A DNA stretch of 64,000 nt from Planctomycetota bacterium. Lineage in GTDB: Bacteria > Planctomycetota > MHYJ01 > WSZJ01. The stretch lies in the NCBI GenBank assembly GCA_009773755.1, contig WSZJ01000007.1, positions 3,493 through 67,492 of the forward strand, in the 5' to 3' direction. The translations under genes were made by a program, and so were the position numbers. This document shows positions 1 through 64,000 of the stretch, in pieces (positions within the stretch are counted from its first letter, which is position 1; every line of letters starts with the position of its first letter). The notes under the pieces are model-generated. The model made no database searches. It was not told where the DNA came from and saw nothing but the letters and a program-made list of their open reading frames with translations.

Positions 1-648
1 CTCCATGCGCTCGACCCGCGCAATCACCGGTTTGGTGGACACCGTCTGCTCGGTGAGCAGCGAAAGCGGATCGATGCGATTCACCGTCCACTCACGACCG
101 ATCCGCAGCTGGGCCGGAGGCTGAAGTGGCGACAGCCCGGAAGCCAGGGCGGTGGAGCTGTCGAACTTCAGTGTCCTGCGATCCGAAGGGCCCTCGAACA
201 TCGTGACCAGGACTTCGAGCTCGGTTTCGCTTCGCATGACGCCGCTCACCGTACAGTTCCCCGCGACGGTGGTGATGATGACGTCGTAAGATTTCACCCG
301 GAAGCGCGTGTCGAGGAGAATCGTGGTGCGCATCATGAACTCGCCCAGCGGGAGCCGCAGAGCCGAGCCGTCGAGCGTCGTTTCGTCGGTGATGGAGAAC
401 GCGGTGTCCTCGGGGCGGGTGGCCTGCCAGGGCGAAACGGACCGCCGACTCGTGCCCACGCGCAATTCGCGGTCGGGGAGCTGAACGAAGATTCCCATCT
501 GGGATTCTTCCTCGTCGAGGTGGTGCAGCCCTTCCGCATAGGTCGGGTAGTAGACCTGCAGCATGCGCGGCATGACCTTGTCGCGGAAGAGCAGCCCCAT
601 GGAAATGGCCCAGAAAGCGACGATGGTCCAGGTCCAGACGCGCGTCAT
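1..648 (-). CDS. hypothetical membrane-anchored protein (3' end runs off the window)
   Basis: Open frame from the ATG (rc of 646-648) to the window edge. It is absent from the ORF track because there is no stop in the window. The N-terminus MTRVWTWTIVAFWAISMGLLF looks like a TM anchor. ATGA overlap with the stop of the upstream gene (645-647). No family recognised. Confidence 0.45.
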   Translation of the reverse strand, partial: MTRVWTWTIVAFWAISMGLLFRDKVMPRMLQVYYPTYAEGLHHLDEEESQMGIFVQLPDRELRVGTSRRSVSPWQATRPEDTAFSITDETTLDGSALRLPLGEFMMRTTILLDTRFRVKSYDVIITTVAGNCTVSGVMRSETELEVLVTMFEGPSDRRTLKFDSSTALASGLSPLQPPAQLRIGREWTVNRIDPLSLLTEQTVSTKPVIARVERME

Positions 649-1370
649 GGCGCCGTCCTTTCAGCCTGGGGGGCGGGCGCTGCGACGGCAGCCGCCGCTT
701 CATTCTTCTTCGGGAAGAAGATCTTCTTCATGAGGCGCCAGAGCCACGGCGCAAGAACCATGGCGACGCCGGTCCAGAAACAGACCGCGCCGAGGCCGTG
801 CTGAATCAGCGCGGGGAATCCCCTGAGCGACCACGGGTCGCCGCCCTGGCTGCGGATCATCAGTTCCTTGGCGACGAAGAGGATCGCGAAGGCGAAATGG
901 CGGAGGTTGCGCGGGATTTCGCGGTTGTGGTGAAGGGCTTCGAAGGAGAAAGCGCCGCGGACGTGAGGGTATTTCGGGAAGAGCGACGGGATGTAGCGCG
1001 GGACCTTGTCGAGGTAGTCCTGGTAGGCCTTCCCGTGGATGCCCAGCAGCTCCGCTTCCTCGGACTTCGTTCGAGGGTGGAGGACGAATCCGTAGAACCC
1101 GATGAACCACGCGATCGGGACCCAGGGGTTCCAGGCGATGACGCAGAAGCCGGCGTCCGTGAAGACATTGGAGAGATAGAAAGGATTGCGGACCCATCGA
1201 TAAGGGCCGGCGATGGTGAGGACTTCGGTCTTGACGAGCGTGCCGGCGGAAATGAAATGAAGGACCTGGCCCAGGAAGATGAGGATGCTGCCGGCGATGA
1301 GGGAGTACGGAGTCGGGTCGCCGACGACGAAAAGGACGAGGATGAGGATGCGACGGAGAAAGGTCCGCAT
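645..1370 (-). CDS. isoprenylcysteine carboxyl / phospholipid methyltransferase-family membrane protein
   Basis: Track ORF 645..1562. The likely start is the internal MRTFLRRILILVLFVV (1370). Multi-TM protein with the GPYRWVRNPFYLSN motif typical of the ICMT/PEMT family. The upstream 64 aa of the ORF are non-hydrophobic and probably not translated. Confidence 0.6.
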   Translation of the reverse strand: MRTFLRRILILVLFVVGDPTPYSLIAGSILIFLGQVLHFISAGTLVKTEVLTIAGPYRWVRNPFYLSNVFTDAGFCVIAWNPWVPIAWFIGFYGFVLHPRTKSEEAELLGIHGKAYQDYLDKVPRYIPSLFPKYPHVRGAFSFEALHHNREIPRNLRHFAFAILFVAKELMIRSQGGDPWSLRGFPALIQHGLGAVCFWTGVAMVLAPWLWRLMKKIFFPKKNEAAAAVAAPAPQAERTAP

Positions 1371-1630
1371 CTTGGGGAACTGGAACGAGCGGCGATCGGG
1401 CAAGGAGAGCGGCTCCGGTGCTGCGGGAAGAGTGGAGATTAGCAGCGGCGCGCGAGGCGGGCAACGAGGGGATACCAGAGCGCTCAAGGCGCTGCTCCCG
1501 AAAGTTTCATTCGCGGCCGTTTCCGCGTCTTCCGCATTCATCCGCGAATTCCGTTCCTGCACTTAAAGTGATGCCGGCCGGCCTCCGCGAATCACCGTGA
1601 TTCCGCGAAACGCCCGTCATCCCACCCCCG

Positions 1631-2500
1631 ATGCCTCTTCCCCTCGACGCCTTCTACACCGCCCTCGCCGCCACGGTCGGCTCGGCCCTCCCGTTGCCGA
1701 AAGCGCTGTCCTCGGCCGGCCGCCCCGATCTCGCGCTTCTCGCCGACGGCCGTCCGCTCGGCGACATCCTCGCCGCGGGAGGGATTCCCGAGCTCGACGT
1801 CGCGACGATTCGCGCCGCGGAGAGGTCGGGGCGAATCGAAGCGGCGCTGAAGGGATTGGCGAAGCGGGCACGAGAGGCGCTGATCCTGAAGCGGCGACTG
1901 CACGCGATCGTGCTCTATCCGCTGATCGTGGCGCACGGGATGGTGATCGCGCCGTGGGTGATCCAGTGGGTGTTCGCCAGCGTGTCGGTTTCCGTTCTCC
2001 TCTGGGACCTCGTGGCCATCTGGGTCTTCTTTTTTGTCGTCCGCGCCCTCCTCGCAAGCCGGATCGGCGAGAGCCTCCCCTGCGTCGGTTCGATCCGCCG
2101 CGACGTCGCCTGCGCGCGCTTCTGCGACTCACTCGCGGGCGCGCTCGACGCCGCGTTGCCGCTGAAGCGGGCGATCGAGTTAGCGGCAGACGCCGCGGGT
2201 GGCCCGACCGGCGCAAGAGCCCGCACCGCCGCGGCCGGGGACGTGAACCGCCCGCTCGTGGAGACGCTCGCCCCGGTCCTTCCTCCGTTCAGCGTCGAAA
2301 TGCTTCGCGCCGGCGAAGAGGCGGGGAGCATTGACAAGTCACTCACCAAGCTCGCCCAGCGGCATTTCGAGGACGCCGTGCATGCGCTCAACAAGCTGAT
2401 CGCGGTCCTGCCGCTTCTGCTGTTCTTCCTCGTGCTGGCGCTGTTCGTGCTGCAGTTGGCCGCTATCGGCGGACCGGTCTTCCACCGGCCTGCGCCGTAA
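1631..2500 (+). CDS. GspF/PilC-like (type II secretion system F domain) inner-membrane protein, short form
   Basis: 289 aa with two GspF-type repeats (AAERSGRIEAALKGLA and EMLRAGEEAGSIDKSLTKLA) separated by TM segments and ending in a TM helix. No other T2SS or pilus genes are adjacent. Confidence 0.55.
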   Translation: MPLPLDAFYTALAATVGSALPLPKALSSAGRPDLALLADGRPLGDILAAGGIPELDVATIRAAERSGRIEAALKGLAKRAREALILKRRLHAIVLYPLIVAHGMVIAPWVIQWVFASVSVSVLLWDLVAIWVFFFVVRALLASRIGESLPCVGSIRRDVACARFCDSLAGALDAALPLKRAIELAADAAGGPTGARARTAAAGDVNRPLVETLAPVLPPFSVEMLRAGEEAGSIDKSLTKLAQRHFEDAVHALNKLIAVLPLLLFFLVLALFVLQLAAIGGPVFHRPAP

Positions 2501-2542
2501 AGGAAGGGCGGGCGGGCAGGCGGGCGAGGCGCTTGTGGGGTG

Positions 2543-3088
2543 CTACTTCGCGAGTAGGTTCGCGACCGCCGCGCGCGTCCCGACCGCGTCGAAGAATCGC
2601 CCGGGACACGCCACCCCGCGCTTCTTCTCGCTCTCCGCGCACACCTCGCTCGACGGGATCAACTTCTCCCGGCACAACCGCGCGCAGAGCGCTTCCAGCG
2701 CCGCCTGCTGCTTTCGCGTCGGCTTCTCGCGGTCGATCCGCCCGATCAGGCAGATCTCGATGACCTCCCGGTTCAGGCCGGGCTGCTGAAGCGCCCACCG
2801 CGGGCTCGTCTCGACCTGCCCGTCTCCGGTTTCGGTCCCGTTGCCGATGACAAAATGGAAGGGAGCGCCTCCGCGCTCCGCGTGCGCCGCTTCGAGGGAC
2901 CGCAGGGATCCTTTCGGCGCGGAGTTCGAGTGAATCCAGATCCCGGCCCAGGGCCGCGTGGGCGGAGCGTCGGCCGCCGCAGCGGGCATTGCGACGGGGT
3001 AAGGCATCGCATCGTTGTGGAACACGACGACGACGGCAAGGAGGGTGGCCGTGATGAGCGTGACGAGCAGGAAATCGAAGAGACGCAT
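2543..3088 (-). CDS. N-acetylmuramoyl-L-alanine amidase (amidase_2/PGRP-like), membrane anchored
   Basis: Real start taken at MRLFDFLLVTLITATLL (ATG, rc of 3086-3088). The track ORF extends upstream through Arg/Gly-rich junk. Amidase_2-like blocks are present: WIHSNS, FHFVIGNG, RW, NREVIEICLIG, KPTRKQQAALEAL. Confidence 0.6.
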   Translation of the reverse strand: MRLFDFLLVTLITATLLAVVVVFHNDAMPYPVAMPAAAADAPPTRPWAGIWIHSNSAPKGSLRSLEAAHAERGGAPFHFVIGNGTETGDGQVETSPRWALQQPGLNREVIEICLIGRIDREKPTRKQQAALEALCARLCREKLIPSSEVCAESEKKRGVACPGRFFDAVGTRAAVANLLAK

Positions 3089-3155
3089 GTGCTTCCAATT
3101 TCGGCGTTTCACCGTTGCCGACTGAAGCGAGGGCGCTTTCCGGGCCTTTTCTGCG

Positions 3156-3188
3156 CCCTGCCTCCTGCCCACTACCCCCTGACCCCGA
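3156..3188. repeat. heptamer-periodic CCTGCCN/CTACCCN tract (GGTAG/CTACC family)
   Basis: The sequence cctgcct cctgccc actaccc cctgacc shares the 14-mer cccactaccccctg with 7358-7371. It overlaps the stop of the SnoaL-like gene. Confidence 0.6.
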
Positions 3189-3495
3189 GTTGTCCTTGAA
3201 GTCCGGTCGCCGCGATCCCGAGCCCCGGCCCCGAGTGGGTCCCGCGAAACGTGATCCGCCACGCGACGCGGTCCCCCTCTTCGATCAGGTCCTCGATCGC
3301 GACCTGCATGTCCGGATACGCGCTGACGAACGCCTGGTGAAACGCCCGGAATCCCGCGATCCCTCCCGCGCCTCCCTCCGGCAGCCCGTGAACGACGCAC
3401 TGTGGCGACGCGAGCCGGTCAATGGCCGCGGCGTCCTTCCGGTTCCAGACTTCATCAAACCACTGGCGAACGACGGCCTTCGCGGACTGGGGCAT
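3172..3495 (-). CDS. SnoaL-like (NTF2-fold, ester-cyclase-type) protein, apparently C-terminally shortened
   Basis: The N-terminus AVVRQWFDEVWNRKDAAAIDRL..YPDMQVAIEDLIEEGDRVAWRITFRGTHSGPGLGIAATG matches the predicted ester cyclase pattern. The last 9 codons and the TAG stop lie inside the GGTAG-type repeat. Confidence 0.5.
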   Translation of the reverse strand: MPQSAKAVVRQWFDEVWNRKDAAAIDRLASPQCVVHGLPEGGAGGIAGFRAFHQAFVSAYPDMQVAIEDLIEEGDRVAWRITFRGTHSGPGLGIAATGLQGQLGVRG

Positions 3496-3563
3496 CCGAC
3501 TCTCCTTCTAAACTGGTAGCAACGCCGATTCTACGAATCCGCGAACATCGTCGCATCAGAGCG

Positions 3564-4277
3564 TCACTTGCCGCTCGCGAACTCTTCCAGCTGGTGCCGA
3601 AGGGCCCGGAGTTGGACCAAAGTCGCGGGCAGGTCCTCGTAACGATTGCGAACCAGGGAATTCAGGGCTACTTTCTCGGCAGGTGTCAGGTCCTTGTGAT
3701 CCGCAAACATCCGATTTGAGGCCGAATAGAGCCTCGTGAATGCGTCACGAACATCGGAAACGGGCCCATCCACGGACAGGGTTTCAATCACCGCGACGAG
3801 CGCCGCCAGCGCGGCGAACGACTGGCGCTTGTCCGTCGTCCCGAGGCGCGCTTCCGTCAACAGGCACCGGCCAAGCGCCGCGGCCTCCTTGTATTCGTAC
3901 GGCCACGGCAAGCCGGTCTCGGGGAGCCTCCCACGCGACTCCTGCGCGTTCATGAGCTGCGAGAACTTCGAAGCCTCGTCCGTTACGCGTTTCGTCGCGA
4001 GGAACAGTGCCCGCGTCGGCAATTCGGCGGGCCGTCCCTTCGCAGCGACAATTCCGGCGCCCGCATCCTCGAGCTCGAGCAGCACTTTCCGGCGCACAGA
4101 GCCTTCCAGGTCCCACGCGTGAGCTTCGAATTCCGACAGGCAATGGAGGAAGCGTGTCCGTGCTGCGGAATAGGGGGCCGAGTCGGCCGATGTCGGCCCT
4201 GCCGAAGCGCTAGGAGTCGCGGGTTTCGGTTTGTCGCAACCCGCGAGCAGCAGCAGGACGATCAGAGCGCGCTTCAT
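3564..4277 (-). CDS. hypothetical lipoprotein
   Basis: Start at MKRALIVLLLLAGC (lipobox LAGC; ATG is rc of 4275-4277). The 614-aa track ORF is an out-of-context upstream extension through the TolC-like gene. Helical, no family recognised. Last gene of the metal island. Confidence 0.5.
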   Translation of the reverse strand: MKRALIVLLLLAGCDKPKPATPSASAGPTSADSAPYSAARTRFLHCLSEFEAHAWDLEGSVRRKVLLELEDAGAGIVAAKGRPAELPTRALFLATKRVTDEASKFSQLMNAQESRGRLPETGLPWPYEYKEAAALGRCLLTEARLGTTDKRQSFAALAALVAVIETLSVDGPVSDVRDAFTRLYSASNRMFADHKDLTPAEKVALNSLVRNRYEDLPATLVQLRALRHQLEEFASGK

Positions 4278-4282
4278 GCCGG

Positions 4283-5629
4283 CTACTTCGCGAATTCCGA
4301 AAGCGGCCGGTCCACTGCGGACTCCAGGTCCACTCGCGCCGATGCATACGCCGCTTCCGCCTCGATCGACTCGCCCAGGGAGTCGAGGTAGTCCTGCTGC
4401 GCGCGCAGCAGATCGGCGATGCCCAGGTTTCCGTCGGCGTAGGCGGCGCGCACGTCCTCGAGGTTCTTGGAAGCGAGGGGGAGGACTTCTTTCTCGAAGA
4501 GATCGAGAGTCTGCGAAGCGGCCTTGAGCCGGGCGGCGGACGCGGTGACTTCTCTTCCGACTTCGGACTCGAGGGCGGCGCGGAGGGCGTCGAAGCGGCG
4601 GCGGTCGGCCTGGGCTTCGAGAATTTCGCCTCGTTTCGAATTCCAGAGGGGCAGCGTGAGGGAGAGGCCGAATGTCACCATGTGGTCGTTCATGCGGATG
4701 TCGACCCCGTCGCCCTCGACGCGGCCTCGCTCCCATTCGTATCCGAGGCCGAGTCCGAGCTCGGGCGCGCCTTCCGCGTCGGCGAGCGTGGCGCGGGCGC
4801 CGGCTTCGACGGCGGCCTGCGACAGCACGTCCAGATCCGGCCGCCCGGTTCGCGCGGCGGCGAGAGCTTTGGCGAGATCGGGTTCGGGGCGGTCGGCGGG
4901 AAATGTCACGGCGAGGAGCCACCCGGCGGGCGGCGACTCGCCGGCGAGCGCCTCGACATCCGCGCGCGTTGCCTCGACTTCCCCCTCGGCAGACTTCACG
5001 GCGGCGCGCGCCTTCGCGGCGCGGACTTTCGCGGAATTCACGTCGGTCGCGGAAGCCTGGCGGGCGTCGTAACGAGCCACGGCGACCTCGACGTCCTTGG
5101 CGGCGAGCTCGGCGAAGCGGCGCGAGACATCCAGTTTCCGGAGTGCGATGGACGCGTTCCACCAGGCGAGACGCGCCCTGGAGCGGAGCTCGCGCAAGGC
5201 GTCGCGCGCTTCCGCGCCGGCGCGGGCGATCCCGGCTTCCGCCACGGCTTCCCGCTTCGAGAGCCTTCCGCCCAGATCGATCCGCTGGTGAACGCCGATC
5301 CCGGCCTGCGTGCTTTCGCCATCGACGGACTGCGCGCCCTCGAAGGCCACCTCCGGGTAGGACTGGTACGTCCCCGCCGCCACCTTCCGCGCGCGCGCCG
5401 CTTCCCACTCCTCAAGCGCCGCGATCGAGCGCCCGTGGCGCTCCACGGCGCGCAGAAGTTCGGCGAGCGAGAGGCCGTCGGACCAGTCGATCGGGGCGGC
5501 GGGAGGCGGGACCGCGAAATCCCCATGGCCCGTTCTCCAGTCGGGGAGCGGGACCGGGCGGTCCTCGATGGCAGCGCAGCCAGCGAGCGCGAAGAAAAGC
5601 AGGAGCGGGAGGAATCGAGTCGTCATCAT
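4283..5629 (-). CDS. TolC-family outer-membrane efflux lipoprotein (OMF/NodT-CusC-like), copy 1
   Basis: 448 aa with lipobox FALAGC. It has the two-repeat OMF architecture of long Ala/Arg-rich helices, and a C-terminal LLRAQQDYLDS..AEAAYASARVDLESAV block typical of OMFs. The start overlaps the stop of the YHS lipoprotein (AAATGA). Confidence 0.8.
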   Translation of the reverse strand: MMTTRFLPLLLFFALAGCAAIEDRPVPLPDWRTGHGDFAVPPPAAPIDWSDGLSLAELLRAVERHGRSIAALEEWEAARARKVAAGTYQSYPEVAFEGAQSVDGESTQAGIGVHQRIDLGGRLSKREAVAEAGIARAGAEARDALRELRSRARLAWWNASIALRKLDVSRRFAELAAKDVEVAVARYDARQASATDVNSAKVRAAKARAAVKSAEGEVEATRADVEALAGESPPAGWLLAVTFPADRPEPDLAKALAAARTGRPDLDVLSQAAVEAGARATLADAEGAPELGLGLGYEWERGRVEGDGVDIRMNDHMVTFGLSLTLPLWNSKRGEILEAQADRRRFDALRAALESEVGREVTASAARLKAASQTLDLFEKEVLPLASKNLEDVRAAYADGNLGIADLLRAQQDYLDSLGESIEAEAAYASARVDLESAVDRPLSEFAK

Positions 5630-6063
5630 TTGTGGTCGCTCCCTTCGTGGTTGTGACCGTGGCTACCCGATCCGTCCACGGGTTGGGGATCTCCGCACTC
5701 GCACCTCTCCGCCTTGTCCTGGCAATGGCCGCACCCGCAGTGCTTCATGGCGCCCGTGGAGCAAATGCATTTTTCTTTCGGGAGCCCCGTCATCGCGGCC
5801 GAGGGGGCCGCCTTGAACGTGTCGAGGCAGGCGGTCGAGCAGAAGTGAAACCGCGTTTCGCGGTAGACGAATTCCGGCTGTCCGGCGATCGAGAAGAGCT
5901 TTCCGCACGCAGGGTCGCGCGCGCTGCCATCAACGGCGGTCTCCGAGTCTGCGTGCGCGGCGCCCGTGCCGTGATCGTGATCGTCGTGTTCGTTGCTGCT
6001 GCCGCAGCCCGCGATTGCCGCTACGAGCAGCGAAGTTGCGAATTTCACAAGTGATCCGCGCAT
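5626..6063 (-). CDS. YHS/TRASH-domain metal-binding lipoprotein, His/Cys-rich
   Basis: Lipobox AIAGC and an HDDHDH tract. YHS-like core DPACGKLF..YRETRFHFCSTACLDTF. Cys cluster CICSTGAMKHCGCGHCQDKAERCEC. His-rich C-terminal tail GSGSHGHNHEGSDHK. Confidence 0.7.
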   Translation of the reverse strand: MRGSLVKFATSLLVAAIAGCGSSNEHDDHDHGTGAAHADSETAVDGSARDPACGKLFSIAGQPEFVYRETRFHFCSTACLDTFKAAPSAAMTGLPKEKCICSTGAMKHCGCGHCQDKAERCECGDPQPVDGSGSHGHNHEGSDHK

Positions 6064-6091
6064 GAAGGGCTCCTTGCTCCAGGGGGAAAAA

Positions 6092-7311
6092 CTACTTGGG
6101 ACCGCCGCCGACTTTGTACGCCATCGTCCCTTCAGGGTGCTTGTACCAGCCCGGGTCTTCGTAGCTGGTGATGCCGTCGCGCACCTTCAGAATCGTGAAC
6201 ATGCCTCCCATGCCGAGGTTGTCGAAGGGTCCCTTGCCGGTCATCATCGCCAGCGTGTTCTCAGGACCGGGCATGTGATCGGCCATGTCCTGCATTTCGG
6301 CCATTCCCTTCTCTCCCATTGCCATGTATCCGGGGAGCAGCTTCCGGATTCTCCCCTCCAGCCCCTTCTGGTCCACGCCGATCATGTTGGGAACGTGATG
6401 TCCCATCGCGTTCATGACGTGGTGGGATTTGTGGCAGTGGAGGGCCCAGTCCCCCGGGAGGTCGGCGACCCATTCGATGTCGCGCGTGGCTCCGACGGGC
6501 ACGAGGACCGTCGTTTCGGGCCACCCCGCGGACTCCGGAACGTCGCCGCCGTCGGTGCCGGTGACGGTGAAGGATGCTCGTCCATGCTCAAGTTGGCGAT
6601 GCGGATCCGCACGCGCTGGCCGGTTCTGACGACCAGGGGGGCCGTGCCGGGGAACGCCTTGCCGTTGAACGAGAAGGTGTTGAAGTCGAGCATGACGGAA
6701 GGGTCGGGGCGGTACGTCCCCGGTTCGATCGCCCACATGTGCAGGAAGATGGAGAAGTCACGGTCGATTTTCCGCGACGCCTTTTTGGGGTGGATGACGA
6801 ACATGCCCATCATGCCGACCGCCATCTGGGTCATTTCGTCCACGTGCGGGTGGTACATCTGCGTCCCGTGCTGGATCAGGGTGAACTCGTAAGCCCACGT
6901 CTCTCCCGGCTGGATGTACGGTTGCGTCAGCCCGCCCACGCCGTCCATTCCGCAGGGAAGCAGGACGCCGTGCCAGTGGACGCTCGTGGGCTCCGGCAGC
7001 TTGTTCTCCACGAAGATCCGCACCTTGTCGCCTTCCACGCACTCGATGGTCGGCCCCGGCGTTCGCCCGTTGTAGCCCCAGGCCTTCACCTTGCACCCCG
7101 GGGCGAATTCGTGTTCCACTTCCTCGGCAATCAGATGGAATTCCTTCACGCCGTCCTTCATCACGAACGGAAGAGTGGCCCCGTTGGGAGTTTCGACTGG
7201 CGTGTAGCCGTCCGCGGCGGGCGGATCTTCCGCGCGCGCCGTCCCGCCCAGCAGCAGCCCGGCCCCGGCCAGCGCCGCCCCGCCCGTCACGAGCAACTCT
7301 CTTCGCGTCAT
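6092..7311 (-). pseudogene. multicopper oxidase (CopA/CueO-like, Tat signal) with a frameshifting deletion
   Basis: Split between track ORFs 6412..7374 and 6092..6736. Tat motif MTRRELLVTGGAALAGAG. Cu motifs HWHG, HPH and HCHKSHHVMNAM are present. The frame breaks at 6571/6572, where ..ANLSMDEHP joins FTVTGTDGG and the expected HxHxH copper site is missing. Length is 1220 nt, not a multiple of 3. Confidence 0.75.
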
Positions 7312-7353
7312 CACGATCCACCTCCTCTTCGCCGCCTCGATGCTTTGGTTGTT

Positions 7354-7379
7354 CCTACCCACTACCCCCTGCAAACTCC
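7354..7379. repeat. heptamer-periodic CTACCC-type tract
   Basis: The sequence cctaccc actaccc cctgcaa actccct lies in the spacer between the TolC-like copy 2 stop and the MCO start. Confidence 0.55.
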
Positions 7380-8741
7380 CTACTTCTTCTCCCCCGGCAG
7401 CCGTCCTCCCACCGCGCGTTCCAGCTCCGCCCGCGCGATCCAGTAGTCCCTGACCATTTCAATCGACTCGTCGTACGCGTCGTACTCTTCCTGCCGCGCA
7501 CGAAGCACTTCCGCAACGCCGATCAGCATGAAGTTGTATTCCCTGAGCGCGAGTTCCACGATCCGCTCGCGAAGCGGGATTACGACCCTTTGAAGGTGCT
7601 CAGCCTTGCGCCGGTGCGTGAGGAGCCGTTCCCTTGCGGAGCGCACCTCGGAGCGAATCCGGATCGCGAGGTCCCGATTTGTCGACTCGCGCCGCCGGAG
7701 CTCCGCTTCGAGCGCGAATATCGCCGCCTGCTGGCGGTCGAATATCGGAAGACTCAGCGCCAGGCTCGGACCGTACGCCCAGCCGACCTCCGGTTCGAGC
7801 TCCCGATGCGCATCGAATCCCAGCTCGACCGTTCCGAGCCACCGGAACGCCTTCACAAGGTCGAGACGCTCGACAGAAGCGTCTCGCTCCCGCCGGGCCG
7901 CAGCGAGATCGAGACGGCGCGCGATGGCGAGGGACTCGAGCCCGTTCAGCGCGATTTCAGTTCCCGGCATGTCCGGGAGTTTCTTCGGGGCCGTCCACGC
8001 GACCTGGGTTCCCCATGCGCCGAGAATTACCGTCAGGTTCTCCCGCGCCTCGGATACCTGCTCTTCCGCCTTCACCCAGGCCATCTTTGAGCTCTCGGAC
8101 TGGTCGCGCTCCCGCGAGGCCGCAAGCTCGCTCAGATTCCCCGCATCCTTCAACCGCGCCGCCAGGTCGGCCTGTGCTTCCGCCGCCGCAGCAATCGCGT
8201 GGCGAACCTCGGCCCGCTGCTGCGCCGCCACAACCTCGAGCCACGCCACCTTCGCGCGCGCCGCCATCTCGATCACGTCGTCGACGACGTGGAATTTGAC
8301 CCGCTCAAATTCCATCGAAGCGACTTCCTTCCGGGCGGGAATCATCAGCAGGTCGAGAAAATTCTGCGCGATCTCGAAGTCCATTCCCGTGACCACGCCG
8401 GGCCTCGTGGGGAAATGGGCGCTTCCGAAAATCGTCGGATTCGAGAGAATTCCGGCCTGCACGAGGTCGGCCTGGGCGACGCCGAGGTCCTCGTAATGGG
8501 ACTGCAATTCCGGGTTGTTCAAGAGCGCGATCTGCACGACGGATTCCGACGTCAGCTCGCGCGAAAACAATTCGTCGATCGTACGTCGGACCTCCGCGTC
8601 CTCGGGACCGCCCCGGAACCAGTGAACCTTCTTTGCCGTGCGTTCCTCGGCGGGCTTCCGGACGTCCTCAAATCCCGCGTCCTCCGGGACGGAGCAGCCC
8701 GCCAGCACGATCGCCGCTACAGTCGGGAGCCAGGTTTTCAT
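7380..8741 (-). CDS. TolC-family outer-membrane efflux lipoprotein, copy 2
   Basis: 453 aa with lipobox VLAGC and OMF helical repeat architecture. The start overlaps the stop of the HMBD lipoprotein through the same GACCACAAATGA junction as copy 1. Confidence 0.8.
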   Translation of the reverse strand: MKTWLPTVAAIVLAGCSVPEDAGFEDVRKPAEERTAKKVHWFRGGPEDAEVRRTIDELFSRELTSESVVQIALLNNPELQSHYEDLGVAQADLVQAGILSNPTIFGSAHFPTRPGVVTGMDFEIAQNFLDLLMIPARKEVASMEFERVKFHVVDDVIEMAARAKVAWLEVVAAQQRAEVRHAIAAAAEAQADLAARLKDAGNLSELAASRERDQSESSKMAWVKAEEQVSEARENLTVILGAWGTQVAWTAPKKLPDMPGTEIALNGLESLAIARRLDLAAARRERDASVERLDLVKAFRWLGTVELGFDAHRELEPEVGWAYGPSLALSLPIFDRQQAAIFALEAELRRRESTNRDLAIRIRSEVRSARERLLTHRRKAEHLQRVVIPLRERIVELALREYNFMLIGVAEVLRARQEEYDAYDESIEMVRDYWIARAELERAVGGRLPGEKK

Positions 8742-9049
8742 TTGTGGTCATGCCCCTTGTGCTCCCCTGCCGGCGCCTCCTTGACGGGCTGCAGGTCCAT
8801 GCCGCACTTCGGACACGCCCCGGCCTTGGCACTCTTCACTTCAGGATGCATCGGGCAGGTCCACGTCGCGCCCTCGGGCGGCTTCTCATCCGCCAGCGGT
8901 TCCACCGGCCCGCTCAGCCGGTCGGGCGGCGGCGCCCACGCCGTCTCGGGCGCCGCCGGGTTGGCCGGGTCGGTCGCGGATGGCGGCCCGTCGCCGCTTC
9001 CCGCACATCCGGCAAGGGAGGCCAGCAGGACCAGAAACAGGGATTTCAT
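8738..9049 (-). CDS. heavy-metal-binding-domain (HMBD) lipoprotein
   Basis: Lipobox SLAGC. WTCPMHPEVKSAKAGACPKCGMDLQPV matches the YTCPMHPE..CPxCGMxL HMBD motif found at the N-termini of Cu/Ag efflux components. C-terminal tail EHKGHDHK. Confidence 0.75.
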   Translation of the reverse strand: MKSLFLVLLASLAGCAGSGDGPPSATDPANPAAPETAWAPPPDRLSGPVEPLADEKPPEGATWTCPMHPEVKSAKAGACPKCGMDLQPVKEAPAGEHKGHDHK

Positions 9050-9136
9050 GGGGAGTCCTCGAGGAAAGAATGAGTCGGAAGCGGCGATGGCGCCCGCGGG
9101 ACGGAGGCCGGGCGCGACGAGGGACTGGCGTGCGCG

Positions 9137-9499
9137 CTAGATCAGCAGCGATGCGTGAAGGGTGGCCAGCGGGCGGCCCGGCGGCGCGCGTCCGCCGGTG
9201 ACGGAAGCGGGCGGCGGAAGGGCGGGTAGCGAAGGGAACCCGGCGGGCGCGATGCCGGCGGCTGGCTGGGCGACTGGCGCGGGATCGTCCACGATCGCGA
9301 GGGTGATGCCGTCGACGCAGCAGCAGGCCGTCGGGGCCGGCGCCTTCGGTTCGGTCGGCAGGCGCTTCCCGCAGCAGGAATGCGCCGGCTTCGGCTCGCG
9401 CGGCGCGGGGACTGACATCGACGCCCGGCACGCCGTGGCGGCGAAATTCCCGGCGATGAACGCCGTGGTGGCCAGCAGTGCCGTCAATCCCCGCTTCAT
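9137..9499 (-). CDS. small secreted Cys-cluster protein, unknown function
   Basis: Signal-peptide-like N-terminus MKRGLTALLATTAFIAGNFAA. Cys clusters HSCCGK and ACCCVDG, then a Pro/Ala-rich C-terminus. ATGA overlap with the glycerate kinase stop. No family recognised. Confidence 0.4.
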   Translation of the reverse strand: MKRGLTALLATTAFIAGNFAATACRASMSVPAPREPKPAHSCCGKRLPTEPKAPAPTACCCVDGITLAIVDDPAPVAQPAAGIAPAGFPSLPALPPPASVTGGRAPPGRPLATLHASLLI

Positions 9500-10476
9500 C
9501 TCTTCACCTTACCGGACCCCGGTCCGCTTCTCAATCGCGAATGCGTTTCCCGGAATGCCGCTTCTTCCAACAGCCGCGCCGGGTCCCGCATTCCCGCGCG
9601 TGCGGATCGGGCGATTGCGACGACCCCCTGCGCCCTTTCCCGGACGGAGCCGCAGAGGGCGACGCAGGGAACGCCCGCCCTGCGCGCCCGGCGCATGACC
9701 TCGCCGGGCGCCTTGCCCTCCCGCGTCGTCGCGTCCCATTTCCCCTCCCCGGTGAGCACAAAGTCGCATTGACGCAGTGCGTCATCGAAGCGGAGCGCGT
9801 CGAGCACGAAGGCCGCGCCGGGCCGGAGTTCAGCGCCCAGGAGCGCGAGCGCCCAGCCGATCCCGCCCGCCGCCCCCGAGCCGGGGAGACGGGCCGCGCG
9901 GCGGCCTCCCGGGATCCGGACGATCCCGCGGAAGTATTTCTCCAGGTCCCTTACGTCCGCCGGCGTGGCTCCCTTTTGCGGGCCGAAGCGTCTCGGGGCA
10001 TCCATGAAGCGGGTTGAGACGTCGCAGGCGGCGACCATGCGGGGCCGCTTGGCCAGCTCCGAAAGGCCCGCGAGAAGCCCCGCTCCCGCGTCAATTGACG
10101 CCGAGCCCCCGAGCGCGACCACGATTCGTCCCGCGCCGCGCTCCGCCGCGTGCCGGATCATTTCGGCGACGCCCACGGATGTGGCGATTGCCGGCTCACG
10201 GCGCCCGGTCCGCGCCAGGCCGACTTGCGCAACTTCCACAATCGCCTCGCGTCCTTTCCTCCGGTATTCCACCCGCAACCGTTCGCCATAAGGGCCCGTC
10301 GCCGTCATCTGCACTGGCCGCCCGCCAAGCACCGCAGCGGTTCCGTCGCCGCCGTCGGCAACCGGCAGAAGCACCGGCCTGCCCCCGGCGCGCTTCACGC
10401 CGCGCGCCATCGCCTTCGCGGCCTCAAGCGCCGTCAGCGTCCCCTTGTAGGCATTCGGCGAGCACAGCACCTTCAT
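9496..10476 (-). CDS. glycerate kinase family protein
   Basis: Family blocks are present: APNAYKGTLTA, VADGGDGT, ALGGSASIDAGAG, FGPQKGAT, GSGAAGGIG, LTGEGKWD. Confidence 0.8.
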   Translation of the reverse strand: MKVLCSPNAYKGTLTALEAAKAMARGVKRAGGRPVLLPVADGGDGTAAVLGGRPVQMTATGPYGERLRVEYRRKGREAIVEVAQVGLARTGRREPAIATSVGVAEMIRHAAERGAGRIVVALGGSASIDAGAGLLAGLSELAKRPRMVAACDVSTRFMDAPRRFGPQKGATPADVRDLEKYFRGIVRIPGGRRAARLPGSGAAGGIGWALALLGAELRPGAAFVLDALRFDDALRQCDFVLTGEGKWDATTREGKAPGEVMRRARRAGVPCVALCGSVRERAQGVVAIARSARAGMRDPARLLEEAAFRETHSRLRSGPGSGKVKR

Positions 10477-10530
10477 GGATTCACCTCGGGAAAGTTGTTG
10501 GTGGAGCTCGGCCGTTGATTCTGGAGAGGA

Positions 10531-10617
10531 AGTCTGTAGTGGGTAGTCGGTAGTTGGTAGGTACTCCTCCCGCGCCGCTGGTCGTTCCTGCCAACTACCG
10601 ACTACCCACTACAGACT
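10531..10617. repeat. perfect 27-bp inverted repeat built from GTAGTNG heptamers
   Basis: agtctgtagtgggtagtcggtagttgg (10531-10557) is the exact reverse complement of ccaactaccgactacccactacagact (10591-10617), with a 33-nt spacer. It sits in the divergent region between the glycerate kinase and HDAC genes. Confidence 0.85.
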
Positions 10618-10660
10618 GCCTCTCCCTCGTTATCCACCACTCTCACAGTTACCACCTCCA

Positions 10661-11626
10661 TTGTCCGACAATCCCCCGATCATGTCGCGCGCCCCATCGC
10701 GATACACTTCCCACGTGATTCTCTTCTCGCACACCGCCTGCAACGCTCACCGGGCCCCTCTGGGCCACCCCGAATGCCCGGAGCGGCTCGATTCGATCGT
10801 AAAGGCGATCGGAATCGCGCGAGCAGGATGGAAATGGACCGAGCCGCGGCCGGCGACGCGGGAAGAGCTCCTTCCGATCCACACCGCGGGGCATGTGGAG
10901 CGAGTATCCGCCGCGCAGGAGTACGCGCCGACTCAGCTCGATCCGGACACGTACCTCTCGGACGGGTCGGTCCGCGCCGCCCTCCTCGCCGCCGGCGCCG
11001 CGCGCGACGCCGCGCGATCGGCCATGGCCGGCAAACCCGCCGCAGCAATTGTCCGTCCCCCCGGCCACCACGCCACCCGCGACCGCGCCATGGGCTTCTG
11101 CCTCTTCAATAATGTCGCGTTGGCGGCGAAGCAGGCGAAGCGCGTGCTGATCGTCGACTGGGACGTGCACCACGGGAACGGGACGCAGGACATTTTTTAC
11201 GAGGACCCGGACGTGCTGTATTTCTCCACGCACCGCTGGCCGTTCTACCCCGGGACCGGCTCGAGGGCCGAGACGGGAAGCGGCCGCGGCCTGGGATTCA
11301 CGATCAACCGACCGTTTCCATGGAATACCGGCGCGGCGACGTTCAAGGCGGAGTTCGCCGCGGTCATCGACGGACCGTGCCGGAAATTCGACCCCGAACT
11401 CGTGCTGATTTCCGCCGGATTCGACGCGTGGAAGAACGACCCGATCGGCGGGCTCAATCTCGAGGTCGCGGATTTCGCGGAATTGACGGAAATCGTGAAG
11501 GGGCTGAAGCGCCCGATCGCAAGCGTGCTCGAAGGCGGGTACGATCTGGAGGCGTTGCCGAAATGCGTGATGGCTCACCTTGAAGCGCTGGCGAGTGGTG
11601 AGCCACGAAAGGCCGCGATCCCGTAA
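10661..11626 (+). CDS. histone deacetylase-family (HDAC/AcuC/Aph-like) deacetylase
   Basis: HPECPERL, RPPGHHA, GFCLFNNVALAA, DWDVHHGNGTQ and SAGFDAW blocks are present. The start could be the internal Met (MSRAPS). Confidence 0.85.
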   Translation: MSDNPPIMSRAPSRYTSHVILFSHTACNAHRAPLGHPECPERLDSIVKAIGIARAGWKWTEPRPATREELLPIHTAGHVERVSAAQEYAPTQLDPDTYLSDGSVRAALLAAGAARDAARSAMAGKPAAAIVRPPGHHATRDRAMGFCLFNNVALAAKQAKRVLIVDWDVHHGNGTQDIFYEDPDVLYFSTHRWPFYPGTGSRAETGSGRGLGFTINRPFPWNTGAATFKAEFAAVIDGPCRKFDPELVLISAGFDAWKNDPIGGLNLEVADFAELTEIVKGLKRPIASVLEGGYDLEALPKCVMAHLEALASGEPRKAAIP

Positions 11627-11641
11627 AAAGGAGTGACCTCG

Positions 11642-12940
11642 ATGAATTCTTCCCGCGTCTTTGCTGTCGTGTCCGCGGCCGTGCTTCTCTCGATGGCGCT
11701 CTCGCCCACGAACGCCGGCGACCCCGCCTCCGAGAAGAAGGACAAGGTCAACGACGCGGTCGAGCTGGCCGCGGGATGGCTCTACGACGACCTCCCTGCG
11801 GCCCTTGCGCGCGCGAGGAAGGAGAACAAGCCGATATTCGCCGCGTTCCGGTGAGTGCCCTGAGCGTCGTGCAAGACGTTCGACGGGCAGGTGGCCCGTC
11901 TCGAGGGGGGAATCGGGGACCTGGCGAAGGATTTCGTCTGCGTGCGCGTCATCCAGATGCGCGGGATCGACACTTCCGTGTTCCAGTTCGACTACGACCT
12001 GACCTGGTGCGGGTTTTTCCTGAACGCCGACCTGACGGTCTACGGCCGCTACGGCTCGCGCAACGCGGGGCGCGACAAGTCGGACCAGCTCATGTCCGTG
12101 GACGGGCTCAAGGCCGCCTTGACGAAAGCTCTCGCGCTTCACAAGAACTACCCCGCCAACAAAGCAACGCTCAAGGCCAAGACCGGCAAGCCGTACGCTC
12201 AGAAGCTTCCCGAGACGATGCCCGCGATCGCAGACCAGTTCAAACAGGACGACCTCCCCAAGAAATGCATTCACTGCCACCACGTCTGGCGAGGGATCCG
12301 GCGCACGATGATGAACGCGAAACAGGTCCTGCCGGACACGCTGATCTACCTGTATCCGTTTCCCGACAGCTTTGGAATGCAGATGGAAACTGCCGACGGC
12401 ACGAAAGTTCGCCAGGTCGTGAAGGACTCGATCGCGGACAAGGCCGGCGTAAAGGCGGGGGACGAGGTGGAAGCCGTGAGCGGGACGCCGATCGTGTCGC
12501 TGGCGGACATCCAGTTCATCCTGCAGAACTGTGCCGATAACGAGAATCTCAAGGTTGAAGTGGCGAGAGGCGGGGAAAAAAAGAGCCTGACCGCCAATCT
12601 CTGCGGCGACTGGCGCAAATCGACGGACTTCACGTGGCGCGACTCGTGCTACGACCTGCGCATCGGGTTCCAGAGTGAGGCGCTCACGGCGGACGAGCGG
12701 AAGCAGGCGGGGCTGAAGGACGGCGGGCTCAAGATCAAGCCGATGTACGCGCAGAGTCCGGCGAAGAAGGCCGGGTTCCAGGACGGCGACATTCTCCTGA
12801 GCGTAGGAGGGCAACCGATCCCGGCGACGGAGCGGGAATTCCTTGCGCTGCTGCGGCAGAAGTTCCTGGTAGGCCAGAAACTGAAGTTTGCCCTTCACAG
12901 GGGCGGCAAGAAAACCGACCTCACCATGGACCTGCCATGA
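11642..12940 (+). CDS. periplasmic thioredoxin-fold + 2x PDZ protein, putative selenoprotein with U-V-P-U motif (paralog A)
   Basis: AAGGAG RBS (11628-11633) and ATG at 11642, with a signal peptide. Track ORFs 11633..11854 and 11891..12940 are in the same frame, separated only by TGA (11852-11854) GTG CCC TGA (11861-11863). The TGAs fall where a thioredoxin-like fold has CxxC (..ENKPIFAAFR-U-VP-U-ASCK). Downstream lie a CIHCH motif and two PDZ-like segments (GVKAGDEVEAVSG, AGFQDGDILLSVGG). Confidence 0.7.
11882..11900 (+). promoter_or_regulatory. putative bacterial SECIS hairpin (paralog A)
   Basis: GACGGGC-AGGTG-GCCCGTC is a 7-bp perfect stem with a 5-nt loop containing GGU. The loop begins 25 nt after TGA-2 and 34 nt after TGA-1. 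It covaries with the paralog B hairpin. Confidence 0.6.
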
Positions 12941-13003
12941 CGTAAATAGCTTCTGAATAAGGAGTTGCGTCGAGTCAATGGCGATGTCTCGGCCAGCTCG
13001 CCC

Positions 13004-13038
13004 TCCTCGCAACTCGCAACACGCAACTCGCAACTCTT
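13004..13038. repeat. tandem heptamer (CTCGCAA)n tract
   Basis: The sequence cctcgcaa ctcgcaa cacgcaa ctcgcaa ctc lies between paralogs A and B. The same repeat occurs at 30681-30715 and 52846-52880. Confidence 0.8.
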
Positions 13039-13096
13039 CTCTGTAACGCCCGCGCCCCTTCGCCGTCCTTCTCGCAAACCCACTGCAGACGGCCAC

Positions 13097-14392
13097 ATGC
13101 AACGTTCACGCCTCTTCGCCTCAACCGCCCTCGCCGCCCTCCTCGCCACCTTTGCCGCTTCCCGCCTCCCCGCCGGCGACACGCCTGCTGAGAAGCGCGA
13201 CAAGATCAACGACAACACAGAGATCAATCCTTCGTGGATCTACGACGACCTGCCGTCCGCCATTGCGAAGGCCAGGCGCGAGAACAAGCCGATCTTCGCC
13301 GTGTTCCGGTGAGTGCCCTGAGTCAGCTGTAACAAGTTCGACGCGCAGGTGGCGCGTCTCGGCGACGGGCTCGACGAAATCGGGAAGGAATTCGTGCTCA
13401 CGCGGATCATCCAGATGCGCGGCGTCGACACGGCGGTCTTCAATTTCGACTTCGATCTGTCCTGGGCGGGGTTCTTTCTCAATGCCGACCTCACCGTCTA
13501 TGGGCGCTACGGGACGCGCCGGGACGGAGGCGACTCGCAGTACTCGACGAGCGCGCTCAAGGAAGCGATGACGAAGGCGCTCGCGATCCACAAGGCCTAC
13601 CCCGCGAACCGCCCGTCGCTGGCGCCGAAGAACATCAAGGCGTCGAACCTGGGAAAGATGCCCGAGCAGATGCCGGCGATCGAGGTCCAGTTCAGGAACC
13701 CGGACATCCCGCGCAACTGCATTCACTGCCACCACGTCTGGAAGGGCGTCCGGCGCTCCCGCATGGCGGACAAGAAGCCGATGCCCGACAACCTGCTCTG
13801 GGTCTACCCGATGCCGGACACGATCGGCGTCACGATCGACGTCGCGGACGGCGCGAAGATCGCCTCCGTCGCAGCCGGGACGCCCGCGGCGAAGGCCGGC
13901 GCGCAGGCCGGCGACGTCGTGCTTTCCATCAACGGCGCACCGATGTTCTCGATCGCGGATTTCCAGTTCGTGCTTCAGAACTCACCTGACCAGGCCACGC
14001 TCAAGGTGGAAGTCCAGCGGGGAACGGAAACGAAGGTTCTCTCGATCGCGATCTCGGGCGACTGGCGCAAGGCCGCCGACTTCACCTGGCGAACGTCCTG
14101 CGGCGACCTCCGCCTCGGCATGCAGATGGAGTCCCTGAACGACGGCGAGCGCAAGGCCGCCGGCTTGCGCGCGGGCGGAATCAAGGTCAAGAACGCGTGG
14201 CCGAAGGGTCCCGCCGGCATGGCCGGCTTCCAGGCCGGCGACGTGATCGTCGCGCTCAACGGCCAGCCCGTGCCGGACAAGGAAACCGATTTCCTCGCCT
14301 GGATACGCCAGAAATTCCTGCCCGGCCAGAAAATCAAGCTGACGGTCGTGCGCGGTGCAAAGAAGCAGGACATTTCCATGGACGTGCCGTAG
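13097..14392 (+). CDS. periplasmic thioredoxin-fold + 2x PDZ protein, putative selenoprotein with U-V-P-U motif (paralog B)
   Basis: Start at MQRSRLFASTALAALLATFAA (ATG 13097). Track ORFs 12965..13312 and 13349..14392 share a frame, split only by TGA (13310-13312) GTG CCC TGA (13319-13321). The sequence reads ..ENKPIFAVFR-U-VP-U-VSCN. It has the same CIHCH motif and PDZ-like segments as paralog A. Confidence 0.7.
13340..13358 (+). promoter_or_regulatory. putative bacterial SECIS hairpin (paralog B)
   Basis: GACGCGC-AGGTG-GCGCGTC has the same geometry and loop as the paralog A hairpin. The fifth stem pair is C-G instead of G-C. Confidence 0.6.
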
Positions 14393-14456
14393 GTGCAAGC
14401 GCACTGAGCGAACACAGGCAAGTTCCTTCCGGCCTGGTCTCCGCCGAATCCGCGCA

Positions 14457-14520
14457 CCCTTCGACTCGCTCTGCCTTCGACTCGCTTCGCTCGCTCAGGC
14501 CAGGACGGGCTCGCTCAGGG
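14457..14520. repeat. REP-like element copies (CCCTTCGACTCGCTYCGCTCGCTCAGG family)
   Basis: The sequence cccttcgactcgctctgccttcgactcgcttcgctcgctcagg..gctcgctcaggg has related copies at 16806-16865, 16997-17020, 28397-28426 and 50064-50093. Confidence 0.75.
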
Positions 14521-14521
14521 T

Positions 14522-14574
14522 AAGCCGGGCCGTGAAAAGCAAATGTATCAGCAGGCAGTTTCTCGGCCCGGCTT
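14522..14574. terminator. 11-bp inverted repeat between convergent genes (possible bidirectional terminator)
   Basis: aagccgggccg (14522-14532) pairs with cggcccggctt (14564-14574) around a 31-nt loop. There is no clear U-tract and the right arm overlaps the pdxA stop. Confidence 0.3.
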
Positions 14575-15472
14575 AGAAGAGGCTGGACGCCGCCTTTCGG
14601 CGCACGATGCGGTCCGCCAGCCTGACCGCCTCAATCATTGAAGTGGCATCCGCCTTCCCCCTGCCCGCGATGTCGAAGGCTGTTCCGTGATCCGGACTGG
14701 TGCGCACGAACGGCAACCCGAGCGTCAGATTCACGGCCGTTTTCCACGCCAGCGCTTTCACCGCGACCAGCCCCTGGTCGTGATACATCGCGACGGCGCC
14801 GTCGAAGTCGCGTTTTGCGAAGAGCGAATCGGCGGGATGCGGCCCGGTTGCGTCGATGTTTTTTTTGCGCGCGTCTTCGATCGCCGGGCCGATCACCTTG
14901 ATTTCCTCCTTGCCGAACAGGCCGTTCTCGCCCGCATGCGGATTGAGCCCGCAGACGGCAATGTGCGGCCGCGCTTTCCCGAACCACTCGCGAAGCGCGG
15001 CCTCGGTTCTCTCGATCGCCGTCAGCACCGCTTCGCGCGTCACCGCCAGCGGGACGCGCTTAAGCGCCACATGAATCGTCGCCAGGCTGACGAAGAGATC
15101 GCCCGCCGAGAAGGCCATCACCGGCCGCCGGACCGCGCAGACCTTTGCAAAGAACTCCGTGTGCCCGGGGAAGGGCTCGCCGGCAAGTTTGAGCGCCTCT
15201 TTCGAGATCGGCGCCGTCACGACGGCGTCCGCTTCGCCGCCCAGGCAGAGTTCCGCCGCCTTGCGCAACGCCGCCATTGCCGCCGCCCCGCCCTCCGCGC
15301 ATGGCCCTCGGCGCTTCGGCAACGCCTCGCAGGCTGTCTCGATGTCGGCGCCCAGGGCACCCGGCCCGATCGTCTTCGCGTGGGGAAACGCCGTTTTCGC
15401 GGCGGCGGCGATCTCCGGGCCGATGCCGAGGGGATCGCCGAGGGTAATCAGGAGGCGGGGGGCTTTGGGCAT
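14573..15472 (-). CDS. pdxA: 4-hydroxythreonine-4-phosphate dehydrogenase
   Basis: Start at MPKAPRLLITLGDPLGIGPEI (ATG is rc of 15470-15472). PdxA blocks are present: GHTEF, GLNPHAGENG, MYHDQGL, TSPDHGTAFDIAG. The upstream part of the track ORF (KRKTKNKKRK) is translation of the AAAAACG repeat. Confidence 0.88.
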   Translation of the reverse strand: MPKAPRLLITLGDPLGIGPEIAAAAKTAFPHAKTIGPGALGADIETACEALPKRRGPCAEGGAAAMAALRKAAELCLGGEADAVVTAPISKEALKLAGEPFPGHTEFFAKVCAVRRPVMAFSAGDLFVSLATIHVALKRVPLAVTREAVLTAIERTEAALREWFGKARPHIAVCGLNPHAGENGLFGKEEIKVIGPAIEDARKKNIDATGPHPADSLFAKRDFDGAVAMYHDQGLVAVKALAWKTAVNLTLGLPFVRTSPDHGTAFDIAGRGKADATSMIEAVRLADRIVRRKAASSLF

Positions 15473-15483
15473 GGGAAAAAGGG

Positions 15484-15597
15484 CAACAACGAAAAGAAAA
15501 ACGAAAAACGAAAAACAAAAAACGAAAAGTGACTGGCCCGGTCCACGCCTGCGTTTTCGTTTTTTGTTTTTCGTTTTTCGTTTTTCGTTTCGTTGCC
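15484..15597. repeat. long A/T-rich inverted repeat made of AAAAACG heptamers
   Basis: The left arm caacgaaaagaaaaacgaaaaacgaaaaacaaaaaacgaaaag is mirrored by cgttttcgttttttgtttttcgtttttcgtttttcgtttcgttg, around a GC-rich ~22-nt centre. It lies between the FHA gene stop and the pdxA start. Confidence 0.85.
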
Positions 15598-15605
15598 TTT
15601 CTGCC

Positions 15606-15974
15606 CTAGGCGACAAATTCCATCCTGAACGTCTCCCGGCGACCCAGCCTCAACTCGCACGGCTTCCCCGGCAGATCCGTGATCGTCATCTTCTCGACCT
15701 TCTTCCCGTCGAGAAACGTCCCGTTCGAGCTCAGATCCTCAATTTCAATCCCGTCCGTCTTGATAAACCGGATCCGCACGTGCTTGCGCGAAACCGTCAG
15801 CAGCCCTTCGTCCTTGTCCCGCTGCTCGGGCTCCATCAGCGAATACGCCCGGCACGACTTCAGCGATATCTCGCAGGAGCGGCTCCGCCCGAGCACGACG
15901 TCCTGCCCCGCCTCGATCGGGAAGGATTCATCCTTCACGATGCCGGAAAGTCCCTTCAGCATGATCCGGGGCAT
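15606..15974 (-). CDS. FHA-domain protein
   Basis: 122 aa with the FHA pattern: GRSRSCEISL, VSRKHVRI, DLSSNGTFLDGKKV. Confidence 0.75.
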   Translation of the reverse strand: MPRIMLKGLSGIVKDESFPIEAGQDVVLGRSRSCEISLKSCRAYSLMEPEQRDKDEGLLTVSRKHVRIRFIKTDGIEIEDLSSNGTFLDGKKVEKMTITDLPGKPCELRLGRRETFRMEFVA

Positions 15975-15977
15975 CCG

Positions 15978-16715
15978 TTACTCCGTAAATCCCGCGGGCA
16001 GGTCAAAATTGGAAGCGACCTCGTTGACGTCGTCGTGCTCCTCGAGCGCTTCCATGAGATTCAACGCCTTGCGCGCTTTTTCGGCATCCAGCGGAATGCG
16101 GTCCTTGGCGATGCGCGGCACGGCTGCGGAGGTCGGCTCGATCTTCCTCGCTTTCAGCGCGTTGACCACCGAACCGAAATCGCCGGCGGCGCAGGTCACT
16201 TCGTAGCCGTCGTCGATAGGCTGCACGTCCTCCGCGCCGATTTCGAGCCCGAGCTCCATCGCCTTGTCGTCGTCCAGCGTCCCCTTGGGAATCAGCAGGA
16301 TCCCCTTCTTCTCGAACATGAACGAGACGCAGTTCCGGTCGCCCATTTTTCCGCCCTTGGACTCGAAGATCTTGCGGATCTCCGAAACCGTGCGGTTCAG
16401 GTTGTCCGTCAGCGCGTCGGCCATGACGGCGATCCCGCCGGGGCCGTACCCCTCGTAGGTCACCTCTTCGTAGCTCACGCCTTCCAGCTCCCCCGTCCCC
16501 TTCTTGATCGCTTTCTCAACCGTATCCTTCGGCAGGTTGCAGGCGCGCCCTTCCTCCAGCGCGTACGCCAGCTTCAGGTTCGTCTTGGGGTCACCGCCGC
16601 CTCGTTTCGCGGCCGCCATGATCAGCTTCACGACCTTCGAAAACGCCTTGCCCTTCTTCGCGTCGGCGGCGGCCTTCTTGTGCTTGATCGTCGCCCAGTG
16701 GCTATGGCCGGACAT
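15978..16715 (-). CDS. yebC: YebC/PmpR-family DNA-binding transcriptional regulator
   Basis: MSGHSHWATIKHKKAAADAKKGKAFSK..GGDPKTNLKL is the canonical YebC N-terminus, and the protein is full length at 245 aa. Confidence 0.9.
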   Translation of the reverse strand: MSGHSHWATIKHKKAAADAKKGKAFSKVVKLIMAAAKRGGGDPKTNLKLAYALEEGRACNLPKDTVEKAIKKGTGELEGVSYEEVTYEGYGPGGIAVMADALTDNLNRTVSEIRKIFESKGGKMGDRNCVSFMFEKKGILLIPKGTLDDDKAMELGLEIGAEDVQPIDDGYEVTCAAGDFGSVVNALKARKIEPTSAAVPRIAKDRIPLDAEKARKALNLMEALEEHDDVNEVASNFDLPAGFTE

Positions 16716-16805
16716 AAAGTCCTCCTCTGTGGCTCAACCTTCACGTTTTTCGTGTCGTGCGCAGATCTTCATCTGATCAACCTTACGGCGGCATGTCCTT
16801 GCCCT

Positions 16806-16865
16806 GAGCCCTTCGGCTCGCTTCGCTCGCTCAGCGTGGACGAGCGGAGCGAGTCGAAGGGCTGC
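16806..16865. repeat. REP-like element, complete palindromic copy
   Basis: gcccttcggctcgcttcgctcg (16808-16829) pairs with cgagcggagcgagtcgaagggc (16841-16862). The only two mismatches are G:T, which would be wobble pairs in RNA. Confidence 0.8.
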
Positions 16866-16941
16866 AAGAATCGGCGGGACGGCTGAGATGATTATACCCC
16901 TTGTCGAGGCGCGGAATGGAATCCGCGCGCCGGAAGCGGAT

Positions 16942-18036
16942 CTACCGCTTCGACTTCTTCTTTTTCTTCGCGCCTCCCCCGGGGCGGGCGCGCACTGCGA
17001 CTCGCTTCGCTCGCTCAGGTCTCACCCGCGGTCGATCGGGTTTGGGGTCGGGCCTCCTGGCGGCGGGCTGGGGTGCGGGATTCGGGGCAGGCTTCGCGAC
17101 CGGCGTTGCGACAGGCTTCACAAAGGGCTTCGCCAGGGGCCGGCCGGGCCCGGCGAACGCGGGCCTGGCGCCCGGGTGCGAAAACTTCCCGGAGTGCAAC
17201 CCGCTGGGCCCCTTCCCGGGGGGCGGCTGCGGATTCGCCGCAATCTTCGCGGCCGCTTCATCCGCCTTCAGCGCGGCGGCCAGGGCGGCCGCCTTCACCT
17301 TTTCATCGACGGGCGGGGCGAGCTTCGCCGCTTCCGCCGCTGCCTTGCGAGCCTTGCCTTCGGGACACTGGCTGAAGAGCGGGCAGCGGGGGCAGTGCGG
17401 TTCTTTCTCGGTGCAGGTTTCGGTCGCGAAGGCATCGAGGATGCGGTAGGCATCGGCGCACTCGCGTGAGGTGAGGCCTTCGCTGATGGTTTTTTCGAAC
17501 TTGGGGAATTCGTGTTTGGCAGCGACGAAACCGAGGCGATGGAGCAAGCGGCCGACGGAATCGTCGATGGGGATGCGACCGTAGCCGAATGCGCTGAAGA
17601 GGTAATCTGCGACGACGTAGCCTGGGAGGCCGAGTTTGCGGGCCATGTAGACACGGGTTTCTTCGGCGTCGTCGCGGGTGAGGTCTTCGAGTTTGAACTT
17701 ATGGACGTCGGAGAAAGTGCGGCCGAGGGCGCGGATGATCTGCTCGGCTTTCTGAAGCGGATTCAGGATGTTGTGTGCGCGGAGGACTTCGCCGATTTCG
17801 AGGACGGAGGAGACGCGGACTTCGTTCCATCCTGCGAACTGGGAGCGGAGGTCGCGGATGGAGCCTGCAGCGCGGCGTTCGGGGTTGCGCTGGGCGAGAA
17901 TGACGTAGATGAGATGTTCGATCGAAGACTTGCCGTGCTTGACCGGGTTGGGCTTATGGCGGCGGACGAGCTGTTTGAGGAGGTTACGGGTGGCCTTTCG
18001 GGCCGAAGCCGCGTCCCTTGCGACTTTCGTTGCCAT
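16942..18036 (-). CDS. endonuclease III-like HhH-GPD/[4Fe-4S] glycosylase with long Pro/Ala/Lys-rich basic C-terminal tail
   Basis: HhH-like LGLPGYVVADYLFSAFGYGRIPIDDSVGRLLHRLGF. Exact C-x6-C-x2-C-x5-C cluster loop (CTEKEPHCPRCPLFSQC). This is followed by ~140 aa of low complexity ending GGGAKKKKKSKR. A REP-like copy is embedded in the tail coding region (16997-17020). Confidence 0.7.
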   Translation of the reverse strand: MATKVARDAASARKATRNLLKQLVRRHKPNPVKHGKSSIEHLIYVILAQRNPERRAAGSIRDLRSQFAGWNEVRVSSVLEIGEVLRAHNILNPLQKAEQIIRALGRTFSDVHKFKLEDLTRDDAEETRVYMARKLGLPGYVVADYLFSAFGYGRIPIDDSVGRLLHRLGFVAAKHEFPKFEKTISEGLTSRECADAYRILDAFATETCTEKEPHCPRCPLFSQCPEGKARKAAAEAAKLAPPVDEKVKAAALAAALKADEAAAKIAANPQPPPGKGPSGLHSGKFSHPGARPAFAGPGRPLAKPFVKPVATPVAKPAPNPAPQPAARRPDPKPDRPRVRPERAKRVAVRARPGGGAKKKKKSKR

Positions 18037-18090
18037 AAACCTTTACAAACTCCCGAGTTAGAGCGTTTTGAGAAGCGCAATTATACGCTA

Positions 18091-19362
18091 TCAAAATCGT
18101 ATGTCAAGGAATATGGGAGTGGGGAGAACCCGTTGAAAAGCGTTGATAACCCTTTGAATTCCACGAGTTACGACGACCGGCGCCACGGAGTCCAGAACTT
18201 CGGATGCGCCCTCCTGGAAGTCCTTTCCCGCAAGCGTGACCATGTTCCGGGAAACGACGTTCCACGCAAGGCCTGCCGAAAGCAGCGATGCAACCAGAGA
18301 CGATCCTCCGTAACTCAAGAATGGCAAAGTAATTCCGGTGATCGGCGCCAGCCCGATCGTCATCCCGACGTTGACGAATATCTGCGTCCCAAATCCCGCC
18401 GACAAGCCCGTCAGCACCAATCGACTGAACGGCTCTCGCGCTCGATACGCTCCGTGCACCATCGCCATCAACAAGATCAGGTAGAGCAGGAGCACCGCCG
18501 ACGCTCCCAGGAATCCCCATTCTTCCCCGATCACCGAGAAAATGAAGTCGTTGTGCTTTTCCGGCACAAACGACTCCGATCCCTCCTGGTCCGACTCCGC
18601 AAACCCCTTCCCCATCCACCGCCCAGACCCGATCGCCCGCTGTGATTGCAACAGCTGAAATCCGGCATCCTGGCTCATCGCCTGCGGATTCAGGAACGCT
18701 TCGAAGCGCTTCTTCTGGTACTCCTTGAACCCGAACTTGTACGCGACCGGCGTCCCGATCAGCACCGCAATGACTCCGAACGCCATGTACCGCTTCCCGC
18801 ACCCCGCGACCCACATCATCGCGACGAACATCGCGGGAAAAATCAGGGCCGTGCCCAGGTCGGGCTGCATCAGGATAATTCCGAATGGAACGAGCGCGAG
18901 GAGCGCGGGCACCACGAGCCGGGCCATCCGGTCGGGCGTTTTTCGCCACATCAGGTACCTCGCGAGCGTCAGCACGAAGAACAGCTTCATGAACTCGCTC
19001 GGCTGAATCGACACCGGGCCGAGCACGAGCCACGACTTCGCGCCATTGCGGGCGCGGGCGATGACGAAGAGGACCGCGAGCACGCCGAGGCACGACCCGT
19101 ACAGCGAGTAGCCGACGGACCGGATCCGATTCGGCCGGACGCGCGACACGACGAACGCCAGCACCGCGCCGACAAGCGCAGCAACGCACTGCTTCCCGAA
19201 GTACGACTTCAGCGCAACCCTCGCGGTCGCGTGAAAGCCGCCTTCGATCGGCAGAACGAGCGGCGCGGCTTCGTAGATGGACGCGAGTCCGACCGCGATG
19301 AGCAGCAACACCGGAAGTACGATCGGGATGGCAGGCGAGAAGAGCCGGCCGGGGAGCATCAT
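18091..19362 (-). CDS. rodA: SEDS-family peptidoglycan polymerase RodA
   Basis: 423-aa multi-TM FtsW/RodA/SpoVE family protein (PSEFMK, TDFIFSVIGEEWG, LPFLSYGGSS). It lies directly downstream of mrdA with an ATGA overlap. Confidence 0.85.
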   Translation of the reverse strand: MMLPGRLFSPAIPIVLPVLLLIAVGLASIYEAAPLVLPIEGGFHATARVALKSYFGKQCVAALVGAVLAFVVSRVRPNRIRSVGYSLYGSCLGVLAVLFVIARARNGAKSWLVLGPVSIQPSEFMKLFFVLTLARYLMWRKTPDRMARLVVPALLALVPFGIILMQPDLGTALIFPAMFVAMMWVAGCGKRYMAFGVIAVLIGTPVAYKFGFKEYQKKRFEAFLNPQAMSQDAGFQLLQSQRAIGSGRWMGKGFAESDQEGSESFVPEKHNDFIFSVIGEEWGFLGASAVLLLYLILLMAMVHGAYRAREPFSRLVLTGLSAGFGTQIFVNVGMTIGLAPITGITLPFLSYGGSSLVASLLSAGLAWNVVSRNMVTLAGKDFQEGASEVLDSVAPVVVTRGIQRVINAFQRVLPTPIFLDIRF

Positions 19363-21716
19363 CGCGGAGGCTCCTGGCCGGGCGCGGGGCCGTCAGGTGC
19401 TTCCCCGCCCGGTTCGACTTCGTCCCGGGTTTCGTCGCGCGGCGCGGGGGACGGCGTGTTGTCGTAATTCGACGTCGGACCGGCCGGCTCAAGCACGTCG
19501 CCGGGCAACTCGACGGCCGGCCAGATCGAGTGCAGCAATCGCGCCGCCGTCTTCGCAGGGAGGCCGCTTCCGGCGCCGCCTTCCTCGATCATGACGCAGA
19601 ACGCGTATTTCGGATTATCGAAGGGAGCGTATCCGGCGAACCATCCGTGGTTTTCGCGGCCGCCCTCGGACACGCGGCGGGAGCTGGACTGGGCGGTCGA
19701 GGTCTTTCCCGCGGCCTTGAACAGAAGGAGGCCGCTCGAACGGGCGGTGCCGAAGTCCTCCATGGTGACGGCTTCCAGGCCCTTGCGCAGTGCGGCGAGC
19801 GTCTCCGGTTTGAGCTTCAAGTCCTCGAACCGCACTTCCGCGTCGAGCCTCATCCGCGGCAGGGGAAGTTTGCCCGCCGCAAGTCCCGCCATGAGCCTCG
19901 CGGCCTGAAGCGGCGTCACGAGCATTTCGCCCTGGCCGATCGAAACGTTCAGCGTGTCGGCGAATCCCCACCTTCCGCGGCCCGTGGCGCGGCGCCAGGC
20001 GGGAGTGGGAATCTGTCCTGCTGCTTCGCTGGGAAGGTCGATCCCGGATTTCCGCCCGAGCCCGAAACGGTTGGCCATTTCGGCGATGGCGTCGATTCCG
20101 GCGCGATTCCCGGTCTCGAAAAAGAAGCAGTTGCAGGAGCGCGCCATTCCCTGGCGCAAATCGAGATTTCCGTGCGCGCCGCCGTGCGAATTGATCCAGC
20201 AGGCGAACTTGTTCGGCCACCGGACCGGGTCATACCGGCCGCGGCAGATGAACAGATCGGCGGCCGTGACCTTTCCGGACTCCAGCCCGGCCGCGCCCGT
20301 GACCACCTTGAAGATTGACCCGAGCGGATAGCGGCCGGAGATGGCGCGATTGAGAAGCGGCGCCATGGCTGGATCGTAGAGCAGGTCCATCTCCTCTTTG
20401 CCCATCGGGGGAATGAGCCAGTTCGCGTCGTATCCCGGCGCGCTGGCCAGCACCAGCACGTCGCCGGTCGCGACATCCATGACCACGATCGAGCCGCGGA
20501 GGGCGAGCGGAAGCGAGTCGAGAAGCGATTCGGCTTTTCGCTGAAGGGGCATGTCGAGGGTCAGGGTGACGTCTTTCCCCGGCACGGGCGCGACCCTGTC
20601 GACAATCCACTCGCGCTTCGTCAGGAGATTCTTTGCCCGACGCTCGAACCCGCGCTCGCCGCCAAGGACGTCCTCGTACCAGCGCTCGATACCGGTCCTG
20701 CCGACCCAGTCGCCGTAGAATGCCCCGCGGAACTCCAGGCGTTCGTACTCGGCATCGCTGATCTTGCCTGCGAGAGCGCGGTTCACCCGGTGCGGCCATG
20801 TCTGCCGACGCTTCGCCGGATCTTTCTCTTCCGCCTTTTCTTTCCGGAATGCGAGGTTGTCATCGGAGAGAGAAAGCCCGACTTCGACCCGGAACACCCC
20901 CGCCCTCTCGAAATCCTGGTACTCCTCTTCTCCCATCAGCCCAACGGACCCGACGGCCTGACAGGCCGCGCGTCCGGCCGAGTACACCCGCTTTGTCCGG
21001 GCGCGGATCTCGATACCCGGGAAGGAGCTTTCGTCGATCGCGATATCGCTCATCTGGTCGTAGGTCAGCCCCTGCCAGAGGCGGAAGGGTTGACGCCATT
21101 CCTGCTGGAGGATCCAGCGTCGGTCGCGCGCGCTGACCGGAGGCTTCCCGGGCACGTTGCAGCGCGCGTGCGCCGCGCGGTCAACGGCCTTGAGTTCCCG
21201 TACCGCTTTCACGTACATCTGCGCCGGCTCCGGCCGCGGAAGGACGCCGCCCGATCGAAGCATGGCACCGATCGCCTCCGTGTCCGGCACGACCAGCGTC
21301 CCTCCGTCCGCGCCCAGAAGCGTCTTCACCGGGTACGCCCGTTCACGCAGCATTGTGGCGCACTGCCGTTCGTCGAATCCCGCCCCCGCCCCGGCAAGCC
21401 CCAGCGTGTCGCGCATCACCCGCGCCAGCCGCGCGTAGTCCAGCTCCGGATCGCGACCCTTCACCCGCGGCAACTCAAAATCCGCCAGCACCACGTCCAC
21501 GTCGAAACACCTCTCCTCTGATGCCAGCACCTCCCCGCTCCGGGCGAAGATGTTCCCGCGAGGCGTCGGCACCACTTCCACCCACTCCCTCGTCCAGGCG
21601 CCTCGCGACCGGAACTCTTCCGCGTCGACGATCTGCATCCAGAACAGCCGCGCTTCCAGCGCCGCAAACGGCATCAGGAGGAGAACGCTGAACACCACGA
21701 CGCGCAGCTTTGTCAT
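19359..21716 (-). CDS. mrdA: penicillin-binding protein 2 (elongasome transpeptidase)
   Basis: N-terminal TM anchor. Transpeptidase motifs SIFK (SxxK), SCN(SxN) region and KTST/KTG-like AGKTSTAQ. Its position is between mreD and rodA. It has a Pro/Glu-rich C-terminal extension. Confidence 0.82.
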   Translation of the reverse strand: MTKLRVVVFSVLLLMPFAALEARLFWMQIVDAEEFRSRGAWTREWVEVVPTPRGNIFARSGEVLASEERCFDVDVVLADFELPRVKGRDPELDYARLARVMRDTLGLAGAGAGFDERQCATMLRERAYPVKTLLGADGGTLVVPDTEAIGAMLRSGGVLPRPEPAQMYVKAVRELKAVDRAAHARCNVPGKPPVSARDRRWILQQEWRQPFRLWQGLTYDQMSDIAIDESSFPGIEIRARTKRVYSAGRAACQAVGSVGLMGEEEYQDFERAGVFRVEVGLSLSDDNLAFRKEKAEEKDPAKRRQTWPHRVNRALAGKISDAEYERLEFRGAFYGDWVGRTGIERWYEDVLGGERGFERRAKNLLTKREWIVDRVAPVPGKDVTLTLDMPLQRKAESLLDSLPLALRGSIVVMDVATGDVLVLASAPGYDANWLIPPMGKEEMDLLYDPAMAPLLNRAISGRYPLGSIFKVVTGAAGLESGKVTAADLFICRGRYDPVRWPNKFACWINSHGGAHGNLDLRQGMARSCNCFFFETGNRAGIDAIAEMANRFGLGRKSGIDLPSEAAGQIPTPAWRRATGRGRWGFADTLNVSIGQGEMLVTPLQAARLMAGLAAGKLPLPRMRLDAEVRFEDLKLKPETLAALRKGLEAVTMEDFGTARSSGLLLFKAAGKTSTAQSSSRRVSEGGRENHGWFAGYAPFDNPKYAFCVMIEEGGAGSGLPAKTAARLLHSIWPAVELPGDVLEPAGPTSNYDNTPSPAPRDETRDEVEPGGEAPDGPAPGQEPPR

Positions 21717-22216
21717 GCCAGGAGCTCCCGCTCAGGAGCCCAGCCGGCGATGCCGCGGATTTTCGCGAAAGGTCTCGCGGCGAGCGCCCCGAGTCCGGCG
21801 GTGAGAGCCGCGACGGCGAGCGAGTGCCCGATGCCGTTCCAGAACCCGACCCCGTAGCGCGCCGCCAGCACCATCCCGTAGGGCGCGTGCGCTACCAGCG
21901 CAGCGACGAAGCAACCGATCGCCATCCCGAGCGGGCGCGACGGGAAGAGCATGCCCCGCATGGTGTTCGCGACGAGCGCCGCGAGAAGGAACATCAGCGC
22001 GAACGGCCCGGGACCGCTTCCGCCCGTCAGGTCGCGAAGGAGCCCGAGGGACCAGGCGGCGATGCACGAGGTGTTGCGACCGGTGCGAAGTGCGATGGCC
22101 GCGAGGACGACGATGGCGACGTCAGGGACGGCGCGGCCGATGGCGAACAGCGGGGCGAGCGCGATCTGTGCGATCGTCGCGAGCAAGGCCAGGAAGATGA
22201 AGACGATCCAGTTCAC
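21713..22216 (-). CDS. mreD: rod shape-determining protein MreD
   Basis: 167-aa polytopic membrane protein located between mreC and mrdA, with an ATGA overlap with mrdA. Confidence 0.7.
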   Translation of the reverse strand: MNWIVFIFLALLATIAQIALAPLFAIGRAVPDVAIVVLAAIALRTGRNTSCIAAWSLGLLRDLTGGSGPGPFALMFLLAALVANTMRGMLFPSRPLGMAIGCFVAALVAHAPYGMVLAARYGVGFWNGIGHSLAVAALTAGLGALAARPFAKIRGIAGWAPERELLA

Positions 22217-22237
22217 GTCCGTGTCCTTGGCCGCTGG

Positions 22238-23008
22238 TCACTTTCCCAGGAGTACCAGCACATGCCTGAGGGACGAAGGGTCGACGCGGGGACGGACGAC
22301 GATGTCTCCGTAGACGCCGGCGCCGTTGCCGCTCTTCGCGACTTCACCGATGAGCATCCCCGCGGGCCAGCCGCGATCCGGGTCCGCGACGCTGACGATG
22401 ATCCAGCCTTCGCCGACGGGCTCCCGGTCCAGCACGTATTCGAGTCGGCAGGTTCCGTCGCCGCTTCCCGCGAGGATCCCCGTGACTCCGGCGCCCGCGC
22501 CCTTTTTCACGGCCGCGACTTTCATCCGGAAGGCTGGGTCGCCGACCAGGCGGACGCGGGAGGTCGTTTCGCCGGACTCCAGGACGCGACCGACGACGTT
22601 GGGGCCCTCCGTGACGATCATTCCCTGCTTCACGCCGTCCCGCGTCCCCTTGTCGATCATGACGGTGCCGTGCCACGTCGAGGGATCGTCAGAAAGGAGG
22701 ACCGACGCCGGCAGGACGCGCGGAGAATCCCCGATCGAGGCTTCGCGGTACGCGCTCACCTTCCGGAGTTGCGCTTCGAGCTCCCCGGCCTTGCGCTGCT
22801 GCCGCAGCAACTCCGCGAGCAGTTCGCCGTTTTCTGCCCGCAGGCGCTTGTTCTCGTCTCCGCCGCCGCGCCATTCGGCAAGAGGACGGAGGAGCGCGAA
22901 GGGTGCATAGCGGGGCCCGGCGGGGATCCGCGACTGCGCGAGAATGAGCACTCCCGACGCCAGGGCGAGGGCGATCGGCAAGGTCCAGGTCAGTTTCAGT
23001 CGGCGCAT
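22238..23008 (-). CDS. mreC: rod shape-determining protein MreC
   Basis: N-terminal TM, coiled-coil segment (ENKRLRAENGELLAELLRQQRKAGELEAQLRK) and C-terminal beta domains (VVGRVLE..SRVRLV, GMLIGEV). Confidence 0.85.
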   Translation of the reverse strand: MRRLKLTWTLPIALALASGVLILAQSRIPAGPRYAPFALLRPLAEWRGGGDENKRLRAENGELLAELLRQQRKAGELEAQLRKVSAYREASIGDSPRVLPASVLLSDDPSTWHGTVMIDKGTRDGVKQGMIVTEGPNVVGRVLESGETTSRVRLVGDPAFRMKVAAVKKGAGAGVTGILAGSGDGTCRLEYVLDREPVGEGWIIVSVADPDRGWPAGMLIGEVAKSGNGAGVYGDIVVRPRVDPSSLRHVLVLLGK

Positions 23009-23054
23009 CTAATACGGCGCTCCGAGGCCTTCGTCAAGTGTTGTCATTTTTCAT

Positions 23055-23197
23055 GAACGCGCGAAAGAACCTGGACGGAGAACCGGCCGGGACGCTTCGA
23101 CTCGCCGCGCAAGCACGCCTCGTTCGAGCGAGATCCGCGCCGCGCGGCGGGTCGAAATGTCCCGGCCGGTTCGTAGTCCAGGTTCTTTCGTGCGTTT
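23055..23197. repeat. ~140-nt imperfect palindrome between mreB and mreC
   Basis: The outer arms gaacgcgcgaaagaacctggacggagaaccggccggga (23055-23092) and tcccggccggttcgtagtccaggttctttcgtgcgtt (23160-23196) pair. The inner arms ttcgactcgccgcgc and gcgcggcgggtcgaa also pair. The centre resembles the REP-like family. Confidence 0.75.
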
Positions 23198-24254
23198 AGT
23201 CGATATCAGCGGACGATTCGATGCTGTCGCGCAGCCTGTCGAGGTTGTCGAGGATGACGCCCGTGCCGCGGGCAACCGCGGTGAGCGGGTCATCGGCGAT
23301 GACGACGGGAATGTCGATCTCCCTCGTGATCGCGGTCTTGATGCCGCGCAGAAGCGCTCCTCCGCCTGCGAGCGTGATGCCGCTCTCGACGAGGTCCGCG
23401 CTGATTTCCGGCGGGATGAGCTCGAGCGTTTCCTTGATCGCCTTGACGATCCTCATGATCGGGTCGGAGAGCGCCGAGCGGACCTCGGCCGACGACACGA
23501 TGATGCAGCGCGGCATCGCGGTGACGACGTCTCGGCCGCGGACCTCCATCGTCAGTTCTTTCTCGAGCGGAGCCACGGAACCGATCGTGAGCTTGATCTT
23601 CTCGGCCGTGTTTTCGCCGATGTACAGGTTGTAGTTCTCCTTGCAGTGCTTCATGATCGCGTCGTTGAGCTCGTCCCCCGCGACGCGGATCGACTTGCAC
23701 GCGACGACTGCGCCGAGCGAGAGAACGGCGATTTCCGAAGTCCCGCCGCCGATGTCGACGATCATCGAGCCGCGAGGCTCCTGGATCGGCAGGCCGACGC
23801 CGATGCCCGACGCGATCGGTTCGGGGACGAGGAAGACCTGGCGCGCGCCGGCGCGCTCGGCGCTGGCGAGCACCGCGCGCTTTTCAACGCCGGTGATTCC
23901 GCTCGGGTGAGCCACGATGACGCGCGGACGGAACCAGCCCTTGCGCTTGTGGATCTTCTGGATGAAGTACTTGATCATCGCCTCGGTGATGTCGAAGTCC
24001 GCGATGACGCCGTCCTTCATCGGGCGGATCGCCTCGATGTTCCCGGGACATTTCCCGAGCATTTCCTTGGCGGCCGAGCCGACGGCCTGGCCGTTCATGA
24101 GGATCTGGTTCGTGCCCTTCTTCACCGCTACAACGCTGGGCTCGTTGAGGACGATGCCGGCCCCCCGCACGCAGACCAGCGTATTGCAGGTGCCGAGGTC
24201 GATGCCCATATCGGTGCTGAAGACACCGATGACGCGGTCGATCAGACTGATCAT
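23196..24254 (-). CDS. mreB: rod shape-determining actin homolog MreB
   Basis: Start at MISLIDRVIGVFSTDMGIDLGTCNT (ATG is rc of 24252-24254). The MreB/actin ATPase blocks are present throughout (DIGGGTSEIAV, LAGGGALLRG). Confidence 0.95.
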   Translation of the reverse strand: MISLIDRVIGVFSTDMGIDLGTCNTLVCVRGAGIVLNEPSVVAVKKGTNQILMNGQAVGSAAKEMLGKCPGNIEAIRPMKDGVIADFDITEAMIKYFIQKIHKRKGWFRPRVIVAHPSGITGVEKRAVLASAERAGARQVFLVPEPIASGIGVGLPIQEPRGSMIVDIGGGTSEIAVLSLGAVVACKSIRVAGDELNDAIMKHCKENYNLYIGENTAEKIKLTIGSVAPLEKELTMEVRGRDVVTAMPRCIIVSSAEVRSALSDPIMRIVKAIKETLELIPPEISADLVESGITLAGGGALLRGIKTAITREIDIPVVIADDPLTAVARGTGVILDNLDRLRDSIESSADID

Positions 24255-24353
24255 GGCTATCCCCTCTCCGAGATTGCCTTGTGTCCAGCGCTCGCCTTGC
24301 CCGATCAGGATGGTCGAGCAGAAGCGGACGTCCGCCATGCGGCCGTCGCTATT

Positions 24354-24382
24354 TTTATACTTTATAAAGTATATAATGTCAA
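24354..24382 (-). promoter_or_regulatory. sigma70-type promoter upstream of mreB
   Basis: The minus strand reads TTGACA (24382-24377), a 17-nt spacer, then TATAAA (24359-24354), about 95 nt upstream of the mreB ATG. It lies inside a visibly AT-richer region. Confidence 0.55.
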
Positions 24383-24721
24383 ATTAAGGGACGAGTTGAT
24401 TGGTGACACAACTACATACTGCTAAACAAGTTATGACAATCTCTCGAAATTGAGCGGATTTGCAGCCGGATTCGATACGCCCCTGGGTCTGGTTTCGTCG
24501 CATGGAATAGAGACGCGGCCAAGCGGAATTCGTCTGAATAAGTGTCACTTTTGCTGCGTCGAAATACTGCACACTTCCTACAGCGCACTGCAAGTCAATA
24601 CTAATTAACAACTTACAAATTCATTGTCGATTCGCACAATCTGGCATCAGCATTGCAATACACACTTCCGTCGTACTAAACGAGTAACAAGCACTCAAAC
24701 AACGAAGTCAAGGAGATAGCC

Positions 24722-24952
24722 ATGAAACTCTTCATCATCGCCCTCGTGACCCTCGCCGTGCTGTCCAGCCCGGTCCTGACGTTCGCCTGCCCGCCCCCGC
24801 CCGCTCCCGGTTACGACGGTGGCGCTTCCGGCGACGGCCCACTCCCCGGCACGGACGATCATTCGGGCGGGGACGCGGTCGAAGGCGGAAGCGACGCCTC
24901 GGACGGCGCCTCCAGCCAGGACGACGTCACGATGGGAAGCGAGTGCATGTAG
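24722..24952 (+). CDS. small secreted acidic Gly/Asp/Ser-rich protein
   Basis: AAGGAGA RBS 7 nt upstream of the ATG. Signal peptide MKLFIIALVTLAVLSSPVLTFA. Followed by a strong intrinsic terminator. No family recognised. Confidence 0.5.
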   Translation: MKLFIIALVTLAVLSSPVLTFACPPPPAPGYDGGASGDGPLPGTDDHSGGDAVEGGSDASDGASSQDDVTMGSECM

Positions 24953-24978
24953 GCTCGACGACACACCGCGAACGAAAC

Positions 24979-25014
24979 GAACGCCGCCGATCTCTCGGCG
25001 GCGTTCCTTTTTTG
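24979..25014 (+). terminator. Rho-independent terminator (bidirectional position)
   Basis: 12-bp perfect stem gaacgccgccga / tcggcggcgttc with a tctc loop, followed by cttttttg. It lies between convergent genes. Confidence 0.7.
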
Positions 25015-25027
25015 CCTGACCCGCTTC

Positions 25028-26557
25028 CTACTTGTGACTCCCCTCCCCGGTCTCGCCGGGCGCGTACGCCTCCGGATGCCTCTCGTACTCGTCGAGGTGA
25101 TCCGGCCCGCAGAAGTACCAGGTCGTTTTCCCCGCCCCCTTGCTGAACATCCCGTTCGACATCACCTTCATGCCGCACACCAGACACTTCTCCGCCGTCG
25201 GCTTCCCCTTCCCCAGATTCTCCAGCAGCGAAAGCCACCGCATGTCCGGCTTGATGTCCTCCCAGTTCGTCCGCGCCATCCGCAGCCGGCACGCCGATTC
25301 CATCGTGATCGCCATCCACGCCGTCCCCGATTCCCGCCCGAACACCCGCGCATGCGGCCCCGCCGCATCCCACGACCCCGCTTCCGGCCCCGACTTCCGC
25401 TGGTTCTCAAACGCGACCGGGACGAACGAAGAGCGCCAGCGGCGCCAGCCGTCGGGATTGAGCGCGGCGTAGGAGCGGAATGCCATTCCTTCCCAGAACC
25501 AGCCGTACTCGTTGGCGATTTCGTCGCAACAGGGCTCGGCGACGGAGCGAAGCGCCTCGGGGACCGCGGACTTCGCGGCCGCGGGGCCCGCGTCGGGGTG
25601 GCGCGACGGCGAGCCGATCGAGTACTGCGTATTCCATCGCGGCGGGTGGGCCTGGAGCTCCGGCCCCGCCGCCTTCATCTGCATCGCGCTCCCGTGCTCG
25701 TGCATGTAGACGAATGCGATCATGCTCTGCGGCGTCGACACCGAACCGCGGAGCCAGTAGGTGCCGTCCTCCGAAGCGCGGTAAGGGACGACTGCGCCGG
25801 TCATCCCGCGCTGGACGTCCTTGATGCGCGCCACGACGTCCTTGAACCAGTCCAGGTCGACGGCGGCTCGCAGCTTCACGCAGTCGAAGGCAACGGCGGC
25901 CAGCAGCGCCAGCTCGTCCATCGTGACCGTGCGCTCATCCAGAAAAGCGAACGCGCCCGCTTTCGCCGCCGCATCCGCCGTGACGAAGTTCACCGCGGCG
26001 ATCGCCGGCGAAATCGCCGCCTCCACCCGCGCGGCCGCTTCGACGCGCGACGAAGCCGAGCCCTCCCCGGCGAACTCGGCGGAAGCGGCGATTTCGAGGA
26101 GCGCGAGGGTTCCCCAGAGGTGGTTCATGCGTGCCAGGTGCGCGAGGCGTTCCGCCCTGCGCCGCTTTTCCAGCGTCCCGCTTTCCTCTCCTGCAGGAGC
26201 TTCGACGAGCGCGCCCGATTTTCCCTGCCGCGCGATCAGCCACCTCCACGCGCGCCGCGTTGCCTCATGGTAGCGCCCGGTCCACGGCGAATTCCCGTCG
26301 CCGAGGAAAGCGAGCAACGCGAGCGCCGTGACCTGCACCTCGGACGCCGCGGCCGCGTCAGGCTCATAGAGCTCCAGGAACCCGTGATCGCGCGAGCCCG
26401 AGGACTTCCAGGACCCGTCGATTTCCTGGTGCCGCGCGAGCCAGGAGAGCGCCGCGTCGACCGAGGAGCGTTCCATGCGGTCGAGGTCAAGCGGCGTCTG
26501 CGCCGCGACCGGAACGGCGATGAACACAAGAATCGGGACCAGCGCGAGCAGACGCAT
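25028..26557 (-). CDS. secreted alpha/alpha-toroid (prenyltransferase/squalene-oxidase-repeat-like) protein with C-terminal YHS domain, copy 1
   Basis: Signal peptide. The repeat signature SVDAALSWLARHQEIDGSWKS is typical of terpenoid-cyclase/prenyltransferase-like repeats. The C-terminal KCLVCGMKV..TTWYFCGPDHLDEYERHPEAY matches a YHS domain. Tail GEGSHK. Confidence 0.65.
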   Translation of the reverse strand: MRLLALVPILVFIAVPVAAQTPLDLDRMERSSVDAALSWLARHQEIDGSWKSSGSRDHGFLELYEPDAAAASEVQVTALALLAFLGDGNSPWTGRYHEATRRAWRWLIARQGKSGALVEAPAGEESGTLEKRRRAERLAHLARMNHLWGTLALLEIAASAEFAGEGSASSRVEAAARVEAAISPAIAAVNFVTADAAAKAGAFAFLDERTVTMDELALLAAVAFDCVKLRAAVDLDWFKDVVARIKDVQRGMTGAVVPYRASEDGTYWLRGSVSTPQSMIAFVYMHEHGSAMQMKAAGPELQAHPPRWNTQYSIGSPSRHPDAGPAAAKSAVPEALRSVAEPCCDEIANEYGWFWEGMAFRSYAALNPDGWRRWRSSFVPVAFENQRKSGPEAGSWDAAGPHARVFGRESGTAWMAITMESACRLRMARTNWEDIKPDMRWLSLLENLGKGKPTAEKCLVCGMKVMSNGMFSKGAGKTTWYFCGPDHLDEYERHPEAYAPGETGEGSHK

Positions 26558-26678
26558 GACGGGATCTCCGCAAAGGAACCGGTCTCCCGCATTGCATAAC
26601 TCATGCCGTCCACAGCGCGCGCTGTTGCGGCGCGAAATAAAAAACGCGAGGCAATCGCCCCGCGTCAGAGAAGCTGTT

Positions 26679-26733
26679 CACTCCCCACTGCCTCCTGCCT
26701 GCTACTCCCTGCTCACGACTCAATACTCCCTAC
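26679..26733. repeat. heptamer-periodic CTCNCTG/CCTGCNN tract (about 8 units)
   Basis: The sequence cactccc cactgcc tcctgcc tgctact ccctgct cacgact caatact ccctact abuts the TAG stop of the upstream paralog. Confidence 0.6.
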
Positions 26734-28331
26734 TTATGGCTCCCCTCGCTCCCCTCCCCATTCGGATCCGGCTTCTTCCCGTCCTTCCACGCCGACGGAT
26801 TCATCTCAAACTGATCCTGGTGCTCCTGCGAGCAGAAATAGTAGATCTTGTCGCCTTCGCCCTTGCTGAAGGGCGTGTTCGACAGGATTCCCATGTCGCA
26901 GACAAGGCACTTCACCGCCAGCACCGGCGCCCCTTCGAGGTTCTCTTTCCGCGCCCGCCACCTCGGATCCTCCTTCAGGTATTTCCAGTCCGACTGCGAA
27001 ATCTGCAGCCTGCACCTGGACTGCATCGTCACCGCCATCCACGCCGTCGCGATCTCACGGCCGAACACCCTCGCGTGCGGCCCCACGGGATCCCAGGACC
27101 CCGCCTCGGGCCCGCTCCGGCGCTGATGCTCGCGCGCCAAGGGCGTAAACGAAGCGCGCCATTTGTCCCACTCGCCGCTGCCGATCGCCGCATACGAGCG
27201 GAACGCCATCCCCTGCCAGAACCACGACGCCTCGTTCGCGATGTCGTCGCGCCACGATCCGGCGACGTCCTTCAGCCCGTCCGGCAGGCTCGCCGGCGCC
27301 GCCTTCATCCCTCCTCCCGCCCCCGCCTCCGGATGACGCGACGGCCGGCCGATTTCGTAGTAGGGATTCCACGCCGGCGGATGAGCCAGTAGCGCCGGCG
27401 ACGCCGCCGCCATCTGCTTCGCGCTCCCGCCGTTGTACGTGTACACGAACGCGATCATGCACTGCGGCGTCGAGATCGAACCGCCGAACCAGTACTCGCC
27501 GTCCTCGGAATACCGGTAAGGCACCAGCGCCTCCGTCATTCCTTCCTGGATCTTCGTGATCGATTCCGTGACCCCTGCGAAAAATTCCTTGTCCCCCGTC
27601 ACCCCCTGCTTCCCGAAGACGTAACGCACCGCAGCCAGAAGCGCGAGCTCGTCCATGTTCACCGTCTTCGGATTCAGGAAGTCGAATTTGTCCGGCTTCG
27701 TCGCGGGGTCGTCCGTAATCCACTTCACCGCCAGCTCCGCCGGCTTCAGCACCTCGTTGTGCCGCTTGAGCTTCGCCTCGTCCCGCACCGGCACCAGCCG
27801 CTCGTCGAATTCCGCCGAACGCACGGCCTCCAGAAGCGCCACCGTGCCCCACAGATGATTCATCCGCGCCATGTGCGCCCTCTTCGCCGCCTTCTCCCGC
27901 TCCGACAGCGACCCGCCCGCAGCCTCCTCCGCCAGCGGAACCATGCACCCCGTCTTCGTCGCCTTCTGCTGCTGCACGAGCCAGTTCCACCCGCGCTTTA
28001 CAGCCTCCTGGTACCGCCCCATCCACAGCGAGTTTCCGTCGCCCATGAACGCGAACAGCGCCGACGCCGTCGCCATCACGTCGCAAGACTTCGCCGCGTC
28101 CGCCTCATACAGCGCTTCAAACCCGTGCCCCGCCCCGCCGCTCGCCTTCCAGCTCCCGTCCGCCTCCTGGTGCCGAGCAAGCCACGCCAGCGCCGAAGCG
28201 ACCGATTCCGTTTCCATCTTCTCCAGCTCCTGGAACGAATACGCCGCAGGAGGCGCCGCGGTGGCGGGTGACCACGTCAATAGCATCCCAGCGGTAAGTA
28301 GCACGGCGGAAAAAGCGACGAAGCGAATCAT
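26730..28331 (-). CDS. secreted alpha/alpha-toroid repeat protein with C-terminal YHS domain, copy 2
   Basis: Colinear paralog of 25028..26557 (SVASALAWLARHQEADGSWKA..MNHLWGT..). C-terminal KCLVCDMGI..KIYYFCSQEHQDQFEMNPSAW. Tail GEGSEGSHK. Confidence 0.65.
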   Translation of the reverse strand: MIRFVAFSAVLLTAGMLLTWSPATAAPPAAYSFQELEKMETESVASALAWLARHQEADGSWKASGGAGHGFEALYEADAAKSCDVMATASALFAFMGDGNSLWMGRYQEAVKRGWNWLVQQQKATKTGCMVPLAEEAAGGSLSEREKAAKRAHMARMNHLWGTVALLEAVRSAEFDERLVPVRDEAKLKRHNEVLKPAELAVKWITDDPATKPDKFDFLNPKTVNMDELALLAAVRYVFGKQGVTGDKEFFAGVTESITKIQEGMTEALVPYRYSEDGEYWFGGSISTPQCMIAFVYTYNGGSAKQMAAASPALLAHPPAWNPYYEIGRPSRHPEAGAGGGMKAAPASLPDGLKDVAGSWRDDIANEASWFWQGMAFRSYAAIGSGEWDKWRASFTPLAREHQRRSGPEAGSWDPVGPHARVFGREIATAWMAVTMQSRCRLQISQSDWKYLKEDPRWRARKENLEGAPVLAVKCLVCDMGILSNTPFSKGEGDKIYYFCSQEHQDQFEMNPSAWKDGKKPDPNGEGSEGSHK

Positions 28332-28578
28332 TCGATTCTCCTCAGCCGGGCTGACGATTCCCTATGCATTACGGCGACCTGCTCAGCCCGGCTGATCCTG
28401 AGCGAGCCCGAAGGGCGAGTCGAAGGACGTTTGCGATGCGCCAGTCTAGAGAGACTCCCGGGCAGGGGCAAGACGGATGCAAGCGGCGTGCCCCCTGGGC
28501 TGAAGCGGAAACGCCGGGTCGGTTGTTACCGGCCCGGCGACTGTTACGCGCTCGAAACGGCCATCTTCTCGATCCGGC

Positions 28579-29388
28579 TCAACGACGCTCAACAGTCATC
28601 GTCTGCTGTTCCTGCTGAACTTCCTTCAGCTCACCGATGAGTTTTTGTATCGCGTCACGCTTGCACCCGATCCGCTTCTCCTGCAGATCTTCTTCCTTCA
28701 CGGGCGCCGGCGGCTCCACATAATCCAGACCCTGATTGAGCCCGCCCTCGAACTTCTGGGGAAGCGGCTCGGGCGTTTCCACGACTTCGATGAGTTTCCC
28801 GAGAACCTCGCCGTAATTCCGCGTCTCGAGGAACTCGACGTTCTTGATCAGCTCGAGAGACTCGCCCACCTGCACCTGAAGATCGATCATCTTTCCCTCT
28901 GCATCCGCCAGGGAAATGCACCGGCCAAACTGCACCGTTTCGGCCGTCAGCGCAACCACAGCGTCCGGCACTTCCCGGTTCGCAAGACCATTCACCCACA
29001 GCCTCTTGCCGGGTTTCGCGATAGCCGCGTCTGTCCGCTCGAGCTCCCCGATGCGCCCGTACGCCCGCTCCAGCTCCGCCTTCGCCGCTTCCAGCTCCGT
29101 CCCCGGTTTCGCCGCCGCCGTCGCCAGCGCCTCCGCGCCCGCGCGCTGCTCCCGCTCGCGCGCCAGGTCGCTTTCCAGCAGCGCCACGCGCCGCTGCATC
29201 GCTTCCATCTCCGCGCCGCGCTCGCGCTGCGCCGTCTCCAGCTCCGCCTCCCGCCCCTCGCGCGCCTCCGATTCCGCCTGCCATCTCATCGCCCATTCGT
29301 TGCTCGACCGCTGAGCGAACCCGAGGGCGCAAAGCGCGGACAGGGCGAGTCCTGCGAGAATTCCGGTGCGGCGGAAGGAGGGAGTCAT
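28579..29388 (-). CDS. membrane/signal-anchored coiled-coil protein
   Basis: N-terminal hydrophobic segment GILAGLALSALCALGFA, about 100 aa of Glu/Arg/Ala-rich heptad-like sequence, then a globular C-terminus. No family recognised. Confidence 0.45.
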   Translation of the reverse strand: MTPSFRRTGILAGLALSALCALGFAQRSSNEWAMRWQAESEAREGREAELETAQRERGAEMEAMQRRVALLESDLAREREQRAGAEALATAAAKPGTELEAAKAELERAYGRIGELERTDAAIAKPGKRLWVNGLANREVPDAVVALTAETVQFGRCISLADAEGKMIDLQVQVGESLELIKNVEFLETRNYGEVLGKLIEVVETPEPLPQKFEGGLNQGLDYVEPPAPVKEEDLQEKRIGCKRDAIQKLIGELKEVQQEQQTMTVERR

Positions 29389-29537
29389 GGGTTATCTCCG
29401 TAGTAGGAATGAAGTGTCCGGAGATAAGACGACGGCCGAGAGCGGAAGTTCAGGGGGGATTTTCGAAAAAGGAGAAAGCGCTGACGATTCGCGGCGGGGA
29501 AGAGGTGACTAAGTGGAGTACACGGGGACCAGGTGCC

Positions 29538-29906
29538 TCATTTGAGCTTTCCCTTCTGGTCGGTTGCTTTCGATGAGGTCCAGTCCCCCTCCTGGATTAC
29601 CTCCTGACGAAATTCCGTGAGTTCGCGACAGGCCGCCCAGCCATCTTCAACTCTATTGACTGCGAGTTTGGAAATGAACTGGCTGCCGCGATAGACGGTG
29701 AGCTCCTGTCCGAGCTTCAACACTTCCGTGTCTGAGACCGTAATCAAGACCAGGTTGACCTTGGCTGCAGTACCAACCACGACCCCGCCAAGTTTTGGGT
29801 CCGCGCAAAAGATATTTGCACGTACCGAAGCTTCTTCCGGGGGAGCGCTGCACCCGGCGACGAGGAGGACCATCGCTCCGAACGGAACAGCCCAGCTCCG
29901 GCCCAT
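29538..29906 (-). CDS. lipoprotein consisting of the shared C-terminal beta-domain of the neighbouring coiled-coil proteins
   Basis: Lipobox LVAGC. KVNLVLITVSDTEVLKLGQELTVYRGSQFISKLAVNRVEDGWAACRELTEFRQEVIQEGD aligns with the C-terminus of 29917..30573. Confidence 0.55.
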   Translation of the reverse strand: MGRSWAVPFGAMVLLVAGCSAPPEEASVRANIFCADPKLGGVVVGTAAKVNLVLITVSDTEVLKLGQELTVYRGSQFISKLAVNRVEDGWAACRELTEFRQEVIQEGDWTSSKATDQKGKLK

Positions 29907-29916
29907 GAGTCCTCCC

Positions 29917-30573
29917 TTAGTCGAACACCCTGGTGGACACCTTATCGCCCTGCTGAATGGCGTCCTTCCTGAAGTCAGTCAGTTCGCGACAAGCCGCCCA
30001 GCCGTCCTCGACCTTCTCGACGACGAGCTTGGAGACGTAAGTATCTCCACGGTAAACCGTGAATTTCCATCCGACCTGGACCTTGTCTTTGGTCCCGACG
30101 GAAATCAGCACCAGGTTGACCTTGTCGGACACTCCCAGCACGACTCCGTCGATTTTGGGTTCCTCGGGAAACAGCGGCGGGATGCGCCCTCGATCGCGCA
30201 ACTCGGCAAGCTGTTGCTCCAGGTCGTTCTTAGCGCGGCTGACGTCGACCAACTGCTTTTCCATTTGCGCCAGGTCCATGTAGGCCTTCTCAAGGCGGTC
30301 GTTCGAAACCAGCAACTCGGCCTGGACGGTATCGCGAACACGCTGCGCGTCCGCGGCGCGCTGCAGCGTGGCGCGCAGGTCTTCCTCACGGGCGCGCGTC
30401 ACGGCAAGGGCCCCTTCCAGCCGCTCCCGATCTGCGTCCGCGGCCTCGCGGGCCTTGATCGCCGCTTCGCGCTCCGCAGACTGCCGCGCGTCGGCCCTGC
30501 GAACGGCTTCGCCCGCGGCCAGCACGCAGAAACAGGCGGCCACGACAAGTGCGAGGATCAGATAGACGCGCAT
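29917..30573 (-). CDS. TM-anchored coiled-coil protein with C-terminal beta-domain (paralog 2)
   Basis: N-terminal TM MRVYLILALVVAACFCVLAA, a coiled coil, and the C-terminal domain IDGVVLGVSDKVNLVLISVGTKDKVQVGWKFTVYRGDTYVSKLVVEKVEDGWAACRELTDFRKDAIQQGD. Confidence 0.6.
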   Translation of the reverse strand: MRVYLILALVVAACFCVLAAGEAVRRADARQSAEREAAIKAREAADADRERLEGALAVTRAREEDLRATLQRAADAQRVRDTVQAELLVSNDRLEKAYMDLAQMEKQLVDVSRAKNDLEQQLAELRDRGRIPPLFPEEPKIDGVVLGVSDKVNLVLISVGTKDKVQVGWKFTVYRGDTYVSKLVVEKVEDGWAACRELTDFRKDAIQQGDKVSTRVFD

Positions 30574-30680
30574 CGCAGGCTTCCGAAGTCGCCCCCTGTT
30601 GGGAATCCTACCCGAATGCTGGTGCGTCCGACCCTGGATTCACGCACGGTCGTTCCTGGTCGCTCGCCGCTGGCCGCTTG

Positions 30681-30715
30681 TCACTCGCAACCCGCAACCC
30701 GCAACTCGCAACTGC
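30681..30715. repeat. tandem heptamer (CNCGCAA)n tract
   Basis: The sequence tcactcgcaa cccgcaa cccgcaa ctcgcaa ctgc belongs to the same family as 13004-13038 and 52846-52880. Confidence 0.8.
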
Positions 30716-30777
30716 ATTTGTCCAAAAAGAAGCCCCCGCCTCATCGGCGGGGGCTCTGGCGTAAGAGAGAGGTCTTT

Positions 30778-30969
30778 TTACTTCGCAGCTTCCGGAGCCG
30801 CGGCCGCTGACTTCGCCGGGGGGCTCATGAGCCCGCCGAACGTGAGGCCGTAGTTCTGGTTGAGCTCCATCATGTTGAACACGACGCCGCCGATCATGAA
30901 GCACGTCGCCACGATGAGCAGGAACGTGTACACGTTGTTGGCGGGTTTCACATCGTCAGGTGTTGCCAT
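30778..30969 (-). CDS. small single-pass membrane protein
   Basis: 63 aa with a central TM (VYTFLLIVATCFMIGGVVFNMM). It is packed between the two coiled-coil paralogs on the same strand. Confidence 0.45.
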   Translation of the reverse strand: MATPDDVKPANNVYTFLLIVATCFMIGGVVFNMMELNQNYGLTFGGLMSPPAKSAAAAPEAAK

Positions 30970-31010
30970 GGTCGGTTTTCCTCTTCGTTGTTTTTAAAGG
31001 GGGCCGACGT

Positions 31011-31787
31011 TTAGTCAAACACCCGGGTCGAGACATTGTCGCCCTGCTGGATCGCATCCTTGCGGAAGTCGGTGAGCTCGCGGCAGCCGACCTGGACCTT
31101 GTCCTTGCCGCCGACCGAGATCAGGATCAGGTTGACCTTGTCCGACACGCCCAGCACCACGCCGTCGATCTTCGGCTCCACCGCGAGGTCGCCGATGTTC
31201 GGCACCCGCTCGCGAAGGTACGCCAGCTGCTGCTCGATGTCGTTCTTGGCGCGGCTCACGTCGACGAGCTGCTTCTCCATCTCCGCGATGTCCTTGTACG
31301 CCTTCTCAAGCCGGTCGTTCGCGGCGAGCAACTCCGCCTGCACCGTGTCGCGAACCCGCTGAGCGTCCTCGCGGAGCTTCTTCTCTTCCGCAAGCTGCTT
31401 GTTCAGGTTCTCGTTCCGGTTCGACAGGTCGTTGTTGTTCGACTGCAGCTTCTGCTGCTCGGCGACGAGCGAAGTGTAGTCGGTGCTGAGCTTGTTGAAC
31501 TTTTCGTTCACGCTCTGCAGCTCCCGCTTCGCCGTCTCCTCGTTTCCCCTGGCCGTCTGCACCTGCTGGTCGCGCGACTGGATCTCGGTCGCCTTGATCC
31601 TCAGGTCCGCTTCCAGCTTCTCCGCATGGTCCTTGTGAGCCTTCTTCTCGACTTCGAGCTCGCCCGTCTTCTTCTCCATCTTGTCCTTGTAGTCGACGCG
31701 GTGCGCGAACAAGGTCGCGCTCACGCCGAGATACACGAGCGAGATGATGAGGACCAGCACCACAAAGACCTTGGTCAACGTGCTCAT
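31011..31787 (-). CDS. TM-anchored coiled-coil protein, C-terminal domain with internal 26-aa gap (paralog 1)
   Basis: N-terminal TM VFVVLVLIISLVYLGVSATLF, then a long Lys/Glu/Asn/Gln-rich coiled coil. The last ~110 aa are near-identical to paralog 2, but the segment WKFTVYRG..EDGWAA is missing. Confidence 0.6.
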   Translation of the reverse strand: MSTLTKVFVVLVLIISLVYLGVSATLFAHRVDYKDKMEKKTGELEVEKKAHKDHAEKLEADLRIKATEIQSRDQQVQTARGNEETAKRELQSVNEKFNKLSTDYTSLVAEQQKLQSNNNDLSNRNENLNKQLAEEKKLREDAQRVRDTVQAELLAANDRLEKAYKDIAEMEKQLVDVSRAKNDIEQQLAYLRERVPNIGDLAVEPKIDGVVLGVSDKVNLILISVGGKDKVQVGCRELTDFRKDAIQQGDNVSTRVFD

Positions 31788-31982
31788 CGAGGCTCCTCTC
31801 TATGAAATTCGGCCCACGGCCCCCCGCCAGAAGGCGCCGGATTTGGGTAGACCCGGGAATTGTAGAAGGGGCAGAAAGCGAGTCAAGGGAAAAGGGAGCG
31901 TAGAGAAGGGATTGTGGGGGAAGGGGTTCGAGGGGGGCTGATTTGGGGAAGTGCGCCCGGGGCATGCCCCGGGCGCACCGCT

Positions 31983-33656
31983 TCAAATATCAGCGTTTGG
32001 TGGAATTCCTTCCGCTGGGGAAGCGGACTTCTCCTTGTCCTTTCGCTGCTGTTTCTTTCGCGGCCCCAGGATCCCCAGCCCCCCGGCCAGCAACAGACAC
32101 AGCTTTCCGACCCAGTCTCCCCACGCCGTGAACAGCGTGTGCGCCGCCCGCCCCTGAACCATCGCCACCGTCGCCCCTTTGACGCTCTTCGTCTTCCCGT
32201 TCACCGCAAACTCCGTGATGCTCCCGTCCGCGCCGATGAACGCGCTGATCCCGGTGTTCGTGCAGCGCGCCATCCCCATTCGATTCTCCACGCACCGGAA
32301 GGCCGTCGCGCACAGGATCTGGTCGAGTTGCTCCGATTCCTTGAACCACCCGTCGTTCGACAGGCACACCAGGAAGTCCGCTTCCTGGTTCGCGTACGCC
32401 CGCGCCTCGTCCGCCCACATGCTGTCGAAACAGATGAGAGGGCCGAAGCGTTTCCCGTCGACTTCCATGACTTCGAGGCGCTCGCCTGCCTCGATGTTGC
32501 CGAATCCCTTGAGGGAGACGATTTTTTCGATGATGTTGATGAGCCAGGGAGCGATTTTCTTGAAGGGCATGAATTCGGCGACGAGGACGAGGTGGCGCTT
32601 GTCGTAGCGGCCCGCGGGCTTTCCGTCGGCGTCGGTCAGCAGGACGGAGTTGTACTCGCGGCCGTCGGCCTCATGGATGATGACGCCGACGAGCATGGCG
32701 CGGTGATATCGCGCGGCCATTTTGCGAAGCGCGGCTTCGTTGTCGGGGTACTTCGGCTGGACGGAGAAGGGGAACATGGTCTCGGCCCAGCAGATGAGGC
32801 GCGCCTGGGGCGCGACCTGTTCGGAGAGTCGCTGGTGCTCGCGCAGCGGGACCATCGGGTCGTAGTTTTCGAAGCGCAGCGCGTCCTTGAGATCCTGCGG
32901 GATGTTTCCCTGGACGAGGCCGACCTGGAGGGCGGGGGCGTTGGGAAGCGACTTGAGCCGCCAGATTCCGTAGCCCGTCATGGCGGCGAGGAGGGCTGCG
33001 ACGGCGCCGAACGCGATGGCGAGGTCTTTTCCCGCCGGGCGGCCGGCGAGGCGGCGCGCGGCGAGGCCTGCGAGGAAGGCGTTGGTGAGCGCCGCGGGCA
33101 GGGCGACGAGCGGGACGCCGCCGAGGTCGGCGCACTGGACGAGGGGCGCATAGGCGTGCTGGGAGTGGCCGAGGAGGAACCACGGGAATCCGCCCATCAG
33201 ATAGGTGCGGAGGAACTCCCAGCCGATGAACATCGCGCCGAGCCCGGCCCAGCCGACGGCGTCGTTCCTGCGCGAGAGCCAGCGGCGCGCGAGCCAGGCG
33301 AAGACGAAGAACTCGAGTCCGAGGATCGCGGCGATGACGACGCCGCCGAGCCCCGAGGTGTACCTCAGCCAGTTCATGCCGATGGAGAAGAACGCGGTCC
33401 AGACGAGAAATGTCATGACGCAGGCGCGGCGGACGCGCGTTTCGACGATCAGGTAGAAAAACCACGGAGCGAGCGCCACGTAGGCGAGCCATCCCTGGTC
33501 CGCCGGGTGGTACGCGAGCCATAGGAGGATCGGCGTGGCGAGCGGAAGCGCCGGCAGCCAGCGCGGCAAGGCCGCGGGCGCAGGAGGGTCGGCGTTATCA
33601 GGAGAAGGGCGATTCAAGGGTTTCCTGTGAAGAGGTGGAATCACCGCCCTGGTCAA
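31983..33656 (-). CDS. lnt: apolipoprotein N-acyltransferase
   Basis: 557 aa with an N-terminal polytopic membrane domain and a C-terminal CN-hydrolase domain (WAETMFPF.., VLVAEFMPFK, ICFDSMW with the catalytic Cys context). Confidence 0.82.
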   Translation of the reverse strand: MTRAVIPPLHRKPLNRPSPDNADPPAPAALPRWLPALPLATPILLWLAYHPADQGWLAYVALAPWFFYLIVETRVRRACVMTFLVWTAFFSIGMNWLRYTSGLGGVVIAAILGLEFFVFAWLARRWLSRRNDAVGWAGLGAMFIGWEFLRTYLMGGFPWFLLGHSQHAYAPLVQCADLGGVPLVALPAALTNAFLAGLAARRLAGRPAGKDLAIAFGAVAALLAAMTGYGIWRLKSLPNAPALQVGLVQGNIPQDLKDALRFENYDPMVPLREHQRLSEQVAPQARLICWAETMFPFSVQPKYPDNEAALRKMAARYHRAMLVGVIIHEADGREYNSVLLTDADGKPAGRYDKRHLVLVAEFMPFKKIAPWLINIIEKIVSLKGFGNIEAGERLEVMEVDGKRFGPLICFDSMWADEARAYANQEADFLVCLSNDGWFKESEQLDQILCATAFRCVENRMGMARCTNTGISAFIGADGSITEFAVNGKTKSVKGATVAMVQGRAAHTLFTAWGDWVGKLCLLLAGGLGILGPRKKQQRKDKEKSASPAEGIPPNADI

Positions 33657-33661
33657 GGCTA

Positions 33662-33703
33662 AATTTATAATTTATAATTTATAATTATAAATTATTAATT
33701 GTC
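33662..33703. repeat. tandem heptamer (AATTTAT)n tract
   Basis: The sequence aatttat aatttat aatttat aattata aattatt aattgtc lies immediately upstream of the lnt start. A small hairpin tcgctt-ctcg-aagcga (33702-33717) sits just after the moeA stop. Confidence 0.85.
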
Positions 33704-33720
33704 GCTTCTCGAAGCGAATC

Positions 33721-35001
33721 TCAGCTCTTCTCCTGATCTTCATCCAGCGCCACCACCTTCACTTTCCTCCCCGCCAGGTAAGGTCCTTCTCCCGTCGGAA
33801 TCATCAGCAGCGAATTCGACTGCGACAGCGCCCTCAGGTCCGCGCTTCCGTGCGACTCGATCGGCGCCACCACATAGTGATCGCGCACCCACGTCAGGCG
33901 CGCCGGGCAGTACTGGTCGCGCGGCTGCGGCTTGCCGAAATTCACGGAAATCTCCGCTTCCACAACGGGCCGGTCGAGCAGCATGTTTCCCATGAGGCGG
34001 CCGAGCGCGGGGCGGAGGAAGATCTCGAAGGTGACGAAGGTGGAGACCGGGTTGCCGGGGAGGCCGAAGAGCAGCTTGTCGGGGGATTTCGCGAAGACCA
34101 TCGGGCGGCCGGGCTTGATGGCGACGCGCTCGAAGATGATCTCGATGCCTTTCGATTTCATCACGTCTTCGACGAGGTCGTACTCGCCGGCGCTCACGCC
34201 GCCGGTGAGGATCACGACGTTCGCGGCGGCCATCGCCTGCTCGATTTTCGCGGTGAGAGCTTCGCGCACGTCGGGGACGATCCCGAGGTAGGCGTAGGGA
34301 ACGCCGATCGACGCGATCTGCGCGGCGAGCGAATGCGCGTTCGAGTTGCGGATCTGGCCTTCGGCGGGTTTCTTGTCGACCTCGACCAGCTCGTCGCCGG
34401 TCGTCAGCACCGCGACGGTCGGCCTGCGGAAAACTTTCGGCGCGTGGTAGCCGACGCTGGCCATCAGGCCGATTTCCTGGGAGCGCACGACGCTCCCCTT
34501 CTTTACGAGAATCTCGCCCACCTTGATGTCCTGCGCGCGCTTCGATACGTGCGCCCCGGCGGCTACCGCTTCACGGATCTGCACCATGTCCCCGAACGCC
34601 TTCGTCCGCTCGACGGGCACGACGGCGTCGGCGCCCTCGGGAACCGGCGCCCCGGTCATGATCTTGATCGCTTCGCCCGGCTTGAGCGCGCGCTTGCTCA
34701 TTTTTCCCGCCGGGATGACGTCGACGACCCTGAGATCGACGGGCGACTGCACGTCAGCGGATCTGACCGCATATCCGTCCATCGCCGAGCGGTCCCAGGG
34801 TGGCATGTCCATGTCGGCGACGATGTCCTCCGCCAGCACGAGGCCGAGCGAGCGCGCCAGCGGCACCTTCTCGACCGCCGGCGCCGGCAGGTGCGACATG
34901 ATCACGTCGTACGCCTCGCGGACGGAGATCGCGCTGTCGCCGGGGAAGAGGCCTGTGCCTTTGGTAAAGGAACGGGTGTCGGTTTCTCGGTCGCGGAACA
35001 T
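33721..35001 (-). CDS. moeA: molybdopterin molybdenumtransferase MoeA
   Basis: Start at MFRDRE (35001). MoeA blocks are present: PPWDRSAMDGYAV, IMTGAPVPEGADAVV, TGDEL, NSNAHSLAA, ILTGGVSAGEYD, VAIKPGRP, LPGNPVS. Confidence 0.88.
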   Translation of the reverse strand: MFRDRETDTRSFTKGTGLFPGDSAISVREAYDVIMSHLPAPAVEKVPLARSLGLVLAEDIVADMDMPPWDRSAMDGYAVRSADVQSPVDLRVVDVIPAGKMSKRALKPGEAIKIMTGAPVPEGADAVVPVERTKAFGDMVQIREAVAAGAHVSKRAQDIKVGEILVKKGSVVRSQEIGLMASVGYHAPKVFRRPTVAVLTTGDELVEVDKKPAEGQIRNSNAHSLAAQIASIGVPYAYLGIVPDVREALTAKIEQAMAAANVVILTGGVSAGEYDLVEDVMKSKGIEIIFERVAIKPGRPMVFAKSPDKLLFGLPGNPVSTFVTFEIFLRPALGRLMGNMLLDRPVVEAEISVNFGKPQPRDQYCPARLTWVRDHYVVAPIESHGSADLRALSQSNSLLMIPTGEGPYLAGRKVKVVALDEDQEKS

Positions 35002-35116
35002 GGTGTTCGTGTCTCTCTGGAGTTTTCGCGGGGGAGGGATTGTAGCGGCCGGTTGGCAAGAGCGGGAGGATTGTGAATCGTTCGAGTTGCGGTTTCCTGG
35101 TCTGGCGGCAGGCAAC

Positions 35117-35959
35117 ATGCTCGGCCTCGAAGCCGAATTCGAGCTGGTGCCTCACGTCCCCCCCATCACTGACATCCCCGAGGCCGAACTCGGCCGCCCC
35201 TGGGACGACGACCTCGCGCAGGCCTTCGAACTCGCCGAATCCCTCGCCCGCCACCGCCGCGCCGACCCGCGCGACCTCGCCGACCGGTTCGTGCGGTGGT
35301 CGCGCAAGAACGGCCGCGGCATGGGCAGCCAGACACGAAAGGCGATCCGGCTTTTCGAGAAAGGGTTCGCGCCTCTCGACGCCGGCAGGATGGTCTGGGA
35401 ACAGTCCGTCGGACAAGCCGCAGGAAATGGCGGCATCATGCGCGTCGCGCCGGTCGGGCTCGCGTTTCATGACAATCCGGAAGCGCTCGCGAAGGCCGCG
35501 CGCGACGCCACGGCCATCACCCACTACGACCCGCGTTGCACACAGGGCGCGCTGGCGGTCGCCGCCGCCGTCGCTTCACTCCTGAACGGCGGCCCGGCGC
35601 TGGAAGCGGCGCTCGCCGCGGTCCGCGCGCTGCCGCAGCCGGAGCCCGAGGTCGTCCAGGCGATTGCCGCTTCCCCCCGCCGCGCCCTCGACGACATCCC
35701 GATCCGCGCGGGCAACGGCATCGGCTACACGGTCACCTGCACGTCGGCCGCATTCTGGGCCGTCGCCCAGAAGGCCCCGCTCGAGCAGACCCTGCTCGCC
35801 GTCGTCAACGCCGCGGGCGATGCCGACACCAACGGCGCGGTCGCCGGAGCGTTGCTCGGCGCTCGCGACGGCATGGAAGCGATTCCGGAGCGCTGGCTTG
35901 TGCGGATCAGGGACAGGGCGAAGCTGGCAGCGGTAGCGCTGGAGCTTTTGAAGAGGTAG
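35117..35959 (+). CDS. ADP-ribosylglycohydrolase-family protein
   Basis: Contains GNGGIMRVAPVGLAF, THYDPRC and GDADTNGAVAGALLGA (the ARH metal-binding block). The start is uncertain: ATG at 35117, or an upstream non-ATG start, because the usual N-terminal GDALG block is not obvious. Confidence 0.65.
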   Translation: MLGLEAEFELVPHVPPITDIPEAELGRPWDDDLAQAFELAESLARHRRADPRDLADRFVRWSRKNGRGMGSQTRKAIRLFEKGFAPLDAGRMVWEQSVGQAAGNGGIMRVAPVGLAFHDNPEALAKAARDATAITHYDPRCTQGALAVAAAVASLLNGGPALEAALAAVRALPQPEPEVVQAIAASPRRALDDIPIRAGNGIGYTVTCTSAAFWAVAQKAPLEQTLLAVVNAAGDADTNGAVAGALLGARDGMEAIPERWLVRIRDRAKLAAVALELLKR

Positions 35960-35968
35960 TCGCGAGCG

Positions 35969-36715
35969 TCAGACGGGGCGAGCGGTTCCTTCGGCGGCGA
36001 CGGAGATGTTCGCGGCGTCTTCGTCGAATCCGTCGGGCACGTGAACGAGCCTCATTCTCGACCGGAGGTCCTGCGGCAATGCCGCCAGATGCTTGTACGC
36101 CGTGTGAGCGGGACCGTGATTCGTCTCGTGGTCGATGAGATCGGCGGAGGAAAGCCACTCGATAAGCGAAGGATCCCAGGCAGTATCGCATGAGTATCCC
36201 CATGTCCGCCCGCCGGCCCGGACACAAAGCGCGCAGGTCGGGATGTGGTGAATCGTCCGCCGCAGGCTCGCTTCGAACGGCCCGATCGAATTCGGACGGT
36301 CCCATTCCAGGACGCGCAAGTCGAAGTAGTCCTCCAACCGCCGCGACTGGAACGCCGTCCCGTCCCACAGCCTGCCCATGGACGCGACGAGCCGCCGTTC
36401 CCAGATTTCCTCCGCGACTTCCGGCGTCGTCCACAGCCGCAGCCGCTTCTTGAGCACCAGCGCCTTCAGAAACCCCACGGCCTCCAGCCCGTTCACGTGG
36501 TCGCCGTGCAGGTGCGTGAGGATTAGGTCGTCGATCTCTTCGATGCGAAGCGCGAGCCCGGATTTCTCGGAGGCAGATTTCAGCACCGCCCGGTACCTGT
36601 CGGGGCAGTCGATGGCGAGCAGCGCGCCGTCGCACCGAAGCAGGAACGAGGTGTTGAAGCGGCGCTCAGTGAAGGCATCGCCGTTCCCGAGAGTGACGAC
36701 TTCAAATGGCGACAC
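35969..36715 (-). CDS. MBL-fold metallo-hydrolase
   Basis: Contains the LILTHLHGDHVNG (HxHxDH) motif and later His/Asp ligand context. Confidence 0.7.
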   Translation of the reverse strand: MSPFEVVTLGNGDAFTERRFNTSFLLRCDGALLAIDCPDRYRAVLKSASEKSGLALRIEEIDDLILTHLHGDHVNGLEAVGFLKALVLKKRLRLWTTPEVAEEIWERRLVASMGRLWDGTAFQSRRLEDYFDLRVLEWDRPNSIGPFEASLRRTIHHIPTCALCVRAGGRTWGYSCDTAWDPSLIEWLSSADLIDHETNHGPAHTAYKHLAALPQDLRSRMRLVHVPDGFDEDAANISVAAEGTARPV

Positions 36716-37196
36716 GCGCGGCCTCCATCTTCTCGCGGAGACGTCGCGCGACTCCGGGCGGGCAGAACAGGTCGAGCTGGCCGCCGCAGCGTGCGAGTTC
36801 GCGTAGGGCGCTCGAGCTCACGAACGACAGGTCGGGTCTCGCGGGAACGAAGACCGTAATCAACTCGGGGGCGAGAGCATGGTGCGCGGCTGCCATCGCA
36901 GCCTCGGCGTCGAAGTCGGTCAAGGACCGAACGCCGCGGACAATGAACTCCGCACCCGAGGCCTTCGCGGCTTCAATCACCATCCCGCGCGTGGAGCCGA
37001 TCTCGACGCCCGGCATCTTCGCGGTGGCTTCCCGGAGCATCTCGGCACGCTCCTCGAGCGAGAAGAGCGCCCGCTTGGAGTCGTTCACGGCGACGAGTAC
37101 GACCAGCCGGTCGAACAGCCTCGCCGCCCGTTGAATCACGGACAGGTGTCCCGCCGTCGGCGGATCGAAACTCCCCGGGTAGACGCCGGTTTTCAT
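36702..37196 (-). CDS. coaD: phosphopantetheine adenylyltransferase
   Basis: Start at MKTGVYPGSFDPPTAGHL (ATG is rc of 37194-37196). Canonical CoaD length of 164 aa, with RGVRSLTDFD and SSSALRE blocks. Confidence 0.9.
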   Translation of the reverse strand: MKTGVYPGSFDPPTAGHLSVIQRAARLFDRLVVLVAVNDSKRALFSLEERAEMLREATAKMPGVEIGSTRGMVIEAAKASGAEFIVRGVRSLTDFDAEAAMAAAHHALAPELITVFVPARPDLSFVSSSALRELARCGGQLDLFCPPGVARRLREKMEAARVAI

Positions 37197-37891
37197 TTGT
37201 TCCCCTCCACTCCCAGGACCCCTTCCGCCATCTCCAGCACCGCCCGCGCCGCGCCTCCCCGAGGCATCACTCCCGGAACGGCCGCATCGAGCGAGAACGC
37301 GCCAAGGATGGCCCCCATGATCGCCGCGGCCGCGGCCGCAGGGTCCTTGCAGGTGAAGTCCCCGTCCCGGACGCCGCGGCGGATAATGTCCTCCAGCTTC
37401 ACGGTCAATCCTCGAATCGCCGCGCCGTATCGGCGCCGCACTTCCGGCTCCCGCACCGACTCCGCGCCGATCGCGACCCAGCACTTCACGGCCACCCACC
37501 CGCCCGGCACCCAGCGGCTCATGAGCGCGCGCAGCACTTCGACCGGTGTCTCTTTGACCTTGATCCGGTATCCCGGCTCGTTGGTGATCCGCTTGCCGGG
37601 GAGGCCGAGGTGGGCGTCTATGAAGTGGCGCAATTCCCGCGGCGGGTTGTTCCTGCAGCTCGCAAGCCGGAGATCGAGGGAAAAGGCATGGGAGGAGACG
37701 ATCTCGTCGACCACGCAGAGCAGGATTTCGAGCTTGTTCTCGAAGTGGTAGTGGACCAGCCCCTGCGTCAGGTTCGCGAACAGGGCAACGTCGGCGATCG
37801 TGGCGCCCGCATACCCCTGGTGGGCGATGACGTTCATCATCGCCTTGACGATCTGGTTCCGGCGCTCTTCGGTGTTCGGGGGGCGGCCCAT
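37193..37891 (-). CDS. TetR-family transcriptional regulator
   Basis: Start at MGRPPNTEERRNQI. The HTH region is GYAGATIADVALFANLTQGLVHYHFENK. ATGA overlap with coaD. Confidence 0.7.
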   Translation of the reverse strand: MGRPPNTEERRNQIVKAMMNVIAHQGYAGATIADVALFANLTQGLVHYHFENKLEILLCVVDEIVSSHAFSLDLRLASCRNNPPRELRHFIDAHLGLPGKRITNEPGYRIKVKETPVEVLRALMSRWVPGGWVAVKCWVAIGAESVREPEVRRRYGAAIRGLTVKLEDIIRRGVRDGDFTCKDPAAAAAAIMGAILGAFSLDAAVPGVMPRGGAARAVLEMAEGVLGVEGNK

Positions 37892-38039
37892 TTTGTTTCC
37901 TGGTTGTACGACCAACTTATTGATACGTCGCAAACAGGCCGCTGTCAAACCCATCGCGCACTTTTATTGGTCATGCGACCAAACAATTGTGGCGACCGTC
38001 CGCTGGCGGCTGGCGGAGGACTGGGCTAGACTTCCGGCC

Positions 38040-39173
38040 ATGCGCCGCTATCAGCCCTTCCTCTTCGCCGCCCTCTGCGGCTGCGCTTCCGTCGCTGGAC
38101 ACCCGCGCGCCGACGCCCGATGGCTGATCGACGGCAAGAGCCTCAGCGTCCCATCCCCGGCGGGGCTTCCCGAAGGCCGCCCGTTCCGCGTCGCCGTCTT
38201 CGGCGACGCGCAGGGGAGCCGCGAAGCCCAGCGCGCCGTCGTCGAAGAAATCCGCAGACGGAAGCCGGACCTCGTCGTCTTCGTCGGCGACGCGTGCGAC
38301 TGCCTCCCCGCCGGGCACATGCCGGACTGGGGGACGCTCACGTACGCCGTCCCGTTCTGGCCCCAATACCAGCGCGGCAAACCGGCCTTCGGACTCCTCA
38401 GCCTCCTCCCCTTCCCCGCCCTCTGGCACGAAACCGTGCTTCGCCCCCTCGGTCCGCCCTCCGACCCGGAGGGGTTTAACCGCTTCCTCGAGGAATCCTG
38501 GCCTCTCCGCGGCGTCGACCGCGTCCCATTTCTGTTCGTCCCGGGGAATCACGACCTCTACCACGCGGCCGACCGCAAGGACGTCGCGGCGTTCTGCGGA
38601 TCGGAGGAGCCGCATCGGCTCTGGCGGTTCCTCGACGCCGGGAACATCCGGTTCGTCGTCCTCGACTCCGGCAACGACGTGCGAGGCGACTTCGAACCGC
38701 TCGAGCACGATGGCGAGCAAATGAAGTGGCTCGAGGCGACGCTCAAGGACGCGGACGCGCGCAAGCTCACGACGATCGTCTGCGCGCACTTTCCGCCGTA
38801 TTCCTCCGCTTCGCTCGAACCGCCGATGCCCGCAATGCGCCACGAAGTCGCGGAAAGGAATCTGCTGCCCCATCGCGTGCCTCTTCTGTTGTCGGGGCAC
38901 ACGCACGTCTACGAGCGGATCGACGTCGCCGCGAACGGTCGCACGATGACATGCGTCGTCACGGGCGGAGCGGGCGGAGCGTTCACAGCGTTCGAGCCCG
39001 ACCGCGCCGAGCCCGGATCGCGAAGGTTCATCGCGGGGCTTCACCACTTCGTCATGCTCGAAATCGGCAAGGCGGAGATCCGCGGGACGTTCGTGCCCGT
39101 CGACCCCGGCAGCGAGTTCCGGCCGAACTGGCATGAAGAGACGGATGAGTTTGTGGTGCCTATCGAGCGCTGA
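38040..39173 (+). CDS. calcineurin-like metallophosphoesterase lipoprotein
   Basis: Start at MRRYQPFLFAALCGCAS (lipobox-like). Motifs VFGDAQG, FVGDACD, VPGNHD and SGHTHVYER are present. Confidence 0.7.
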   Translation: MRRYQPFLFAALCGCASVAGHPRADARWLIDGKSLSVPSPAGLPEGRPFRVAVFGDAQGSREAQRAVVEEIRRRKPDLVVFVGDACDCLPAGHMPDWGTLTYAVPFWPQYQRGKPAFGLLSLLPFPALWHETVLRPLGPPSDPEGFNRFLEESWPLRGVDRVPFLFVPGNHDLYHAADRKDVAAFCGSEEPHRLWRFLDAGNIRFVVLDSGNDVRGDFEPLEHDGEQMKWLEATLKDADARKLTTIVCAHFPPYSSASLEPPMPAMRHEVAERNLLPHRVPLLLSGHTHVYERIDVAANGRTMTCVVTGGAGGAFTAFEPDRAEPGSRRFIAGLHHFVMLEIGKAEIRGTFVPVDPGSEFRPNWHEETDEFVVPIER

Positions 39174-39192
39174 AGACTGCAGCGGACGTCGA

Positions 39193-41439
39193 CTACTTCG
39201 ATTTTGATTCCAGGCGTTCGCACCACCAGGCCACGGCGCGCGATTTCGGCATGGCTCGAACTGTCCCGCCCTCCAGCACACAAGTCTCCAGCCCGGACCG
39301 CCACGCCAGCCAGCGCGGCGTCACCGGAATGCCTTTGCGGATCCTGCCCTCCACGAATGCGCGATCGCCGCCCTCCAGCTTGAGCCCCGCTTCTCCAAAC
39401 GCGACCGCCAGATCATCCGGGTTGCTCACTTCCCGTGAGAGCGTAAATGGTTTCATCCACAGTTCCGCCGTCCTCGGTTCGAAATGGACCGCGAGCGTTT
39501 CAAGCAGGAAGGGCGTCATGAGCAGGATCGACGGCGGGCGCTCCGGCTCCCCTTCCGGATCGGGCCACTGGGAGAACCGGCTGCTCTCACAGAAGGGAAT
39601 CAGATGCCGGAAAACGCGGGGATCCACAGGATCGGCCGACAGGCGCAGGAGCGCCAGGGTGGCCAGGAGCATGGCCGGATCCGAAGCGGGAAGGTCGAGT
39701 CGTCTCAGCTTTCGGCGAACGATCTCGGCCAGTGCTTCGACGCGCTTAGGACCGAAGGTGGAAGCCACTGCAATGAGACACGCGGGGTCGGCCAGAACGG
39801 GTGACCAGCCGATTGCGAGTTGTGCCTCTTTGGCGCCTAAAAGCGCGAGGTTCATGATGGGCTCGTAGCCGTGGACTCCGTTGACGGTGGCCGGCCAGGA
39901 GCGCGCTGCGTGGAGGTCGCCCGAGAATGCGATGGCGTCGCTCCAATCCCCGACGAATTCCGATCCAGCCTCTCGATGGAGTCTCGACTGAAGAGCCGCG
40001 AGGTCGGCGGGCGCACCGAGGAGGCCCAGGAGCGCGGCGGGCAGGACGCCGCCCGCGCACGAGGCAGACTCCCGGATACTCTCGCGATCGTCATCATCTC
40101 CCAGGGTCACGAGCGCCCGCGCCGCGGCGCGCCGAAGCGGAGGTTCCCATCGGCGGGCCACGCGTCTCAGGGCCGGCCTGGAGGCTCTGCCGCCGAAGCG
40201 AGTCAGGGCTTCGCACGCGGCCGAGACGATTTCCGGCTCGTTGGATTCGAGAAACGACTCGACCTCTTCGCGCTGCGCCGGACCACCGCACTTGCCGAGC
40301 GCCCGCACGGCCTCGACACGAACACGGATCCAGGGCGACTCGCTCGCCAGCTTCGCCAGGGCGGGAGCGGCTTTCGTGGCGCGAATTTCTCCGAGCACCC
40401 ACGCCGCGTTTTCCTGTGCCCTCGGCCGCGCGTCCGAGAGCATCTCGATGAGCCGGCTCGTGGATTCCTCAGGCGGCAGTCCGGCGGCAGGCTCGCGGGC
40501 AGCAAAGCAAATGACGCACTGGGTATCACGAAGCGCCTCAAGAATCAGGTTGCGATGGGAGGCGACGCGCGAACGCGCCAGCGGCGCAACAAGGCACTCG
40601 CGGGTGGTGAGGTCTGCGGACCGAAACTCGCGCCCGAAGAGGCTTGAGAGCTCAGGATCGGCGCTGCCCTCAAGCACATCCACTCTCCAGGAACTTCCGA
40701 ACCCGTCCTTCCTCAATTCGGTCACGCCTGGAACCTCAGGCACAGCCCCAAGCCGGAGCAGGAGAAGGGTGGATTCCAACTGGAACACCTCGTCGCCCGA
40801 GAACAGGATCCGCTGAAGAGGGGGAACAGCTCCGTCAGGCGGATTCCGCGCCAGGCCTCTCAGAGCTCTGAATGCGGCTTCGACGTAGCCATCGGGGCGC
40901 TTCTTCGTGAGGTGCCAGAATTCCCCGTCCAGGTATCCGGGAATCTCGTGGGGCGCCTTCGCAGTCTCGACATCCATTTCACAGTGCTGCTGGAACCAGG
41001 CATGCAACCGCACCAGAGCTTCCGGATCCACGGCCCCCGAATCTGCCAGGACCTGAGCAACGCTCATCGCCCCGCGGGGATCACCATCGATGTCCCGGAA
41101 TTGAATTGCAATCCCTCGCGCGGTCCCGTCGAAACTGTCCACAAAAGTTCTCGCTTCCGAAATCCTGTCAAGGGCCTGGCGAGCGCGCGCGGCGACTTCT
41201 GGAATCGGCGACTCGATTGCGGAACGAAGCAACTTCAGGTCTGCTTCCGTCCATCGGAGGGCCAGGTGGGCGATTCGCTTAACGGCGCCATCGGCCAGCC
41301 GCGTGTTTCCGGAAGAGAACCGCGCGACCATGGTGTCCATGCCAACCCATGGGGCAGGTGCCGCGGATTCCTCGGCGGAAATGACTCCCGCGACGAGGAC
41401 CGCAAACAGAGCGGCGCGCAAGGACCAGCGGCTTGGCAA
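39193..41439 (-). CDS. secreted HEAT-repeat protein
   Basis: Signal peptide MPSRWSLRAALFAVLVAGVISA. Repeated HEAT/PBS-lyase-like units are present (e.g. ENAAWVLGEIRATKAAPALAKLASESPWIRVRVEAVRALGKCG). Confidence 0.55.
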   Translation of the reverse strand: MPSRWSLRAALFAVLVAGVISAEESAAPAPWVGMDTMVARFSSGNTRLADGAVKRIAHLALRWTEADLKLLRSAIESPIPEVAARARQALDRISEARTFVDSFDGTARGIAIQFRDIDGDPRGAMSVAQVLADSGAVDPEALVRLHAWFQQHCEMDVETAKAPHEIPGYLDGEFWHLTKKRPDGYVEAAFRALRGLARNPPDGAVPPLQRILFSGDEVFQLESTLLLLRLGAVPEVPGVTELRKDGFGSSWRVDVLEGSADPELSSLFGREFRSADLTTRECLVAPLARSRVASHRNLILEALRDTQCVICFAAREPAAGLPPEESTSRLIEMLSDARPRAQENAAWVLGEIRATKAAPALAKLASESPWIRVRVEAVRALGKCGGPAQREEVESFLESNEPEIVSAACEALTRFGGRASRPALRRVARRWEPPLRRAAARALVTLGDDDDRESIRESASCAGGVLPAALLGLLGAPADLAALQSRLHREAGSEFVGDWSDAIAFSGDLHAARSWPATVNGVHGYEPIMNLALLGAKEAQLAIGWSPVLADPACLIAVASTFGPKRVEALAEIVRRKLRRLDLPASDPAMLLATLALLRLSADPVDPRVFRHLIPFCESSRFSQWPDPEGEPERPPSILLMTPFLLETLAVHFEPRTAELWMKPFTLSREVSNPDDLAVAFGEAGLKLEGGDRAFVEGRIRKGIPVTPRWLAWRSGLETCVLEGGTVRAMPKSRAVAWWCERLESKSK

Positions 41440-41676
41440 AGGTCAATCCTCCCGACACACTTCGTTCCAGAATTCTACCGACAAGGGCTTGCGGAATTCG
41501 TGAGGATTGATCCCAAACTTCCTGCGAAGTGAATCCCGGGAGCGACCCCGCTTCGCCCACCGGCCCACGGTGACGAAGCAGGACATGGCGCTCCCGGGCT
41601 CACGATTTCCAGTTCACCGGGAGCGACTGGTCCGGCCGCGGGGTTCGCGGCAGGAGTCGTCGCTCCCGGGTCACGG

Positions 41677-44154
41677 TTACACGGTTTTCTCCCAGAAAGC
41701 CCACCAGCGGCGGCCACGCTGGCCCGCCACGGCGGCGTCGGCTTCCTTGAGGGCGGACTCGAACAGTCTGGCGTGATGCTCGAACATCTCGTGCAGCCCT
41801 GCGGCAGTCGCGCCGTCGGTGCGGCAGGCCGCGACGAGCTCGAGGGCGGACTGCCTGAGGAAGCGCTGCAGGAGCGGAACGTCGGGGGCGAGCGGCGAGG
41901 CGGCGAGCGTCTGGACGAGCGCGACGCGCGCTTCCTCGAGGACATCGGTCTGCGGGATGCGGCCGGCCCTCGATTCGGTCCGTGCGGCGGCGAGCGCCTT
42001 GGCGAACGCCTCGAGCGCGTGCGTGAAGTCGTCGCGGTGCTTGTCGGACAGCGTCGGAGCCTCCTGGTTGCGGCCCGAATCGCGGAAGGACAGGCTGGCG
42101 CCGACCAGTCCGGACCGGGAAGCCGGCTTCTTCGGCGATGCCGACTTTCGATTCTTCGGAGAAGGGGCGGGCGCTTCTTCGCAGCAGGCTTCGAACTGCA
42201 GAGGCTCGGTCGTGATCGACGCGCACTCCGCATCCTGGACGGGGGCCGCACTGCAGAAGACCCTCATGCCCTTATCCATCTCCCACTTCGCCGGCATTTC
42301 CACCGGCTGGACGACATGCCTCGACGAGCCTGCGGCATTCACGATCTCCGCGTGATCGACCGCGACGAAGGCGGTGAAGCGGGTGAGTAAGGTGTGCTCG
42401 CACGCGATGCGGACGATCTGGGTCTTGAGATCAGCCTGGAGCTCGGGATGCAGCCGGAACTGGTCTTCGAGATCGGCAACTCGAGCGCGGGCCCAGAGGC
42501 TGGCGAGCGCGGGCTGGTCGATCTCGTGGATCGGGACGGTCTGGTCGAAGGCTCGGCCGTCGCTGAAGCGGCCGGAGACGCGGACGGTTGTTGCCGACGT
42601 GGGAAGGAAATGCGCGGCCGAGGCGCGCCCTGCGAAGAGGTCCGGAATGCGCGACGGCGCGAGGGACGCGGCGTCGAGCCCGTTGCCTGCGATGGAAAGG
42701 TCGGTCACGAGCGGCTGGCCGATCTCGCGGCCGACCGACCGGAGCGCGTCCTCGAGATCGCCGCCCGGAGTGACGAACGACGAGGTGCCCCCGCCGAGCG
42801 CGGCGAGCCGCTTCAGGAACCCGCTGTTCACGGCCGTGTCGATGCCGACGGTGAACGCGCGGGCGTCGCCGAGCTTTTTCTGCAGAATCCGCAGGATGCC
42901 GGACTCGTCCCCGACTTCTCCATCGGTGAGGATCACGACAACCGGTGAACGCCCGGACGTCTCGCGGCGCTTCAGCACCGCATCGAGCGCCTCGCCCAGA
43001 GCCGGCGCCAGTTCGGTGCCGCCGTCTGCAGAAACCGTCCGGAGGAAAGCGTCGCCGCGCGCGAGGCCGGCGTCGTCGGCCCATGTGAACTGGCGGTCCA
43101 TCCATGACGTCGAGTCGTCAAAGGCCGCGATGGCGAAGCGGTCCCGCGGCCCGAGGGTCTGGAGGAGCATCGAGCACGAACGCGCCGCGCTCGCCATCTT
43201 GATTCCTTCCATCGAACCCGAGTGGTCCAGCACGAACACGACGTCACGCGCCAGCCCGAGGAACCCGTCGCGCTTCGGCGGGACAACGGAGAGCATGGCG
43301 AAGCGGCGGCCCTTGTCGTCCTTCCAGCCGAGGCAAGTGGTGCGAAGGGACGCGGAGGCGATTCGCCAGCGGAGGACAAAGTCGCGGTCGAGGGGTTCCT
43401 GTTCCGAGGAAAGGCGGATGGCGACTTTTTCCATGCCGAGCGAAGTACGCACGGCGTGCTGCGTGCACGCGACGTCGCGGAGTTCCTCCCCGGCGGTCAG
43501 CAGCTCGACCTCGATGTGCAGCGAGACCTTCGGGTCGAACCCTTCGACAAGACGCGGCGGCGTGATGCGCGAAGCGTCGGGGACGGTGTCGGTGTCGGAC
43601 TCGACGCCGTCGCCCGTCGGTTCGCCATCCACCGGCGTGCCGGCGATGTAGCGCGGGGCGACGACGACCGGTAGGCGGAGTTCGGTCATGCCGTCGTCGA
43701 AGAACGGGAGGCGCTCCGCGGTCTCGATCACGACCGTGACGGTTTCGCCGGGCGGAATGTTGCCGCAGCTCACCGTGAATACGTCGTCGCGCTCCTGCTC
43801 CATCAGCGCCGCGCGCTTCCCTTCCTGCGTCGCCTTCGCGTACGTCGCGCGCGCCTCCTGCCGCTCCTTCACCGCTCCCTTGATCACGCGCTTGCCGACG
43901 CGCATCTCGAAATCGCTCACGGCGCTTCCGCCCGAAAGCGGGAAGATGTAGACGGCCTCGAGGGCGTCCGTGAACGGGTTCTGGAACGTCTGCGTGACGG
44001 TGACGCGGGCGACGCGATCGGACACGCGCGCCTTCATGCCGACTGCGGCGAGCGGCAGCATGACTTTCTCTTCACCCCGGACGCACTCCACGCGGCCCAC
44101 GCCGCGGAAATGTCCCGGCCTGTCGACCATCACAACGGACTCGGCGGGCTTCAT
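41677..44154 (-). CDS. VIT-domain + von Willebrand factor A domain protein
   Basis: Start at MKPAESVV (ATG is rc of 44152-44154). VIT-like N-terminus (VARVTVTQTFQNP..AVYIFPL..AVSDFEM). vWA MIDAS block VFVLDHSGSM..DGGTEL..ILTDGEVGDE. The 1016-aa track ORF is an upstream extension across the MerR-like gene. Confidence 0.8.
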   Translation of the reverse strand: MKPAESVVMVDRPGHFRGVGRVECVRGEEKVMLPLAAVGMKARVSDRVARVTVTQTFQNPFTDALEAVYIFPLSGGSAVSDFEMRVGKRVIKGAVKERQEARATYAKATQEGKRAALMEQERDDVFTVSCGNIPPGETVTVVIETAERLPFFDDGMTELRLPVVVAPRYIAGTPVDGEPTGDGVESDTDTVPDASRITPPRLVEGFDPKVSLHIEVELLTAGEELRDVACTQHAVRTSLGMEKVAIRLSSEQEPLDRDFVLRWRIASASLRTTCLGWKDDKGRRFAMLSVVPPKRDGFLGLARDVVFVLDHSGSMEGIKMASAARSCSMLLQTLGPRDRFAIAAFDDSTSWMDRQFTWADDAGLARGDAFLRTVSADGGTELAPALGEALDAVLKRRETSGRSPVVVILTDGEVGDESGILRILQKKLGDARAFTVGIDTAVNSGFLKRLAALGGGTSSFVTPGGDLEDALRSVGREIGQPLVTDLSIAGNGLDAASLAPSRIPDLFAGRASAAHFLPTSATTVRVSGRFSDGRAFDQTVPIHEIDQPALASLWARARVADLEDQFRLHPELQADLKTQIVRIACEHTLLTRFTAFVAVDHAEIVNAAGSSRHVVQPVEMPAKWEMDKGMRVFCSAAPVQDAECASITTEPLQFEACCEEAPAPSPKNRKSASPKKPASRSGLVGASLSFRDSGRNQEAPTLSDKHRDDFTHALEAFAKALAAARTESRAGRIPQTDVLEEARVALVQTLAASPLAPDVPLLQRFLRQSALELVAACRTDGATAAGLHEMFEHHARLFESALKEADAAVAGQRGRRWWAFWEKTV

Positions 44155-44660
44155 GACGGGCTCCCTCCATTGGAAGCGGAGAGCGCGGCGACGGCCGCGC
44201 GGAAACGGGCGACGAGCGAGTCGGCGTCGGAAGCGGCAAATCCGTCTTCGACGAGAAGGCGGAGGCCGGGCTCGAGGACGACTTCGCGGACGGTGACAGT
44301 TTTCACGGCGGGGCGGCGCTGCTGGGGGCGTTCGGTCACGCCGCGGAGAACGGATTCGAGTTCGGCCTCGGAGCGGCCGTAGAGAAGTTTCTGAATCTGC
44401 AGGAGCGGACGGCCCTGATGCTGAAGCGCCTTGATGGTGAGGACCTGGAGAACCTGGCGCCAACCGTAGCGGGCCTCCCTGTCGACGATGCGCGGGCGGT
44501 CGACGAGGCCCATGGTGGTGTAGTAGCGGACGGTGCGCGCGTCGGGGGCGTCGGAGACGCGGCCATCCGTCTGGGCGTCGAGGAGTCCGTGTTTCTGCAG
44601 GAGGCGTGTCGCGTCCTGGCAGAGCTCGTCGAGGGTGAGGTCGTCGGTGGGTGGGGTCAT
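44151..44660 (-). CDS. MerR-like HTH protein
   Basis: Start at MTPPTDDLTLDEL. ARTVRYYTTMGLVDRP resembles the MerR HTH recognition segment. ATGA overlap with the VIT-vWA gene. Confidence 0.55.
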   Translation of the reverse strand: MTPPTDDLTLDELCQDATRLLQKHGLLDAQTDGRVSDAPDARTVRYYTTMGLVDRPRIVDREARYGWRQVLQVLTIKALQHQGRPLLQIQKLLYGRSEAELESVLRGVTERPQQRRPAVKTVTVREVVLEPGLRLLVEDGFAASDADSLVARFRAAVAALSASNGGSPS

Positions 44661-44831
44661 ACTTGCAGTAATAATAGAGTATTGCTGTAATGCTGTCAAC
44701 GTGGATCGCCAAAATCTCAAATTGCAACCCATTGCCGCCAATTGACTTAGGAATTCATGCGGATGCGGGTTGCTTTTTCGCCGCGCAGTCTCCCCAAATC
44801 CTCAAGGGTTCACTTGACGCGCGGGTGACTC

Positions 44832-45317
44832 CTATCGCTTCGCCGGCGCCTTTCCGGGCGGCGGTATCAACTCCTTCACGAGCGACTCCACACGAACCGC
44901 AATCTGCGCCGCCGCGTACCGGTAGGCGTCTATCCCCTCACCCATCGGGTCAGGCACGTCCCCCGACGGGTCGAGCAGCCGAATCTTCCCGGCAGACTCC
45001 GGGTGGATCCGCAGCATCGCCTGGAAGTGCTCGTGCGCCGCCGCGAATGCGACGTCGGTTGACATCAGGTGGGCGACACGAAGGATGCGCGACGAATGCT
45101 GCGCGCCCGTGATCCCTAGCTCCGCCAACGCAATCCTCGCATCCGCCGGCATGTCCATGCCGTCGTACGCATTCGTCCCCGCTGACTCAATCGCCCATCC
45201 CTTCGCCGCCAGCGACTCCACCGGCAGCTTCAGCCGCGCCGCAATGCCGCGCTTCATCAGGTGCTCCGCCATCGGCGAACGGCAGAGATTTCCGGTGCAG
45301 ACGAAGAGGATGCGCAT
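44832..45317 (-). CDS. low-molecular-weight protein-tyrosine phosphatase / ArsC-like
   Basis: MRILFVCTGNLCRSPMAE is the C-x5-R-S P-loop of the LMW-PTP family, and a downstream DP motif is present. Confidence 0.85.
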   Translation of the reverse strand: MRILFVCTGNLCRSPMAEHLMKRGIAARLKLPVESLAAKGWAIESAGTNAYDGMDMPADARIALAELGITGAQHSSRILRVAHLMSTDVAFAAAHEHFQAMLRIHPESAGKIRLLDPSGDVPDPMGEGIDAYRYAAAQIAVRVESLVKELIPPPGKAPAKR

Positions 45318-45357
45318 GGTCTTCTGATTTTACTCTTCACGAGGACCATCGATCGGC

Positions 45358-46338
45358 CTATCCGCGCGCCGCCTTCTTGCCCTTCGCCGCGCTCCCGCGC
45401 TTCAACGCCAGCCGCAGCATCGTCTCGCACAGGTCCGCGTAACCGAGACCGCTCGCCAGCGCCGCCTTCGGAAGGAGCGACCGCTCCGTCAGTCCGGGGA
45501 GGGTGTTGACCTCAAGCACCATCGGCCCACGCTTCTCGTGGAAGATCACGTCGACGCGCGAGAAGTGCTCGCAGCGAAGGGCTCGATGCGCGGCGACGGC
45601 GGCTTGCGCGACGGCGCGCTCGACGATTTCGGGCAGGTGCGGCTTGACGAGGTACTCCGTGCCCGTGTCGACGTACTTCGCTTCAAAGTCGAAGAACTCG
45701 CGCTTCGGGCGCAGCTCGATCAGCGGCAGCGCGCGGCTCTCGAGAATGCCGACGGTCAGCTCGCGTCCCTGGATGAATTCTTCCACGAGGACGCGCGAGT
45801 CGAAGTGGAACGCGGCGTCGAACGCGGCGTCGAGCCCGGAGCGGTCGCGGACGATCGAAACGCCGACGCTGGAGCCTTCGCGCGCGGGCTTGATGACGAG
45901 TGGGAATCCGACTTCGGCGGCGGCGGAGGCGCGGGCGAACGTGTCGTCGCCTTTGCCGACCGTGGTGAATCCGGCGGTCGGGACGGCGTGGGCGATGAAG
46001 AGGCTCTTGCTGAGAATCTTGTCGAACGCATTGAAGGACGCGTCGGCGGGCGAGCCGGTGTACGGGATGCCGCGGTCTTCGAGGATCTTCTGGAGCGTGC
46101 CGTCCTCGCCGAAGCGTCCGTGCAGCGCGAGGAATGCGGCGTCGTACTCGAACGGTTCCGGGAGCGCGGCGTCGATGATCACGAGTTCCGCGGGAAAGCC
46201 CGCGTCCGCGAGCGCCTTCTGCGCGGCGCGACCGCTTCGAAGCGAGACTTCGCGTTCGGAGCCGGGGCCGCCGGCGAGGACGGCGACCTTGAGCGTGCGG
46301 TCGGAAAGGGCACGAAAGAGAGACCTGGTTTTGCGCAT
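45358..46338 (-). CDS. ddl: D-alanine--D-alanine ligase
   Basis: Ddl blocks are present: GGPGSEREVSLRSG, LHGRFGEDGTLQ, KPAREGSSVG, EVNTLPG. Confidence 0.9.
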   Translation of the reverse strand: MRKTRSLFRALSDRTLKVAVLAGGPGSEREVSLRSGRAAQKALADAGFPAELVIIDAALPEPFEYDAAFLALHGRFGEDGTLQKILEDRGIPYTGSPADASFNAFDKILSKSLFIAHAVPTAGFTTVGKGDDTFARASAAAEVGFPLVIKPAREGSSVGVSIVRDRSGLDAAFDAAFHFDSRVLVEEFIQGRELTVGILESRALPLIELRPKREFFDFEAKYVDTGTEYLVKPHLPEIVERAVAQAAVAAHRALRCEHFSRVDVIFHEKRGPMVLEVNTLPGLTERSLLPKAALASGLGYADLCETMLRLALKRGSAAKGKKAARG

Positions 46339-46357
46339 GGGGATGAGCCTTGGTTGT

Positions 46358-46392
46358 GGGAGTGGGGAGTCGGTAGTGGGCAGGGGGTAGTT
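46358..46392. repeat. heptamer-periodic GGNAGTN tract (GGTAG family)
   Basis: The sequence gggagtg gggagtc ggtagtg ggcaggg ggtagtt lies in the murB-ddl spacer. Confidence 0.6.
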
Positions 46393-47239
46393 ACGACCAG
46401 ACTTTGATCTCCAGTTCGAGCTCTACGCCGTGGCGCTCTTTCACCTGGCCGCGGATTTTCGAGATCAACTCCAGCATGTCCGCGGCTGAGGCGTGGTCGT
46501 CGTTTGTGAGGAAATTTGCGTGGAGGGCGGAAACGGCCGCTCCGCCGATTCGCGCGCCCTTGAATCCGCACTCATCGATCATGCGGCCTGCGGCGAGACC
46601 GGGAGGATTCTTGAAGACGCAGCCGGCGGAGTGGCTGTGAAGCGGCTGGGAGGCCTTCTTCTGCTGGAAGATGTCGCGCATCCGGGAACGGATCTCGTCG
46701 CGGTCGCCCTCGGGGAATTCAAAGTCCGCCGAGAGTATGATCCGGTTCTTGAGGTCGGAGTCGCGGTAGCGGAAGCCGCACTGGTCGCGCTCGAGCGTGA
46801 CAAGCCGGCCGTCGGGCTCGGCGACTTTCACGCGCTTCACGAACTCGCCGATCTCGCCGTAGTGGCCGCCGGCATTCATGAGGAGCGCGCCGCCGACCGT
46901 GCCCGGGATCCCGCAGAGCGCTTCCGCGCCCTTGCTGGAGTTGTCCGCGAGTTTCTTCACGAAGGCGGGGAACGAAGCGCCGGCTTCGGCTTTCGCGTAC
47001 GGGCCGAAGGCGTCGGTGTGCTTGAACCGCTCGAGCGAGAGGACCGCGGGCCAGCCGCGGTCGCCGACGAGGACGTTTGTGCCGCCGCCGAGGACGCGCA
47101 GCTCGAGCCCCTTCGCACGGCAGTACGACATCGCCTGCGAGACTTCTTCCATCCGCTCGGGGATGAAGAAGTACTCGGCGGTGCCGCCGATGCGGTACGA
47201 AGTGCGGGGGGCGAGAGGCTCGTCGCGCTTGAGGATCAT
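46391..47239 (-). CDS. murB: UDP-N-acetylenolpyruvoylglucosamine reductase
   Basis: Start at MILKRDEPLAPRTSYRIGG (ATG is rc of 47237-47239, ATGA overlap with the murC stop). Blocks GGGTNVL, IPGTVGGA, SAGCVFKNP. The upstream part of the track ORF is an alternative-frame artefact. Confidence 0.9.
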   Translation of the reverse strand: MILKRDEPLAPRTSYRIGGTAEYFFIPERMEEVSQAMSYCRAKGLELRVLGGGTNVLVGDRGWPAVLSLERFKHTDAFGPYAKAEAGASFPAFVKKLADNSSKGAEALCGIPGTVGGALLMNAGGHYGEIGEFVKRVKVAEPDGRLVTLERDQCGFRYRDSDLKNRIILSADFEFPEGDRDEIRSRMRDIFQQKKASQPLHSHSAGCVFKNPPGLAAGRMIDECGFKGARIGGAAVSALHANFLTNDDHASAADMLELISKIRGQVKERHGVELELEIKVWS

Positions 47240-48621
47240 ACGGCCACCCTTCCGGAATCGGTTTGGGGGACGAGGAGGGACATGGCGCCGGCGATCTTGA
47301 AGACGTCTCCCGCGCCCATGGTGAGGAGGACGGCGGGGGCGGGTATGTCGCGAAGGGCCTGGACGCAGTCGTCGAAGGAAGCGAAGGCGCGCGCGGCGGT
47401 GCCGGCGGCGCGGATGTCGTCGGCGAGGTCCTGCGCGCAGACTGCGCGGCGGTCCTCGTCGGAGTCGCGCGCGGCATATATTCCAGGGATGAGGACCTCG
47501 TCGGCGTCGGCGAAGGCGTGGGCGAAGCCGTCGCGGAAGATGCGCGTCCGCGAGTACTGGTGCGGCTGGAAGATCGCGACGATGCGGCGGTCCGGGCAGA
47601 TCGAGCGGAGCGCGGCCAGCGAAGCGCGGACCTCGGTCGGGTGGTGAGCGTAGTCGTCCATAACGGAGACGGGGCCGCGCACGAGCCACTGCATCCGGCG
47701 TTGCACGCCGCGGAAGGTCGCGAGCGCGCCGGCGATCCTGTCCCCGGGCATCTCGAGCGCGTGCGCGACGGCGATCGCCGCGAGCGCGTTCTTCACGTTG
47801 TGCTCGCCGGGGATCGCGAGCTCGAAGGAGCCGAAGAGCGCTTCATGACGCAGTGCGTCAAATTTCCAGCGTCCGTCCTCCACCCGCAGGTTGATCGCGC
47901 GCCAGTCCATCCCCGGCCCGAACCCGAACGTCTCCACGCGGCAGCGCGCCGACTTCATCGCGCGGGCGCAGTTCCCGTCCTCGCCGTTGATGACCACGAG
48001 CCCCTCGGGCGGCACGTGCGACAGGAACACGCCGAACGACCCGATAATCTCGTCGATGTCGCGGTAGTAGTCGAGGTGGTCCTCCTCGATGTTCGTCACC
48101 ACAGCGATGTGCGGGTAGAGGTTGTGAAAGCTGCGGAAGTGCTCGCACGCCTCGGCGACGAACGGCTCGCCCTTGCCGCCGCGCGACGACCCGCCCAGGT
48201 CCGGAATCACGCCGCCCACCACGAACGACGGGTCGTACCCCCCGCGATCCAGCACGAACGCTGTCATCGCGCTCGTCGTCGACTTCCCGTGACACCCCGC
48301 GACCGCAATCCCGAACCGGTCGCGCATCAGTTCCCCCAGCAGCGTCGCGTACTTCACGATCGGCAGCGACCGCCGCCGCGCCTCAGCAATCTCCGGATTC
48401 TTCTCGTCCACCGCCGCCGTCACCACCACCCGCGAAGTCTCCGCCGGCACGTTCTCCGCCGCGTGCCCGATCGCGATCCGCGCCCCCTTCATCGACAGCT
48501 CTTCCGTCACCTCGCTCTTCCCGATGTCGCTCCCGCTCACCGGAATCCCGCGCGCCATCAGAATCCGCGCCGCACCCGACATCCCGATCCCGCCGATCCC
48601 CACAAAATGGAACGACGCCAT
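47236..48621 (-). CDS. murC: UDP-N-acetylmuramate--L-alanine ligase
   Basis: Start at MASFHFVGIGGIGMSG. Blocks VAGCHGKSTT, DYAHHP. Confidence 0.9.
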   Translation of the reverse strand: MASFHFVGIGGIGMSGAARILMARGIPVSGSDIGKSEVTEELSMKGARIAIGHAAENVPAETSRVVVTAAVDEKNPEIAEARRRSLPIVKYATLLGELMRDRFGIAVAGCHGKSTTSAMTAFVLDRGGYDPSFVVGGVIPDLGGSSRGGKGEPFVAEACEHFRSFHNLYPHIAVVTNIEEDHLDYYRDIDEIIGSFGVFLSHVPPEGLVVINGEDGNCARAMKSARCRVETFGFGPGMDWRAINLRVEDGRWKFDALRHEALFGSFELAIPGEHNVKNALAAIAVAHALEMPGDRIAGALATFRGVQRRMQWLVRGPVSVMDDYAHHPTEVRASLAALRSICPDRRIVAIFQPHQYSRTRIFRDGFAHAFADADEVLIPGIYAARDSDEDRRAVCAQDLADDIRAAGTAARAFASFDDCVQALRDIPAPAVLLTMGAGDVFKIAGAMSLLVPQTDSGRVAV

Positions 48622-48884
48622 GGTGTCCCCTCTAAGCGACTGCACCGTGGGCCCCGGGATCCGCGGCAACAAGGAACACCGGCCCCATTCGACGCGGATA
48701 CGCCCGCATTTTCGGCGCTTCATCGCAATCTGATCTATCGGCGCGAAGCGCGGCGGAAACTAAGGGGGAAATTGCCTCGCGCGGGGAAAACTGCAGCGCG
48801 GAGTGTTGAGATTTGAGCGTTGAGCAGTTGTGAGTCGGGAGTGCAATTCGACACTGGTGCGCGGCCGTCACTCAACTCTCAAAA

Positions 48885-49997
48885 CTACTCCTGGAGTACG
48901 GCTTCGATCTTGCGAAGCACGACTTGCGCCGCCACGGCGTTCCCAAGTTCCCACCCGGCCGCGCTCATGCGGGCGAGCGTCGAACGGTCCCGCATCATCC
49001 TCTCGAAGCGGTCGAAGGCGATGTCGTCGAGGGCCGCTTCAGGCAAATGCCACGCAGCTCCGGCTTTCTCGGCGGCCTCCGCATTCGCTCGCTGGTGGCC
49101 GTTGGCGCTGGTGGGGAGCGGAATGAGCGCGAGCGGAATGCCTAGCGCCGTCGCTTCCGCGATCGTCGTGCCGCCCGCGCGGCAGACGACCAGGTCGGCG
49201 GCGCCGTAGAAGAGGTCCATGCGGTCGCAGAAGGGGGTGACCCAGGCGGAGACGTTGTTGAAGCGGTAGGCGCCGTCGACCTGGGCCCAGTCGGCCTGGC
49301 CGGTGGCGTGGACGACGTTCCAGTCCTTGAGGCGGTGGGCGCGGAGGCGGAAGAACTCGTTGATGGCGTGGGCGCCCTGGGAGCCGCCGAGGATGCCGAT
49401 GGTGGGCTTCTTCGGGTCGAAGCCGAGGGACTTGCGGGCTTCGGGGTCGCGGTCGAGCTGGCGGATCGGGTTGCCGGTGAAAACTCCGCCCGGTATCAAC
49501 TTGACCGCTTCCTTCCACTGGCAGCAGACGAGTTTCGAGAAGCGGGCGAGGAACTGGTTGGCGCGGCCGACGATGGCGTTCTGTTCAAGCAGGACTACCG
49601 GGACGCCGAGGGCGCGCGCCGCTAGAACCGTGGGGACGCTTCCGTAGCCGCCGACGCCGACGACGATGTCCGGGTTGAAGGATTTCAGCTCGGAGTAGGC
49701 ATTGCGGAACGCGCTCCACGATTCGGGGACGAAGCCGCCGACGAGGCCGGTGAAGCCGACCCAGCGGGGGGCGGCCATGGCGTGGTGGTCGAAGCTGGTG
49801 CGCGAGAGGATGACTTCGTCGATGGGGCGCTTGGTGCAGAGAAACGTGACGCGCGCGTCGGGCGTGCGGCGGCGGATTTCGTCTGCGAGCGCGATGGCCG
49901 GGTACAGGTGGCCGCCCGTGCCGCCGCCAGCGAACGCCACGGCAGGAGCGCGGCGGATTTTCTTTTCGATGTGAGCGTGGAAGAGTTGAAGGATCAC
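48885..49997 (-). CDS. murG: undecaprenyldiphospho-muramoylpentapeptide beta-N-acetylglucosaminyltransferase
   Basis: Contains GGGTGGHLYPAIALA and VCRAGGTTIAE. GTG start overlapping the ftsW stop. Confidence 0.9.
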   Translation of the reverse strand: MILQLFHAHIEKKIRRAPAVAFAGGGTGGHLYPAIALADEIRRRTPDARVTFLCTKRPIDEVILSRTSFDHHAMAAPRWVGFTGLVGGFVPESWSAFRNAYSELKSFNPDIVVGVGGYGSVPTVLAARALGVPVVLLEQNAIVGRANQFLARFSKLVCCQWKEAVKLIPGGVFTGNPIRQLDRDPEARKSLGFDPKKPTIGILGGSQGAHAINEFFRLRAHRLKDWNVVHATGQADWAQVDGAYRFNNVSAWVTPFCDRMDLFYGAADLVVCRAGGTTIAEATALGIPLALIPLPTSANGHQRANAEAAEKAGAAWHLPEAALDDIAFDRFERMMRDRSTLARMSAAGWELGNAVAAQVVLRKIEAVLQE

Positions 49998-51199
49998 TGG
50001 GGGGGCTCCGGGGAGTGGTAGGCGGGCGCGAGGCCGGCGGGGGCTGGCGGAGGCTGGCGAAGGCCCTTCGACTCGCTCCGCTCGCTCAGGGCCGGGCTGG
50101 CGGAGGCTGGCGAAGGCTGGGCTTCAGCCGGTTCGCGGCCGGCGCTGATCACAAATCCCATCGCCGCGAGCGTGAAGAACAACCCGGAGCCTCCGAAGGA
50201 GAGGAACGGGAGGGAGATGCCTTTGGTCGGCATCGAGGCTGTCACAACCGCGATGTTCATCGCGGCCTGAAATCCGACGCTCGCGAGCATTCCGGCCGCC
50301 GCGAGGGCGCCGAAGGCGGACGGGCAGCGGCGGGCGATGGCGCGGCCGTGCCAGAGGAGGAAGAGGAACAAGCCGATGACGCCGAGGGTGCCGACGAGGC
50401 CGAGTTCTTCGCCGACGATGGAGAAAATGAAGTCGGTGTGCTTCTCGGGGAGGAAGAAGAGCTTCTGGCGGGACATGCCGAGGCCGGCGCCGCAGGTGCC
50501 GCCGCTTCCCAGGGCGATGAGCGCCTGCTTGATCTGGTAGCCGCGGCCCAGAGGGTCGGCGTCGGGGTTGAGGAAGACGAAGATGCGCTCCTGGGCGTGC
50601 TGGAACTTGAAGTACGCGCCGACGGCGGCGACGGGGAGGACGGCGAGCGCGCACGGGATGGCGTGGAGGAGTCGGACGCCGCCGAGGATGGCGACGCAGC
50701 TGCCGGCGATGGCGAGGAGCGCGGCGGTGCCGAGGTCGGGCTCGATTGCGGTGAGGCCGACGGCGAGCGCGATCGCGCCTGCGGCGGGGAGGAAGCCGCG
50801 CTTGAACGAGCGCGCGCGCTCCGGGTCGCGGCCGAGATACCACGCGAGGAAAACCGGGAGGCCGATTTTCATGAGTTCGCTCGGCTGGAACGACAGGTCG
50901 CCCGCGCGAAACCAGCGGCGCGCGCCGTTGACCTCGGAGCCGATGCCGGGGATGAGCACGGCGACCAGAAGCGCCAGCGCGCCGCCGAAAATCCAGGGCG
51001 CCGCCTGCTCGAACTTGCGCACTTCCACGACCGACGCCGCCGCGAAGGCGCAGAGGCCGAGGCCGAGCCAGAAGAGGTGCTTCACCACGTCCCCCGTCAG
51101 CCGGTCCGCCGCCGGCGCGCTCGCGCTGTAGATCATCACCGTCCCCAGCGCGCAGAGCGCAAGGACGGAGAAGACCACGGCGCCGCGGGAAGCGCTCAC
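49994..51199 (-). CDS. ftsW: SEDS-family division protein FtsW
   Basis: Polytopic FtsW/RodA family protein (PSELMK, TDFIFSIVGEELG, LPFLSFGGSG) between mraY and murG. The C-terminal ~45 aa are encoded by a REP-like insertion and its flanking duplication. Confidence 0.85.
   Translation of the reverse strand: MSASRGAVVFSVLALCALGTVMIYSASAPAADRLTGDVVKHLFWLGLGLCAFAAASVVEVRKFEQAAPWIFGGALALLVAVLIPGIGSEVNGARRWFRAGDLSFQPSELMKIGLPVFLAWYLGRDPERARSFKRGFLPAAGAIALAVGLTAIEPDLGTAALLAIAGSCVAILGGVRLLHAIPCALAVLPVAAVGAYFKFQHAQERIFVFLNPDADPLGRGYQIKQALIALGSGGTCGAGLGMSRQKLFFLPEKHTDFIFSIVGEELGLVGTLGVIGLFLFLLWHGRAIARRCPSAFGALAAAGMLASVGFQAAMNIAVVTASMPTKGISLPFLSFGGSGLFFTLAAMGFVISAGREPAEAQPSPASASPALSERSESKGLRQPPPAPAGLAPAYHSPEPPQ
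50041..50116. repeat. REP-like unit flanked by a perfect 23-bp direct repeat, inside the ftsW 3' end
   Basis: gggctggcggaggctggcgaagg occurs at 50041-50063 and again at 50094-50116. The two copies bracket cccttcgactcgctccgctcgctcagggcc (50064-50093). Confidence 0.85.
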
Positions 51200-52228
<1,029 letters not shown>

Positions 52229-52342
52229 GGGGCCCTCTCCGAGGTTTGGCCGTGGAGCCGGACCTTGGGCGCAATCCGGGCGCCCCGGGTTCCGGGATGG
52301 ATTACAACTTATAAATTGTAAAGTCCTGCGAAGCGAAAAAAG

Positions 52343-52531
52343 CTACGCCGTCCTCGCCGGACGCGACGCGCTCTTCAACGCGCCCCGCTGCAGACGCTTC
52401 GCCACTTCGTCCTTCTCGCTCATCGCGAACAGCAGCTCGACCACCGCATCCTCGCTCGACGTCCTCTCCCCCTTCCCCAGGATCGCCCGAGCCAGCCGCG
52501 CCACCGCTTCACGATCGTTGATCCGTTCCAT
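52343..52531 (-). CDS. small hypothetical protein inside the dcw cluster (62 aa)
   Basis: GAGAGGGGG RBS-like sequence 6 nt upstream of the ATG. The N-terminus MERINDREAVARLARAI is paralogous to the neighbouring 78-aa ORF. No TM and no family recognised. Confidence 0.4.
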   Translation of the reverse strand: MERINDREAVARLARAILGKGERTSSEDAVVELLFAMSEKDEVAKRLQRGALKSASRPARTA

Positions 52532-52598
52532 GACCCGCCCCCTCTCACGTTGTAAGCAACCTTGTCCCTGCCCCTGCCCGCTCCCACGCGACCCCGGC

Positions 52599-52835
52599 TC
52601 ACGACATCATTTTCTGGAGCATCACCCTCCGCGTCTCCGAAGCGGGAGGCATCAGCCCCATCAACTGGTCGAACTCTTCTTCCGCCGACTTCGCCGCCGC
52701 CTCAAGCCACCGAACCACCGCCGCCGGATCATTCAAGTCCGGCGGATTTGCCGCCGCACGCTTCGCATGCCGTGTGGCGATCACTCTCAGCAGCCGGGCC
52801 ACAGCCTCGTCGTCCGTCATCTCAATCCGGTTCAT
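52599..52835 (-). CDS. small hypothetical protein inside the dcw cluster (78 aa)
   Basis: GAGGAAGGG lies upstream of the ATG. The N-terminus is MNRIEMTDDEAVARLLRVI. It is preceded by a (GAGTTRC)4 heptamer tract. Confidence 0.4.
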   Translation of the reverse strand: MNRIEMTDDEAVARLLRVIATRHAKRAAANPPDLNDPAAVVRWLEAAAKSAEEEFDQLMGLMPPASETRRVMLQKMMS

Positions 52836-52845
52836 CTCGCCCTTC

Positions 52846-52880
52846 CTCGCAACTCGTAACTCGTAACTCGCAACTCGCCG
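52846..52880. repeat. tandem heptamer (CTCGYAA)n tract
   Basis: The sequence cctcgcaa ctcgtaa ctcgtaa ctcgcaa ctcgcc fills the whole murF-to-small-ORF spacer. Confidence 0.8.
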
Positions 52881-54175
52881 CTAGACCGGCACCACCGTCT
52901 GCACCGGCCGGAACGCCGCCAGCACCCGCTCCAACCTCATCCCCCGGCTCCCCTTCAGCAACGCCAGGTCCCCTTCCCTCAGGATGTCCGGCAGCGCCCG
53001 CGCCGCTTCATCGGCATTCGCAAACGCATGCGCCTCCAGCGTCCGTCTCAGCGTCTTCGCCTTGTGCACCGCGCGCGTCGCTTCCGGCCCGATCCCCACG
53101 AACACGCCCAGATTCGGCGTGCGCGCGACGCGGTCCCCGATCTTCTCGTGCAGCTTCGCCGACTCGCTTCCCAGCTCCAGCATGTCGCCGAAGATGAACA
53201 CGCGGCGCCGCGCGTCCCACAACTCGATCTCGTCGAGCGCGAGCGTCACGGCGCGCGGGTTGGCGTTGTACGCGTCGTTCACGAACTGCACGCCGGCAAG
53301 CTCGATCCGCTCCATCCGCATCGGCGGAAGCCGGAACGACATCAGCCGCTCGGCGATCTGCATCATGTCCAACCCCATCGTCAGGCCGACGGAAGCGGCG
53401 GCGAGGGCGTTGTACGCCATCCAGCGGCCGCAGATCGGGAGGACGAACGGGACGCGGTCCAGCGCGCGGTCGTCGCGCGCGACATCCGCTTCGTGTGCTC
53501 GTTGTCCATGTTCAGCACGGCCGTGCCGTTGTTCGCAAGCTTCTCGACCAGCGCGGCCTTCTCGCGGGCGATGGCGTCGATCGTGCCGAACCCTTCGAGG
53601 TGCGTTTCGCTGACCGTCGTGACGACGCTGACGTTCGGCTGCGCAATCCCCGCGAGATAGGCGATTTCGCCGGGGGCCGAAGTGCCGCACTCGACTACGA
53701 CGACGTCGGTTTCCTTGTCGATGCCGAGAAGGGTGATCGGGAGGCCGAGGTGATTGTTGTAGGACTTCTGGGAAGCGAGGACGGTTCGATCCGCGCCGAG
53801 GACGTGCGCGATCATGTCCTTGGCGGTGGTTTTTCCGTTCGAGCCGGTCACGGCGACGACGGGGACGCCCGACTTCGACCGGATCCGCTTAGCCAGGTCG
53901 CCGAGCGCCGCAACGGAATCCCGGACGCGCATCACGTTGCCGCGGCGGACCTTTTCGATCTCGCGGTCGACGATGACGGCCGAAGCGCCCTTTGAGAGCG
54001 CCTCCTGCACGAAGTCGTGCCCGTCCTGGTTGCGGCCGCGGATGGCGAAGAAGAGGTCGCCCTTCCTGACGGCGCGCGAATCGGTCTGGGCGCCCGTCGC
54101 TTCGCCGCCGCCGGTTCCGTGGACGAACTCTCCGTTCAGGACGGACTTGAGTTCGGACAGTTCGATCGGCAGCAT
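52881..54175 (-). pseudogene. murF: UDP-N-acetylmuramoyl-tripeptide--D-alanyl-D-alanine ligase with apparent frameshift
   Basis: Split between track ORFs 53381..54175 (..VAVTGSNGKTT..LNMDNEHT) and 52881..53690 (ADVARDD..LPICGRWMAYNALAA..DAYNANP..GDMLELG). The frames switch near 53489-53494. Total length is 1295 nt, not a multiple of 3. This may be a sequencing or assembly error rather than a true pseudogene. Confidence 0.7.
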
Positions 54176-54202
54176 GTTGCGAACCTCCCCGATGTTTTTA
54201 TT

Positions 54203-55669
54203 TCAAGCCAACGCCGGCAGCCGCCGGCCCAGGAACTCCGCCGCCACCGCACGGTCGTCGAACGGCTTCACCCCGTCCTTGAAGATCTGGTAGGTCTCGT
54301 GCCCCTTGCCGGCGATCAGCACGGTGTCGCCGGAACGCGCTTCCCGAAGCGCCTTGCGGATCGCTTCCCGCCGGTCCGGCTCGACCATGCGCGGCGCTTC
54401 CCTGGGAAGTCCCGCGAGGACGTCGTCGAGGATCCGGAGAGGGTCCTCAGTGCGCGGGTTGTCGCTCGTGACGACGGCGAGGTCCGCGTATTGCGCGCAG
54501 GCCTTCGCCATCATGGGGCGCTTCCCCTTGTCGCGGTCGCCGCCGCAGCCGAAGACGCAGATGAGGCGCCCCGGCGTGAGGGGCCGGAGCGCGGTGAGGA
54601 CGTTGACGAGGGCGTCGTCGGTGTGGGCGTAGTCGACGAGGACGGCGAAGGGCTGGCCGCAGCGGACGGGCTCGAGGCGGCCGCGGACGAAGGAGCATGC
54701 GGCGGCGCCGTCGCGGAGGGCGTCGGGGTCGAGGCCCATGCCTTCGAGGCAGGCGATCGCGCCGAGGACGTTCTGGACGTTGTGGCGGCCGACGAGCGGC
54801 GAGAAGACGGGGCCTTCGAAGCCGGCGGCGCGGAGGAAGAAGCGGGTGCCGTCGAGCGTCGTCGAATGGACTTCGGCGCGGACTTTCGCGGCGGGCGAGA
54901 GGCCGAAGGTCGCGGCGGGGACCGCGGAGGCTTCCGCCATGTATGCGCCGTAAGGGTCGTCGACGTTGACCGCGGCTGCGGCCCCGGGCTTGAGCCCGCG
55001 GAAAAGCAGCGCCTTGGCGTCGCGGTAGTGCTCCATCGTCCTGTGGTAGTCCAGGTGGTCGCGCGTGAGGTTCGTGAAGATCGCGCCGCCGAACTCGATC
55101 CCGGCGATGCGGCCCTGGTGAAGCGCGTGGGACGAGACTTCCATGACGCAGTGCGTCAACCCGATCCGCACCATCTCCGCGAACATCTCCTGCAGCTCGA
55201 CCGGCCCGGGCGTCGTGTTGTCGGCCGGAATGTCCCGCCGCCCGAACTGGTAGCTGATCGTCCCCAGCAGCCCGCACTTCGCTCCCGCCGCGTTCAGCAT
55301 CGCGCGGATGAGGTGCGTCGTGGTGGTCTTGCCGTTGGTCCCCGTGACGCCCACGACCTGAAGCCTGCGCGAAGGGTTCCCGTGGAATTCCGCCGCGAGC
55401 CGCGACGCCGCGTCGCGCGCATCGGCCACGACCGCCTGCGGCCGCCCGAACGGCAGCTCGAGTTTTTTCGAAGCGACCACCGCGACCGCGCCATTCTCGA
55501 GCGCCGAAATCGCGTACTTCGCGCCGTCGTCTTTCACCCCCGGGATCGCGACGAAAACCCACCCCGGGCGCACTTTGCGCGAGTCGGCCGTGACGCCGAG
55601 AACCTCGGCGTCCTTGAAGAGCGACCACGAAGCGCCCGAAAGCGCCGCGCGCAATTTCAAGAGTTTCAC
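54203..55669 (-). CDS. murE: UDP-N-acetylmuramoyl-L-alanyl-D-glutamate--2,6-diaminopimelate ligase
   Basis: Blocks VTGTNGKTTT, DYAHTDDAL, GCGGDRDKGKRP and DNPR are present. GTG start. Confidence 0.9.
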   Translation of the reverse strand: MKLLKLRAALSGASWSLFKDAEVLGVTADSRKVRPGWVFVAIPGVKDDGAKYAISALENGAVAVVASKKLELPFGRPQAVVADARDAASRLAAEFHGNPSRRLQVVGVTGTNGKTTTTHLIRAMLNAAGAKCGLLGTISYQFGRRDIPADNTTPGPVELQEMFAEMVRIGLTHCVMEVSSHALHQGRIAGIEFGGAIFTNLTRDHLDYHRTMEHYRDAKALLFRGLKPGAAAAVNVDDPYGAYMAEASAVPAATFGLSPAAKVRAEVHSTTLDGTRFFLRAAGFEGPVFSPLVGRHNVQNVLGAIACLEGMGLDPDALRDGAAACSFVRGRLEPVRCGQPFAVLVDYAHTDDALVNVLTALRPLTPGRLICVFGCGGDRDKGKRPMMAKACAQYADLAVVTSDNPRTEDPLRILDDVLAGLPREAPRMVEPDRREAIRKALREARSGDTVLIAGKGHETYQIFKDGVKPFDDRAVAAEFLGRRLPALA

Positions 55670-55706
55670 AACCCCTCTCCTTAGCCGGTTCCGAGGCCGG
55701 CGTCCG

Positions 55707-55753
55707 TCGTCCTCTCCCGTCTCCCGTCTCAGAACTCCCGACTGCTCTACTCG
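55707..55753. repeat. heptamer-periodic NNNCTCC tract
   Basis: The sequence cgtcctctcc cgtctcc cgtctca gaactcc cgactgc tctactc lies in the ftsI-murE spacer. Confidence 0.5.
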
Positions 55754-55805
55754 CCCAGCAACATCGCCGCTTCCGCCAGCGTTTCCCAGATCGCCACAAG
55801 CACTC

Positions 55806-57593
55806 TCATCGCCGTCCCTCCGTAGCCGTTTTCCTCACCCATTCCTCGCGCTTTGCCTTGACCTTCGCCGCGTCCGGCCTGACTTCCAGCAGCGTCAGGC
55901 CTTCTCTCAGGATTTCACCGACCGCCGGGGCCGCCACCGTCCCGCCGTAGTACGCCCCTTGCGGCTCCTTCACGACTACCACCACCAGCAGCTTCGGGTC
56001 GTCCGCCGGCGCGAACCCGACGAAACTCGAGGCGTACTTCCCCGCCGCGTACTTCCCGTCCTTTCCGAGGAGCTTCGTCGTCCCCGTCTTCCCCGCCACC
56101 AGCCAGCCGTCGAGCTTCGCGGCCTTCGCCGTCCCGCGCTCCACAACCTGAATCATCATCGACACGATGTCGCGGCTGACTTTGGCGCTCACGTAGCGTT
56201 TTCCCTCAGGAAACGCAGACATTTCGATTTCCTCGCCGCGGTCGTCGAGGACCGCTCCGACCAGACGCGGTGGAATCAGCGTTCCGCCATTGGCGATCGC
56301 CCCGTAAGCCTGGGCGAGCTGAAGCGGCGTGACGCCGACCGCGTAGCCGAAGGAGGCGCTCACGACGGTCTGGGGCGCCCACGGATGCTCGCGCGGCAGG
56401 ACCCCCGGCGATTCGCCCGGGATCCCCGCGCCGGTCGCTTTTCCGCACCCGAACCCGCGGAGCCAGGTCTCGAGATCCGTCGGCTTCATGCGCGTCGCCA
56501 TCTTCGCCATGCCGACGTTCGAGCTCACAATCAGCACGTCCGCGACCGAAATCGCCCCGTGCCCGTGCACATCCGAAATCGTCCGCCCGCGGTAGTTCCA
56601 CGACCCGCCCGCGCAGTCGATGATCTCGCCGGGCTTCACCAGCCCCTTTTCCAGAAGCCCGGCCATCACGATCCCTTTGAACGTCGACCCCGGCTCCACG
56701 AAATCCGTCGCCGCCCGGCACCGGCGAGCCTCGGGCTTCCCCGCCGCCGGATTGTTCGGGTCGTAGTTCGGGTACCCCGCGATGGCCAGAATCTCCCCCG
56801 TCCGCGGGTCGGTCACCACCGCCACCGCGCTTTCCGGCGAGTGTTTCTCCATCACCTTCGCCAGCGCCTGCTCCGCCACGTTCTGGATCCGCGCGTCGAT
56901 CGTGAGCTGAAGCGTCGCCCCGGGCCGCGCGTCCTTCACCGGCCGCGTGAAGCTGCTGATCATGTCGCGCCGCGCGTCCCGCAGCACCCACTGCTCGCCC
57001 GCCCGGCCCGCGAGCACCTGCTGGTACTCGCGCTCCAGCCCCTCCAGCCCGAATCCGTCGATGTCGACGTACCCGAGCACCTGCCCCATCGAGTTCCCGA
57101 GCACGTAAGCCCGGCGCGTGTCGCTTTCGAACCCGACGCCGCGAAGCTTCAGCGCCTTGACTGCCGCCTCTTCCTCAGGCGAGCAGCGCCGCTTCACCCA
57201 CGTGAACCGTCGCCCGCTCTTGAGCTTTTTGAGAAGCGCCTCCCGGTCGAGCCCCAGGGCCGCAGCGAGCTTTGACGCCGCTTCCTCCACTTCCTCCGGG
57301 CCCCCCAGGAACTTCGGGTCCGCGAAGCAGCTGGGCACGCGCTTCGAAATCGCCAGCATCTGCCCGCGCCGGTCGACGATATCGCCGCGCGCGGGCTCGA
57401 TTTCCTCGAGGGCCCACGCCTGGGCTTCCTGATCGGCGACGGCGGAGTCATGGCCGCGCACCTGGATCGCCCAGAGCCGGACGCCGAGGGCGCAGAAGAG
57501 GCAGGCAAAGAAAGCGAAGCCGGCGTCGAATTTCCAGCCGGCCGGGCGCGAAGAAGGCGCGGCGGTCGAGGAGGACTGGCTGTGGGTGAACAC
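55806..57593 (-). CDS. ftsI: division-specific class B penicillin-binding protein (FtsI/PBP3-like)
   Basis: N-terminal TM, a dimerisation domain and a transpeptidase domain (GSTFK SxxK, SSN SxN, KTGT). Its position is between ftsL and murE. Confidence 0.85.
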   Translation of the reverse strand: MFTHSQSSSTAAPSSRPAGWKFDAGFAFFACLFCALGVRLWAIQVRGHDSAVADQEAQAWALEEIEPARGDIVDRRGQMLAISKRVPSCFADPKFLGGPEEVEEAASKLAAALGLDREALLKKLKSGRRFTWVKRRCSPEEEAAVKALKLRGVGFESDTRRAYVLGNSMGQVLGYVDIDGFGLEGLEREYQQVLAGRAGEQWVLRDARRDMISSFTRPVKDARPGATLQLTIDARIQNVAEQALAKVMEKHSPESAVAVVTDPRTGEILAIAGYPNYDPNNPAAGKPEARRCRAATDFVEPGSTFKGIVMAGLLEKGLVKPGEIIDCAGGSWNYRGRTISDVHGHGAISVADVLIVSSNVGMAKMATRMKPTDLETWLRGFGCGKATGAGIPGESPGVLPREHPWAPQTVVSASFGYAVGVTPLQLAQAYGAIANGGTLIPPRLVGAVLDDRGEEIEMSAFPEGKRYVSAKVSRDIVSMMIQVVERGTAKAAKLDGWLVAGKTGTTKLLGKDGKYAAGKYASSFVGFAPADDPKLLVVVVVKEPQGAYYGGTVAAPAVGEILREGLTLLEVRPDAAKVKAKREEWVRKTATEGRR

Positions 57594-57629
57594 CGTAGTG
57601 CTCCGGGGTGCGGCGTCGTCGGTGGAAAG

Positions 57630-57665
57630 GCAGTGAGTAGTGGGTAGGAGGTAGGGGGTAGTTCT
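57630..57665. repeat. heptamer-periodic GGTAG-family tract
   Basis: The sequence gcagtgagt agtgggt aggaggt agggggt agttc lies in the ftsL-ftsI spacer. It is in inverted orientation relative to the tract at 58031-58064 on the other side of ftsL. Confidence 0.65.
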
Positions 57666-57678
57666 TGTCGGCGATCCG

Positions 57679-58011
57679 TCAGGGTCTTCCGGGATTCCTT
57701 GCGTCTACGACTCGTTCACCGAACTGCGGGGCCGCCTGGCCGGGCTTCAGGACACGCCAGTCCTGCGGCACCGCGAGAACCACGCCCAGCGCCGTCGCGC
57801 GCTCCATGAGCGCCGCCGGCGCCTTGCACCGTCCGACCTCGGCTTCCAGCCGCCGCCGCTCGCGTTCCAGCTCCGCGAGCCGTTGCTCGCGATCGCGGAT
57901 CCAGTACCCGAGGCGAAGCGTCTCCGCCTGCTGCCAAACGGTGAGCAGCCCGACAAGCAGGAACAACGCGACGAGAAGGATGGGCCGTGAAGTCTTCAAG
58001 TCATCTCCCAT
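57679..58011 (-). CDS. ftsL: FtsL-like cell division protein
   Basis: 110 aa with a single TM (ILLVALFLLVGLLTVW) followed by a coiled coil (REQRLAELERERRRLEAEV). Canonical position between rsmH and ftsI. Confidence 0.6.
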   Translation of the reverse strand: MGDDLKTSRPILLVALFLLVGLLTVWQQAETLRLGYWIRDREQRLAELERERRRLEAEVGRCKAPAALMERATALGVVLAVPQDWRVLKPGQAAPQFGERVVDARNPGRP

Positions 58012-58030
58012 GTTGCATGGTCGGGCCGTT

Positions 58031-58064
58031 CCTACCCCCTACCCACTACCAACTACCCCCTGCC
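58031..58064. repeat. heptamer-periodic CCTACCC/ACTACCN tract
   Basis: The sequence cctaccc cctaccc actacca actaccc cctgcc has a reverse complement that encodes the last residues (QGVVGSG) and the TAG stop of rsmH. Confidence 0.65.
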
Positions 58065-58938
58065 GTCGAATCACCCTCAACTTCGCACTCCGGCTCCGCG
58101 CGTTGCTCAACTCCTCCCCCCGCGACGGCTTCACAACATGTTTCGTCAACAACTGCCACCCGCCTTCACGCGCCAGCGCCTTGAATCGCTCCTTCACCAT
58201 CCGGTCCTCGAGCGAGTGGAAGGAAATGACGGCGAAGCGGCCGCCGGGATTCAACAGCGCCGGCAACCGGTCGAGCGCGACTTTCAGGCGCTCCAGCTCG
58301 CGGTTGACCGCGATCCGGATCGCCTGGAAGGCGCGCGTCGCCGGGTGCGTACGCCCGCGCCGCCCCCCGACCGCCCCTGCCACCACTTCCGCCAGACGCG
58401 CCGTGTCCGAGAACGGCTTCCCCTTCCGTTCGGGCACGATCGCGTCCGCCGCCCGCCTCGACTGCCGTTCTTCGCCCAGCTCGCGGAAGATCCGTTCCAG
58501 TTCTTCCGCGGACGCCCCGTTCACCAGCTCCGCCGCCGAGCGCTCCGAATCCGGCCCCATCCGCATGTCGAGCGGCCCGGGGCGCGAGAAGGAGAACCCG
58601 CGCGCCGGGTCGTCGAGCTGGAGGCTCGAAACGCCCAGGTCGAGCAGAATGCCGTCGCACTTCGCGCCTCCCCAGAGGCGTTGCGCGACTTCCTCGACGC
58701 GTTCGTACGAGCCCAACTCGATTTGCGCGTTCGCGCCTCTCCCGAGTCTCGAACCCGCAAGTTCCACGGCCACCGGGTCGCGGTCCAGCCCGATCAGGCG
58801 CCCGCCAGGACCGATCCTTCCCAGGATCTCCCGGGCGTGCCCCCCGGCGCCGGCCGTCCCGTCCACCCAGCTTTCGCCGGGTTTCGGATCGGCCAGCGCC
58901 AGGAATTCCGCGACCAGGACAGGCGCGTGGTCCCCCAC
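58039..58938 (-). CDS. rsmH: 16S rRNA (cytosine1402-N4)-methyltransferase
   Basis: Blocks HAPVLVAE, DGTAGAGGH, GILLDLGVSS, ISFHSLEDR are present. GTG start overlapping the stop of the upstream small ORF by 1 nt. Confidence 0.9.
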   Translation of the reverse strand: MGDHAPVLVAEFLALADPKPGESWVDGTAGAGGHAREILGRIGPGGRLIGLDRDPVAVELAGSRLGRGANAQIELGSYERVEEVAQRLWGGAKCDGILLDLGVSSLQLDDPARGFSFSRPGPLDMRMGPDSERSAAELVNGASAEELERIFRELGEERQSRRAADAIVPERKGKPFSDTARLAEVVAGAVGGRRGRTHPATRAFQAIRIAVNRELERLKVALDRLPALLNPGGRFAVISFHSLEDRMVKERFKALAREGGWQLLTKHVVKPSRGEELSNARSRSAKLRVIRRQGVVGSG

Positions 58939-59201
58939 TACAGCAGGGCGGCGACGCGCGTCAGGAGCGGGAAGCGATACTGCTTCTTCCCGATGCCGAG
59001 CTCCTTGACGAGTTCGTAGAGACTCTCGCCAAAGCCGACGCCGGCGAACGCCGGGCTCATTGCCCGCAGGCGCTCGAGACGGCGCACGACTTCCTCGACG
59101 TGCGGCCGCGCATCGCGCAGCACGTTCATGTCGAGCAGCCCCTGGTGCCTCGATTCCAGGAGGTCCTTCACCACATCGAAAGAATCCCGCTTCTCGGACA
59201 T
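58938..59201 (-). CDS. small hypothetical protein between mraZ and rsmH (87 aa)
   Basis: GAAGGGG lies 7 nt upstream of the ATG. The gene is tightly packed, with its stop overlapping the rsmH start. No TM and no family recognised. Confidence 0.45.
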   Translation of the reverse strand: MSEKRDSFDVVKDLLESRHQGLLDMNVLRDARPHVEEVVRRLERLRAMSPAFAGVGFGESLYELVKELGIGKKQYRFPLLTRVAALL

Positions 59202-59243
59202 AAGTTCACCCCTTCTCGCTGCCGCCCTCGCCCCGTTGAACGT

Positions 59244-59702
59244 CTATTGAGAACGCCGGAAGATGCTCTCCCGCATGCCTCCGGGCGTTTCAAACGCTTT
59301 CTTCTGGAAGTCTTCCCAACGGCCCTGCGTCCAGATCTGCAAGTGATTGCCGCGACCTATGACGACGACGTCCCTCTCGATGCCGGCCTGCCCCTTGAGG
59401 TCGGCCGTGAGCGTGATGCGCCCCTGGTCGTCGAGGTCGAGTTCCTGGGTTGTGGCGTCGAGTAGCGTGATGATGGCGTCCAGCTTCGGGTCGCTGTCGG
59501 CGCGCTTTTCCAACGCTTCCATGCGCTCTGCGTAGATTGCCGGCGAGCACACGGTGAGAATGAAGAAGTTGTCCAGGGGGTAGACGCCGACCTTGACGTG
59601 GTCACCGAGGACTTCGCGAAAGCGGGCTGGAATGACGACGCGGTGCTTCTGGTCGACAACCTGGGAGTGGTTGCCGCTGAGCCTGTTCCTGGATTCTGCC
59701 AT
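59244..59702 (-). CDS. mraZ: transcriptional regulator MraZ
   Basis: 152 aa with two SpoVT/AbrB-like repeats carrying the MraZ signature (DQKHRVVIPARF and DDQGRITLTADL). Confidence 0.9.
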   Translation of the reverse strand: MAESRNRLSGNHSQVVDQKHRVVIPARFREVLGDHVKVGVYPLDNFFILTVCSPAIYAERMEALEKRADSDPKLDAIITLLDATTQELDLDDQGRITLTADLKGQAGIERDVVVIGRGNHLQIWTQGRWEDFQKKAFETPGGMRESIFRRSQ

Positions 59703-59788
59703 TGCCGCGCCCCGTGGTACCCGCCGCTCCCGCCTGCCACTTGATGGGGGTGAGTGGGATTAGACACCACTTCTCCCCAGTTGAAGCA

Positions 59789-59817
59789 CTTTTACGCTGT
59801 CCTCTTCGACGAGTCAA
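59789..59817 (-). promoter_or_regulatory. candidate sigma70-type promoter for the dcw operon
   Basis: The minus strand reads TTGACT (59817-59812), a 17-nt spacer, then TAAAAG (59794-59789), about 85 nt upstream of the mraZ ATG. The -10 element is weak. Confidence 0.3.
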
Positions 59818-60201
59818 GCCCACAACTTGAAAATTATGAAGAGCTTACGAAGATTCACACGAGCGGGGGCGCGGCACAACGAGCGGGGTCGTCAATTTGA
59901 AATGCCCACTACAGCTTGTGTTTCCGAATGGAAACGTTAGGGGGCAAAAGATGGCAGGCGACTGTACAGAATCGGCCGAAATGGATTTTCAGAATGATGA
60001 ATGTACGTTTAAACCTATTAGCGACAATGGTTTGCGCGAGCTGTCAAGTTTTGAAATGAGAATCCGTGAAAATATTTCAAGTTTCACTGACAGGACACAA
60101 GATTCATCGCTTGACCCGTGTCGCGAACAGAGTCCACCCCCACTCCCTACCACAGTCGGAATTCCGCGGCAGATCCCGCGTACCCCCCCCATGGATCGGG
60201 G

Positions 60202-61413
60202 TTATTTTTTCAGCAGGAATTCGTAGTGCTTACCCTCCAGGTCTTTCCCCTCGCTTCGAATCACGAGGCCCTCTGTTGCAGCCGCTAAAGCGAGCGGCTT
60301 GCCCGTAAACGGATCGTCGGGCGCGAGGAGCCCCGCCATGCTCGCCGGATCCTCGCCCTTTTCCACCCGATGGCTCGCCACAGCCACCAGCGCTATCAGC
60401 CCCGCACGCAAAACCTCGAGCTCCGCCCGACTCCTTCCGATTGCGGCCATTCCTGGCGCCAACAGGTTGATAACCAGGTTCGTTCCTTTCGGAATGGCGC
60501 CGATCCTCTCGAGCTCCGCCCGCCCCTCGTGCGCCGGCTTGCGAAGCGCCGCCGCGATTTCGTCCATCAGCGCTTCGTATTCTTTCAGCGCTTGCTTCAT
60601 GTACGCCCGGAACTTCTCGAGGTCCTTTGCCATCTCCACCGCCACCCCGAACTCTTCTAATACCTCAGCTAGCGCCTTGTCGCTCTTCTTGCCCGCCGCC
60701 TCTATCCCTCCGACACAGGCGAGGAGTTCCCGAATCGCAGTCTCCGGGTTGTCCATCTCCAGGTACCGCTTCACGAGCTGCCCGGCAGTTCGCTTCTCCT
60801 CCGCAATTCCCGCCCCCCAATCCCACCCGTAGGCCGGCACCTCGCGGACGGCCTGCGCGATTCGTGCCCGCTCTACCTTGCCTGCTGCGCCTCGACCGAC
60901 GAAGCGGACCATCGCTTCGACATGGCCCTTGAAGATCACCTTCCCAACCAGGCTCGAAATCAGGACCGGGTCCGCCGCGATGTGCCGCGCCATCCGCAAA
61001 CCGTCCAGCCACGCCTCCACTGCTTCCCCACCGTTCCCCACCGAATCCAGCCGCGTCGCCCGAAGCAGATTCAATCGGGCGAGCTGTCGTGCCTTCGCGA
61101 GATGTGGAAGCGTCATTTCGTATCCGTCTTCAAATGCGAGCCCGAAATCGCATGAAGACTTGAGCGAGGCCTTGTGGAGTTCCAGGCAGGCGCCGGCGTT
61201 CTTGTCGACCAGTCCGCCCAACGCGGCGTCGTCCCATGCCGCCCTCCCTTCGGCGACGTCGTCGCATTTCATCCAGATAGCGTCGTCCGCTTCCGGAGCC
61301 TGGATCATCGAGAACGCGCGCCAGTATCCGAGGGCTGCGTTGGCGGAAGCGGGGGTTTCCGCCGACACGACGGACGTTGTTCCGAGGATCACGAGAACGG
61401 CGATCGTTTTCAT
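60202..61413 (-). CDS. secreted helical hypothetical protein
   Basis: Start at MKTIAVLVILGTTSVVSA (signal peptide). Ala/Leu/Glu-rich, no family recognised. Confidence 0.5.
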   Translation of the reverse strand: MKTIAVLVILGTTSVVSAETPASANAALGYWRAFSMIQAPEADDAIWMKCDDVAEGRAAWDDAALGGLVDKNAGACLELHKASLKSSCDFGLAFEDGYEMTLPHLAKARQLARLNLLRATRLDSVGNGGEAVEAWLDGLRMARHIAADPVLISSLVGKVIFKGHVEAMVRFVGRGAAGKVERARIAQAVREVPAYGWDWGAGIAEEKRTAGQLVKRYLEMDNPETAIRELLACVGGIEAAGKKSDKALAEVLEEFGVAVEMAKDLEKFRAYMKQALKEYEALMDEIAAALRKPAHEGRAELERIGAIPKGTNLVINLLAPGMAAIGRSRAELEVLRAGLIALVAVASHRVEKGEDPASMAGLLAPDDPFTGKPLALAAATEGLVIRSEGKDLEGKHYEFLLKK

Positions 61414-61456
61414 GGCGGACTCCAAAGAGAAGCAGGTTTGAAGGTCTCGTTGAATG

Positions 61457-61825
61457 TCAGCGAATGCGCATTTCTTCGCCGCCCACTGCCCGCAACAACC
61501 GCGGGGCCGCAGCGTCGAGGAATTCGGTCAGGGAGTTGTCGTCCACCGCGGCGCGCCGAAGTGTTGCCAGCGAGACGTCCGGAGCCCCGTGGGCGTCAGG
61601 CAAGGTGTACAGAACGCTCGGAGGCCGGTCCGTCGAGGGCCGGTTCGGACGTTCGAGCCGCTTCACGATCTGCATCCCGAGCAGGGCCACGGCGGCGGCG
61701 GAGAGCATCGTCAGCAACCGGGTGAGGACGACTTTTCCACGGCGAAGCGGGAGGGGCCGCGGCGAGCGGGGCCGGAATGCGCGCAGGTCTCTTTCGAACT
61801 CCGCCAGCTCCCGGTCGTCCATCAC
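61457..61825 (-). CDS. putative anti-sigma factor (single-pass)
   Basis: Four-nucleotide overlap with the upstream ECF sigma gene. A short cytoplasmic N-terminus is followed by one TM (VVLTRLLTMLSAAAVALLGMQIV). Confidence 0.5.
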   Translation of the reverse strand: MMDDRELAEFERDLRAFRPRSPRPLPLRRGKVVLTRLLTMLSAAAVALLGMQIVKRLERPNRPSTDRPPSVLYTLPDAHGAPDVSLATLRRAAVDDNSLTEFLDAAAPRLLRAVGGEEMRIR

Positions 61826-62313
61826 TCAGCCTCCGAGCGGGCCATGAGCGCCCGCAGTTTTTCGACTCCGTACCGCCACCGCGAGGCGGCCGTGTTCGCG
61901 GAAATCGAGAGCAGGCTCGCGATTTCCTCGAACGTCAATTCGCCCCACGTCTTCATGACCACGACCTCCCGTTGCTCGCCGGGCAATTCCTCAAGCGCCG
62001 CCTCCAGCCTCTCGCGGTCCTCGTCCGGCCCGGCAGGCTCGAACCACGGCTCGCATTCCAAATCGGTCCGGTTTCGCTCGCGCCTCGTGGCATCGAGGAC
62101 TGCGTTTCGCACCGCGCGGAACAGGTAGGGCCGGGGATCGTCAGGTTTTGAAACCCGGCCTTCGAGCAGCCGCAGGAACACCTGGTGCACCGCGTCCTCG
62201 CCCGCAGCCGCGTCTCCCGCCACGGTCCGCGCGAACATCAGAAGCGCGGGGCCGTGTTCGTTGTACCAGCGGCGGATCAGGAGTTGGTCCATCGTTCCGG
62301 TGTTCTCACCCAT
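61822..62313 (-). CDS. ECF-type RNA polymerase sigma factor
   Basis: Sigma-70 region 2 (AEDAVHQVFLRLL..YLFRAVRNAVLD) and region 4 (LPGEQREVVVMKTWGELTFEEIASLLSISANTAASRWRYG). The start is uncertain (62313, 62292 or 62388). Confidence 0.8.
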   Translation of the reverse strand: MGENTGTMDQLLIRRWYNEHGPALLMFARTVAGDAAAGEDAVHQVFLRLLEGRVSKPDDPRPYLFRAVRNAVLDATRRERNRTDLECEPWFEPAGPDEDRERLEAALEELPGEQREVVVMKTWGELTFEEIASLLSISANTAASRWRYGVEKLRALMARSEAE

Positions 62314-62391
62314 ACCACGAACCAAGATGCAGGAATTGTCTACCCAATCACAGATTTGTCCTTCAGCCACTGCCCGCCCGACGCTCACGCC

Positions 62392-63597
62392 TCAGACTCC
62401 CATTTCCGCGAATTGCTCCTCCGTCGGAAACCCGTTCACGCGATACCTCGCCGGGTACATCCCCTCCGGATTCAACCCACTTCCGAGTACCGCCGCTGCG
62501 CGCTCCCAGGACACCATTCCACGCATCTCAGACTTTTCCCCACCCACGACCTGCATGAACCCGATCGCTTCCGCTTCCGGAAGCAGCGTCTCGACGCCCT
62601 CCGTCCACGTCGTCAGGCTCGAGACGCGATCCGAGTCCCTGGAGCGAATCAACATCAGCGCCGCGACGTAGATCTCTTCCTTCCTGGCGGCGAAGTGCGC
62701 CTGGAGCAGATCCTTCTGCTCGGCGTACTCCTGCGAGATTGAGTGCAGGCGAAACGCGCGCAGGGCCCAGGCAAGGGGCGATCCGTCTCCCGGATCGAAC
62801 GGCTTCCACTCGCGCCCCGCGAGACGGATGGCAACTCCGCTCATCGCGCGCGGCTTTCGCAGGGACTGCCCGGCGAGATTGGCCATGGACGCCAGACCCT
62901 CGTGGTCGCCGGACCCGGCCAGGAGCACCTGGTTCTGGCTCGGGATCATCGCCACCGGATCTCCCTTAAGCCCCAGCCCCCGCACGAGGTCGACGAGGAG
63001 AATGCGCGACGCGTCGTGGTCGTCGCGCCACGGGGAAGCCAGGACTCCGCGATGCGGCCTTTCCCATTTCTCACCGCTCCGTCGCTCGAGATTCGCGAGC
63101 GCGGCCGCCATCGCCTCGTCGAATCCCGTCTTCCACTCGTCCAGCCTCGTTGCGGACACCGCTGCGACCGAGTCAGGCCCGTCGTACGCCAGGCTCGCCG
63201 CAAAATGTCCGGCGACCGCCCGGTATGGGATCTCCGGGATCGCGGGCCCGCCGGACTCTGAGCGCAGACGGAGGAACTCGTGGAAGACGCGAACGCGAAG
63301 GCGGGGCAGAAGTGCCGGGAGCGCGGCCGCGAACGTCGGCGGGATTTCGAGCGGGGTCACGGCGGCGCGGACGGCGCGCGTCAGGAGACGATCGCGGTCC
63401 GACTCTGCGGCGGCGTTGTATTCGTCGAAATGGTTCCGCAGAAAAATGCGCAGCGCCCCGTCGCCGACCACGAGCGCGAACTCCTGCATGTCGCGAACGA
63501 CCGGGCGCTGCTCCCCCGCCTTGCGGAGCCGCTCCTCGAACAGAATGGAAAATGCCGCCGGATCGACGGAACGCGCCTTTCGCCGGAATGGCCACAT
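62392..63597 (-). CDS. hypothetical protein
   Basis: Start at MWPFRRKARS. 401-aa soluble protein with coding-like composition. No family confidently recognised. Confidence 0.45.
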   Translation of the reverse strand: MWPFRRKARSVDPAAFSILFEERLRKAGEQRPVVRDMQEFALVVGDGALRIFLRNHFDEYNAAAESDRDRLLTRAVRAAVTPLEIPPTFAAALPALLPRLRVRVFHEFLRLRSESGGPAIPEIPYRAVAGHFAASLAYDGPDSVAAVSATRLDEWKTGFDEAMAAALANLERRSGEKWERPHRGVLASPWRDDHDASRILLVDLVRGLGLKGDPVAMIPSQNQVLLAGSGDHEGLASMANLAGQSLRKPRAMSGVAIRLAGREWKPFDPGDGSPLAWALRAFRLHSISQEYAEQKDLLQAHFAARKEEIYVAALMLIRSRDSDRVSSLTTWTEGVETLLPEAEAIGFMQVVGGEKSEMRGMVSWERAAAVLGSGLNPEGMYPARYRVNGFPTEEQFAEMGV

Positions 63598-63610
63598 GAT
63601 CCGCGCCGAC

Positions 63611-64000
63611 TCAGCGCTTCGACCGGCGCACACGCTTCCCGGGGGACTTCGACTTCCTGGTGAATGCCGGCTTCACCGATTTCTTGTTTGTGGGGGACTT
63701 GCGCGCGGCCTTCGCAGGCTTTTTTTTCGCGGGAGCCGGCTGTTTCTTCGCCGCAGATCCCGGCGCCGGCGCGACCGGCTTCGCCTTCGACGTCACCATC
63801 GGCGCGTCCGCCAGCGGCGCCAGCACGACCCCCGCCGCCTTCCTCTCCGCTTCAGCTTCCGCAGCCGACTTCACGGCCGCACGCTTGTGAAGCTCGGCCT
63901 GCATCTCACGCCACGGCTCGTAGGGAATGCCAAATCCGCTCTTCAGGAACGACTCGAGCGAGTCGACCGCCCAATGCCAGAATTCCGCCTGGCGGATGCG
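63611..64000 (-). CDS. protein with Lys/Pro/Ala-rich histone-H1-like basic C-terminal tail (5' end outside the window)
   Basis: The frame stays open to the window edge (..EFWHWAVDSLESFLKSGFGIPYEPWREMQAELHK..). The C-terminus is KKQPAPAKKKPAKAARKSPTNKKSVKPAFTRKSKSPGKRVRRSKR. Confidence 0.5.
   Translation of the reverse strand, partial: RIRQAEFWHWAVDSLESFLKSGFGIPYEPWREMQAELHKRAAVKSAAEAEAERKAAGVVLAPLADAPMVTSKAKPVAPAPGSAAKKQPAPAKKKPAKAARKSPTNKKSVKPAFTRKSKSPGKRVRRSKR

Follow-up and report, generated by a model that had tools for sequence, protein, structure and literature searches.

The gene row and its surroundings

The gene row described here occupies positions 3564-9499 of the window, by which we mean the whole stretch of 64,000 nucleotides that was analysed. 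It is situated on a 99-kb contig (C242) of a draft genome of an uncultured Planctomycetota bacterium of 5.78 Mb, which is 88% complete and consists of 302 contigs. All genes of the row are encoded on the minus strand and are listed here from upstream to downstream:

9137..9499, minus strand: Cys-cluster exported protein, 120 aa, with CC..CCC motifs and the conserved C-terminus ..TLHASLLI (ORF and translation)
8738-9049, minus strand: HMBD lipoprotein, 103 aa; Pfam HMBD (PF19335) at residues 63-89 with 50.3 bits (cut-off 23.6)
7380-8741, minus strand: OMF2, lipidated TolC-family outer-membrane factor (OMF), 453 aa; Pfam OEP with 107.7 bits in two repeats
6092..7311, minus strand: Tat-exported multicopper oxidase (MCO) of the two-domain type with a conserved Met-rich C-terminal region; Pfam Cu-oxidase_3 and Cu-oxidase_2
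5626-6063, minus strand: YHS/Cys-rich lipoprotein, 145 aa; Pfam YHS (PF04945) with 24.4 bits (E 2.8e-5), below the cut-off of 30.3
4283-5629, minus strand: OMF1, lipidated TolC-family outer-membrane factor of the CusC/CzcC type, 448 aa; Pfam OEP with 139.7 bits in two stretches
3564..4277, minus strand: orphan lipoprotein, 237 aa, MKRALIVLLLLAGC.., starting 5 nt past the OMF1 stop codon (translation)

The Pfam cut-off for OEP (PF02321) is 22. ORF and Pfam analyses reproduced the gene calls, the coordinates and both stop/start overlaps of the original prediction, as well as the oxidase gene between the two lipoprotein-OMF pairs and the flanking genes for the Cys-cluster protein and the lipoprotein. 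The row had also been described as lacking RND, MFP and P-type ATPase genes, and by tblastn the whole contig C242 was found to be devoid of them. The same holds for the reported absence of a CusF-like gene from the row: none of the row proteins gave a Pfam match to CusF (PF11604).

Lipidation of the two OMFs is predicted from lipoboxes read from the sequence (..FALAGC in OMF1, ..VLAGC in OMF2). Both proteins remain below all cut-offs of the NCBIfam OMF models; the two OMFs reach 58 and 43.7 bits with TIGR01844 (cut-off 225), and their scores are 22.8 and 40.7 bits for NodT (cut-off 210) and about 31 bits for IhpA (cut-off 650). A sequence search of the PDB returned weak TolC matches for OMF1 and no match for OMF2. 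The HMBD lipoprotein comprises a lipobox (LAGC), the N-terminal motif DPANPAAPETAW.PPPD, an HMBD module (CPMHPE..CPKCGM) and a His tail (EHKGHDHK). The YHS lipoprotein contains a lipobox, a His-rich N-terminus, the YHS domain, a cluster of seven cysteines and the His tail NHEGSDHK.

The ATG of the Cys-cluster protein gene overlaps by 4 nt the stop codon of a glycerate kinase gene (9496-10476), and no terminator-like sites were found on the minus strand inside the run 3564-9499. The run is probably co-transcribed with this upstream gene. The Cys-cluster protein has no Pfam or NCBIfam match; a paralogue is encoded on contig C155 (30567-30962), and its orthologues are the first genes in the copper gene rows of G002, G003, G004, G005 and G006. 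The orphan lipoprotein at the other end has no Pfam match and found only itself among 5.8 billion clusters, but is also present in the sister assembly L157.

OMF1 and the pumps encoded elsewhere in the genome

Orthologues of OMF1 (57-69% identity) are located in or beside the MFP-RND operons of the congeners G002, G003, G004 and G006. The gene order is MCO, OMF1, (AAA gene), MFP_a, RND_a in G004 and Cys protein, OMF1, (AAA gene), MFP_a, RND_a in G003 and G002. In G006 the order is cytochrome c, OMF1, MFP_b, RND_b, with 4-nt overlaps. The pairing of OMF1 with the YHS lipoprotein is not conserved and was found in this population only. For the YHS lipoprotein the protein collection contains one homologue (P0122, 57% identity, with a precomputed PF04945 match), whose gene forms the 3' end of the RND_b operon in the close relative L161; the RND_b proteins of L161 and of this genome are 95% identical.

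The genome has two OMF-less pump pairs on contig C155. RND_a and RND_b score 892.5 and 776.5 bits, respectively, with the CusA/CzcA model TIGR00914 (cut-off 701.45) and are accompanied by CusB/CzcB-like adaptors, of which MFP_a carries two HMBD modules. Contig C155 has no OEP match, and no OMF gene accompanies either pump pair. A third heavy-metal RND gene, on contig C285, is adjoined by its own OMF gene. No regulatory motif common to the row and the C155 island was found.

Two readings of the row had been put forward, a pump-independent envelope arrangement and modules that recruit pumps encoded elsewhere. Since the OMF1 orthologues adjoin the orthologues of these pump genes and the two C155 pump pairs lack an OMF, the latter is better supported, with a firm case for OMF1 and a plausible one for OMF2. 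The pump-independent reading fails for the YHS lipoprotein and OMF1, because their pairing is not conserved and OMF1 groups with pump-associated OMFs whose partners have been displaced. The row is therefore not a duplicated, pump-free system: OMF1 is displaced from an ordinary copper efflux pump with its inner-membrane parts on another contig.

The HMBD lipoprotein, OMF2 and oxidase trio

OMF2 has more than 3,500 homologues, for which the JGI label is czcC-like. An MCO gene follows directly 3' of the OMF2-family gene in 100 of 107 loci from many phyla, and a lipoprotein with the specific N-terminal HPANP motif is encoded 5' of it in at least 64 of 105 loci. An HMM of this N-terminal motif matched only the HMBD lipoprotein (E 2.5e-9) among the 60,419 ORF segments of the genome. 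The metal-binding part can differ: in L134 and L145 a CusF-like domain, read by eye, replaces the HMBD in the lipoprotein upstream of the OMF2 homologue. As judged from these sequences, HMBD lipoprotein, OMF2 and MCO form a widely conserved three-gene module.

For the trio, the pump-independent part of the original prediction fared better, as the unit recurs across phyla and mostly has no pump within 7-8 kb. Among the loci with at least 7 kb on each side, no RND gene and no P1B ATPase gene is found in the vicinity in 30 of 58. OMF2 and MCO are a self-contained genetic unit, which counts against a pump-linked role. RND-linked loci are dispersed across the OMF2 tree. In five loci (L045, L079, L072, L074 and L086) the genes are arranged on one strand in the order MFP, RND, lipoprotein, OMF2, MCO, the lipoprotein being located by an ORF listing in L072 and by an HMBD probe in the others; OMF1 and OMF2 probes detected no further OMF at these loci. 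The co-occurrence of the trio with an RND_a orthologue is enriched but far from obligate (11/39 versus 22/362). All 28 trio-bearing genomes tested contain an RND match with E <= 1e-100, which in 24 of them passes the CusA/CzcA cut-off.

The four copper-ligand motifs of two-domain multicopper oxidases (HxH, HxH, HxxHxH and HCHxxxH..M) take the form HWH, HPH, HPIHLHG and HCHKSHH..M, which does not vary among 49 members of the family and also occurs in L157. In the AF2 monomer model (pLDDT 82.5), residues ~40-305 form two beta domains with a pLDDT mostly above 85, and about 110 more residues on the C-terminal side make up the Met-rich region. Foldseek ranked 2zwn, 3g5w and 3gdc as the best matches, their target TM-scores being 0.71-0.76. 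The model thus identifies the predicted core as two cupredoxin domains of the mgLAC, SLAC and Nitrosomonas blue copper oxidase type.

Comparison with known copper systems

The pair of OMF and oxidase has already been described in Sinorhizobium meliloti and Myxococcus xanthus. The "MCO operon" of S. meliloti CCNWSX0020 consists of omp, cueO and the genes for a protein resembling azurin and for a copper chaperone; according to a review it is induced by copper, an omp gene raises copper tolerance, and Cu(II) was proposed to be exported through the outer membrane (PMC6266702). On a plasmid of another strain, KH35c, we found a TolC-family OMF gene (31% identity to OMF2) directly 5' of a small Tat-exported oxidase gene of the same family, which has the conserved Met-rich C-terminal block as well. 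There, too, the OMF start lies within a 4-nt overlap with a small lipoprotein ORF, and no pump is encoded in the operon. The small S. meliloti protein, however, has neither the HPANP motif nor an HMBD, and the operon runs on to an azurin-like gene and a copper-binding protein gene, whereas the row runs on to a second OMF.

In M. xanthus AM003 (L087) the gene order is copB, lipoprotein, OMF, MCO, ECF sigma factor, HMA protein, HMBD lipoprotein, OMF (45% identical to OMF2), MCO. The OMF gene MXAN_3424, of the CorE regulon, is linked to cuoB and corE and has a CorE-type promoter upstream; the role of the OMF and the small lipoprotein are not discussed in the CorE paper (PMC3107203). In M. xanthus two trios lie in tandem and are governed by an ECF sigma factor, in contrast to the single trio here in a row without a regulator gene.

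Compared with the copper/silver efflux system CusCFBA of E. coli, all protein classes are encoded in this genome, namely a CusA/CzcA-family RND protein, a CusB-like adaptor, a lipidated OMF and a small metal carrier of the periplasm, and the OMF1 orthologues of the congeners keep a cusCBA-like order. Here, however, the genes are split over two loci, the oxidase gene is welded to OMF2, and CusF is replaced by lipoproteins with an HMBD, a YHS domain or a His tail, with two HMBD modules in MFP_a. CopABCD/PcoABCD resembles the row in that the gene of an oxidase is paired with that of an outer-membrane protein, and on a Burkholderia contaminans plasmid the OMF-oxidase pair takes the place of copAB between copRS and copCD. 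The outer-membrane partner here is nevertheless a TolC-type OMF (PF02321) and not CopB (PF05275), for which no row protein gave a Pfam match. The oxidase differs from CopA/PcoA in being of the two-domain type and scores 124.7 bits with TIGR01480 (copper_res_A), far under the cut-off of 478.95.

A precedent for an OMF-bound lipoprotein is YbjP of E. coli, which binds the periplasmic surface of TolC with a 3:3 stoichiometry (PMC13082787, PMC13095208). YbjP is a DUF3828 protein with no metal binding reported. From the gene coupling, the HPANP lipoprotein may likewise bind OMF2.

Probable function of the gene row

We consider it probable that the row is the envelope half of a copper/silver defence, made up of two unrelated units whose orphan OMFs serve the C155 pumps in trans. 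The Tat-exported oxidase would convert periplasmic Cu(I) to Cu(II), and OMF2 would be the exit duct in the outer membrane. The HMBD lipoprotein is probably a membrane-anchored periplasmic Cu(I) chaperone, a carrier that would stand in for CusF. As MFP_a has two HMBD modules, Cu(I) could be handed over from the lipoprotein to the like domain of this adaptor. OMF1 would be a CusC/CzcC-type OMF paired with a metal-binding accessory lipoprotein (YHS/Cys). Rearrangement has probably split OMF1 and the YHS lipoprotein from cusCBA-like operons in which their relatives are situated. The two orphan OMFs would then most likely serve the two OMF-less CusA/CzcA-family pumps of C155. The simple sharing of a duct leaves the near-absolute link between OMF2 and the oxidase unexplained.

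Alternative explanations

OMF2, the lipoprotein and the oxidase could instead be a self-sufficient system for copper disposal from the periplasm to the outside, similar in function to CopA/CopB (PcoA/PcoB). OMF2 would replace the CopB porin, the lipoprotein would deliver Cu(I) or gate the channel, and neither RND protein nor adaptor would take part; OMF1 alone would depend on the C155 pumps. Because the unit is found in many phyla, in most cases with no pump nearby, we regard this as a serious if unlikely alternative. The constancy of the OMF2-oxidase link, the loci without RND or P1B ATPase genes and the scattered RND linkage all argue for it. Pumpless loci are found on the plasmids of B. contaminans (copRS, small ORF, TolC-family gene, copper oxidase, copper-binding protein, copC, copD) and S. 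meliloti (small ORF, TolC-family gene, copper oxidase, azurin-like gene, copper-binding protein), and the two-domain core of the oxidase resembles the trimeric 2zwn, 3g5w and 3gdc, the symmetry being that of an OMF. A pump-independent role is no new idea, having been put forward for the MCO operon of S. meliloti; the reported copper induction of that operon and the reported gain in tolerance through an omp gene are in line with it (PMC6266702), but copper sensitivity of an OMF mutant would be expected just as much of an OMF that serves a pump. Moreover, the trio forms the 3' end of an MFP-RND operon in several Planctomycetota, this genome has two OMF-less CusBA pairs, and the trio-bearing genomes tested all encode an RND protein. 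In TolC and CusC the periplasmic end of the OMF is shut in the resting state, and an adaptor opens it; no adaptor-free opening of an OMF is known.

It is very improbable that the row is a decaying remnant, that is, a rearranged and partly dead copper island which is no longer a working unit. In the window a 25-nt gap near 6571 deletes the copper-ligand motif HPIHLHG of the oxidase and shifts the frame, the islands of the genus are heavily rearranged, and the downstream lipoprotein is an orphan. Two sister assemblies from this population, L157 and L158, nevertheless carry an intact oxidase gene (414 aa); L157 is 99.8% identical to the window over 11.5 kb, and L158 agrees. The SnoaL gene of the window lacks 86 nt compared with L157, and together the two losses point to assembly gaps and not to decay. 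The frameshift, which the original prediction had not noted, is a gap of this assembly only. The reading frames of the two OMFs and the two lipoproteins are open over their full length, and their lipoboxes are intact.

The original prediction regarded the two lipoprotein-OMF pairs as a duplicated module, and a tandem duplication with subsequent divergence was considered. Both pairs couple a small metal-binding lipoprotein to an OMF by a 4-nt ATGA overlap, the identical 12-mer GACCACAAATGA is indeed present at both junctions, at precisely 8738 and 5626, and the two junctions agree in 20 of 27 nt. The 12-mer has one more copy only, elsewhere in the 5.78-Mb genome. Once the DHK tail is given, it is nearly forced by the GC-biased codons GAC and CAC together with the AAA that an ATGA overlap requires, so that on sequence grounds we take it to be no relic of a duplication. 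The DHK tail also ends unrelated accessory proteins: a C-terminal (D/G)H(G)K is found in 6 of ~5,019 predicted proteins, five of them accessory proteins of heavy-metal RND islands, and the tail links both row lipoproteins to the pump islands, as it recurs in MFP_a (as ...DHGK) and in the accessory proteins encoded behind RND_b and next to the C285 pump. The OMFs are only 25% identical over 318 aa, with OMF1 on a very long separate branch of the tree. The lipoproteins differ in their domains and have no significant similarity, sharing just the tail ..H.G.DHK (E 0.15-0.2), and the HMM of the N-terminal motif matches the HMBD lipoprotein only. G003 has the HMBD lipoprotein-OMF2-MCO unit at this site without the YHS lipoprotein and OMF1, and the OMF1 orthologues have other genes upstream. 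Contradicted by the divergence of the OMFs, the unlike lipoprotein domains, the synteny in G003 and the recurrence of the tail, a tandem duplication is hardly conceivable.

A more speculative idea, which we hold to be rather doubtful, concerns the trio as self-contained, RND-independent copper disposal. A trimeric two-domain cuprous oxidase and the lipoprotein would dock on the trimeric OMF, and copper oxidised at the channel mouth would exit without pump or adaptor. The lipoprotein would combine an invariant N-terminal HPANP anchor motif with an exchangeable metal-binding head (HMBD, YHS/TRASH, CusF-like or His/Met tail). If true, this would be the first case of a TolC-type channel used without an adaptor.

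Gene content of the copper gene row

The window spans positions 3493-67492 of contig C242 and belongs to a draft Planctomycetota genome of 5.78 Mb in 302 contigs with a completeness of 88%. Seven co-directional genes are located on the minus strand between a SnoaL-like gene (3172-3495) and a glycerate kinase gene (9496-10476). In the direction of transcription these are:

9137-9499, minus strand, exported Cys-cluster protein, ATG overlapping the glycerate kinase stop codon
8738-9049, minus strand, HMBD lipoprotein (PF19335, 50.3 bits)
7380-8741, minus strand, TolC-family outer-membrane factor OMF2 (OEP, 107.7 bits)
6092-7311, minus strand, multicopper oxidase (MCO) with a Tat signal
5626-6063, minus strand, YHS/Cys-rich lipoprotein (YHS 24.4 bits, under the cut-off)
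4283-5629, minus strand, outer-membrane factor OMF1 (OEP, 139.7 bits)
3564-4277, minus strand, orphan lipoprotein

At both lipoprotein/OMF junctions the genes overlap by ATGA, and the 12-mer GACCACAAATGA, of which only one further copy occurs in the whole genome, is present at each. Homologues of RND pumps, adaptors (MFP) and P-type ATPases were found nowhere on the entire 99-kb contig C242, which contains the window. The original prediction had described the gene calls, the junctions, the shared 12-mer and the absence of pump genes accurately. In a scan of 2500-11000 we found no terminator-like site on the minus strand of the row and no match to an Rfam family, and the promoter search of the same region gave nothing useful.

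In the window, the gene of the Cys-cluster protein and the glycerate kinase gene are translationally coupled; the protein has no match in Pfam or NCBIfam. It belongs to a family of small exported proteins with the motifs ..CC.K.. and ..CCC.D.. and the conserved C-terminus PPGR.P..PL.TLHASLLI, and this genome contains a copy at 9137-9499 and another on contig C155 (C155:30567-30962). Such proteins stand at the head of each copper gene row in all congeners examined. The orphan lipoprotein starts 5 nt past the OMF1 stop codon, and the sister assembly has it too; a search of 5.8 billion protein clusters matched it only to itself, and Pfam gave no match.

The two lipoprotein–OMF units are not copies of each other

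The row had been described as containing a duplicated lipoprotein–OMF module, and this description is wrong. OMF1 and OMF2 share 25% identity, and a tree of the OMF2 family sets OMF1 apart on a very long branch of its own. The lipoproteins differ in their domains, and apart from their tails (EHKGHDHK versus NHEGSDHK) they are not significantly similar. The shared 12-mer is nearly forced, because both tails end in ...DHK, the codons GAC and CAC are GC-biased and AAA is required for the ATGA overlap.

Of the roughly 5,019 predicted proteins, only 6 have a C-terminal (D/G)H(G)K, and five of the 6 are periplasmic accessory proteins of heavy-metal RND islands. The tail is carried by the HMBD and YHS lipoproteins (window 8738 and 5626), by the adaptor MFP_a and the His-rich lipoprotein after RND_b (C155:19988 and C155:22403), and by a secreted protein adjoining the pump on contig C285 (C285:18934). 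The tail looks like a lineage-specific metal-binding signature. The oxidase orthologues of congeners likewise terminate in ..GHK.

The oxidase and the gaps in its assembly

Compared with congeners and with L157, an ENA assembly from a different sample that is 99.8% identical over 11.5 kb, the window oxidase lacks 25 nt encoding part of HPIHLHG (6560-6585). In L157 and in L158, a further assembly of the same population, the gene is intact and encodes 414 aa. The SnoaL gene (about 3195) is also 86 nt shorter in the window than in L157 (107 aa versus 136 aa). Judged from these alignments the oxidase frameshift is a property of this assembly, and the occurrence of two such short gaps within 11.5 kb hints at artefacts of assembly or at minor variants in the MAG.

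Forty-nine members of the oxidase family share 55-69% identity; their copper ligands are invariant and their Met-rich C-terminal block is conserved. The solved structures nearest by sequence are 4f7k, 6vow and 2zwn, a two-domain laccase. An AF2 model (pLDDT 82.5) shows two cupredoxin domains and a C-terminal region of lower confidence. By fold it is most like the two-domain oxidases 2zwn, 3g5w and 3gdc, which are trimers. Two relatives have enlarged members of the family: in genome G010 the oxidase is fused to four C-terminal HMBD repeats (L015 7679-9277), and in G019 it has an N-terminal membrane domain and comprises 670 aa (L012 7296-9308). The HMBD module is mobile among lipoprotein, oxidase and adaptor.

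Two pumps lacking an OMF are encoded on another contig

A genome-wide search for pump genes, as called for by the original prediction, yielded two CusA/CzcA-type pump pairs on contig C155, MFP_a/RND_a and MFP_b/RND_b. Both RND proteins score over the CusA/CzcA cut-off of NCBIfam, and CusB/CzcB matches were obtained for the two adaptors. The genes lie at 13.8-31 kb on one strand and encode a Cys-protein paralogue, a YHS protein, a di-haem cytochrome c, MFP_b, RND_b and a His lipoprotein and, past an AAA gene on the opposite strand, MFP_a with two HMBD modules, RND_a and a P-type ATPase. An OEP match was not found on C155. The only other heavy-metal RND gene of the genome is located on C285 with its own OMF adjoining. 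The genome therefore has two heavy-metal pumps lacking an OMF, on C155, and two OMFs lacking a pump, in the window.

We found no operator common to the window row and the C155 island. The 14-bp palindrome GCGCGAATTCGCGC occurs in two copies 8 nt apart between the divergent MFP_a and AAA-ATPase genes (C155:21455-21629); this pair upstream of MFP_a is a candidate operator of the pump operon, and the palindrome is absent from the window row. Within the spacer between OMF2 and the oxidase (7312-7379), GTAGTGGGTAG matches exactly, over 11 nt, each arm of a perfect inverted repeat of 27 bp that lies upstream of the glycerate kinase gene (10531-10617; E about 0.01-0.03). It may be the half-site of a shared regulator or a chance match. 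GTAGTGGGTAG and GCGCGAATTCGCGC are unrelated to each other and neither suffices as a common regulatory motif of row and island.

OMF1 and the YHS lipoprotein

Close relatives of OMF1 are confined to the genus. Their gene orders in four congeneric genomes are as follows (AAA gene in brackets):

G004: MCO, OMF1, (AAA), MFP_a, RND_a
G003: response regulator, FNT transporter, Cys protein, OMF1, (AAA), MFP_a, RND_a, ATPase, Cys paralogue
G002: glycerate kinase, Cys protein, OMF1, (AAA), MFP_a, RND_a
G006: glycerate kinase, Cys paralogue, YHS protein, cytochrome c, OMF1, MFP_b, RND_b, His lipoprotein

On C155, the genes for the adaptor, the RND protein and the AAA protein are 84-86% identical to their G004 counterparts. 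In none of the four genomes does a YHS lipoprotein precede the OMF1 orthologue. The single homologue of this lipoprotein among 5.8 billion protein clusters is encoded directly after RND_b and an HMBD lipoprotein at L161, a locus of a close relative; the RND_b there is 95% identical to that of this genome. As OMF1 stands beside pumps in the congeners and the YHS homologue follows RND_b, the YHS lipoprotein–OMF1 unit is a part of ordinary cusCBA-type systems that has been displaced. The pump-independent arrangement first proposed fails for this unit, whose pairing is not conserved and whose OMF is pump-associated. What stands of the original interpretation is its alternative, pumps encoded elsewhere, which is well supported for OMF1 and plausible for OMF2; the duplication does not stand.

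A widespread lipoprotein–OMF2–oxidase trio

For this unit the comparison of neighbourhoods showed that the arrangement recurs widely. A locus search with the single OMF2 sequence gave no loci; an alignment query, used instead, recovered 80 named loci from Planctomycetota, Desulfobacterales, Myxococcota (including M. xanthus), Gamma- and Alphaproteobacteria, Verrucomicrobiota, Omnitrophota, Binatia and Rhodothermia. OMF2 homologues are present in 39 of 401 Planctomycetota genomes, with the oxidase directly downstream in 30 of the 31 loci inspected, and the oxidase adjoins OMF2 in 100 of all 107 loci tallied. Rare exceptions are the low-GC loci L044 (genome G279) and L073 (Candidatus Jettenia ecosi), which have the HMBD lipoprotein–OMF2 pair and no detectable adjacent oxidase.

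The product of the small upstream gene is a lipoprotein with the consensus ...LP..HPANP.APEAPF.PP.N.L after the lipidated Cys. With an iterated HMM of this motif (an initial regular expression, finding 29 loci, was too strict) the lipoprotein was detected in 64 of the 105 loci with enough upstream sequence, and in 45 of these 64 there is a 4-nt overlap between its gene and the OMF start. The HMBD lipoprotein is the sole match among 60,419 ORF segments of this genome. The region past the motif varies and can be HMBD, YHS/TRASH-like (L004, L132), CusF-like (L134, L145) or, in Desulfobacterales, only a His/Met-rich tail.

For the 58 loci whose two flanks each reach at least 7 kb, the tally is 18 with an RND gene nearby, 18 with a P1B ATPase gene and 30 with neither. 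RND-linked members are scattered over the OMF2 tree. Five loci (L045, L079, L072, L074 and L086) have the order MFP, RND, lipoprotein, OMF2, MCO on one strand, which, going by gene content, amounts to a complete cus-like operon with the trio as its end. All 28 trio-bearing genomes tested have an RND match at E <= 1e-100 (24 pass the CusA/CzcA cut-off), and the presence test is therefore non-discriminating. Across the 401 genomes the trio is associated with strict RND_a orthologues, though not obligately (odds ratio 6.1, p = 7e-5), in a comparison confounded by the scoring of only two candidates per genome and by the general tendency of copper islands to be inherited together.

Known counterparts

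In M. xanthus the OMF gene MXAN_3424 is linked to cuoB and corE and is preceded by a CorE-type promoter (PMC3107203). At locus L087 of M. xanthus AM003 two tandem trios stand on either side of an ECF sigma gene and an HMA gene, and the N-terminal motif is degenerate in the first of the small lipoproteins, reading ..SLRAPEAPRPNL... The MCO operon of S. meliloti CCNWSX0020, consisting of omp, cueO and genes for a protein resembling azurin and a chaperone for copper, is reported to be Cu-induced (review PMC6266702). This review also cites a paper on an omp gene raising Cu tolerance, and a proposal by which Cu(I) would first be oxidised and the resulting Cu(II) exported over the outer membrane (PMC6266702).

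OMF2 homologues were found in 160 plasmid records. The S. meliloti KH35c plasmid carries a small lipoprotein ORF with a 4-nt overlap, a TolC-family gene, a copper oxidase gene, an azurin-like gene and a gene for a copper-binding protein; on a B. contaminans plasmid the order is copRS, small ORF, TolC-family gene, copper oxidase, copper-binding protein, copC, copD. A Bradyrhizobium tolC/copA paper was set aside as a parallel, as it concerns a general TolC mutant, different from the OMF–oxidase pair. Given the precedents in M. xanthus, S. meliloti and the plasmids, the OMF–oxidase core is therefore already known. As far as we found, the conserved lipoprotein partner has no earlier description in the literature.

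Discussion

We consider it reasonably probable that the row is the outer half of a Cu/Ag defence. OMF1 and OMF2 would serve the two CusBA-type pumps of C155, which lack an OMF, as exit ducts, the oxidase would clear periplasmic Cu(I), and the HMBD and YHS lipoproteins would be anchored Cu(I) carriers, with the HMBD modules of MFP_a as possible acceptor sites. That the trio instead works without a pump, in the fashion of CopA/CopB, seems rather unlikely to us: there is no known means of opening an OMF without an adaptor, even though such a trio would account for the near-absolute link of OMF and oxidase and for the many pump-free loci. Between exit ducts and a pump-free trio the co-occurrence tests and the search for a shared operator were not decisive.

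The absence of pump genes beside an OMF is not evidence for pump independence; here the pump genes sit on another contig and the origin of the channel genes is revealed by synteny in congeners. The significance of the locus lies mostly in the mechanism of the trio and in its undescribed lipoprotein partner. The OMF–oxidase pair is among the most widespread copper-defence gene pairs without a worked-out mechanism. It is now more testable: an unannotated third partner is a lipoprotein marked by a specific N-terminal motif, and its metal-binding heads are interchangeable; the oxidase belongs to the two-domain type, trimeric in solved examples; and some lineages have the trio as the tail of a complete cusBA-type operon. 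These three observations jointly provide clean constructs for asking whether a TolC-type channel works with an oxidase alone.

Follow-up and report, generated by a model that had tools for sequence, protein, structure and literature searches.

The window analysed here, a 64-kb stretch of DNA, contains two paralogous genes arranged in tandem, which we call gene A and gene B and which are 54% identical. An AGGAG is found 8 nt 5' of the ATG of gene A. In both genes the encoded motif is FR-U-V-P-U-x-S-C, where U stands for an in-frame UGA codon. The features of the locus are the following:

11642..12940, + strand: gene A, full coding sequence of a predicted Trx7/PDZ selenoprotein; 432 codons, with two putative Sec codons and an ordinary TGA stop at 12938-12940
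11642..11719, + strand: gene A, predicted Sec-type signal peptide MNSSRVFAVVSAAVLLSMALSPTNAG, judged by eye from the translation (hydrophobic core, A-x-G end)
11777..11968, + strand: gene A, Thioredoxin_7 domain, residues 46-109 (PF13899, E 1.2e-9), which holds U-V-P-U-A-S-C
11852..11854, + strand: gene A, first in-frame UGA (U1), aligned to an invariant Cys (C71 of alignment A1)
11861..11863, + strand: gene A, second in-frame UGA (U2), aligned to a Cys (C74 of A1) present in 90% or more of the homologues
11864..11879, + strand: gene A, spacer hairpin GCGUC-GUGCAA-GACGU, -6.0 kcal/mol, whose loop spans the codon for the third Cys
11882..11900, + strand: gene A, SECIS hairpin GACGGGC-AGGUG-GCCCGUC
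12266..12280, + strand: gene A, C-I-H-C-H (CxxCH) in the Trx-PDZ linker; Cys, Cys and His invariant in alignments A1, A4 and A7
12377..12601, + strand: gene A, PDZ domain 1, residues ~246-320 (Pfam PDZ_2 and PDZ_6)
12716..12931, + strand: gene A, PDZ domain 2, residues ~359-430 (second Pfam PDZ stretch; partial NCBIfam matches at 359-430)
13097..14392, + strand: gene B, coding sequence of a predicted Trx7/PDZ selenoprotein, paralogue of gene A; 431 codons, with two putative Sec codons and a TAG stop
13310..13312, + strand: gene B, first in-frame UGA (U1)
13319..13321, + strand: gene B, second in-frame UGA (U2)
13340..13358, + strand: gene B, SECIS hairpin GACGCGC-AGGUG-GCGCGUC, with C:G where gene A has G:C, a compensatory change
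13718..13732, + strand: gene B, invariant C-I-H-C-H

Analysis of the reading frames indicates that each gene appears as two open reading frames on the + strand, as the first-pass annotation of this DNA had described: 11633-11854 (73 aa) and 11891-12940 (349 aa) for gene A, and 12965-13312 (115 aa) and 13349-14392 (347 aa) for gene B. A single frame runs across 11642-12940 and across 13097-14392, with two TGA codons 9 nt apart as the sole interruptions in each gene, and the 18-mer TTCCGGTGAGTGCCCTGA, which had been claimed to be identical in gene A and gene B, is indeed the same in both. The same 18-mer was found in ENA ERZ27284380 (a 218-kb contig) and in Logan SRR8438314, which are independent assemblies of the same organism. 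The downstream halves had been described as having no ATG, and this is correct, but each has a GTG (at 11891 and 13349), a small correction to that description; the other sequence statements made there were all borne out. Because these GTG codons were chosen by automatic annotation, the genes are publicly held as shortened proteins (P0001 and P0008, of 349 and 347 aa) annotated 'PDZ domain'. Orthologue comparisons gave pN/pS values of 0.11-0.39 at pS of 0.39-0.58 for the codons before and after the TGAs, which shows purifying selection in one and the same frame on either side.

To place the two proteins in a family, we searched with Cys written in for TGA. Both matched the NCBIfam equivalog HMM NF041199, "Trx7/PDZ domain-containing (seleno)protein", with 378.2 bits for gene A and 366.1 bits for gene B where the curated cut-off is 300 bits, and the match covers the full length of the profile (positions 2-389 of 390). 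Pfam places in both proteins a Thioredoxin_7 domain (PF13899) followed by two PDZ stretches. The AlphaFold model of P0004, a Cys homologue 61% identical to the window protein, has a pLDDT of 92, and a Foldseek search with this full model returned tandem-PDZ proteases as the sole matches (the tandem PDZ of DegP/DegQ/RseP, E ~1e-9). The window's own N-domain model, which begins after the second UGA and is without strand 1, had no PDB match in Foldseek. The earlier proposal of an exported thioredoxin-fold/PDZ pair with two Sec codons each at conserved Cys is supported by NF041199, by Pfam, by the Cys of the homologues and by the SECIS described below. The related claim, that the TGAs occupy the CxxC site of the fold, stands in that homologues have Cys at both positions; weak alignments to solved thioredoxin folds would put the canonical CxxC instead on U2-x-x-C3, with U1 three residues upstream.

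Among the full-length homologues, 78 of 79 have R-C-x-P-C at both columns, and the Cys pattern aligned to the two TGAs is R-C-[VI]-P-C. The codon states of 84 typed relatives were 25 UxxU, 23 CxxU and 36 CxxC, with no UxxC. U2, which is the Sec position in the published CxxU forms, is TGA in all of the Sec forms typed (48/48). The TGA-x-x-TGA pair was detected at the same column in 23 more genes from 21 other genomes and in 28 distinct metagenome sequences, and given this recurrence it is not due to chance. The first-position UGA has been kept in at least eight scattered clades comprising many species, and tandem UxxU pairs orthologous to genes A and B are present in the close relatives L001 and L002. 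Two-Sec genes make up about half of the Sec forms in the closest relatives from species-representative genomes and about a third in the metagenome sample, and the UxxU(xxC) form is common in Planctomycetota and Poribacteria. No gene neighbourhood is conserved outside the close relatives L001-L005, and therefore it offers no operon-based functional clue.

A hairpin with the consensus GACGNNC-AGGUK-GNNCGUC follows the TGAs in every Sec form. Its base is located 18 nt 3' of the second UGA and 27 nt 3' of the first, and its apical loop 25 nt and 34 nt 3' of them, respectively. The stem (alignment columns 31-37/43-49) is 97.3% paired over 44 Sec forms and 46.9% paired over 35 Cys forms. Two pairs covary (AU/GC/CG/UA and GC/GU/AU), and the observed covariation score was reached in 0 of 500 shuffles. 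Guanines in the apical loop are typical of bacterial SECIS elements (PMC13582414), and the loop AGGUK carries them. On this comparative sequence evidence the hairpin is a bacterial SECIS, covarying and restricted to the Sec forms; a gathering-threshold Rfam scan of the whole 64-kb window returned no family, the hairpin included. Since the placement of the SECIS is identical in CxxU and UxxU genes, one element probably serves both UGAs. E. coli, however, places strict demands on the UGA-SECIS spacing, so that one element acting on two codons 9 nt apart has to be assumed. The service of two UGAs by one SECIS has been proposed so far in silico only, for other UxxU proteins (PMC13582414).

These data make it highly probable, in our view, that genes A and B are tandem intact genes encoding exported Trx7/PDZ selenoproteins, in which both UGAs are recoded, most probably as Sec, under the direction of a single SECIS. 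Each protein would consist of a signal peptide, a Thioredoxin_7 domain, a helical linker with the invariant CxxCH and two DegP-like PDZ domains. Both UGAs of U-V-P-U-x-S-C would be recoded by SelB/Sec-tRNA(Sec), so that two Sec would replace the universally conserved C-x-x-C pair of the family and, with the third Cys, would make up a redox centre of three chalcogens where the first Trx helix has its N-terminus. The proteins would probably carry out thiol/selenol-disulfide exchange, with envelope proteins captured by the PDZ pair as putative substrates. The oxidised state would be a U1-U2 diselenide or a U2-C3 selenenylsulfide, the formation of the diselenide being conjectural; few centres in nature are candidates for a redox switch based on a diselenide, and an exported Trx-fold UxxU(xxC) centre would be among them.

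A different decoding of the same codons, which we consider unlikely, is that one or both UGAs are read as Cys by tRNA-ReC, a Cys-charged tRNA of the SelC* type delivered by SelB at the same SECIS, in which case the mature protein would be CxxU, UxxC or CxxC despite its UGAs. Genes similar to tRNA-ReC are present in ~56% of genomes with UxxU-type hydrogenases versus ~2% of other Sec-type genomes, and with tRNA-ReC either UGA may be translated as Cys (PMC13582414). The first position is also encoded as Cys in the 23 Sec-form genes of CxxU type, and Cys is therefore functional there. Positive support for this decoding is absent here, in a window where ARAGORN detected no tRNA of any kind over the whole 64 kb, and the UGA at the first position persists across the scattered clades mentioned above, even though mutation to UGC would be a cheaper route to Cys. 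Counting against the Sec reading itself, the 64-kb window has none of selA, selB, selD and tRNA-Sec, and an NCBIfam scan of ten unassigned neighbours revealed no sel genes; the neighbours identified by NCBIfam are TolC-like proteins, a multicopper oxidase, PdxA, Lnt, MoeA and a sortase-target-like protein.

It is much less probable still that the genes are truly split, so that translation would stop at the first UGA to give a 70-residue exported peptide and a separate PDZ protein would start from the GTG at 11891 or 13349. The GTG codons do lie 3' of the UGAs, and gene callers yield the 349-aa and 347-aa products, but a product started there would have neither the signal peptide nor the first strand and active site of the Trx fold. 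Moreover, 79 homologues run through the split point with Cys, the covarying SECIS is present only where TGA is, and the stretches of 2 and 9 codons leading from the stops to the GTG are conserved in frame. The split-gene reading was rejected. At least one apparent frameshift on the same contig (multicopper oxidase gene, 6092-7374) could raise the suspicion that the TGAs are mistakes of sequencing or assembly, or TGC/TGT codons that mutated recently as the genes became pseudogenes, but such an origin is effectively refuted: the two paralogues have four independent TGAs at homologous Cys codons, these TGAs recur in two agreeing assemblies of the organism, 21 other genomes and 28 metagenome sequences, and both halves are under purifying selection at pS around 0.5. 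Genome-wide reassignment of TGA, for example to Trp or Gly, is effectively refuted too, and nothing was found in its favour. TGA is the commonest true stop codon of the window, ending 23 of the 48 genes called with confidence (conserved cell-wall/division genes and gene A among them), and the residue that homologues show at both columns is Cys rather than Trp or Gly. A heuristic search of the window for other selenoprotein genes among TGA-interrupted ORFs turned up artefacts only, antisense or in alternative frames, of the kind that a high-GC genome produces.

The CxxU and UxxU genes share their SECIS, and the main differences between them are the first codon and an extra hairpin in the spacer. 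This small hairpin, directly 3' of the second UGA, is enriched in UxxU genes in two independent data sets, as judged by per-sequence energies only; gene B is without it, unlike most UxxU genes. RNAalifold recovered no consensus spacer hairpin, because its register varies among lineages. We tentatively raise the idea, which we regard as possible and rather doubtful, that UxxU Trx7/PDZ genes have a dedicated second RNA element directly 3' of the second UGA that lets a single SECIS decode both UGAs. This element would be the short spacer hairpin, which often has a GNRA-like loop covering the codon of the third Cys. One way for it to act would be to compact the spacer, which would put the SECIS close enough to work on the first UGA; another would be to delay the ribosome between the UGAs and so allow a second SelB/Sec-tRNA complex to load. 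If this is true, bacteria would have a new rule, acting in cis, for inserting Sec at tandem UGAs, and the genes that follow it would encode a two-Sec (possibly diselenide) envelope oxidoreductase that is widespread in Planctomycetota and Poribacteria and has gone unrecognised. The genes offer a natural and testable system for how bacterial SelB/SECIS copes with two UGAs three codons apart, and rules for tandem Sec insertion would be useful in the design of multi-Sec proteins.

The Trx7/PDZ family was first reported in 2008 from the GOS metagenome, as a 'putative secreted serine protease MucD' selenoprotein (PMC2398784), and was later listed as 'PDZ domain-containing protein' (PMC9312934) and 'Trx7/PDZ' (PMC13188914); the reviews of 2022 and 2026 give its motif as CxxU with one Sec (PMC9312934, PMC13188914). 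Genes A and B have in common with the NF041199 family the signal peptide, Thioredoxin_7, the two PDZ domains and Sec at the second Cys of C-x-x-C, and the CxxU forms have the same SECIS hairpin at the same distance. The family as catalogued is CxxU, whereas the motif is UxxU in about half of the Sec forms of typed relatives and in both members of the tandem paralogue pair studied here. The departure of genes A and B from the catalogued family is one of motif variant, not of homology: this is a known selenoprotein family, present here as a two-Sec variant.

Two Sec placed two residues apart in a redox motif of the thioredoxin superfamily are also seen in SelL, a eukaryotic Prx-like selenoprotein with a UxxU diselenide (Shchedrina et al. 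2007, as described in PMC2398784), which provides a precedent for an intramolecular diselenide. Neither Pfam nor NCBIfam gave a Prx/AhpC-TSA or SelL match for genes A and B, whose thioredoxin-superfamily matches were Thioredoxin_7 and weak VPGUxxT-family matches only. Unlike SelL, they are bacterial, have Thioredoxin_7, PDZ domains and a third Cys after the motif, and carry an in-frame SECIS within the coding region.

The large subunits of Group 4 [NiFeSe] hydrogenases, described in September 2026, have UxxU and CxxU variants (PMC13582414) and resemble the Trx7/PDZ genes in their mosaic of CxxC, CxxU and UxxU, in having the same SECIS in CxxU and UxxU forms and in the proposal of one SECIS for two UGAs. 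They differ in that the protein is unrelated, Sec is a metal ligand and UxxC forms, absent in Trx7/PDZ, exist; an extra hairpin specific to UxxU genes was not reported for them (PMC13582414). Other bacterial families with two Sec are the Prx-like thiol:disulfide oxidoreductase (UxxC/UxxU), the metal-binding protein NF041115 (UxxU), the FmdB family (UxxU) and ferredoxin-thioredoxin reductase with two Sec (PMC13188914, PMC9312934). Like genes A and B, they have two close UGAs at redox or metal-binding Cys pairs, but their folds are different and none has PDZ domains.

The C-terminal tandem PDZ is structurally similar to that of HtrA/DegP/DegQ and RseP, with partial HMM matches. Pfam found no trypsin-like protease domain in either protein, and scores of protease-family HMMs are far under their cut-offs (for TIGR02037, 74-82 bits against a cut-off of 416, with the match confined to the PDZ region). 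Calling these proteins 'MucD' or 'serine protease Do', as was done earlier, is a misnomer. In the linker that precedes the PDZ pair, CxxCH has the form of the haem-attachment motif of exported c-type cytochromes and could be a site for haem c or a Cys2His2 metal site. Pfam detected no cytochrome domain around the CxxCH motif or elsewhere in either protein, and the N-domain model was without a structural match; C-I-H-C-H is invariant family-wide, together with one more invariant His.

Genes A and B are a real and intact tandem pair of probable selenoprotein genes belonging to a known selenoprotein family. The ORF list divides each of them in two on the + strand, at 11633-11854 (73 aa) and 11891-12940 (349 aa) for gene A and at 12965-13312 (115 aa) and 13349-14392 (347 aa) for gene B. 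Translated in one frame, as the first-pass annotation had proposed, they give 432 codons (11642-12940) and 431 codons (13097-14392), with two TGA codons each and no other interruption. Both read ...FR-stop-V-P-stop-x-S-C..., with the third Cys that the first-pass annotation had seen (U-V-P-U-x-S-C), and the 18-mer TTCCGGTGAGTGCCCTGA, reported as identical in the two paralogues, is common to both. It recurs in two assemblies made independently from this organism, ENA ERZ27284380 (a 218-kb contig) and the Logan assembly of SRR8438314. The remark that the downstream halves have no ATG of their own needs one correction: ATG is absent, but each half contains a GTG, at which gene callers started, and the public records are therefore shortened "PDZ domain-containing" proteins of 349 and 347 aa (P0001 and P0008, from a Planctomycetota MAG). 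Among the 48 called genes of the window TGA is the commonest ordinary stop (23 genes), and gene A itself ends with it. Comparison with orthologues over the 44 codons preceding the first TGA and the 116 that follow the second gave pN/pS of 0.11-0.39 at a synonymous divergence of 0.39-0.58. Both sides of the TGA pair are thus under purifying selection in the same frame, indicating long-maintained reading frames and not pseudogenes.

For profile and domain searches, Cys was put in place of the TGA codons. Both proteins matched NCBIfam NF041199, "Trx7/PDZ domain-containing (seleno)protein", an equivalog model, over nearly the whole profile (378 bits for gene A and 366 for gene B; cut-off 300), and Pfam identified Thioredoxin_7 and two PDZ domains. 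The DegP/HtrA/RseP models matched the PDZ region alone in both proteins, with scores far under their cut-offs, and the AlphaFold model of P0004, a Cys homologue with 61% identity (pLDDT 92, pTM 0.88), matched in the PDB the tandem PDZ of DegP, DegQ and RseP and nothing else. Typical hydrophobic signal peptides were read from the translations at both N-termini and both proteins are therefore predicted to be exported, which fits their earlier description as periplasmic thioredoxin-fold/PDZ proteins. The linker between the Trx and PDZ parts carries a C-I-H-C-H motif (CxxCH; 12266-12280 and 13718-13732) that is invariant in every aligned family member and covered by no Pfam domain; a further invariant His lies about 45 residues upstream, in L-H-K-x-Y-P-x-N. 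In an exported protein such a motif could serve either to attach c-type haem or to bind a metal through Cys2His2.

Among the best 120 database homologues, 79 were full length and 41 were shortened at about 350 aa, as would be expected of Sec forms that gene finders miscall. R-C-[VI/P]-P-C falls exactly at both TGA columns in 78 of the 79, which answers positively whether homologues align Cys-x-x-Cys there; the first column (C1) is invariant and the second (C2) is conserved in at least 90% of homologues. Typing of codons at C1 and C2 (U, TGA; C, Cys codon) in the DNA of the best 80 loci of species-representative genomes, plus the window genes, gave 25 UxxU, 23 CxxU, 36 CxxC and no UxxC genes. 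Among these loci most UxxU genes belong to Planctomycetota (Brocadiaceae and Pirellulaceae among them) and Candidatus Poribacteria, and most CxxU genes to Verrucomicrobiota; Kiritimatiellia, Omnitrophota and Armatimonadota each have one CxxU case. An orthologous tandem UxxU+UxxU pair is found in L001 and L002, and a CxxC gene adjoins a UxxU gene in L003. Close relatives (L001, L002, L003, L004 and L005) display quick Sec/Cys turnover: the CxxC copy beside the UxxU copy in L003 (3139, 4973) has no third Cys (C3; CPPCKEL), and L004 and L005 keep the gene-B type alone within the fetched flanks. P0006 has C1 and C3 with Ala at C2.

[quoted passage not shown] In a 2022 review it appears as "PDZ domain-containing protein, pfam13899, CxxU" (PMC9312934). 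The UxxU motif has been described in other bacterial families, namely Prx-like oxidoreductase, NF041115 metal-binding protein, FmdB and ferredoxin-thioredoxin reductase (PMC13188914, PMC9312934), and recently in group 4 [NiFeSe] hydrogenases (PMC13582414). The literature covered, which is incomplete, yielded no account of a UxxU form of Trx7/PDZ. The two-Sec state is apparently uncatalogued, and it has a wide distribution across Planctomycetota and Poribacteria. These data correct annotation and catalogues; they also add a putative natural UxxU(xxC) redox centre, and the CxxU and UxxU genes, with the same SECIS and an extra spacer hairpin, make a clean comparative system for tandem Sec insertion.

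A gap-free alignment of 44 Sec-form (UxxU and CxxU) sequences, numbered from the first Cys/Sec codon, revealed a common hairpin at columns 31-37/43-49, GACGNNC-AGGU(U/G)-GNNCGUC, with 97.3% of cells paired. Two variable pairs covary (AU/GC/CG/UA and GC/GU/AU); the covariation score was reached by 0 of 500 shuffles, and slid registers gave at most 58% pairing. The same columns in 35 Cys forms (CxxC) were 46.9% paired, with no signal over shuffles. Run separately on the UxxU and the CxxU sequences, RNAalifold found this helix in each. The hairpins of the two genes, which differ by a compensatory G:C to C:G change, and the spacer hairpin of gene A are:

11882-11900, + strand, gene A SECIS hairpin, GACGGGC...GCCCGUC
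13340-13358, + strand, gene B SECIS hairpin, GACGCGC...GCGCGUC
11864-11879, + strand, gene A spacer hairpin, GCGUC-GUGCAA-GACGU, -6.0 kcal/mol

The apical loop begins 25 nt past the second UGA and 34 nt past the first, and its guanines match the bacterial SECIS consensus cited in PMC13582414. Because its position does not differ between CxxU and UxxU genes, the hairpin is most simply read as a single SECIS that would serve both UGAs of a UxxU gene, the arrangement proposed for the UxxU-type hydrogenases by the authors of PMC13582414.

The main competing explanation, which we consider unlikely, has a SelB-dependent tRNA-ReC decoding one UGA, or both, as Cys. Enrichment of this tRNA has been reported in genomes with UxxU hydrogenases (PMC13582414). 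No tRNA or sel genes lie within the 64-kb window. The agreement of frames and assemblies, the TGA-codon evidence and the SECIS data leave effectively no room for split genes, for sequencing errors or for codon reassignment.

The 18-nt stretch from the second UGA to the SECIS forms a small hairpin much more commonly in UxxU genes. Its mean energy in species-representative genomes was -4.98 kcal/mol for UxxU, -1.95 for CxxU and -2.21 for CxxC (mean z against shuffles -2.1, -0.2 and 0.05), and in an independent set of metagenome contigs, retrieved by a pattern that left the 18 nt unconstrained and covering UxxU and CxxU, -4.87 for UxxU (28 unique) and -1.93 for CxxU (61 unique); UxxU differed from CxxU with Mann-Whitney p = 1.5e-5 in the genomes and p = 2.5e-8 in the contigs, both computed without phylogeny correction. 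The stems vary by lineage (GCCU/AGGC, GAGGC/GCCUC, GGCU/AGCC, GUCC/GGAC, GCGUC/GACGU) and encode differing amino acids, which argues for selection on RNA and not on protein; the loop, often of GNRA form, mostly lies over the third-Cys codon. Exceptions occur on both sides: gene B and its orthologues reach only -1.4 to -3.7 kcal/mol, and a strong hairpin is present in some CxxU genes. The hairpin may compact the spacer for decoding of the first UGA or, alternatively, may pause the ribosome for loading of a second SelB complex.

The family motif is C1-x-x-C2, mostly followed by x-x-C3. Both TGAs fall on the conserved Cys pair of the family. The first-pass annotation had placed them where such folds carry CxxC; two weak phmmer alignments (E 0.5-1.1), one to thioredoxin h (1ep8) and one to a Thioredoxin_7-like protein (3ira), set the canonical C-G-P-C / C-H-W-C onto C2-x-x-C3. 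The P0004 model, with a strand at 62-67, a loop carrying C68 and C71 and a helix from residue 75, is consistent with this placement. On this reading of weak alignments, the Sec of the published "CxxU" would take the place of the N-terminal nucleophile in a canonical UxxC motif, and the strand-helix loop, three residues upstream, would carry the extra Sec of UxxU forms. Of 48 Sec forms 47 have C3, which 9 of 36 Cys forms lack; because C1 is invariant and C3 is kept in Sec forms, C1/U1, C2/U2 and C3 are probably near one another in space. The oxidised state could be either a U1-U2 diselenide, for which the precedent is eukaryotic SelL, or a U2-C3 selenenylsulfide. Domain logic suggests redox exchange on envelope proteins held by the PDZ pair; no conserved gene neighbours of Trx7/PDZ loci were found outside immediate relatives.

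Upstream, about 4283-9500 on the - strand, lies a cluster resembling copper or metal resistance:

4283-5629 and 7380-8741, - strand, TolC-family outer-membrane proteins
5626-6063, - strand, small Cys/His-rich lipoprotein with a YHS/TRASH-like CGK...C motif
6092-7374, - strand, multicopper oxidase (CopA/CueO-like, TAT signal)
8738-9049, - strand, small Cys/His-rich lipoprotein with CPMHPEV...CPKCGM
9137-9499, - strand, small Cys/His-rich lipoprotein with CC and CCC runs

The last is kept beside the Trx7/PDZ genes in L001, L002, L003 and L005. The multicopper oxidase is divided between two frames: ORF 6412-7374 is good up to ...ANLSMDEHP and degenerate beyond, and ORF 6092-6736 holds the C-terminal HCHxxxH part, an apparent frameshift near 6560-6600 that reflects either misassembly or a pseudogene. 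Judged by the order and size of its ORFs, 18091-24338 (-) looks like a mreBCD/pbp2/rodA-type block and 45358-59702 (-) like a division/cell-wall (dcw-type) cluster. The 156-nt A-B spacer contains a heptamer tandem repeat (CTCGCAA x4.4, 13006-13036) just upstream of the gene B start. The 5' end of the pdxA ORF carries two A/T-rich heptamer arrays, inverted relative to each other, AACGAAA x6 (15488-15528) and TTTTCGT x5 (15554-15590); they are unusual for a genome of 65% GC and yield a spurious Lys/Arg-rich N-terminal extension of the ORF.

Follow-up and report, generated by a model that had tools for sequence, protein, structure and literature searches.

A probable single SECIS for two UGA codons in tandem Trx7/PDZ selenoprotein genes of a Planctomycetota bacterium

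Two neighboring genes on a 64-kb stretch of Planctomycetota DNA (hereafter the window) each contain a pair of in-frame TGA codons, with one hairpin a short distance downstream. The question raised by this locus is whether the TGA codons are read as selenocysteine (Sec), and whether a single selenocysteine-insertion signal (SECIS) can serve both of them. We addressed it through the coding status of the two genes, the geometry of the hairpin, and a comparison with relatives of both genes in genomes and metagenomes.

Two tandem genes and their TGA codons

Gene A (11642..12940, plus strand; ATG at 11642, 432 codons and a stop) and its paralogue gene B (13097..14392, plus strand; ATG at 13097, 431 codons and a stop) are tandem neighbors predicted to encode Trx7/PDZ selenoproteins that share 54% identity. 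Both pass the curated cut-off of 300 bits for the NCBIfam profile NF041199 ("Trx7/PDZ domain-containing (seleno)protein"), scoring 378 bits (A) and 366 bits (B), with matches that span profile positions 2-389 of 390. Their Pfam matches are PF13899, PF13180 and PF17820, corresponding to a Thioredoxin_7 domain and two PDZ domains. The gene A product is composed of an N-terminal hydrophobic leader, the Thioredoxin_7 domain with the motif R-U-V-P-U, a CIHCH motif and the two PDZ domains, and the nearest solved thioredoxin-like relative by sequence is AGR2.

The first in-frame TGA of gene A (11852..11854, plus strand) is aligned to the first Cys of the CxxC motif, and the second (11861..11863, plus strand) to the second Cys, which is the Sec position of the catalogued CxxU form. 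The TGA codons of gene B (13310..13312 and 13319..13321, plus strand) are likewise the first and second U of a UxxU motif. In the alignment, R-TGA-V-P-TGA of the window genes falls precisely on R-C-[VI]-P-C of the Cys homologues. The public annotation covers only the downstream part of each gene, starting at GTG 11891 (P0001) and GTG 13349 (P0008), and the public records of both genes are cut at the second TGA. Purifying selection acts on the reading frame 5' of the TGA codons: in comparison with the orthologue L001, the differences at the first, second and third codon positions number 5, 2 and 15 in gene A, as against 3, 3 and 14 in gene B, and the substitutions in this part of gene A are biased to the third position against both L001 and a further orthologue, L002.

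A scan of the whole 64-kb window for tRNA genes found none, and neither tRNA-Sec nor tRNA-ReC was detected in the window and 52 related loci, where the only tRNA genes found were two for tRNA-Val. An NCBIfam scan of ten long window ORFs, which include TolC-like proteins, a multicopper-oxidase-like protein, MreB, Lnt and MoeA, gave no selA, selB or selD. Other pairs of ORFs that share a frame and are separated by a TGA, at 22238, 35969, 54203 and 62392 (minus strand), were rejected as recoding candidates, as their translations read as ordinary gene junctions; judged from these translations, some of the minus-strand junctions are presumably mreC/mreD and murE/murF.

Geometry and stability of the hairpin

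The hairpin of gene A (11882..11900, plus strand) reads GACGGGC-AGGUG-GCCCGUC, and that of gene B (13340..13358, plus strand) reads GACGCGC-AGGUG-GCGCGUC. The original prediction had described two perfect 7-bp stems closing an AGGTG loop, a fifth pair exchanged between the paralogues, and a loop starting 25 nt past the second TGA and 34 nt past the first, and each of these observations holds. Both stems consist of seven Watson-Crick pairs around a 5-nt loop; the fifth pair, G-C in gene A, joins a GGG Gly codon to a GCC Ala codon, and in gene B it is C-G between two GCG Ala codons; and the distances are the same in both genes, with the stem itself starting 18 nt past the second UGA and 27 nt past the first.

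Perfect hairpins with a 7-bp stem and a 5-nt loop occur 13 times in the window, compared with ~7 in mononucleotide shuffles, and two of the 13 are the A and B hairpins, at homologous positions. Taken alone, the 19-nt hairpin has a folding energy of -12.7 kcal/mol in gene A and -11.9 kcal/mol in gene B. Folding of the 69-nt context gives z-scores against shuffles of -2.1 (A) and -0.04 (B), which is unremarkable for a genome with 66% GC, so that the evidence for the hairpin weighs as comparative rather than thermodynamic. A search of the whole window against Rfam at the gathering threshold produced no match, and a search of positions 11600-13500 at E-values up to 10 produced two chance-level matches, to lncRNA and snoRNA models; the hairpin fits no curated RNA family model in this database.

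Like the SECIS of E. coli fdhF, the window hairpin is a coding-region element just downstream of a UGA codon, with an apical-loop GGU preceded by CA (the fdhF loop sequence being GCAGGUCUGC and its window counterpart GGCAGGUGGCC). The minimal fdhF stem-loop lies 11 nt past the UGA, and its upper stem contains a bulged U, whereas the window stems begin 18 and 27 nt past their UGA codons and form a perfect helix without a bulge, a geometry different from the fdhF type.

The bSECISearch model of bacterial SECIS elements allows an apical loop of 3-9 nt and an upper stem of 4-16 bp (PMC13188914, Fig. 2 legend), places a G at loop position 1 or 2, usually followed by G or U, and calls for a UGA-to-loop spacing of 16-37 nt and a minimum free energy no higher than -7.5 kcal/mol (PMC13188914). 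The A and B hairpins agree with all of these sequence criteria for both TGA codons, by virtue of the 5-nt loop A-G-G-U-G, the 7-bp stem, the spacings of 25 and 34 nt in both genes and the folding energies given above. This agreement with the published model supports the original prediction.

Conservation of the hairpin among 159 family copies

More than 1,500 homologues of the family exist. A sample of 159 copies, drawn from genomes as well as metagenomes, comprises 64 CxxC, 58 CxxU and 37 UxxU forms, and not a single UxxC form. At the homologous offset, all seven stem pairs are formed in 82 of the 95 Sec-type copies and at least five of seven in all 95, in comparison with at most five of seven, and mostly three or four, at the homologous site in the 64 Cys forms. 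The offset between TGA and hairpin is identical in 95 of 95 Sec-type copies, without indels, and the CxxU and UxxU forms have one common hairpin at equal spacing. Orthologues that retain the TGA codons without the hairpin, named at the outset as the observation that would speak against a SECIS, are therefore not found among these 95 copies. A natural loss is seen at the locus L003, where the A-type copy has the motif CPPC and two of seven pairs, while its tandem UxxU neighbor has all seven. The hairpin associates exclusively with TGA forms.

In the Sec-type alignment, 97% of the stem cells are paired. The pair 35-45 is represented by AU (45 copies), GC (32), CG (7) and UA (2); the pair 33-47 is CG or UA, and the pair 34-46 is GC or CG. 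The covariation first proposed from a single exchange between genes A and B thus extends to compensatory changes at several stem pairs across the Sec-type copies. The loop positions G39 and T41 do not vary among 89 Sec-type sequences, and in relatives with the loop AGGUU an eighth pair, A-U, is possible, leaving a loop of 3 nt. The SECIS hairpin is the sole structure in the RNAalifold consensus, and a second conserved RNA element was not found in the Sec-type alignment.

Synonymous sites are strongly constrained in the Sec forms. The Gln codon is CAG in 88 of 88 Sec forms vs 17 of 30 Cys forms, and the Asp codon is GAC in 85 of 89 vs 36 of 63. The Arg codon is CGT in 78 of 86 Sec forms and in none of the nine Arg codons listed for Cys forms, all of which are CGC. 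The possibility that the stem is a mere consequence of the encoded peptide was rejected, given that Cys forms encoding QVVRR are unpaired and the synonymous codons differ.

A neighbor-joining tree of the family, which is rough and carries no support values, implies ~20 changes of motif state and places UxxU on many branches. The UxxU forms belong mostly to Planctomycetota and Poribacteria, and the CxxU forms mostly to Verrucomicrobiota. Two comparative marks of a SECIS are present in this family, namely a UGA aligned to the Cys of homologues and a hairpin confined to the UGA forms. The hairpin is very probably the selenocysteine-insertion signal of both genes.

One hairpin and two UGA codons

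Our preferred reading, which we regard as probable, is that the hairpin is the SECIS of two tandem NF041199 genes and most likely serves both UGA codons as Sec. As the CxxU and UxxU forms have one hairpin and one spacing, both codons of the UxxU motif most likely depend on one common SECIS. The original prediction had offered this arrangement as mechanistically unusual. The idea of a single SECIS gains support from the common hairpin, its equal distance and the lack of a second conserved element in the Sec-type alignment; its oddity does not stand to the same degree, because 25 and 34 nt both fall within the range of 16-37 nt, which makes the arrangement less anomalous than first implied.

In the proposed mechanism, SelB-GTP carrying Sec-tRNA(Sec) would bind the apical loop with its invariant G and U and hand the Sec-tRNA(Sec) to the UGA in the ribosomal A site, so that Sec, and not another amino acid, would be inserted at each UGA. 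The 25 nt between UGA and loop would represent the standard spacing of the family, used by the second UGA here and by the sole UGA of the CxxU relatives. Along the UxxU lineage, TGA has also taken the place of the first Cys codon, 9 nt farther upstream, and the hairpin, at 34 nt, most likely serves this codon too. The exported protein would bear the redox motif U-V-P-U in place of C-x-x-C, probably as a diselenide. Against a shared SECIS, function of the E. coli element tolerates little change in spacing, in line with the paradigm of a fixed UGA-SECIS distance, and one SelB would have to work on a single mRNA at spacings that differ by 9 nt. The failure to find selA, selB or selD among the ten window ORFs scanned, or tRNA-Sec in the window and the 52 related loci, also counts against it. 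With UxxC at 0 of the 159 copies, the family shows no case in which the first position alone is decoded. Lineage-specific factors may be involved, as UxxU and CxxU are largely split by phylum.

An alternative that we consider unlikely is a two-part recoding signal, in which the SECIS is combined with a collapsible, often GNRA-capped mini-hairpin that would give both UGA codons a similar effective distance. The spacer of gene A contains such an element (11862..11881, plus strand; GAGCGUC-GUGCAA-GACGUUC, 7 bp, -9.4 kcal/mol), which directly adjoins the SECIS hairpin and is also found in L001 and L002, the orthologues of gene A. Folded outside the ribosome when the first UGA is decoded, it would bring the SECIS nearer to the ribosome entrance, and it would open once the ribosome has moved on by three codons to the second UGA; an auxiliary contact with SelB or the ribosome is another conceivable role. 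The mean folding energy of the 20-nt spacer and its mean z-score against shuffles are -5.0 kcal/mol and -1.6 in the UxxU forms, vs -2.4 kcal/mol and -0.1 in CxxU and -3.6 kcal/mol and 0.0 in CxxC, and spacers with a GNRA tetraloop on a stem of at least 3 bp are found in 14 of 37 UxxU, 3 of 58 CxxU and 1 of 64 CxxC copies. The difference persists after de-replication (p = 5.5e-4 for 23 vs 21 clusters; p = 0.016 for 13 vs 9 clusters) and in a paired test of nearest neighbors (p = 0.006, 23 pairs), but with each CxxU partner used once the paired test gives p = 0.056, and the contrast between UxxU and CxxU is confounded with phylum. The mini-hairpin is not required, because gene B (-1.4 kcal/mol, no stable mini-hairpin) and its whole lineage (-1.4 to -3.7 kcal/mol) do without it. 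In any single register, 58% of cells are paired in UxxU vs 49% in CxxU, and with 51-58% pairing in two fixed registers the element does not qualify as a conventionally conserved structure. Its loops (GCAA, GCGA or UGCA) break the G[G/U] loop rule of bacterial SECIS elements, and in gene A the loop starts 14 nt past the first UGA, below the minimum of 16 nt. That the mini-hairpin and the SECIS cooperate, with the former aiding the decoding of the first UGA, is improbable.

It is likewise improbable that the hairpin is a true SECIS giving Sec at the second UGA only, with the first UGA read as Cys and a functionally CxxU protein as the product. The decoder of the first UGA would be a non-canonical, SelB-dependent tRNA-ReC (selC*), or the codon would be passed through near-cognate decoding. 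[quoted passage not shown] On the other hand, TGA at the first position is kept in 37 copies, on many branches and through ~20 state changes, which is hard to square with Cys because TGA would be a costly code for Cys and yet is so widely kept. The window contains no tRNA genes, and the same hairpin would still be needed for both UGA codons.

The last reading, in which the hairpin merely reflects the encoded peptide D-G/A-Q-V-A-R-L or chance and the TGA codons are stops in pseudogenes or split ORFs, would suit the public annotation of the downstream parts and the gene B context that folds no better than shuffles, but it is scarcely credible in view of the Cys homologues that have the same or a similar peptide (e.g. 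QVVRR) without the stem, the synonymous codons fixed in TGA forms only, the purifying selection on the upstream frame, the alignment of the TGA codons to the two catalytic Cys residues of a single-chain protein, and a frame kept in 95 independent TGA-bearing copies.

A single SECIS serving both codons, the reading that we prefer, can be placed among known systems. A 2026 inventory catalogues the NF041199 family as CxxU with one Sec. The family was probably first reported in the GOS survey, as the 'putative secreted serine protease MucD' selenoprotein of CxxU type (PMC2398784); we infer this identity from the 2026 review, which cites the survey for the family. The window genes are like the CxxU members in their layout of Thioredoxin_7 and two PDZ domains, the second Sec position, and the SECIS hairpin with its offset, and unlike the catalogued form in that the first Cys codon is also TGA, both in the window genes and in 37 of the 95 Sec-type copies. 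The two-Sec form is a UxxU variant of an already known selenoprotein family and not a new kind of system.

SelL is a Prx-like thiol:disulfide oxidoreductase (Shchedrina et al. 2007, PNAS 104:13919) in which a single SECIS acts on both UGA codons of a UxxU motif (PMC4989117). As in SelL, the two predicted Sec residues of the window proteins are separated by two residues within the redox motif of a thioredoxin fold. Unlike SelL, which lacks PDZ domains, the window proteins have no AhpC-TSA/Prx match, and their thioredoxin-like domain is Thioredoxin_7. The best-characterized SelL genes are eukaryotic, with the SECIS in the 3'-UTR; the bacterial SelL SECIS is reportedly also one coding-region element. 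For group 4 [NiFeSe] hydrogenases, one downstream SECIS has been proposed to control both UGA codons of UXXU, and CXXC, CXXU and UXXU are distributed in a mosaic phylogeny with a SECIS architecture conserved between CXXU and UXXU (PMC13582414). The Trx7/PDZ family resembles these enzymes as a bacterial family with CxxC, CxxU and UxxU variants and a common SECIS. It differs from them in that the hydrogenase motif supplies metal-ligand Cys in a cytoplasmic enzyme, whereas the Trx7/PDZ motif is a redox CxxC in an exported thioredoxin-like protein, and UXXC accounts for 4 of 47 hydrogenases (PMC13582414) vs none of the 159 Trx7/PDZ copies.

Since the idea of one SECIS for UxxU has already been published in other families, the gain is incremental. 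Two UGA codons nine nucleotides apart with one hairpin provide a test of the rigidity of the E. coli distance rule. The Trx7/PDZ family offers a clean comparative series for this purpose, with Cys-Cys, Cys-Sec and Sec-Sec forms in many lineages, frequent switches between them and no indels between motif and hairpin, and could thus guide the design of reporter experiments. If the two-part signal proved true, the switches between CxxC, CxxU and UxxU within a fixed geometry would amount to a natural experiment on the distance rule for Sec. Finally, another family, with an exported thioredoxin-like scaffold, joins the few prokaryotic proteins for which a UxxU (diselenide) motif is predicted.

Two TGA codons in a thioredoxin-like redox motif

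The tandem paralogues A and B (54% identity) are encoded on the forward strand: A starts at ATG 11642 and stops at 12938-12940, B starts at ATG 13097 and stops at 14390-14392. The frame of each contains F-R-TGA-V-P-TGA, in which two codons separate the two TGAs (11852 and 11861 in gene A; 13310 and 13319 in gene B). With the TGAs translated as Cys for scoring, both proteins cover the whole profile of the NCBIfam family NF041199, "Trx7/PDZ domain-containing (seleno)protein" (378 bits for gene A and 366 for gene B, at a cut-off of 300 bits), and each has Pfam matches to one Thioredoxin_7 domain and two PDZ domains. The R-C-[V/I/P]-P-C segment of full-length Cys-type homologues aligns exactly with R-TGA-V-P-TGA, and thus both Cys residues of the redox CxxC are replaced by TGA. 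Upstream of the TGAs, substitutions relative to the orthologues in four related loci (L001, L002, L004, L006) fall mostly at the third codon position (for example, 5/2/15 and 3/3/14 differences by codon position), showing that the frame entering both TGAs is translated and under selection.

The public protein records cover only the C-terminal parts of gene A (P0001, 349 aa, 11891-12940) and gene B (P0008, 347 aa, 13349-14392). Both start at a GTG within the SECIS hairpin; missing from them are the leader, the Trx-like N-terminal part and the two Sec codons. A similar truncation seems to affect many of the ~350-aa homologues in databases. A C-I-H-C-H motif (12266-12280 in gene A, 13718-13732 in gene B) shows little or no variation across the family (C209, C212 and H213 of the family alignment). 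Its CXXCH form is that of the attachment site for c-type haem, and the protein apparently has an export leader.

Upstream of the selenoprotein genes, the minus-strand region 4286-9049 has the look of a metal-resistance cluster, comprising two TolC-family outer-membrane proteins (4286-5662 and 7383-8747), a multicopper-oxidase-like protein (6415-7458), and a small lipoprotein (8738-9049) that carries a metal-binding-type motif, CPMHPE...CPKCGM. Any connection of this cluster with the exported selenoproteins is speculative. Apparent cell-shape and cell-wall clusters occupy the minus strand at 21713-24383 and 53381-57704, including mreB (23199-24383, by NCBIfam), as well as mreC/mreD (21713-23008) and murE/murF (53381-55834), which were read from translations alone. 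The same-frame TGA junctions in these mre and mur clusters were considered as Sec codons and look like ordinary gene boundaries.

Conservation of the hairpin across the family

Both genes carry a perfect 7-bp stem with the loop AGGUG on the forward strand (11882-11900 in gene A, 13340-13358 in gene B), 18 nt after the second TGA. The hairpins and TGAs described in the original prediction were reproduced in the window sequence, including the compensatory fifth pair (G-C in A, C-G in B), for which the change is Gly to Ala in the 5' arm and synonymous for Ala in the 3' arm. The window contains 13 perfect hairpins of this 7-bp/5-nt-loop geometry versus ~7 in shuffled sequences, and two of the 13 are those of genes A and B, at homologous positions. 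Folding energy in the wider context is unremarkable (z = -2.1 for A and -0.04 for B; the DNA is 66% GC), and therefore the case is built on comparison rather than on thermodynamics.

Seven stem pairs were scored at a fixed homologous offset from the motif in 159 family copies, found in loci from species-representative genomes (80) and metagenomes (80). All seven pairs form in 52 of the 58 CxxU copies and in 30 of the 37 UxxU copies, with at least five in every UxxU copy, whereas the 64 CxxC copies have at most five and most commonly three or four; there is no UxxC copy among the 159. The hairpin is thus kept where the TGAs are kept, the outcome on which the original prediction depended. No Sec-type copy has an indel between the motif and the hairpin, and 97% of stem cells are paired in the 89 distinct Sec-type sequences. 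In this set, pair 35-45 takes the states AU (45), GC (32), CG (7) and UA (2), pair 33-47 changes from CG to UA coupled with an Arg-to-His change, and pair 34-46 switches once from GC to CG. The pairing signal is lost when the 3' arm is slid by 1-3 columns, and RNAalifold independently predicted the SECIS hairpin as the only consensus structure.

Several synonymous sites are fixed in the TGA forms only: Gln CAG (88/88 in Sec forms versus 17/30 in Cys forms), Asp GAC (85/89 versus 36/63), and Arg CGT (78/86 versus none of the nine listed Arg codons of Cys forms, all of which are CGC). The stem is not formed by Cys forms whose encoded peptide (QVVRR) is the same. In the tandem pair of locus L003, the A-type copy (at 3139) has CPPC and 2/7 pairs next to a UxxU neighbour (at 4973) with 7/7; this copy is a natural Sec-to-Cys reversion with SECIS decay, and provides a natural control.

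Four CxxU copies (L039, L054, L062 and L160) with the 3' arm GTTCGCG or GTCCGCG reach 5/7 when scored in the fixed register. On visual inspection, shifting their 5' arm by one base permits a stem of 7 bp with a single bulged A, reminiscent of the U bulge in the E. coli SECIS. One Cys-type copy (L135, ~2717) has an in-frame TAG seven codons past CxxC (LDE*VMQ), which probably reflects a sequencing error or a pseudogene.

Probable decoding of two UGAs by one SECIS

The published bacterial SECIS model specifies a loop of 3-9 nt with G at position 1-2 followed by G/U, a stem of 4-16 bp, MFE <= -7.5 kcal/mol, and 16-37 nt from UGA to loop (PMC13188914). The hairpin agrees with every one of these sequence criteria for both UGAs, with the loop 25 and 34 nt from them and energies of -12.7 (A) and -11.9 (B) kcal/mol. 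Loop positions G39 and U41 are invariant across the family, echoing the GGU contained in the loop of the E. coli fdhF SECIS. By the standard mechanism, SelB with Sec-tRNA would bind the loop, and the UGA in the A site would be decoded.

The original prediction that a single SECIS may serve both UGAs is supported by the CxxU/UxxU comparison, in which hairpin and position are the same for both types and no further conserved structure was found; one SECIS for both is, from these alignments, the most likely and economical reading. The first-position TGA occurs only in copies with the second-position TGA (159 copies). On a rough NJ tree the three states are interleaved, with ~20 changes, so the first TGA was probably gained or lost repeatedly while the hairpin stayed unchanged. 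With gene GC allowed for and phylogeny ignored, the hairpins of UxxU copies exceed those of CxxU copies in stability by a mean of 1.2 kcal/mol.

In UxxU copies, the 18-nt spacer leading from the second TGA to the SECIS tends to form a small hairpin with the conserved Cys codon at its centre. GNRA tetraloops with at least 3 closing base pairs occur in 14/37 UxxU, 3/58 CxxU and 1/64 CxxC copies, and the mean spacer energies are -5.0 (z = -1.6), -2.4 (z = -0.1) and -3.6 kcal/mol (z = 0.0), respectively. The UxxU difference holds after de-replication (p = 5.5e-4 and 0.016); in a paired test of nearest neighbours p is 0.006, rising to 0.056 when partners are not reused. The mini-hairpin of gene A (11862-11881, forward strand; 7 bp, -9.4 kcal/mol) abuts the SECIS, and homologous ones are seen in L001, L002, L005, L020, L055, L099, L128 and others; gene B and its lineage lack it, and pairing in any fixed register reaches only 51-58%. 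It might serve the upstream UGA as a collapsible spacer, on suggestive evidence only.

The first UGA of UxxU copies could instead be read as Cys by tRNA-ReC with SelB and the SECIS. Genes for tRNA-ReC, which reads UGA as Cys, are enriched in genomes with UXXU hydrogenases (PMC13582414); we consider this route unlikely here. No relevant tRNA or sel genes were found in the window (tRNA scan; ten long ORFs scanned) or in the 52 fetched loci scanned for tRNAs. Most UxxU copies come from Planctomycetota and Poribacteria, most CxxU copies from Verrucomicrobiota; lineage-specific properties of SelB may play a part.

Relation to known selenoproteins

This known selenoprotein family appears in a 2026 inventory as CxxU with a single Sec. 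The entry cites the GOS survey, where a "putative secreted serine protease MucD" is mentioned as having a CxxU motif (PMC2398784); we infer that this protein represents the NF041199 family. UxxU is catalogued in other prokaryotic families (Prx-like/SelL, putative mercuric reductase, FmdB). In SelL, the two UGAs of the UxxU motif are reportedly served by a single SECIS (PMC4989117), and a study of bacterial group 4 [NiFeSe] hydrogenases explicitly put forward one SECIS for both UGAs (PMC13582414). The new element is limited: the two-Sec form is common in the NF041199 family (37/95 sampled Sec-type copies), and the family gives comparative evidence of unusual clarity for a shared SECIS. As far as sequence comparison reaches, the shared-SECIS interpretation is supported.
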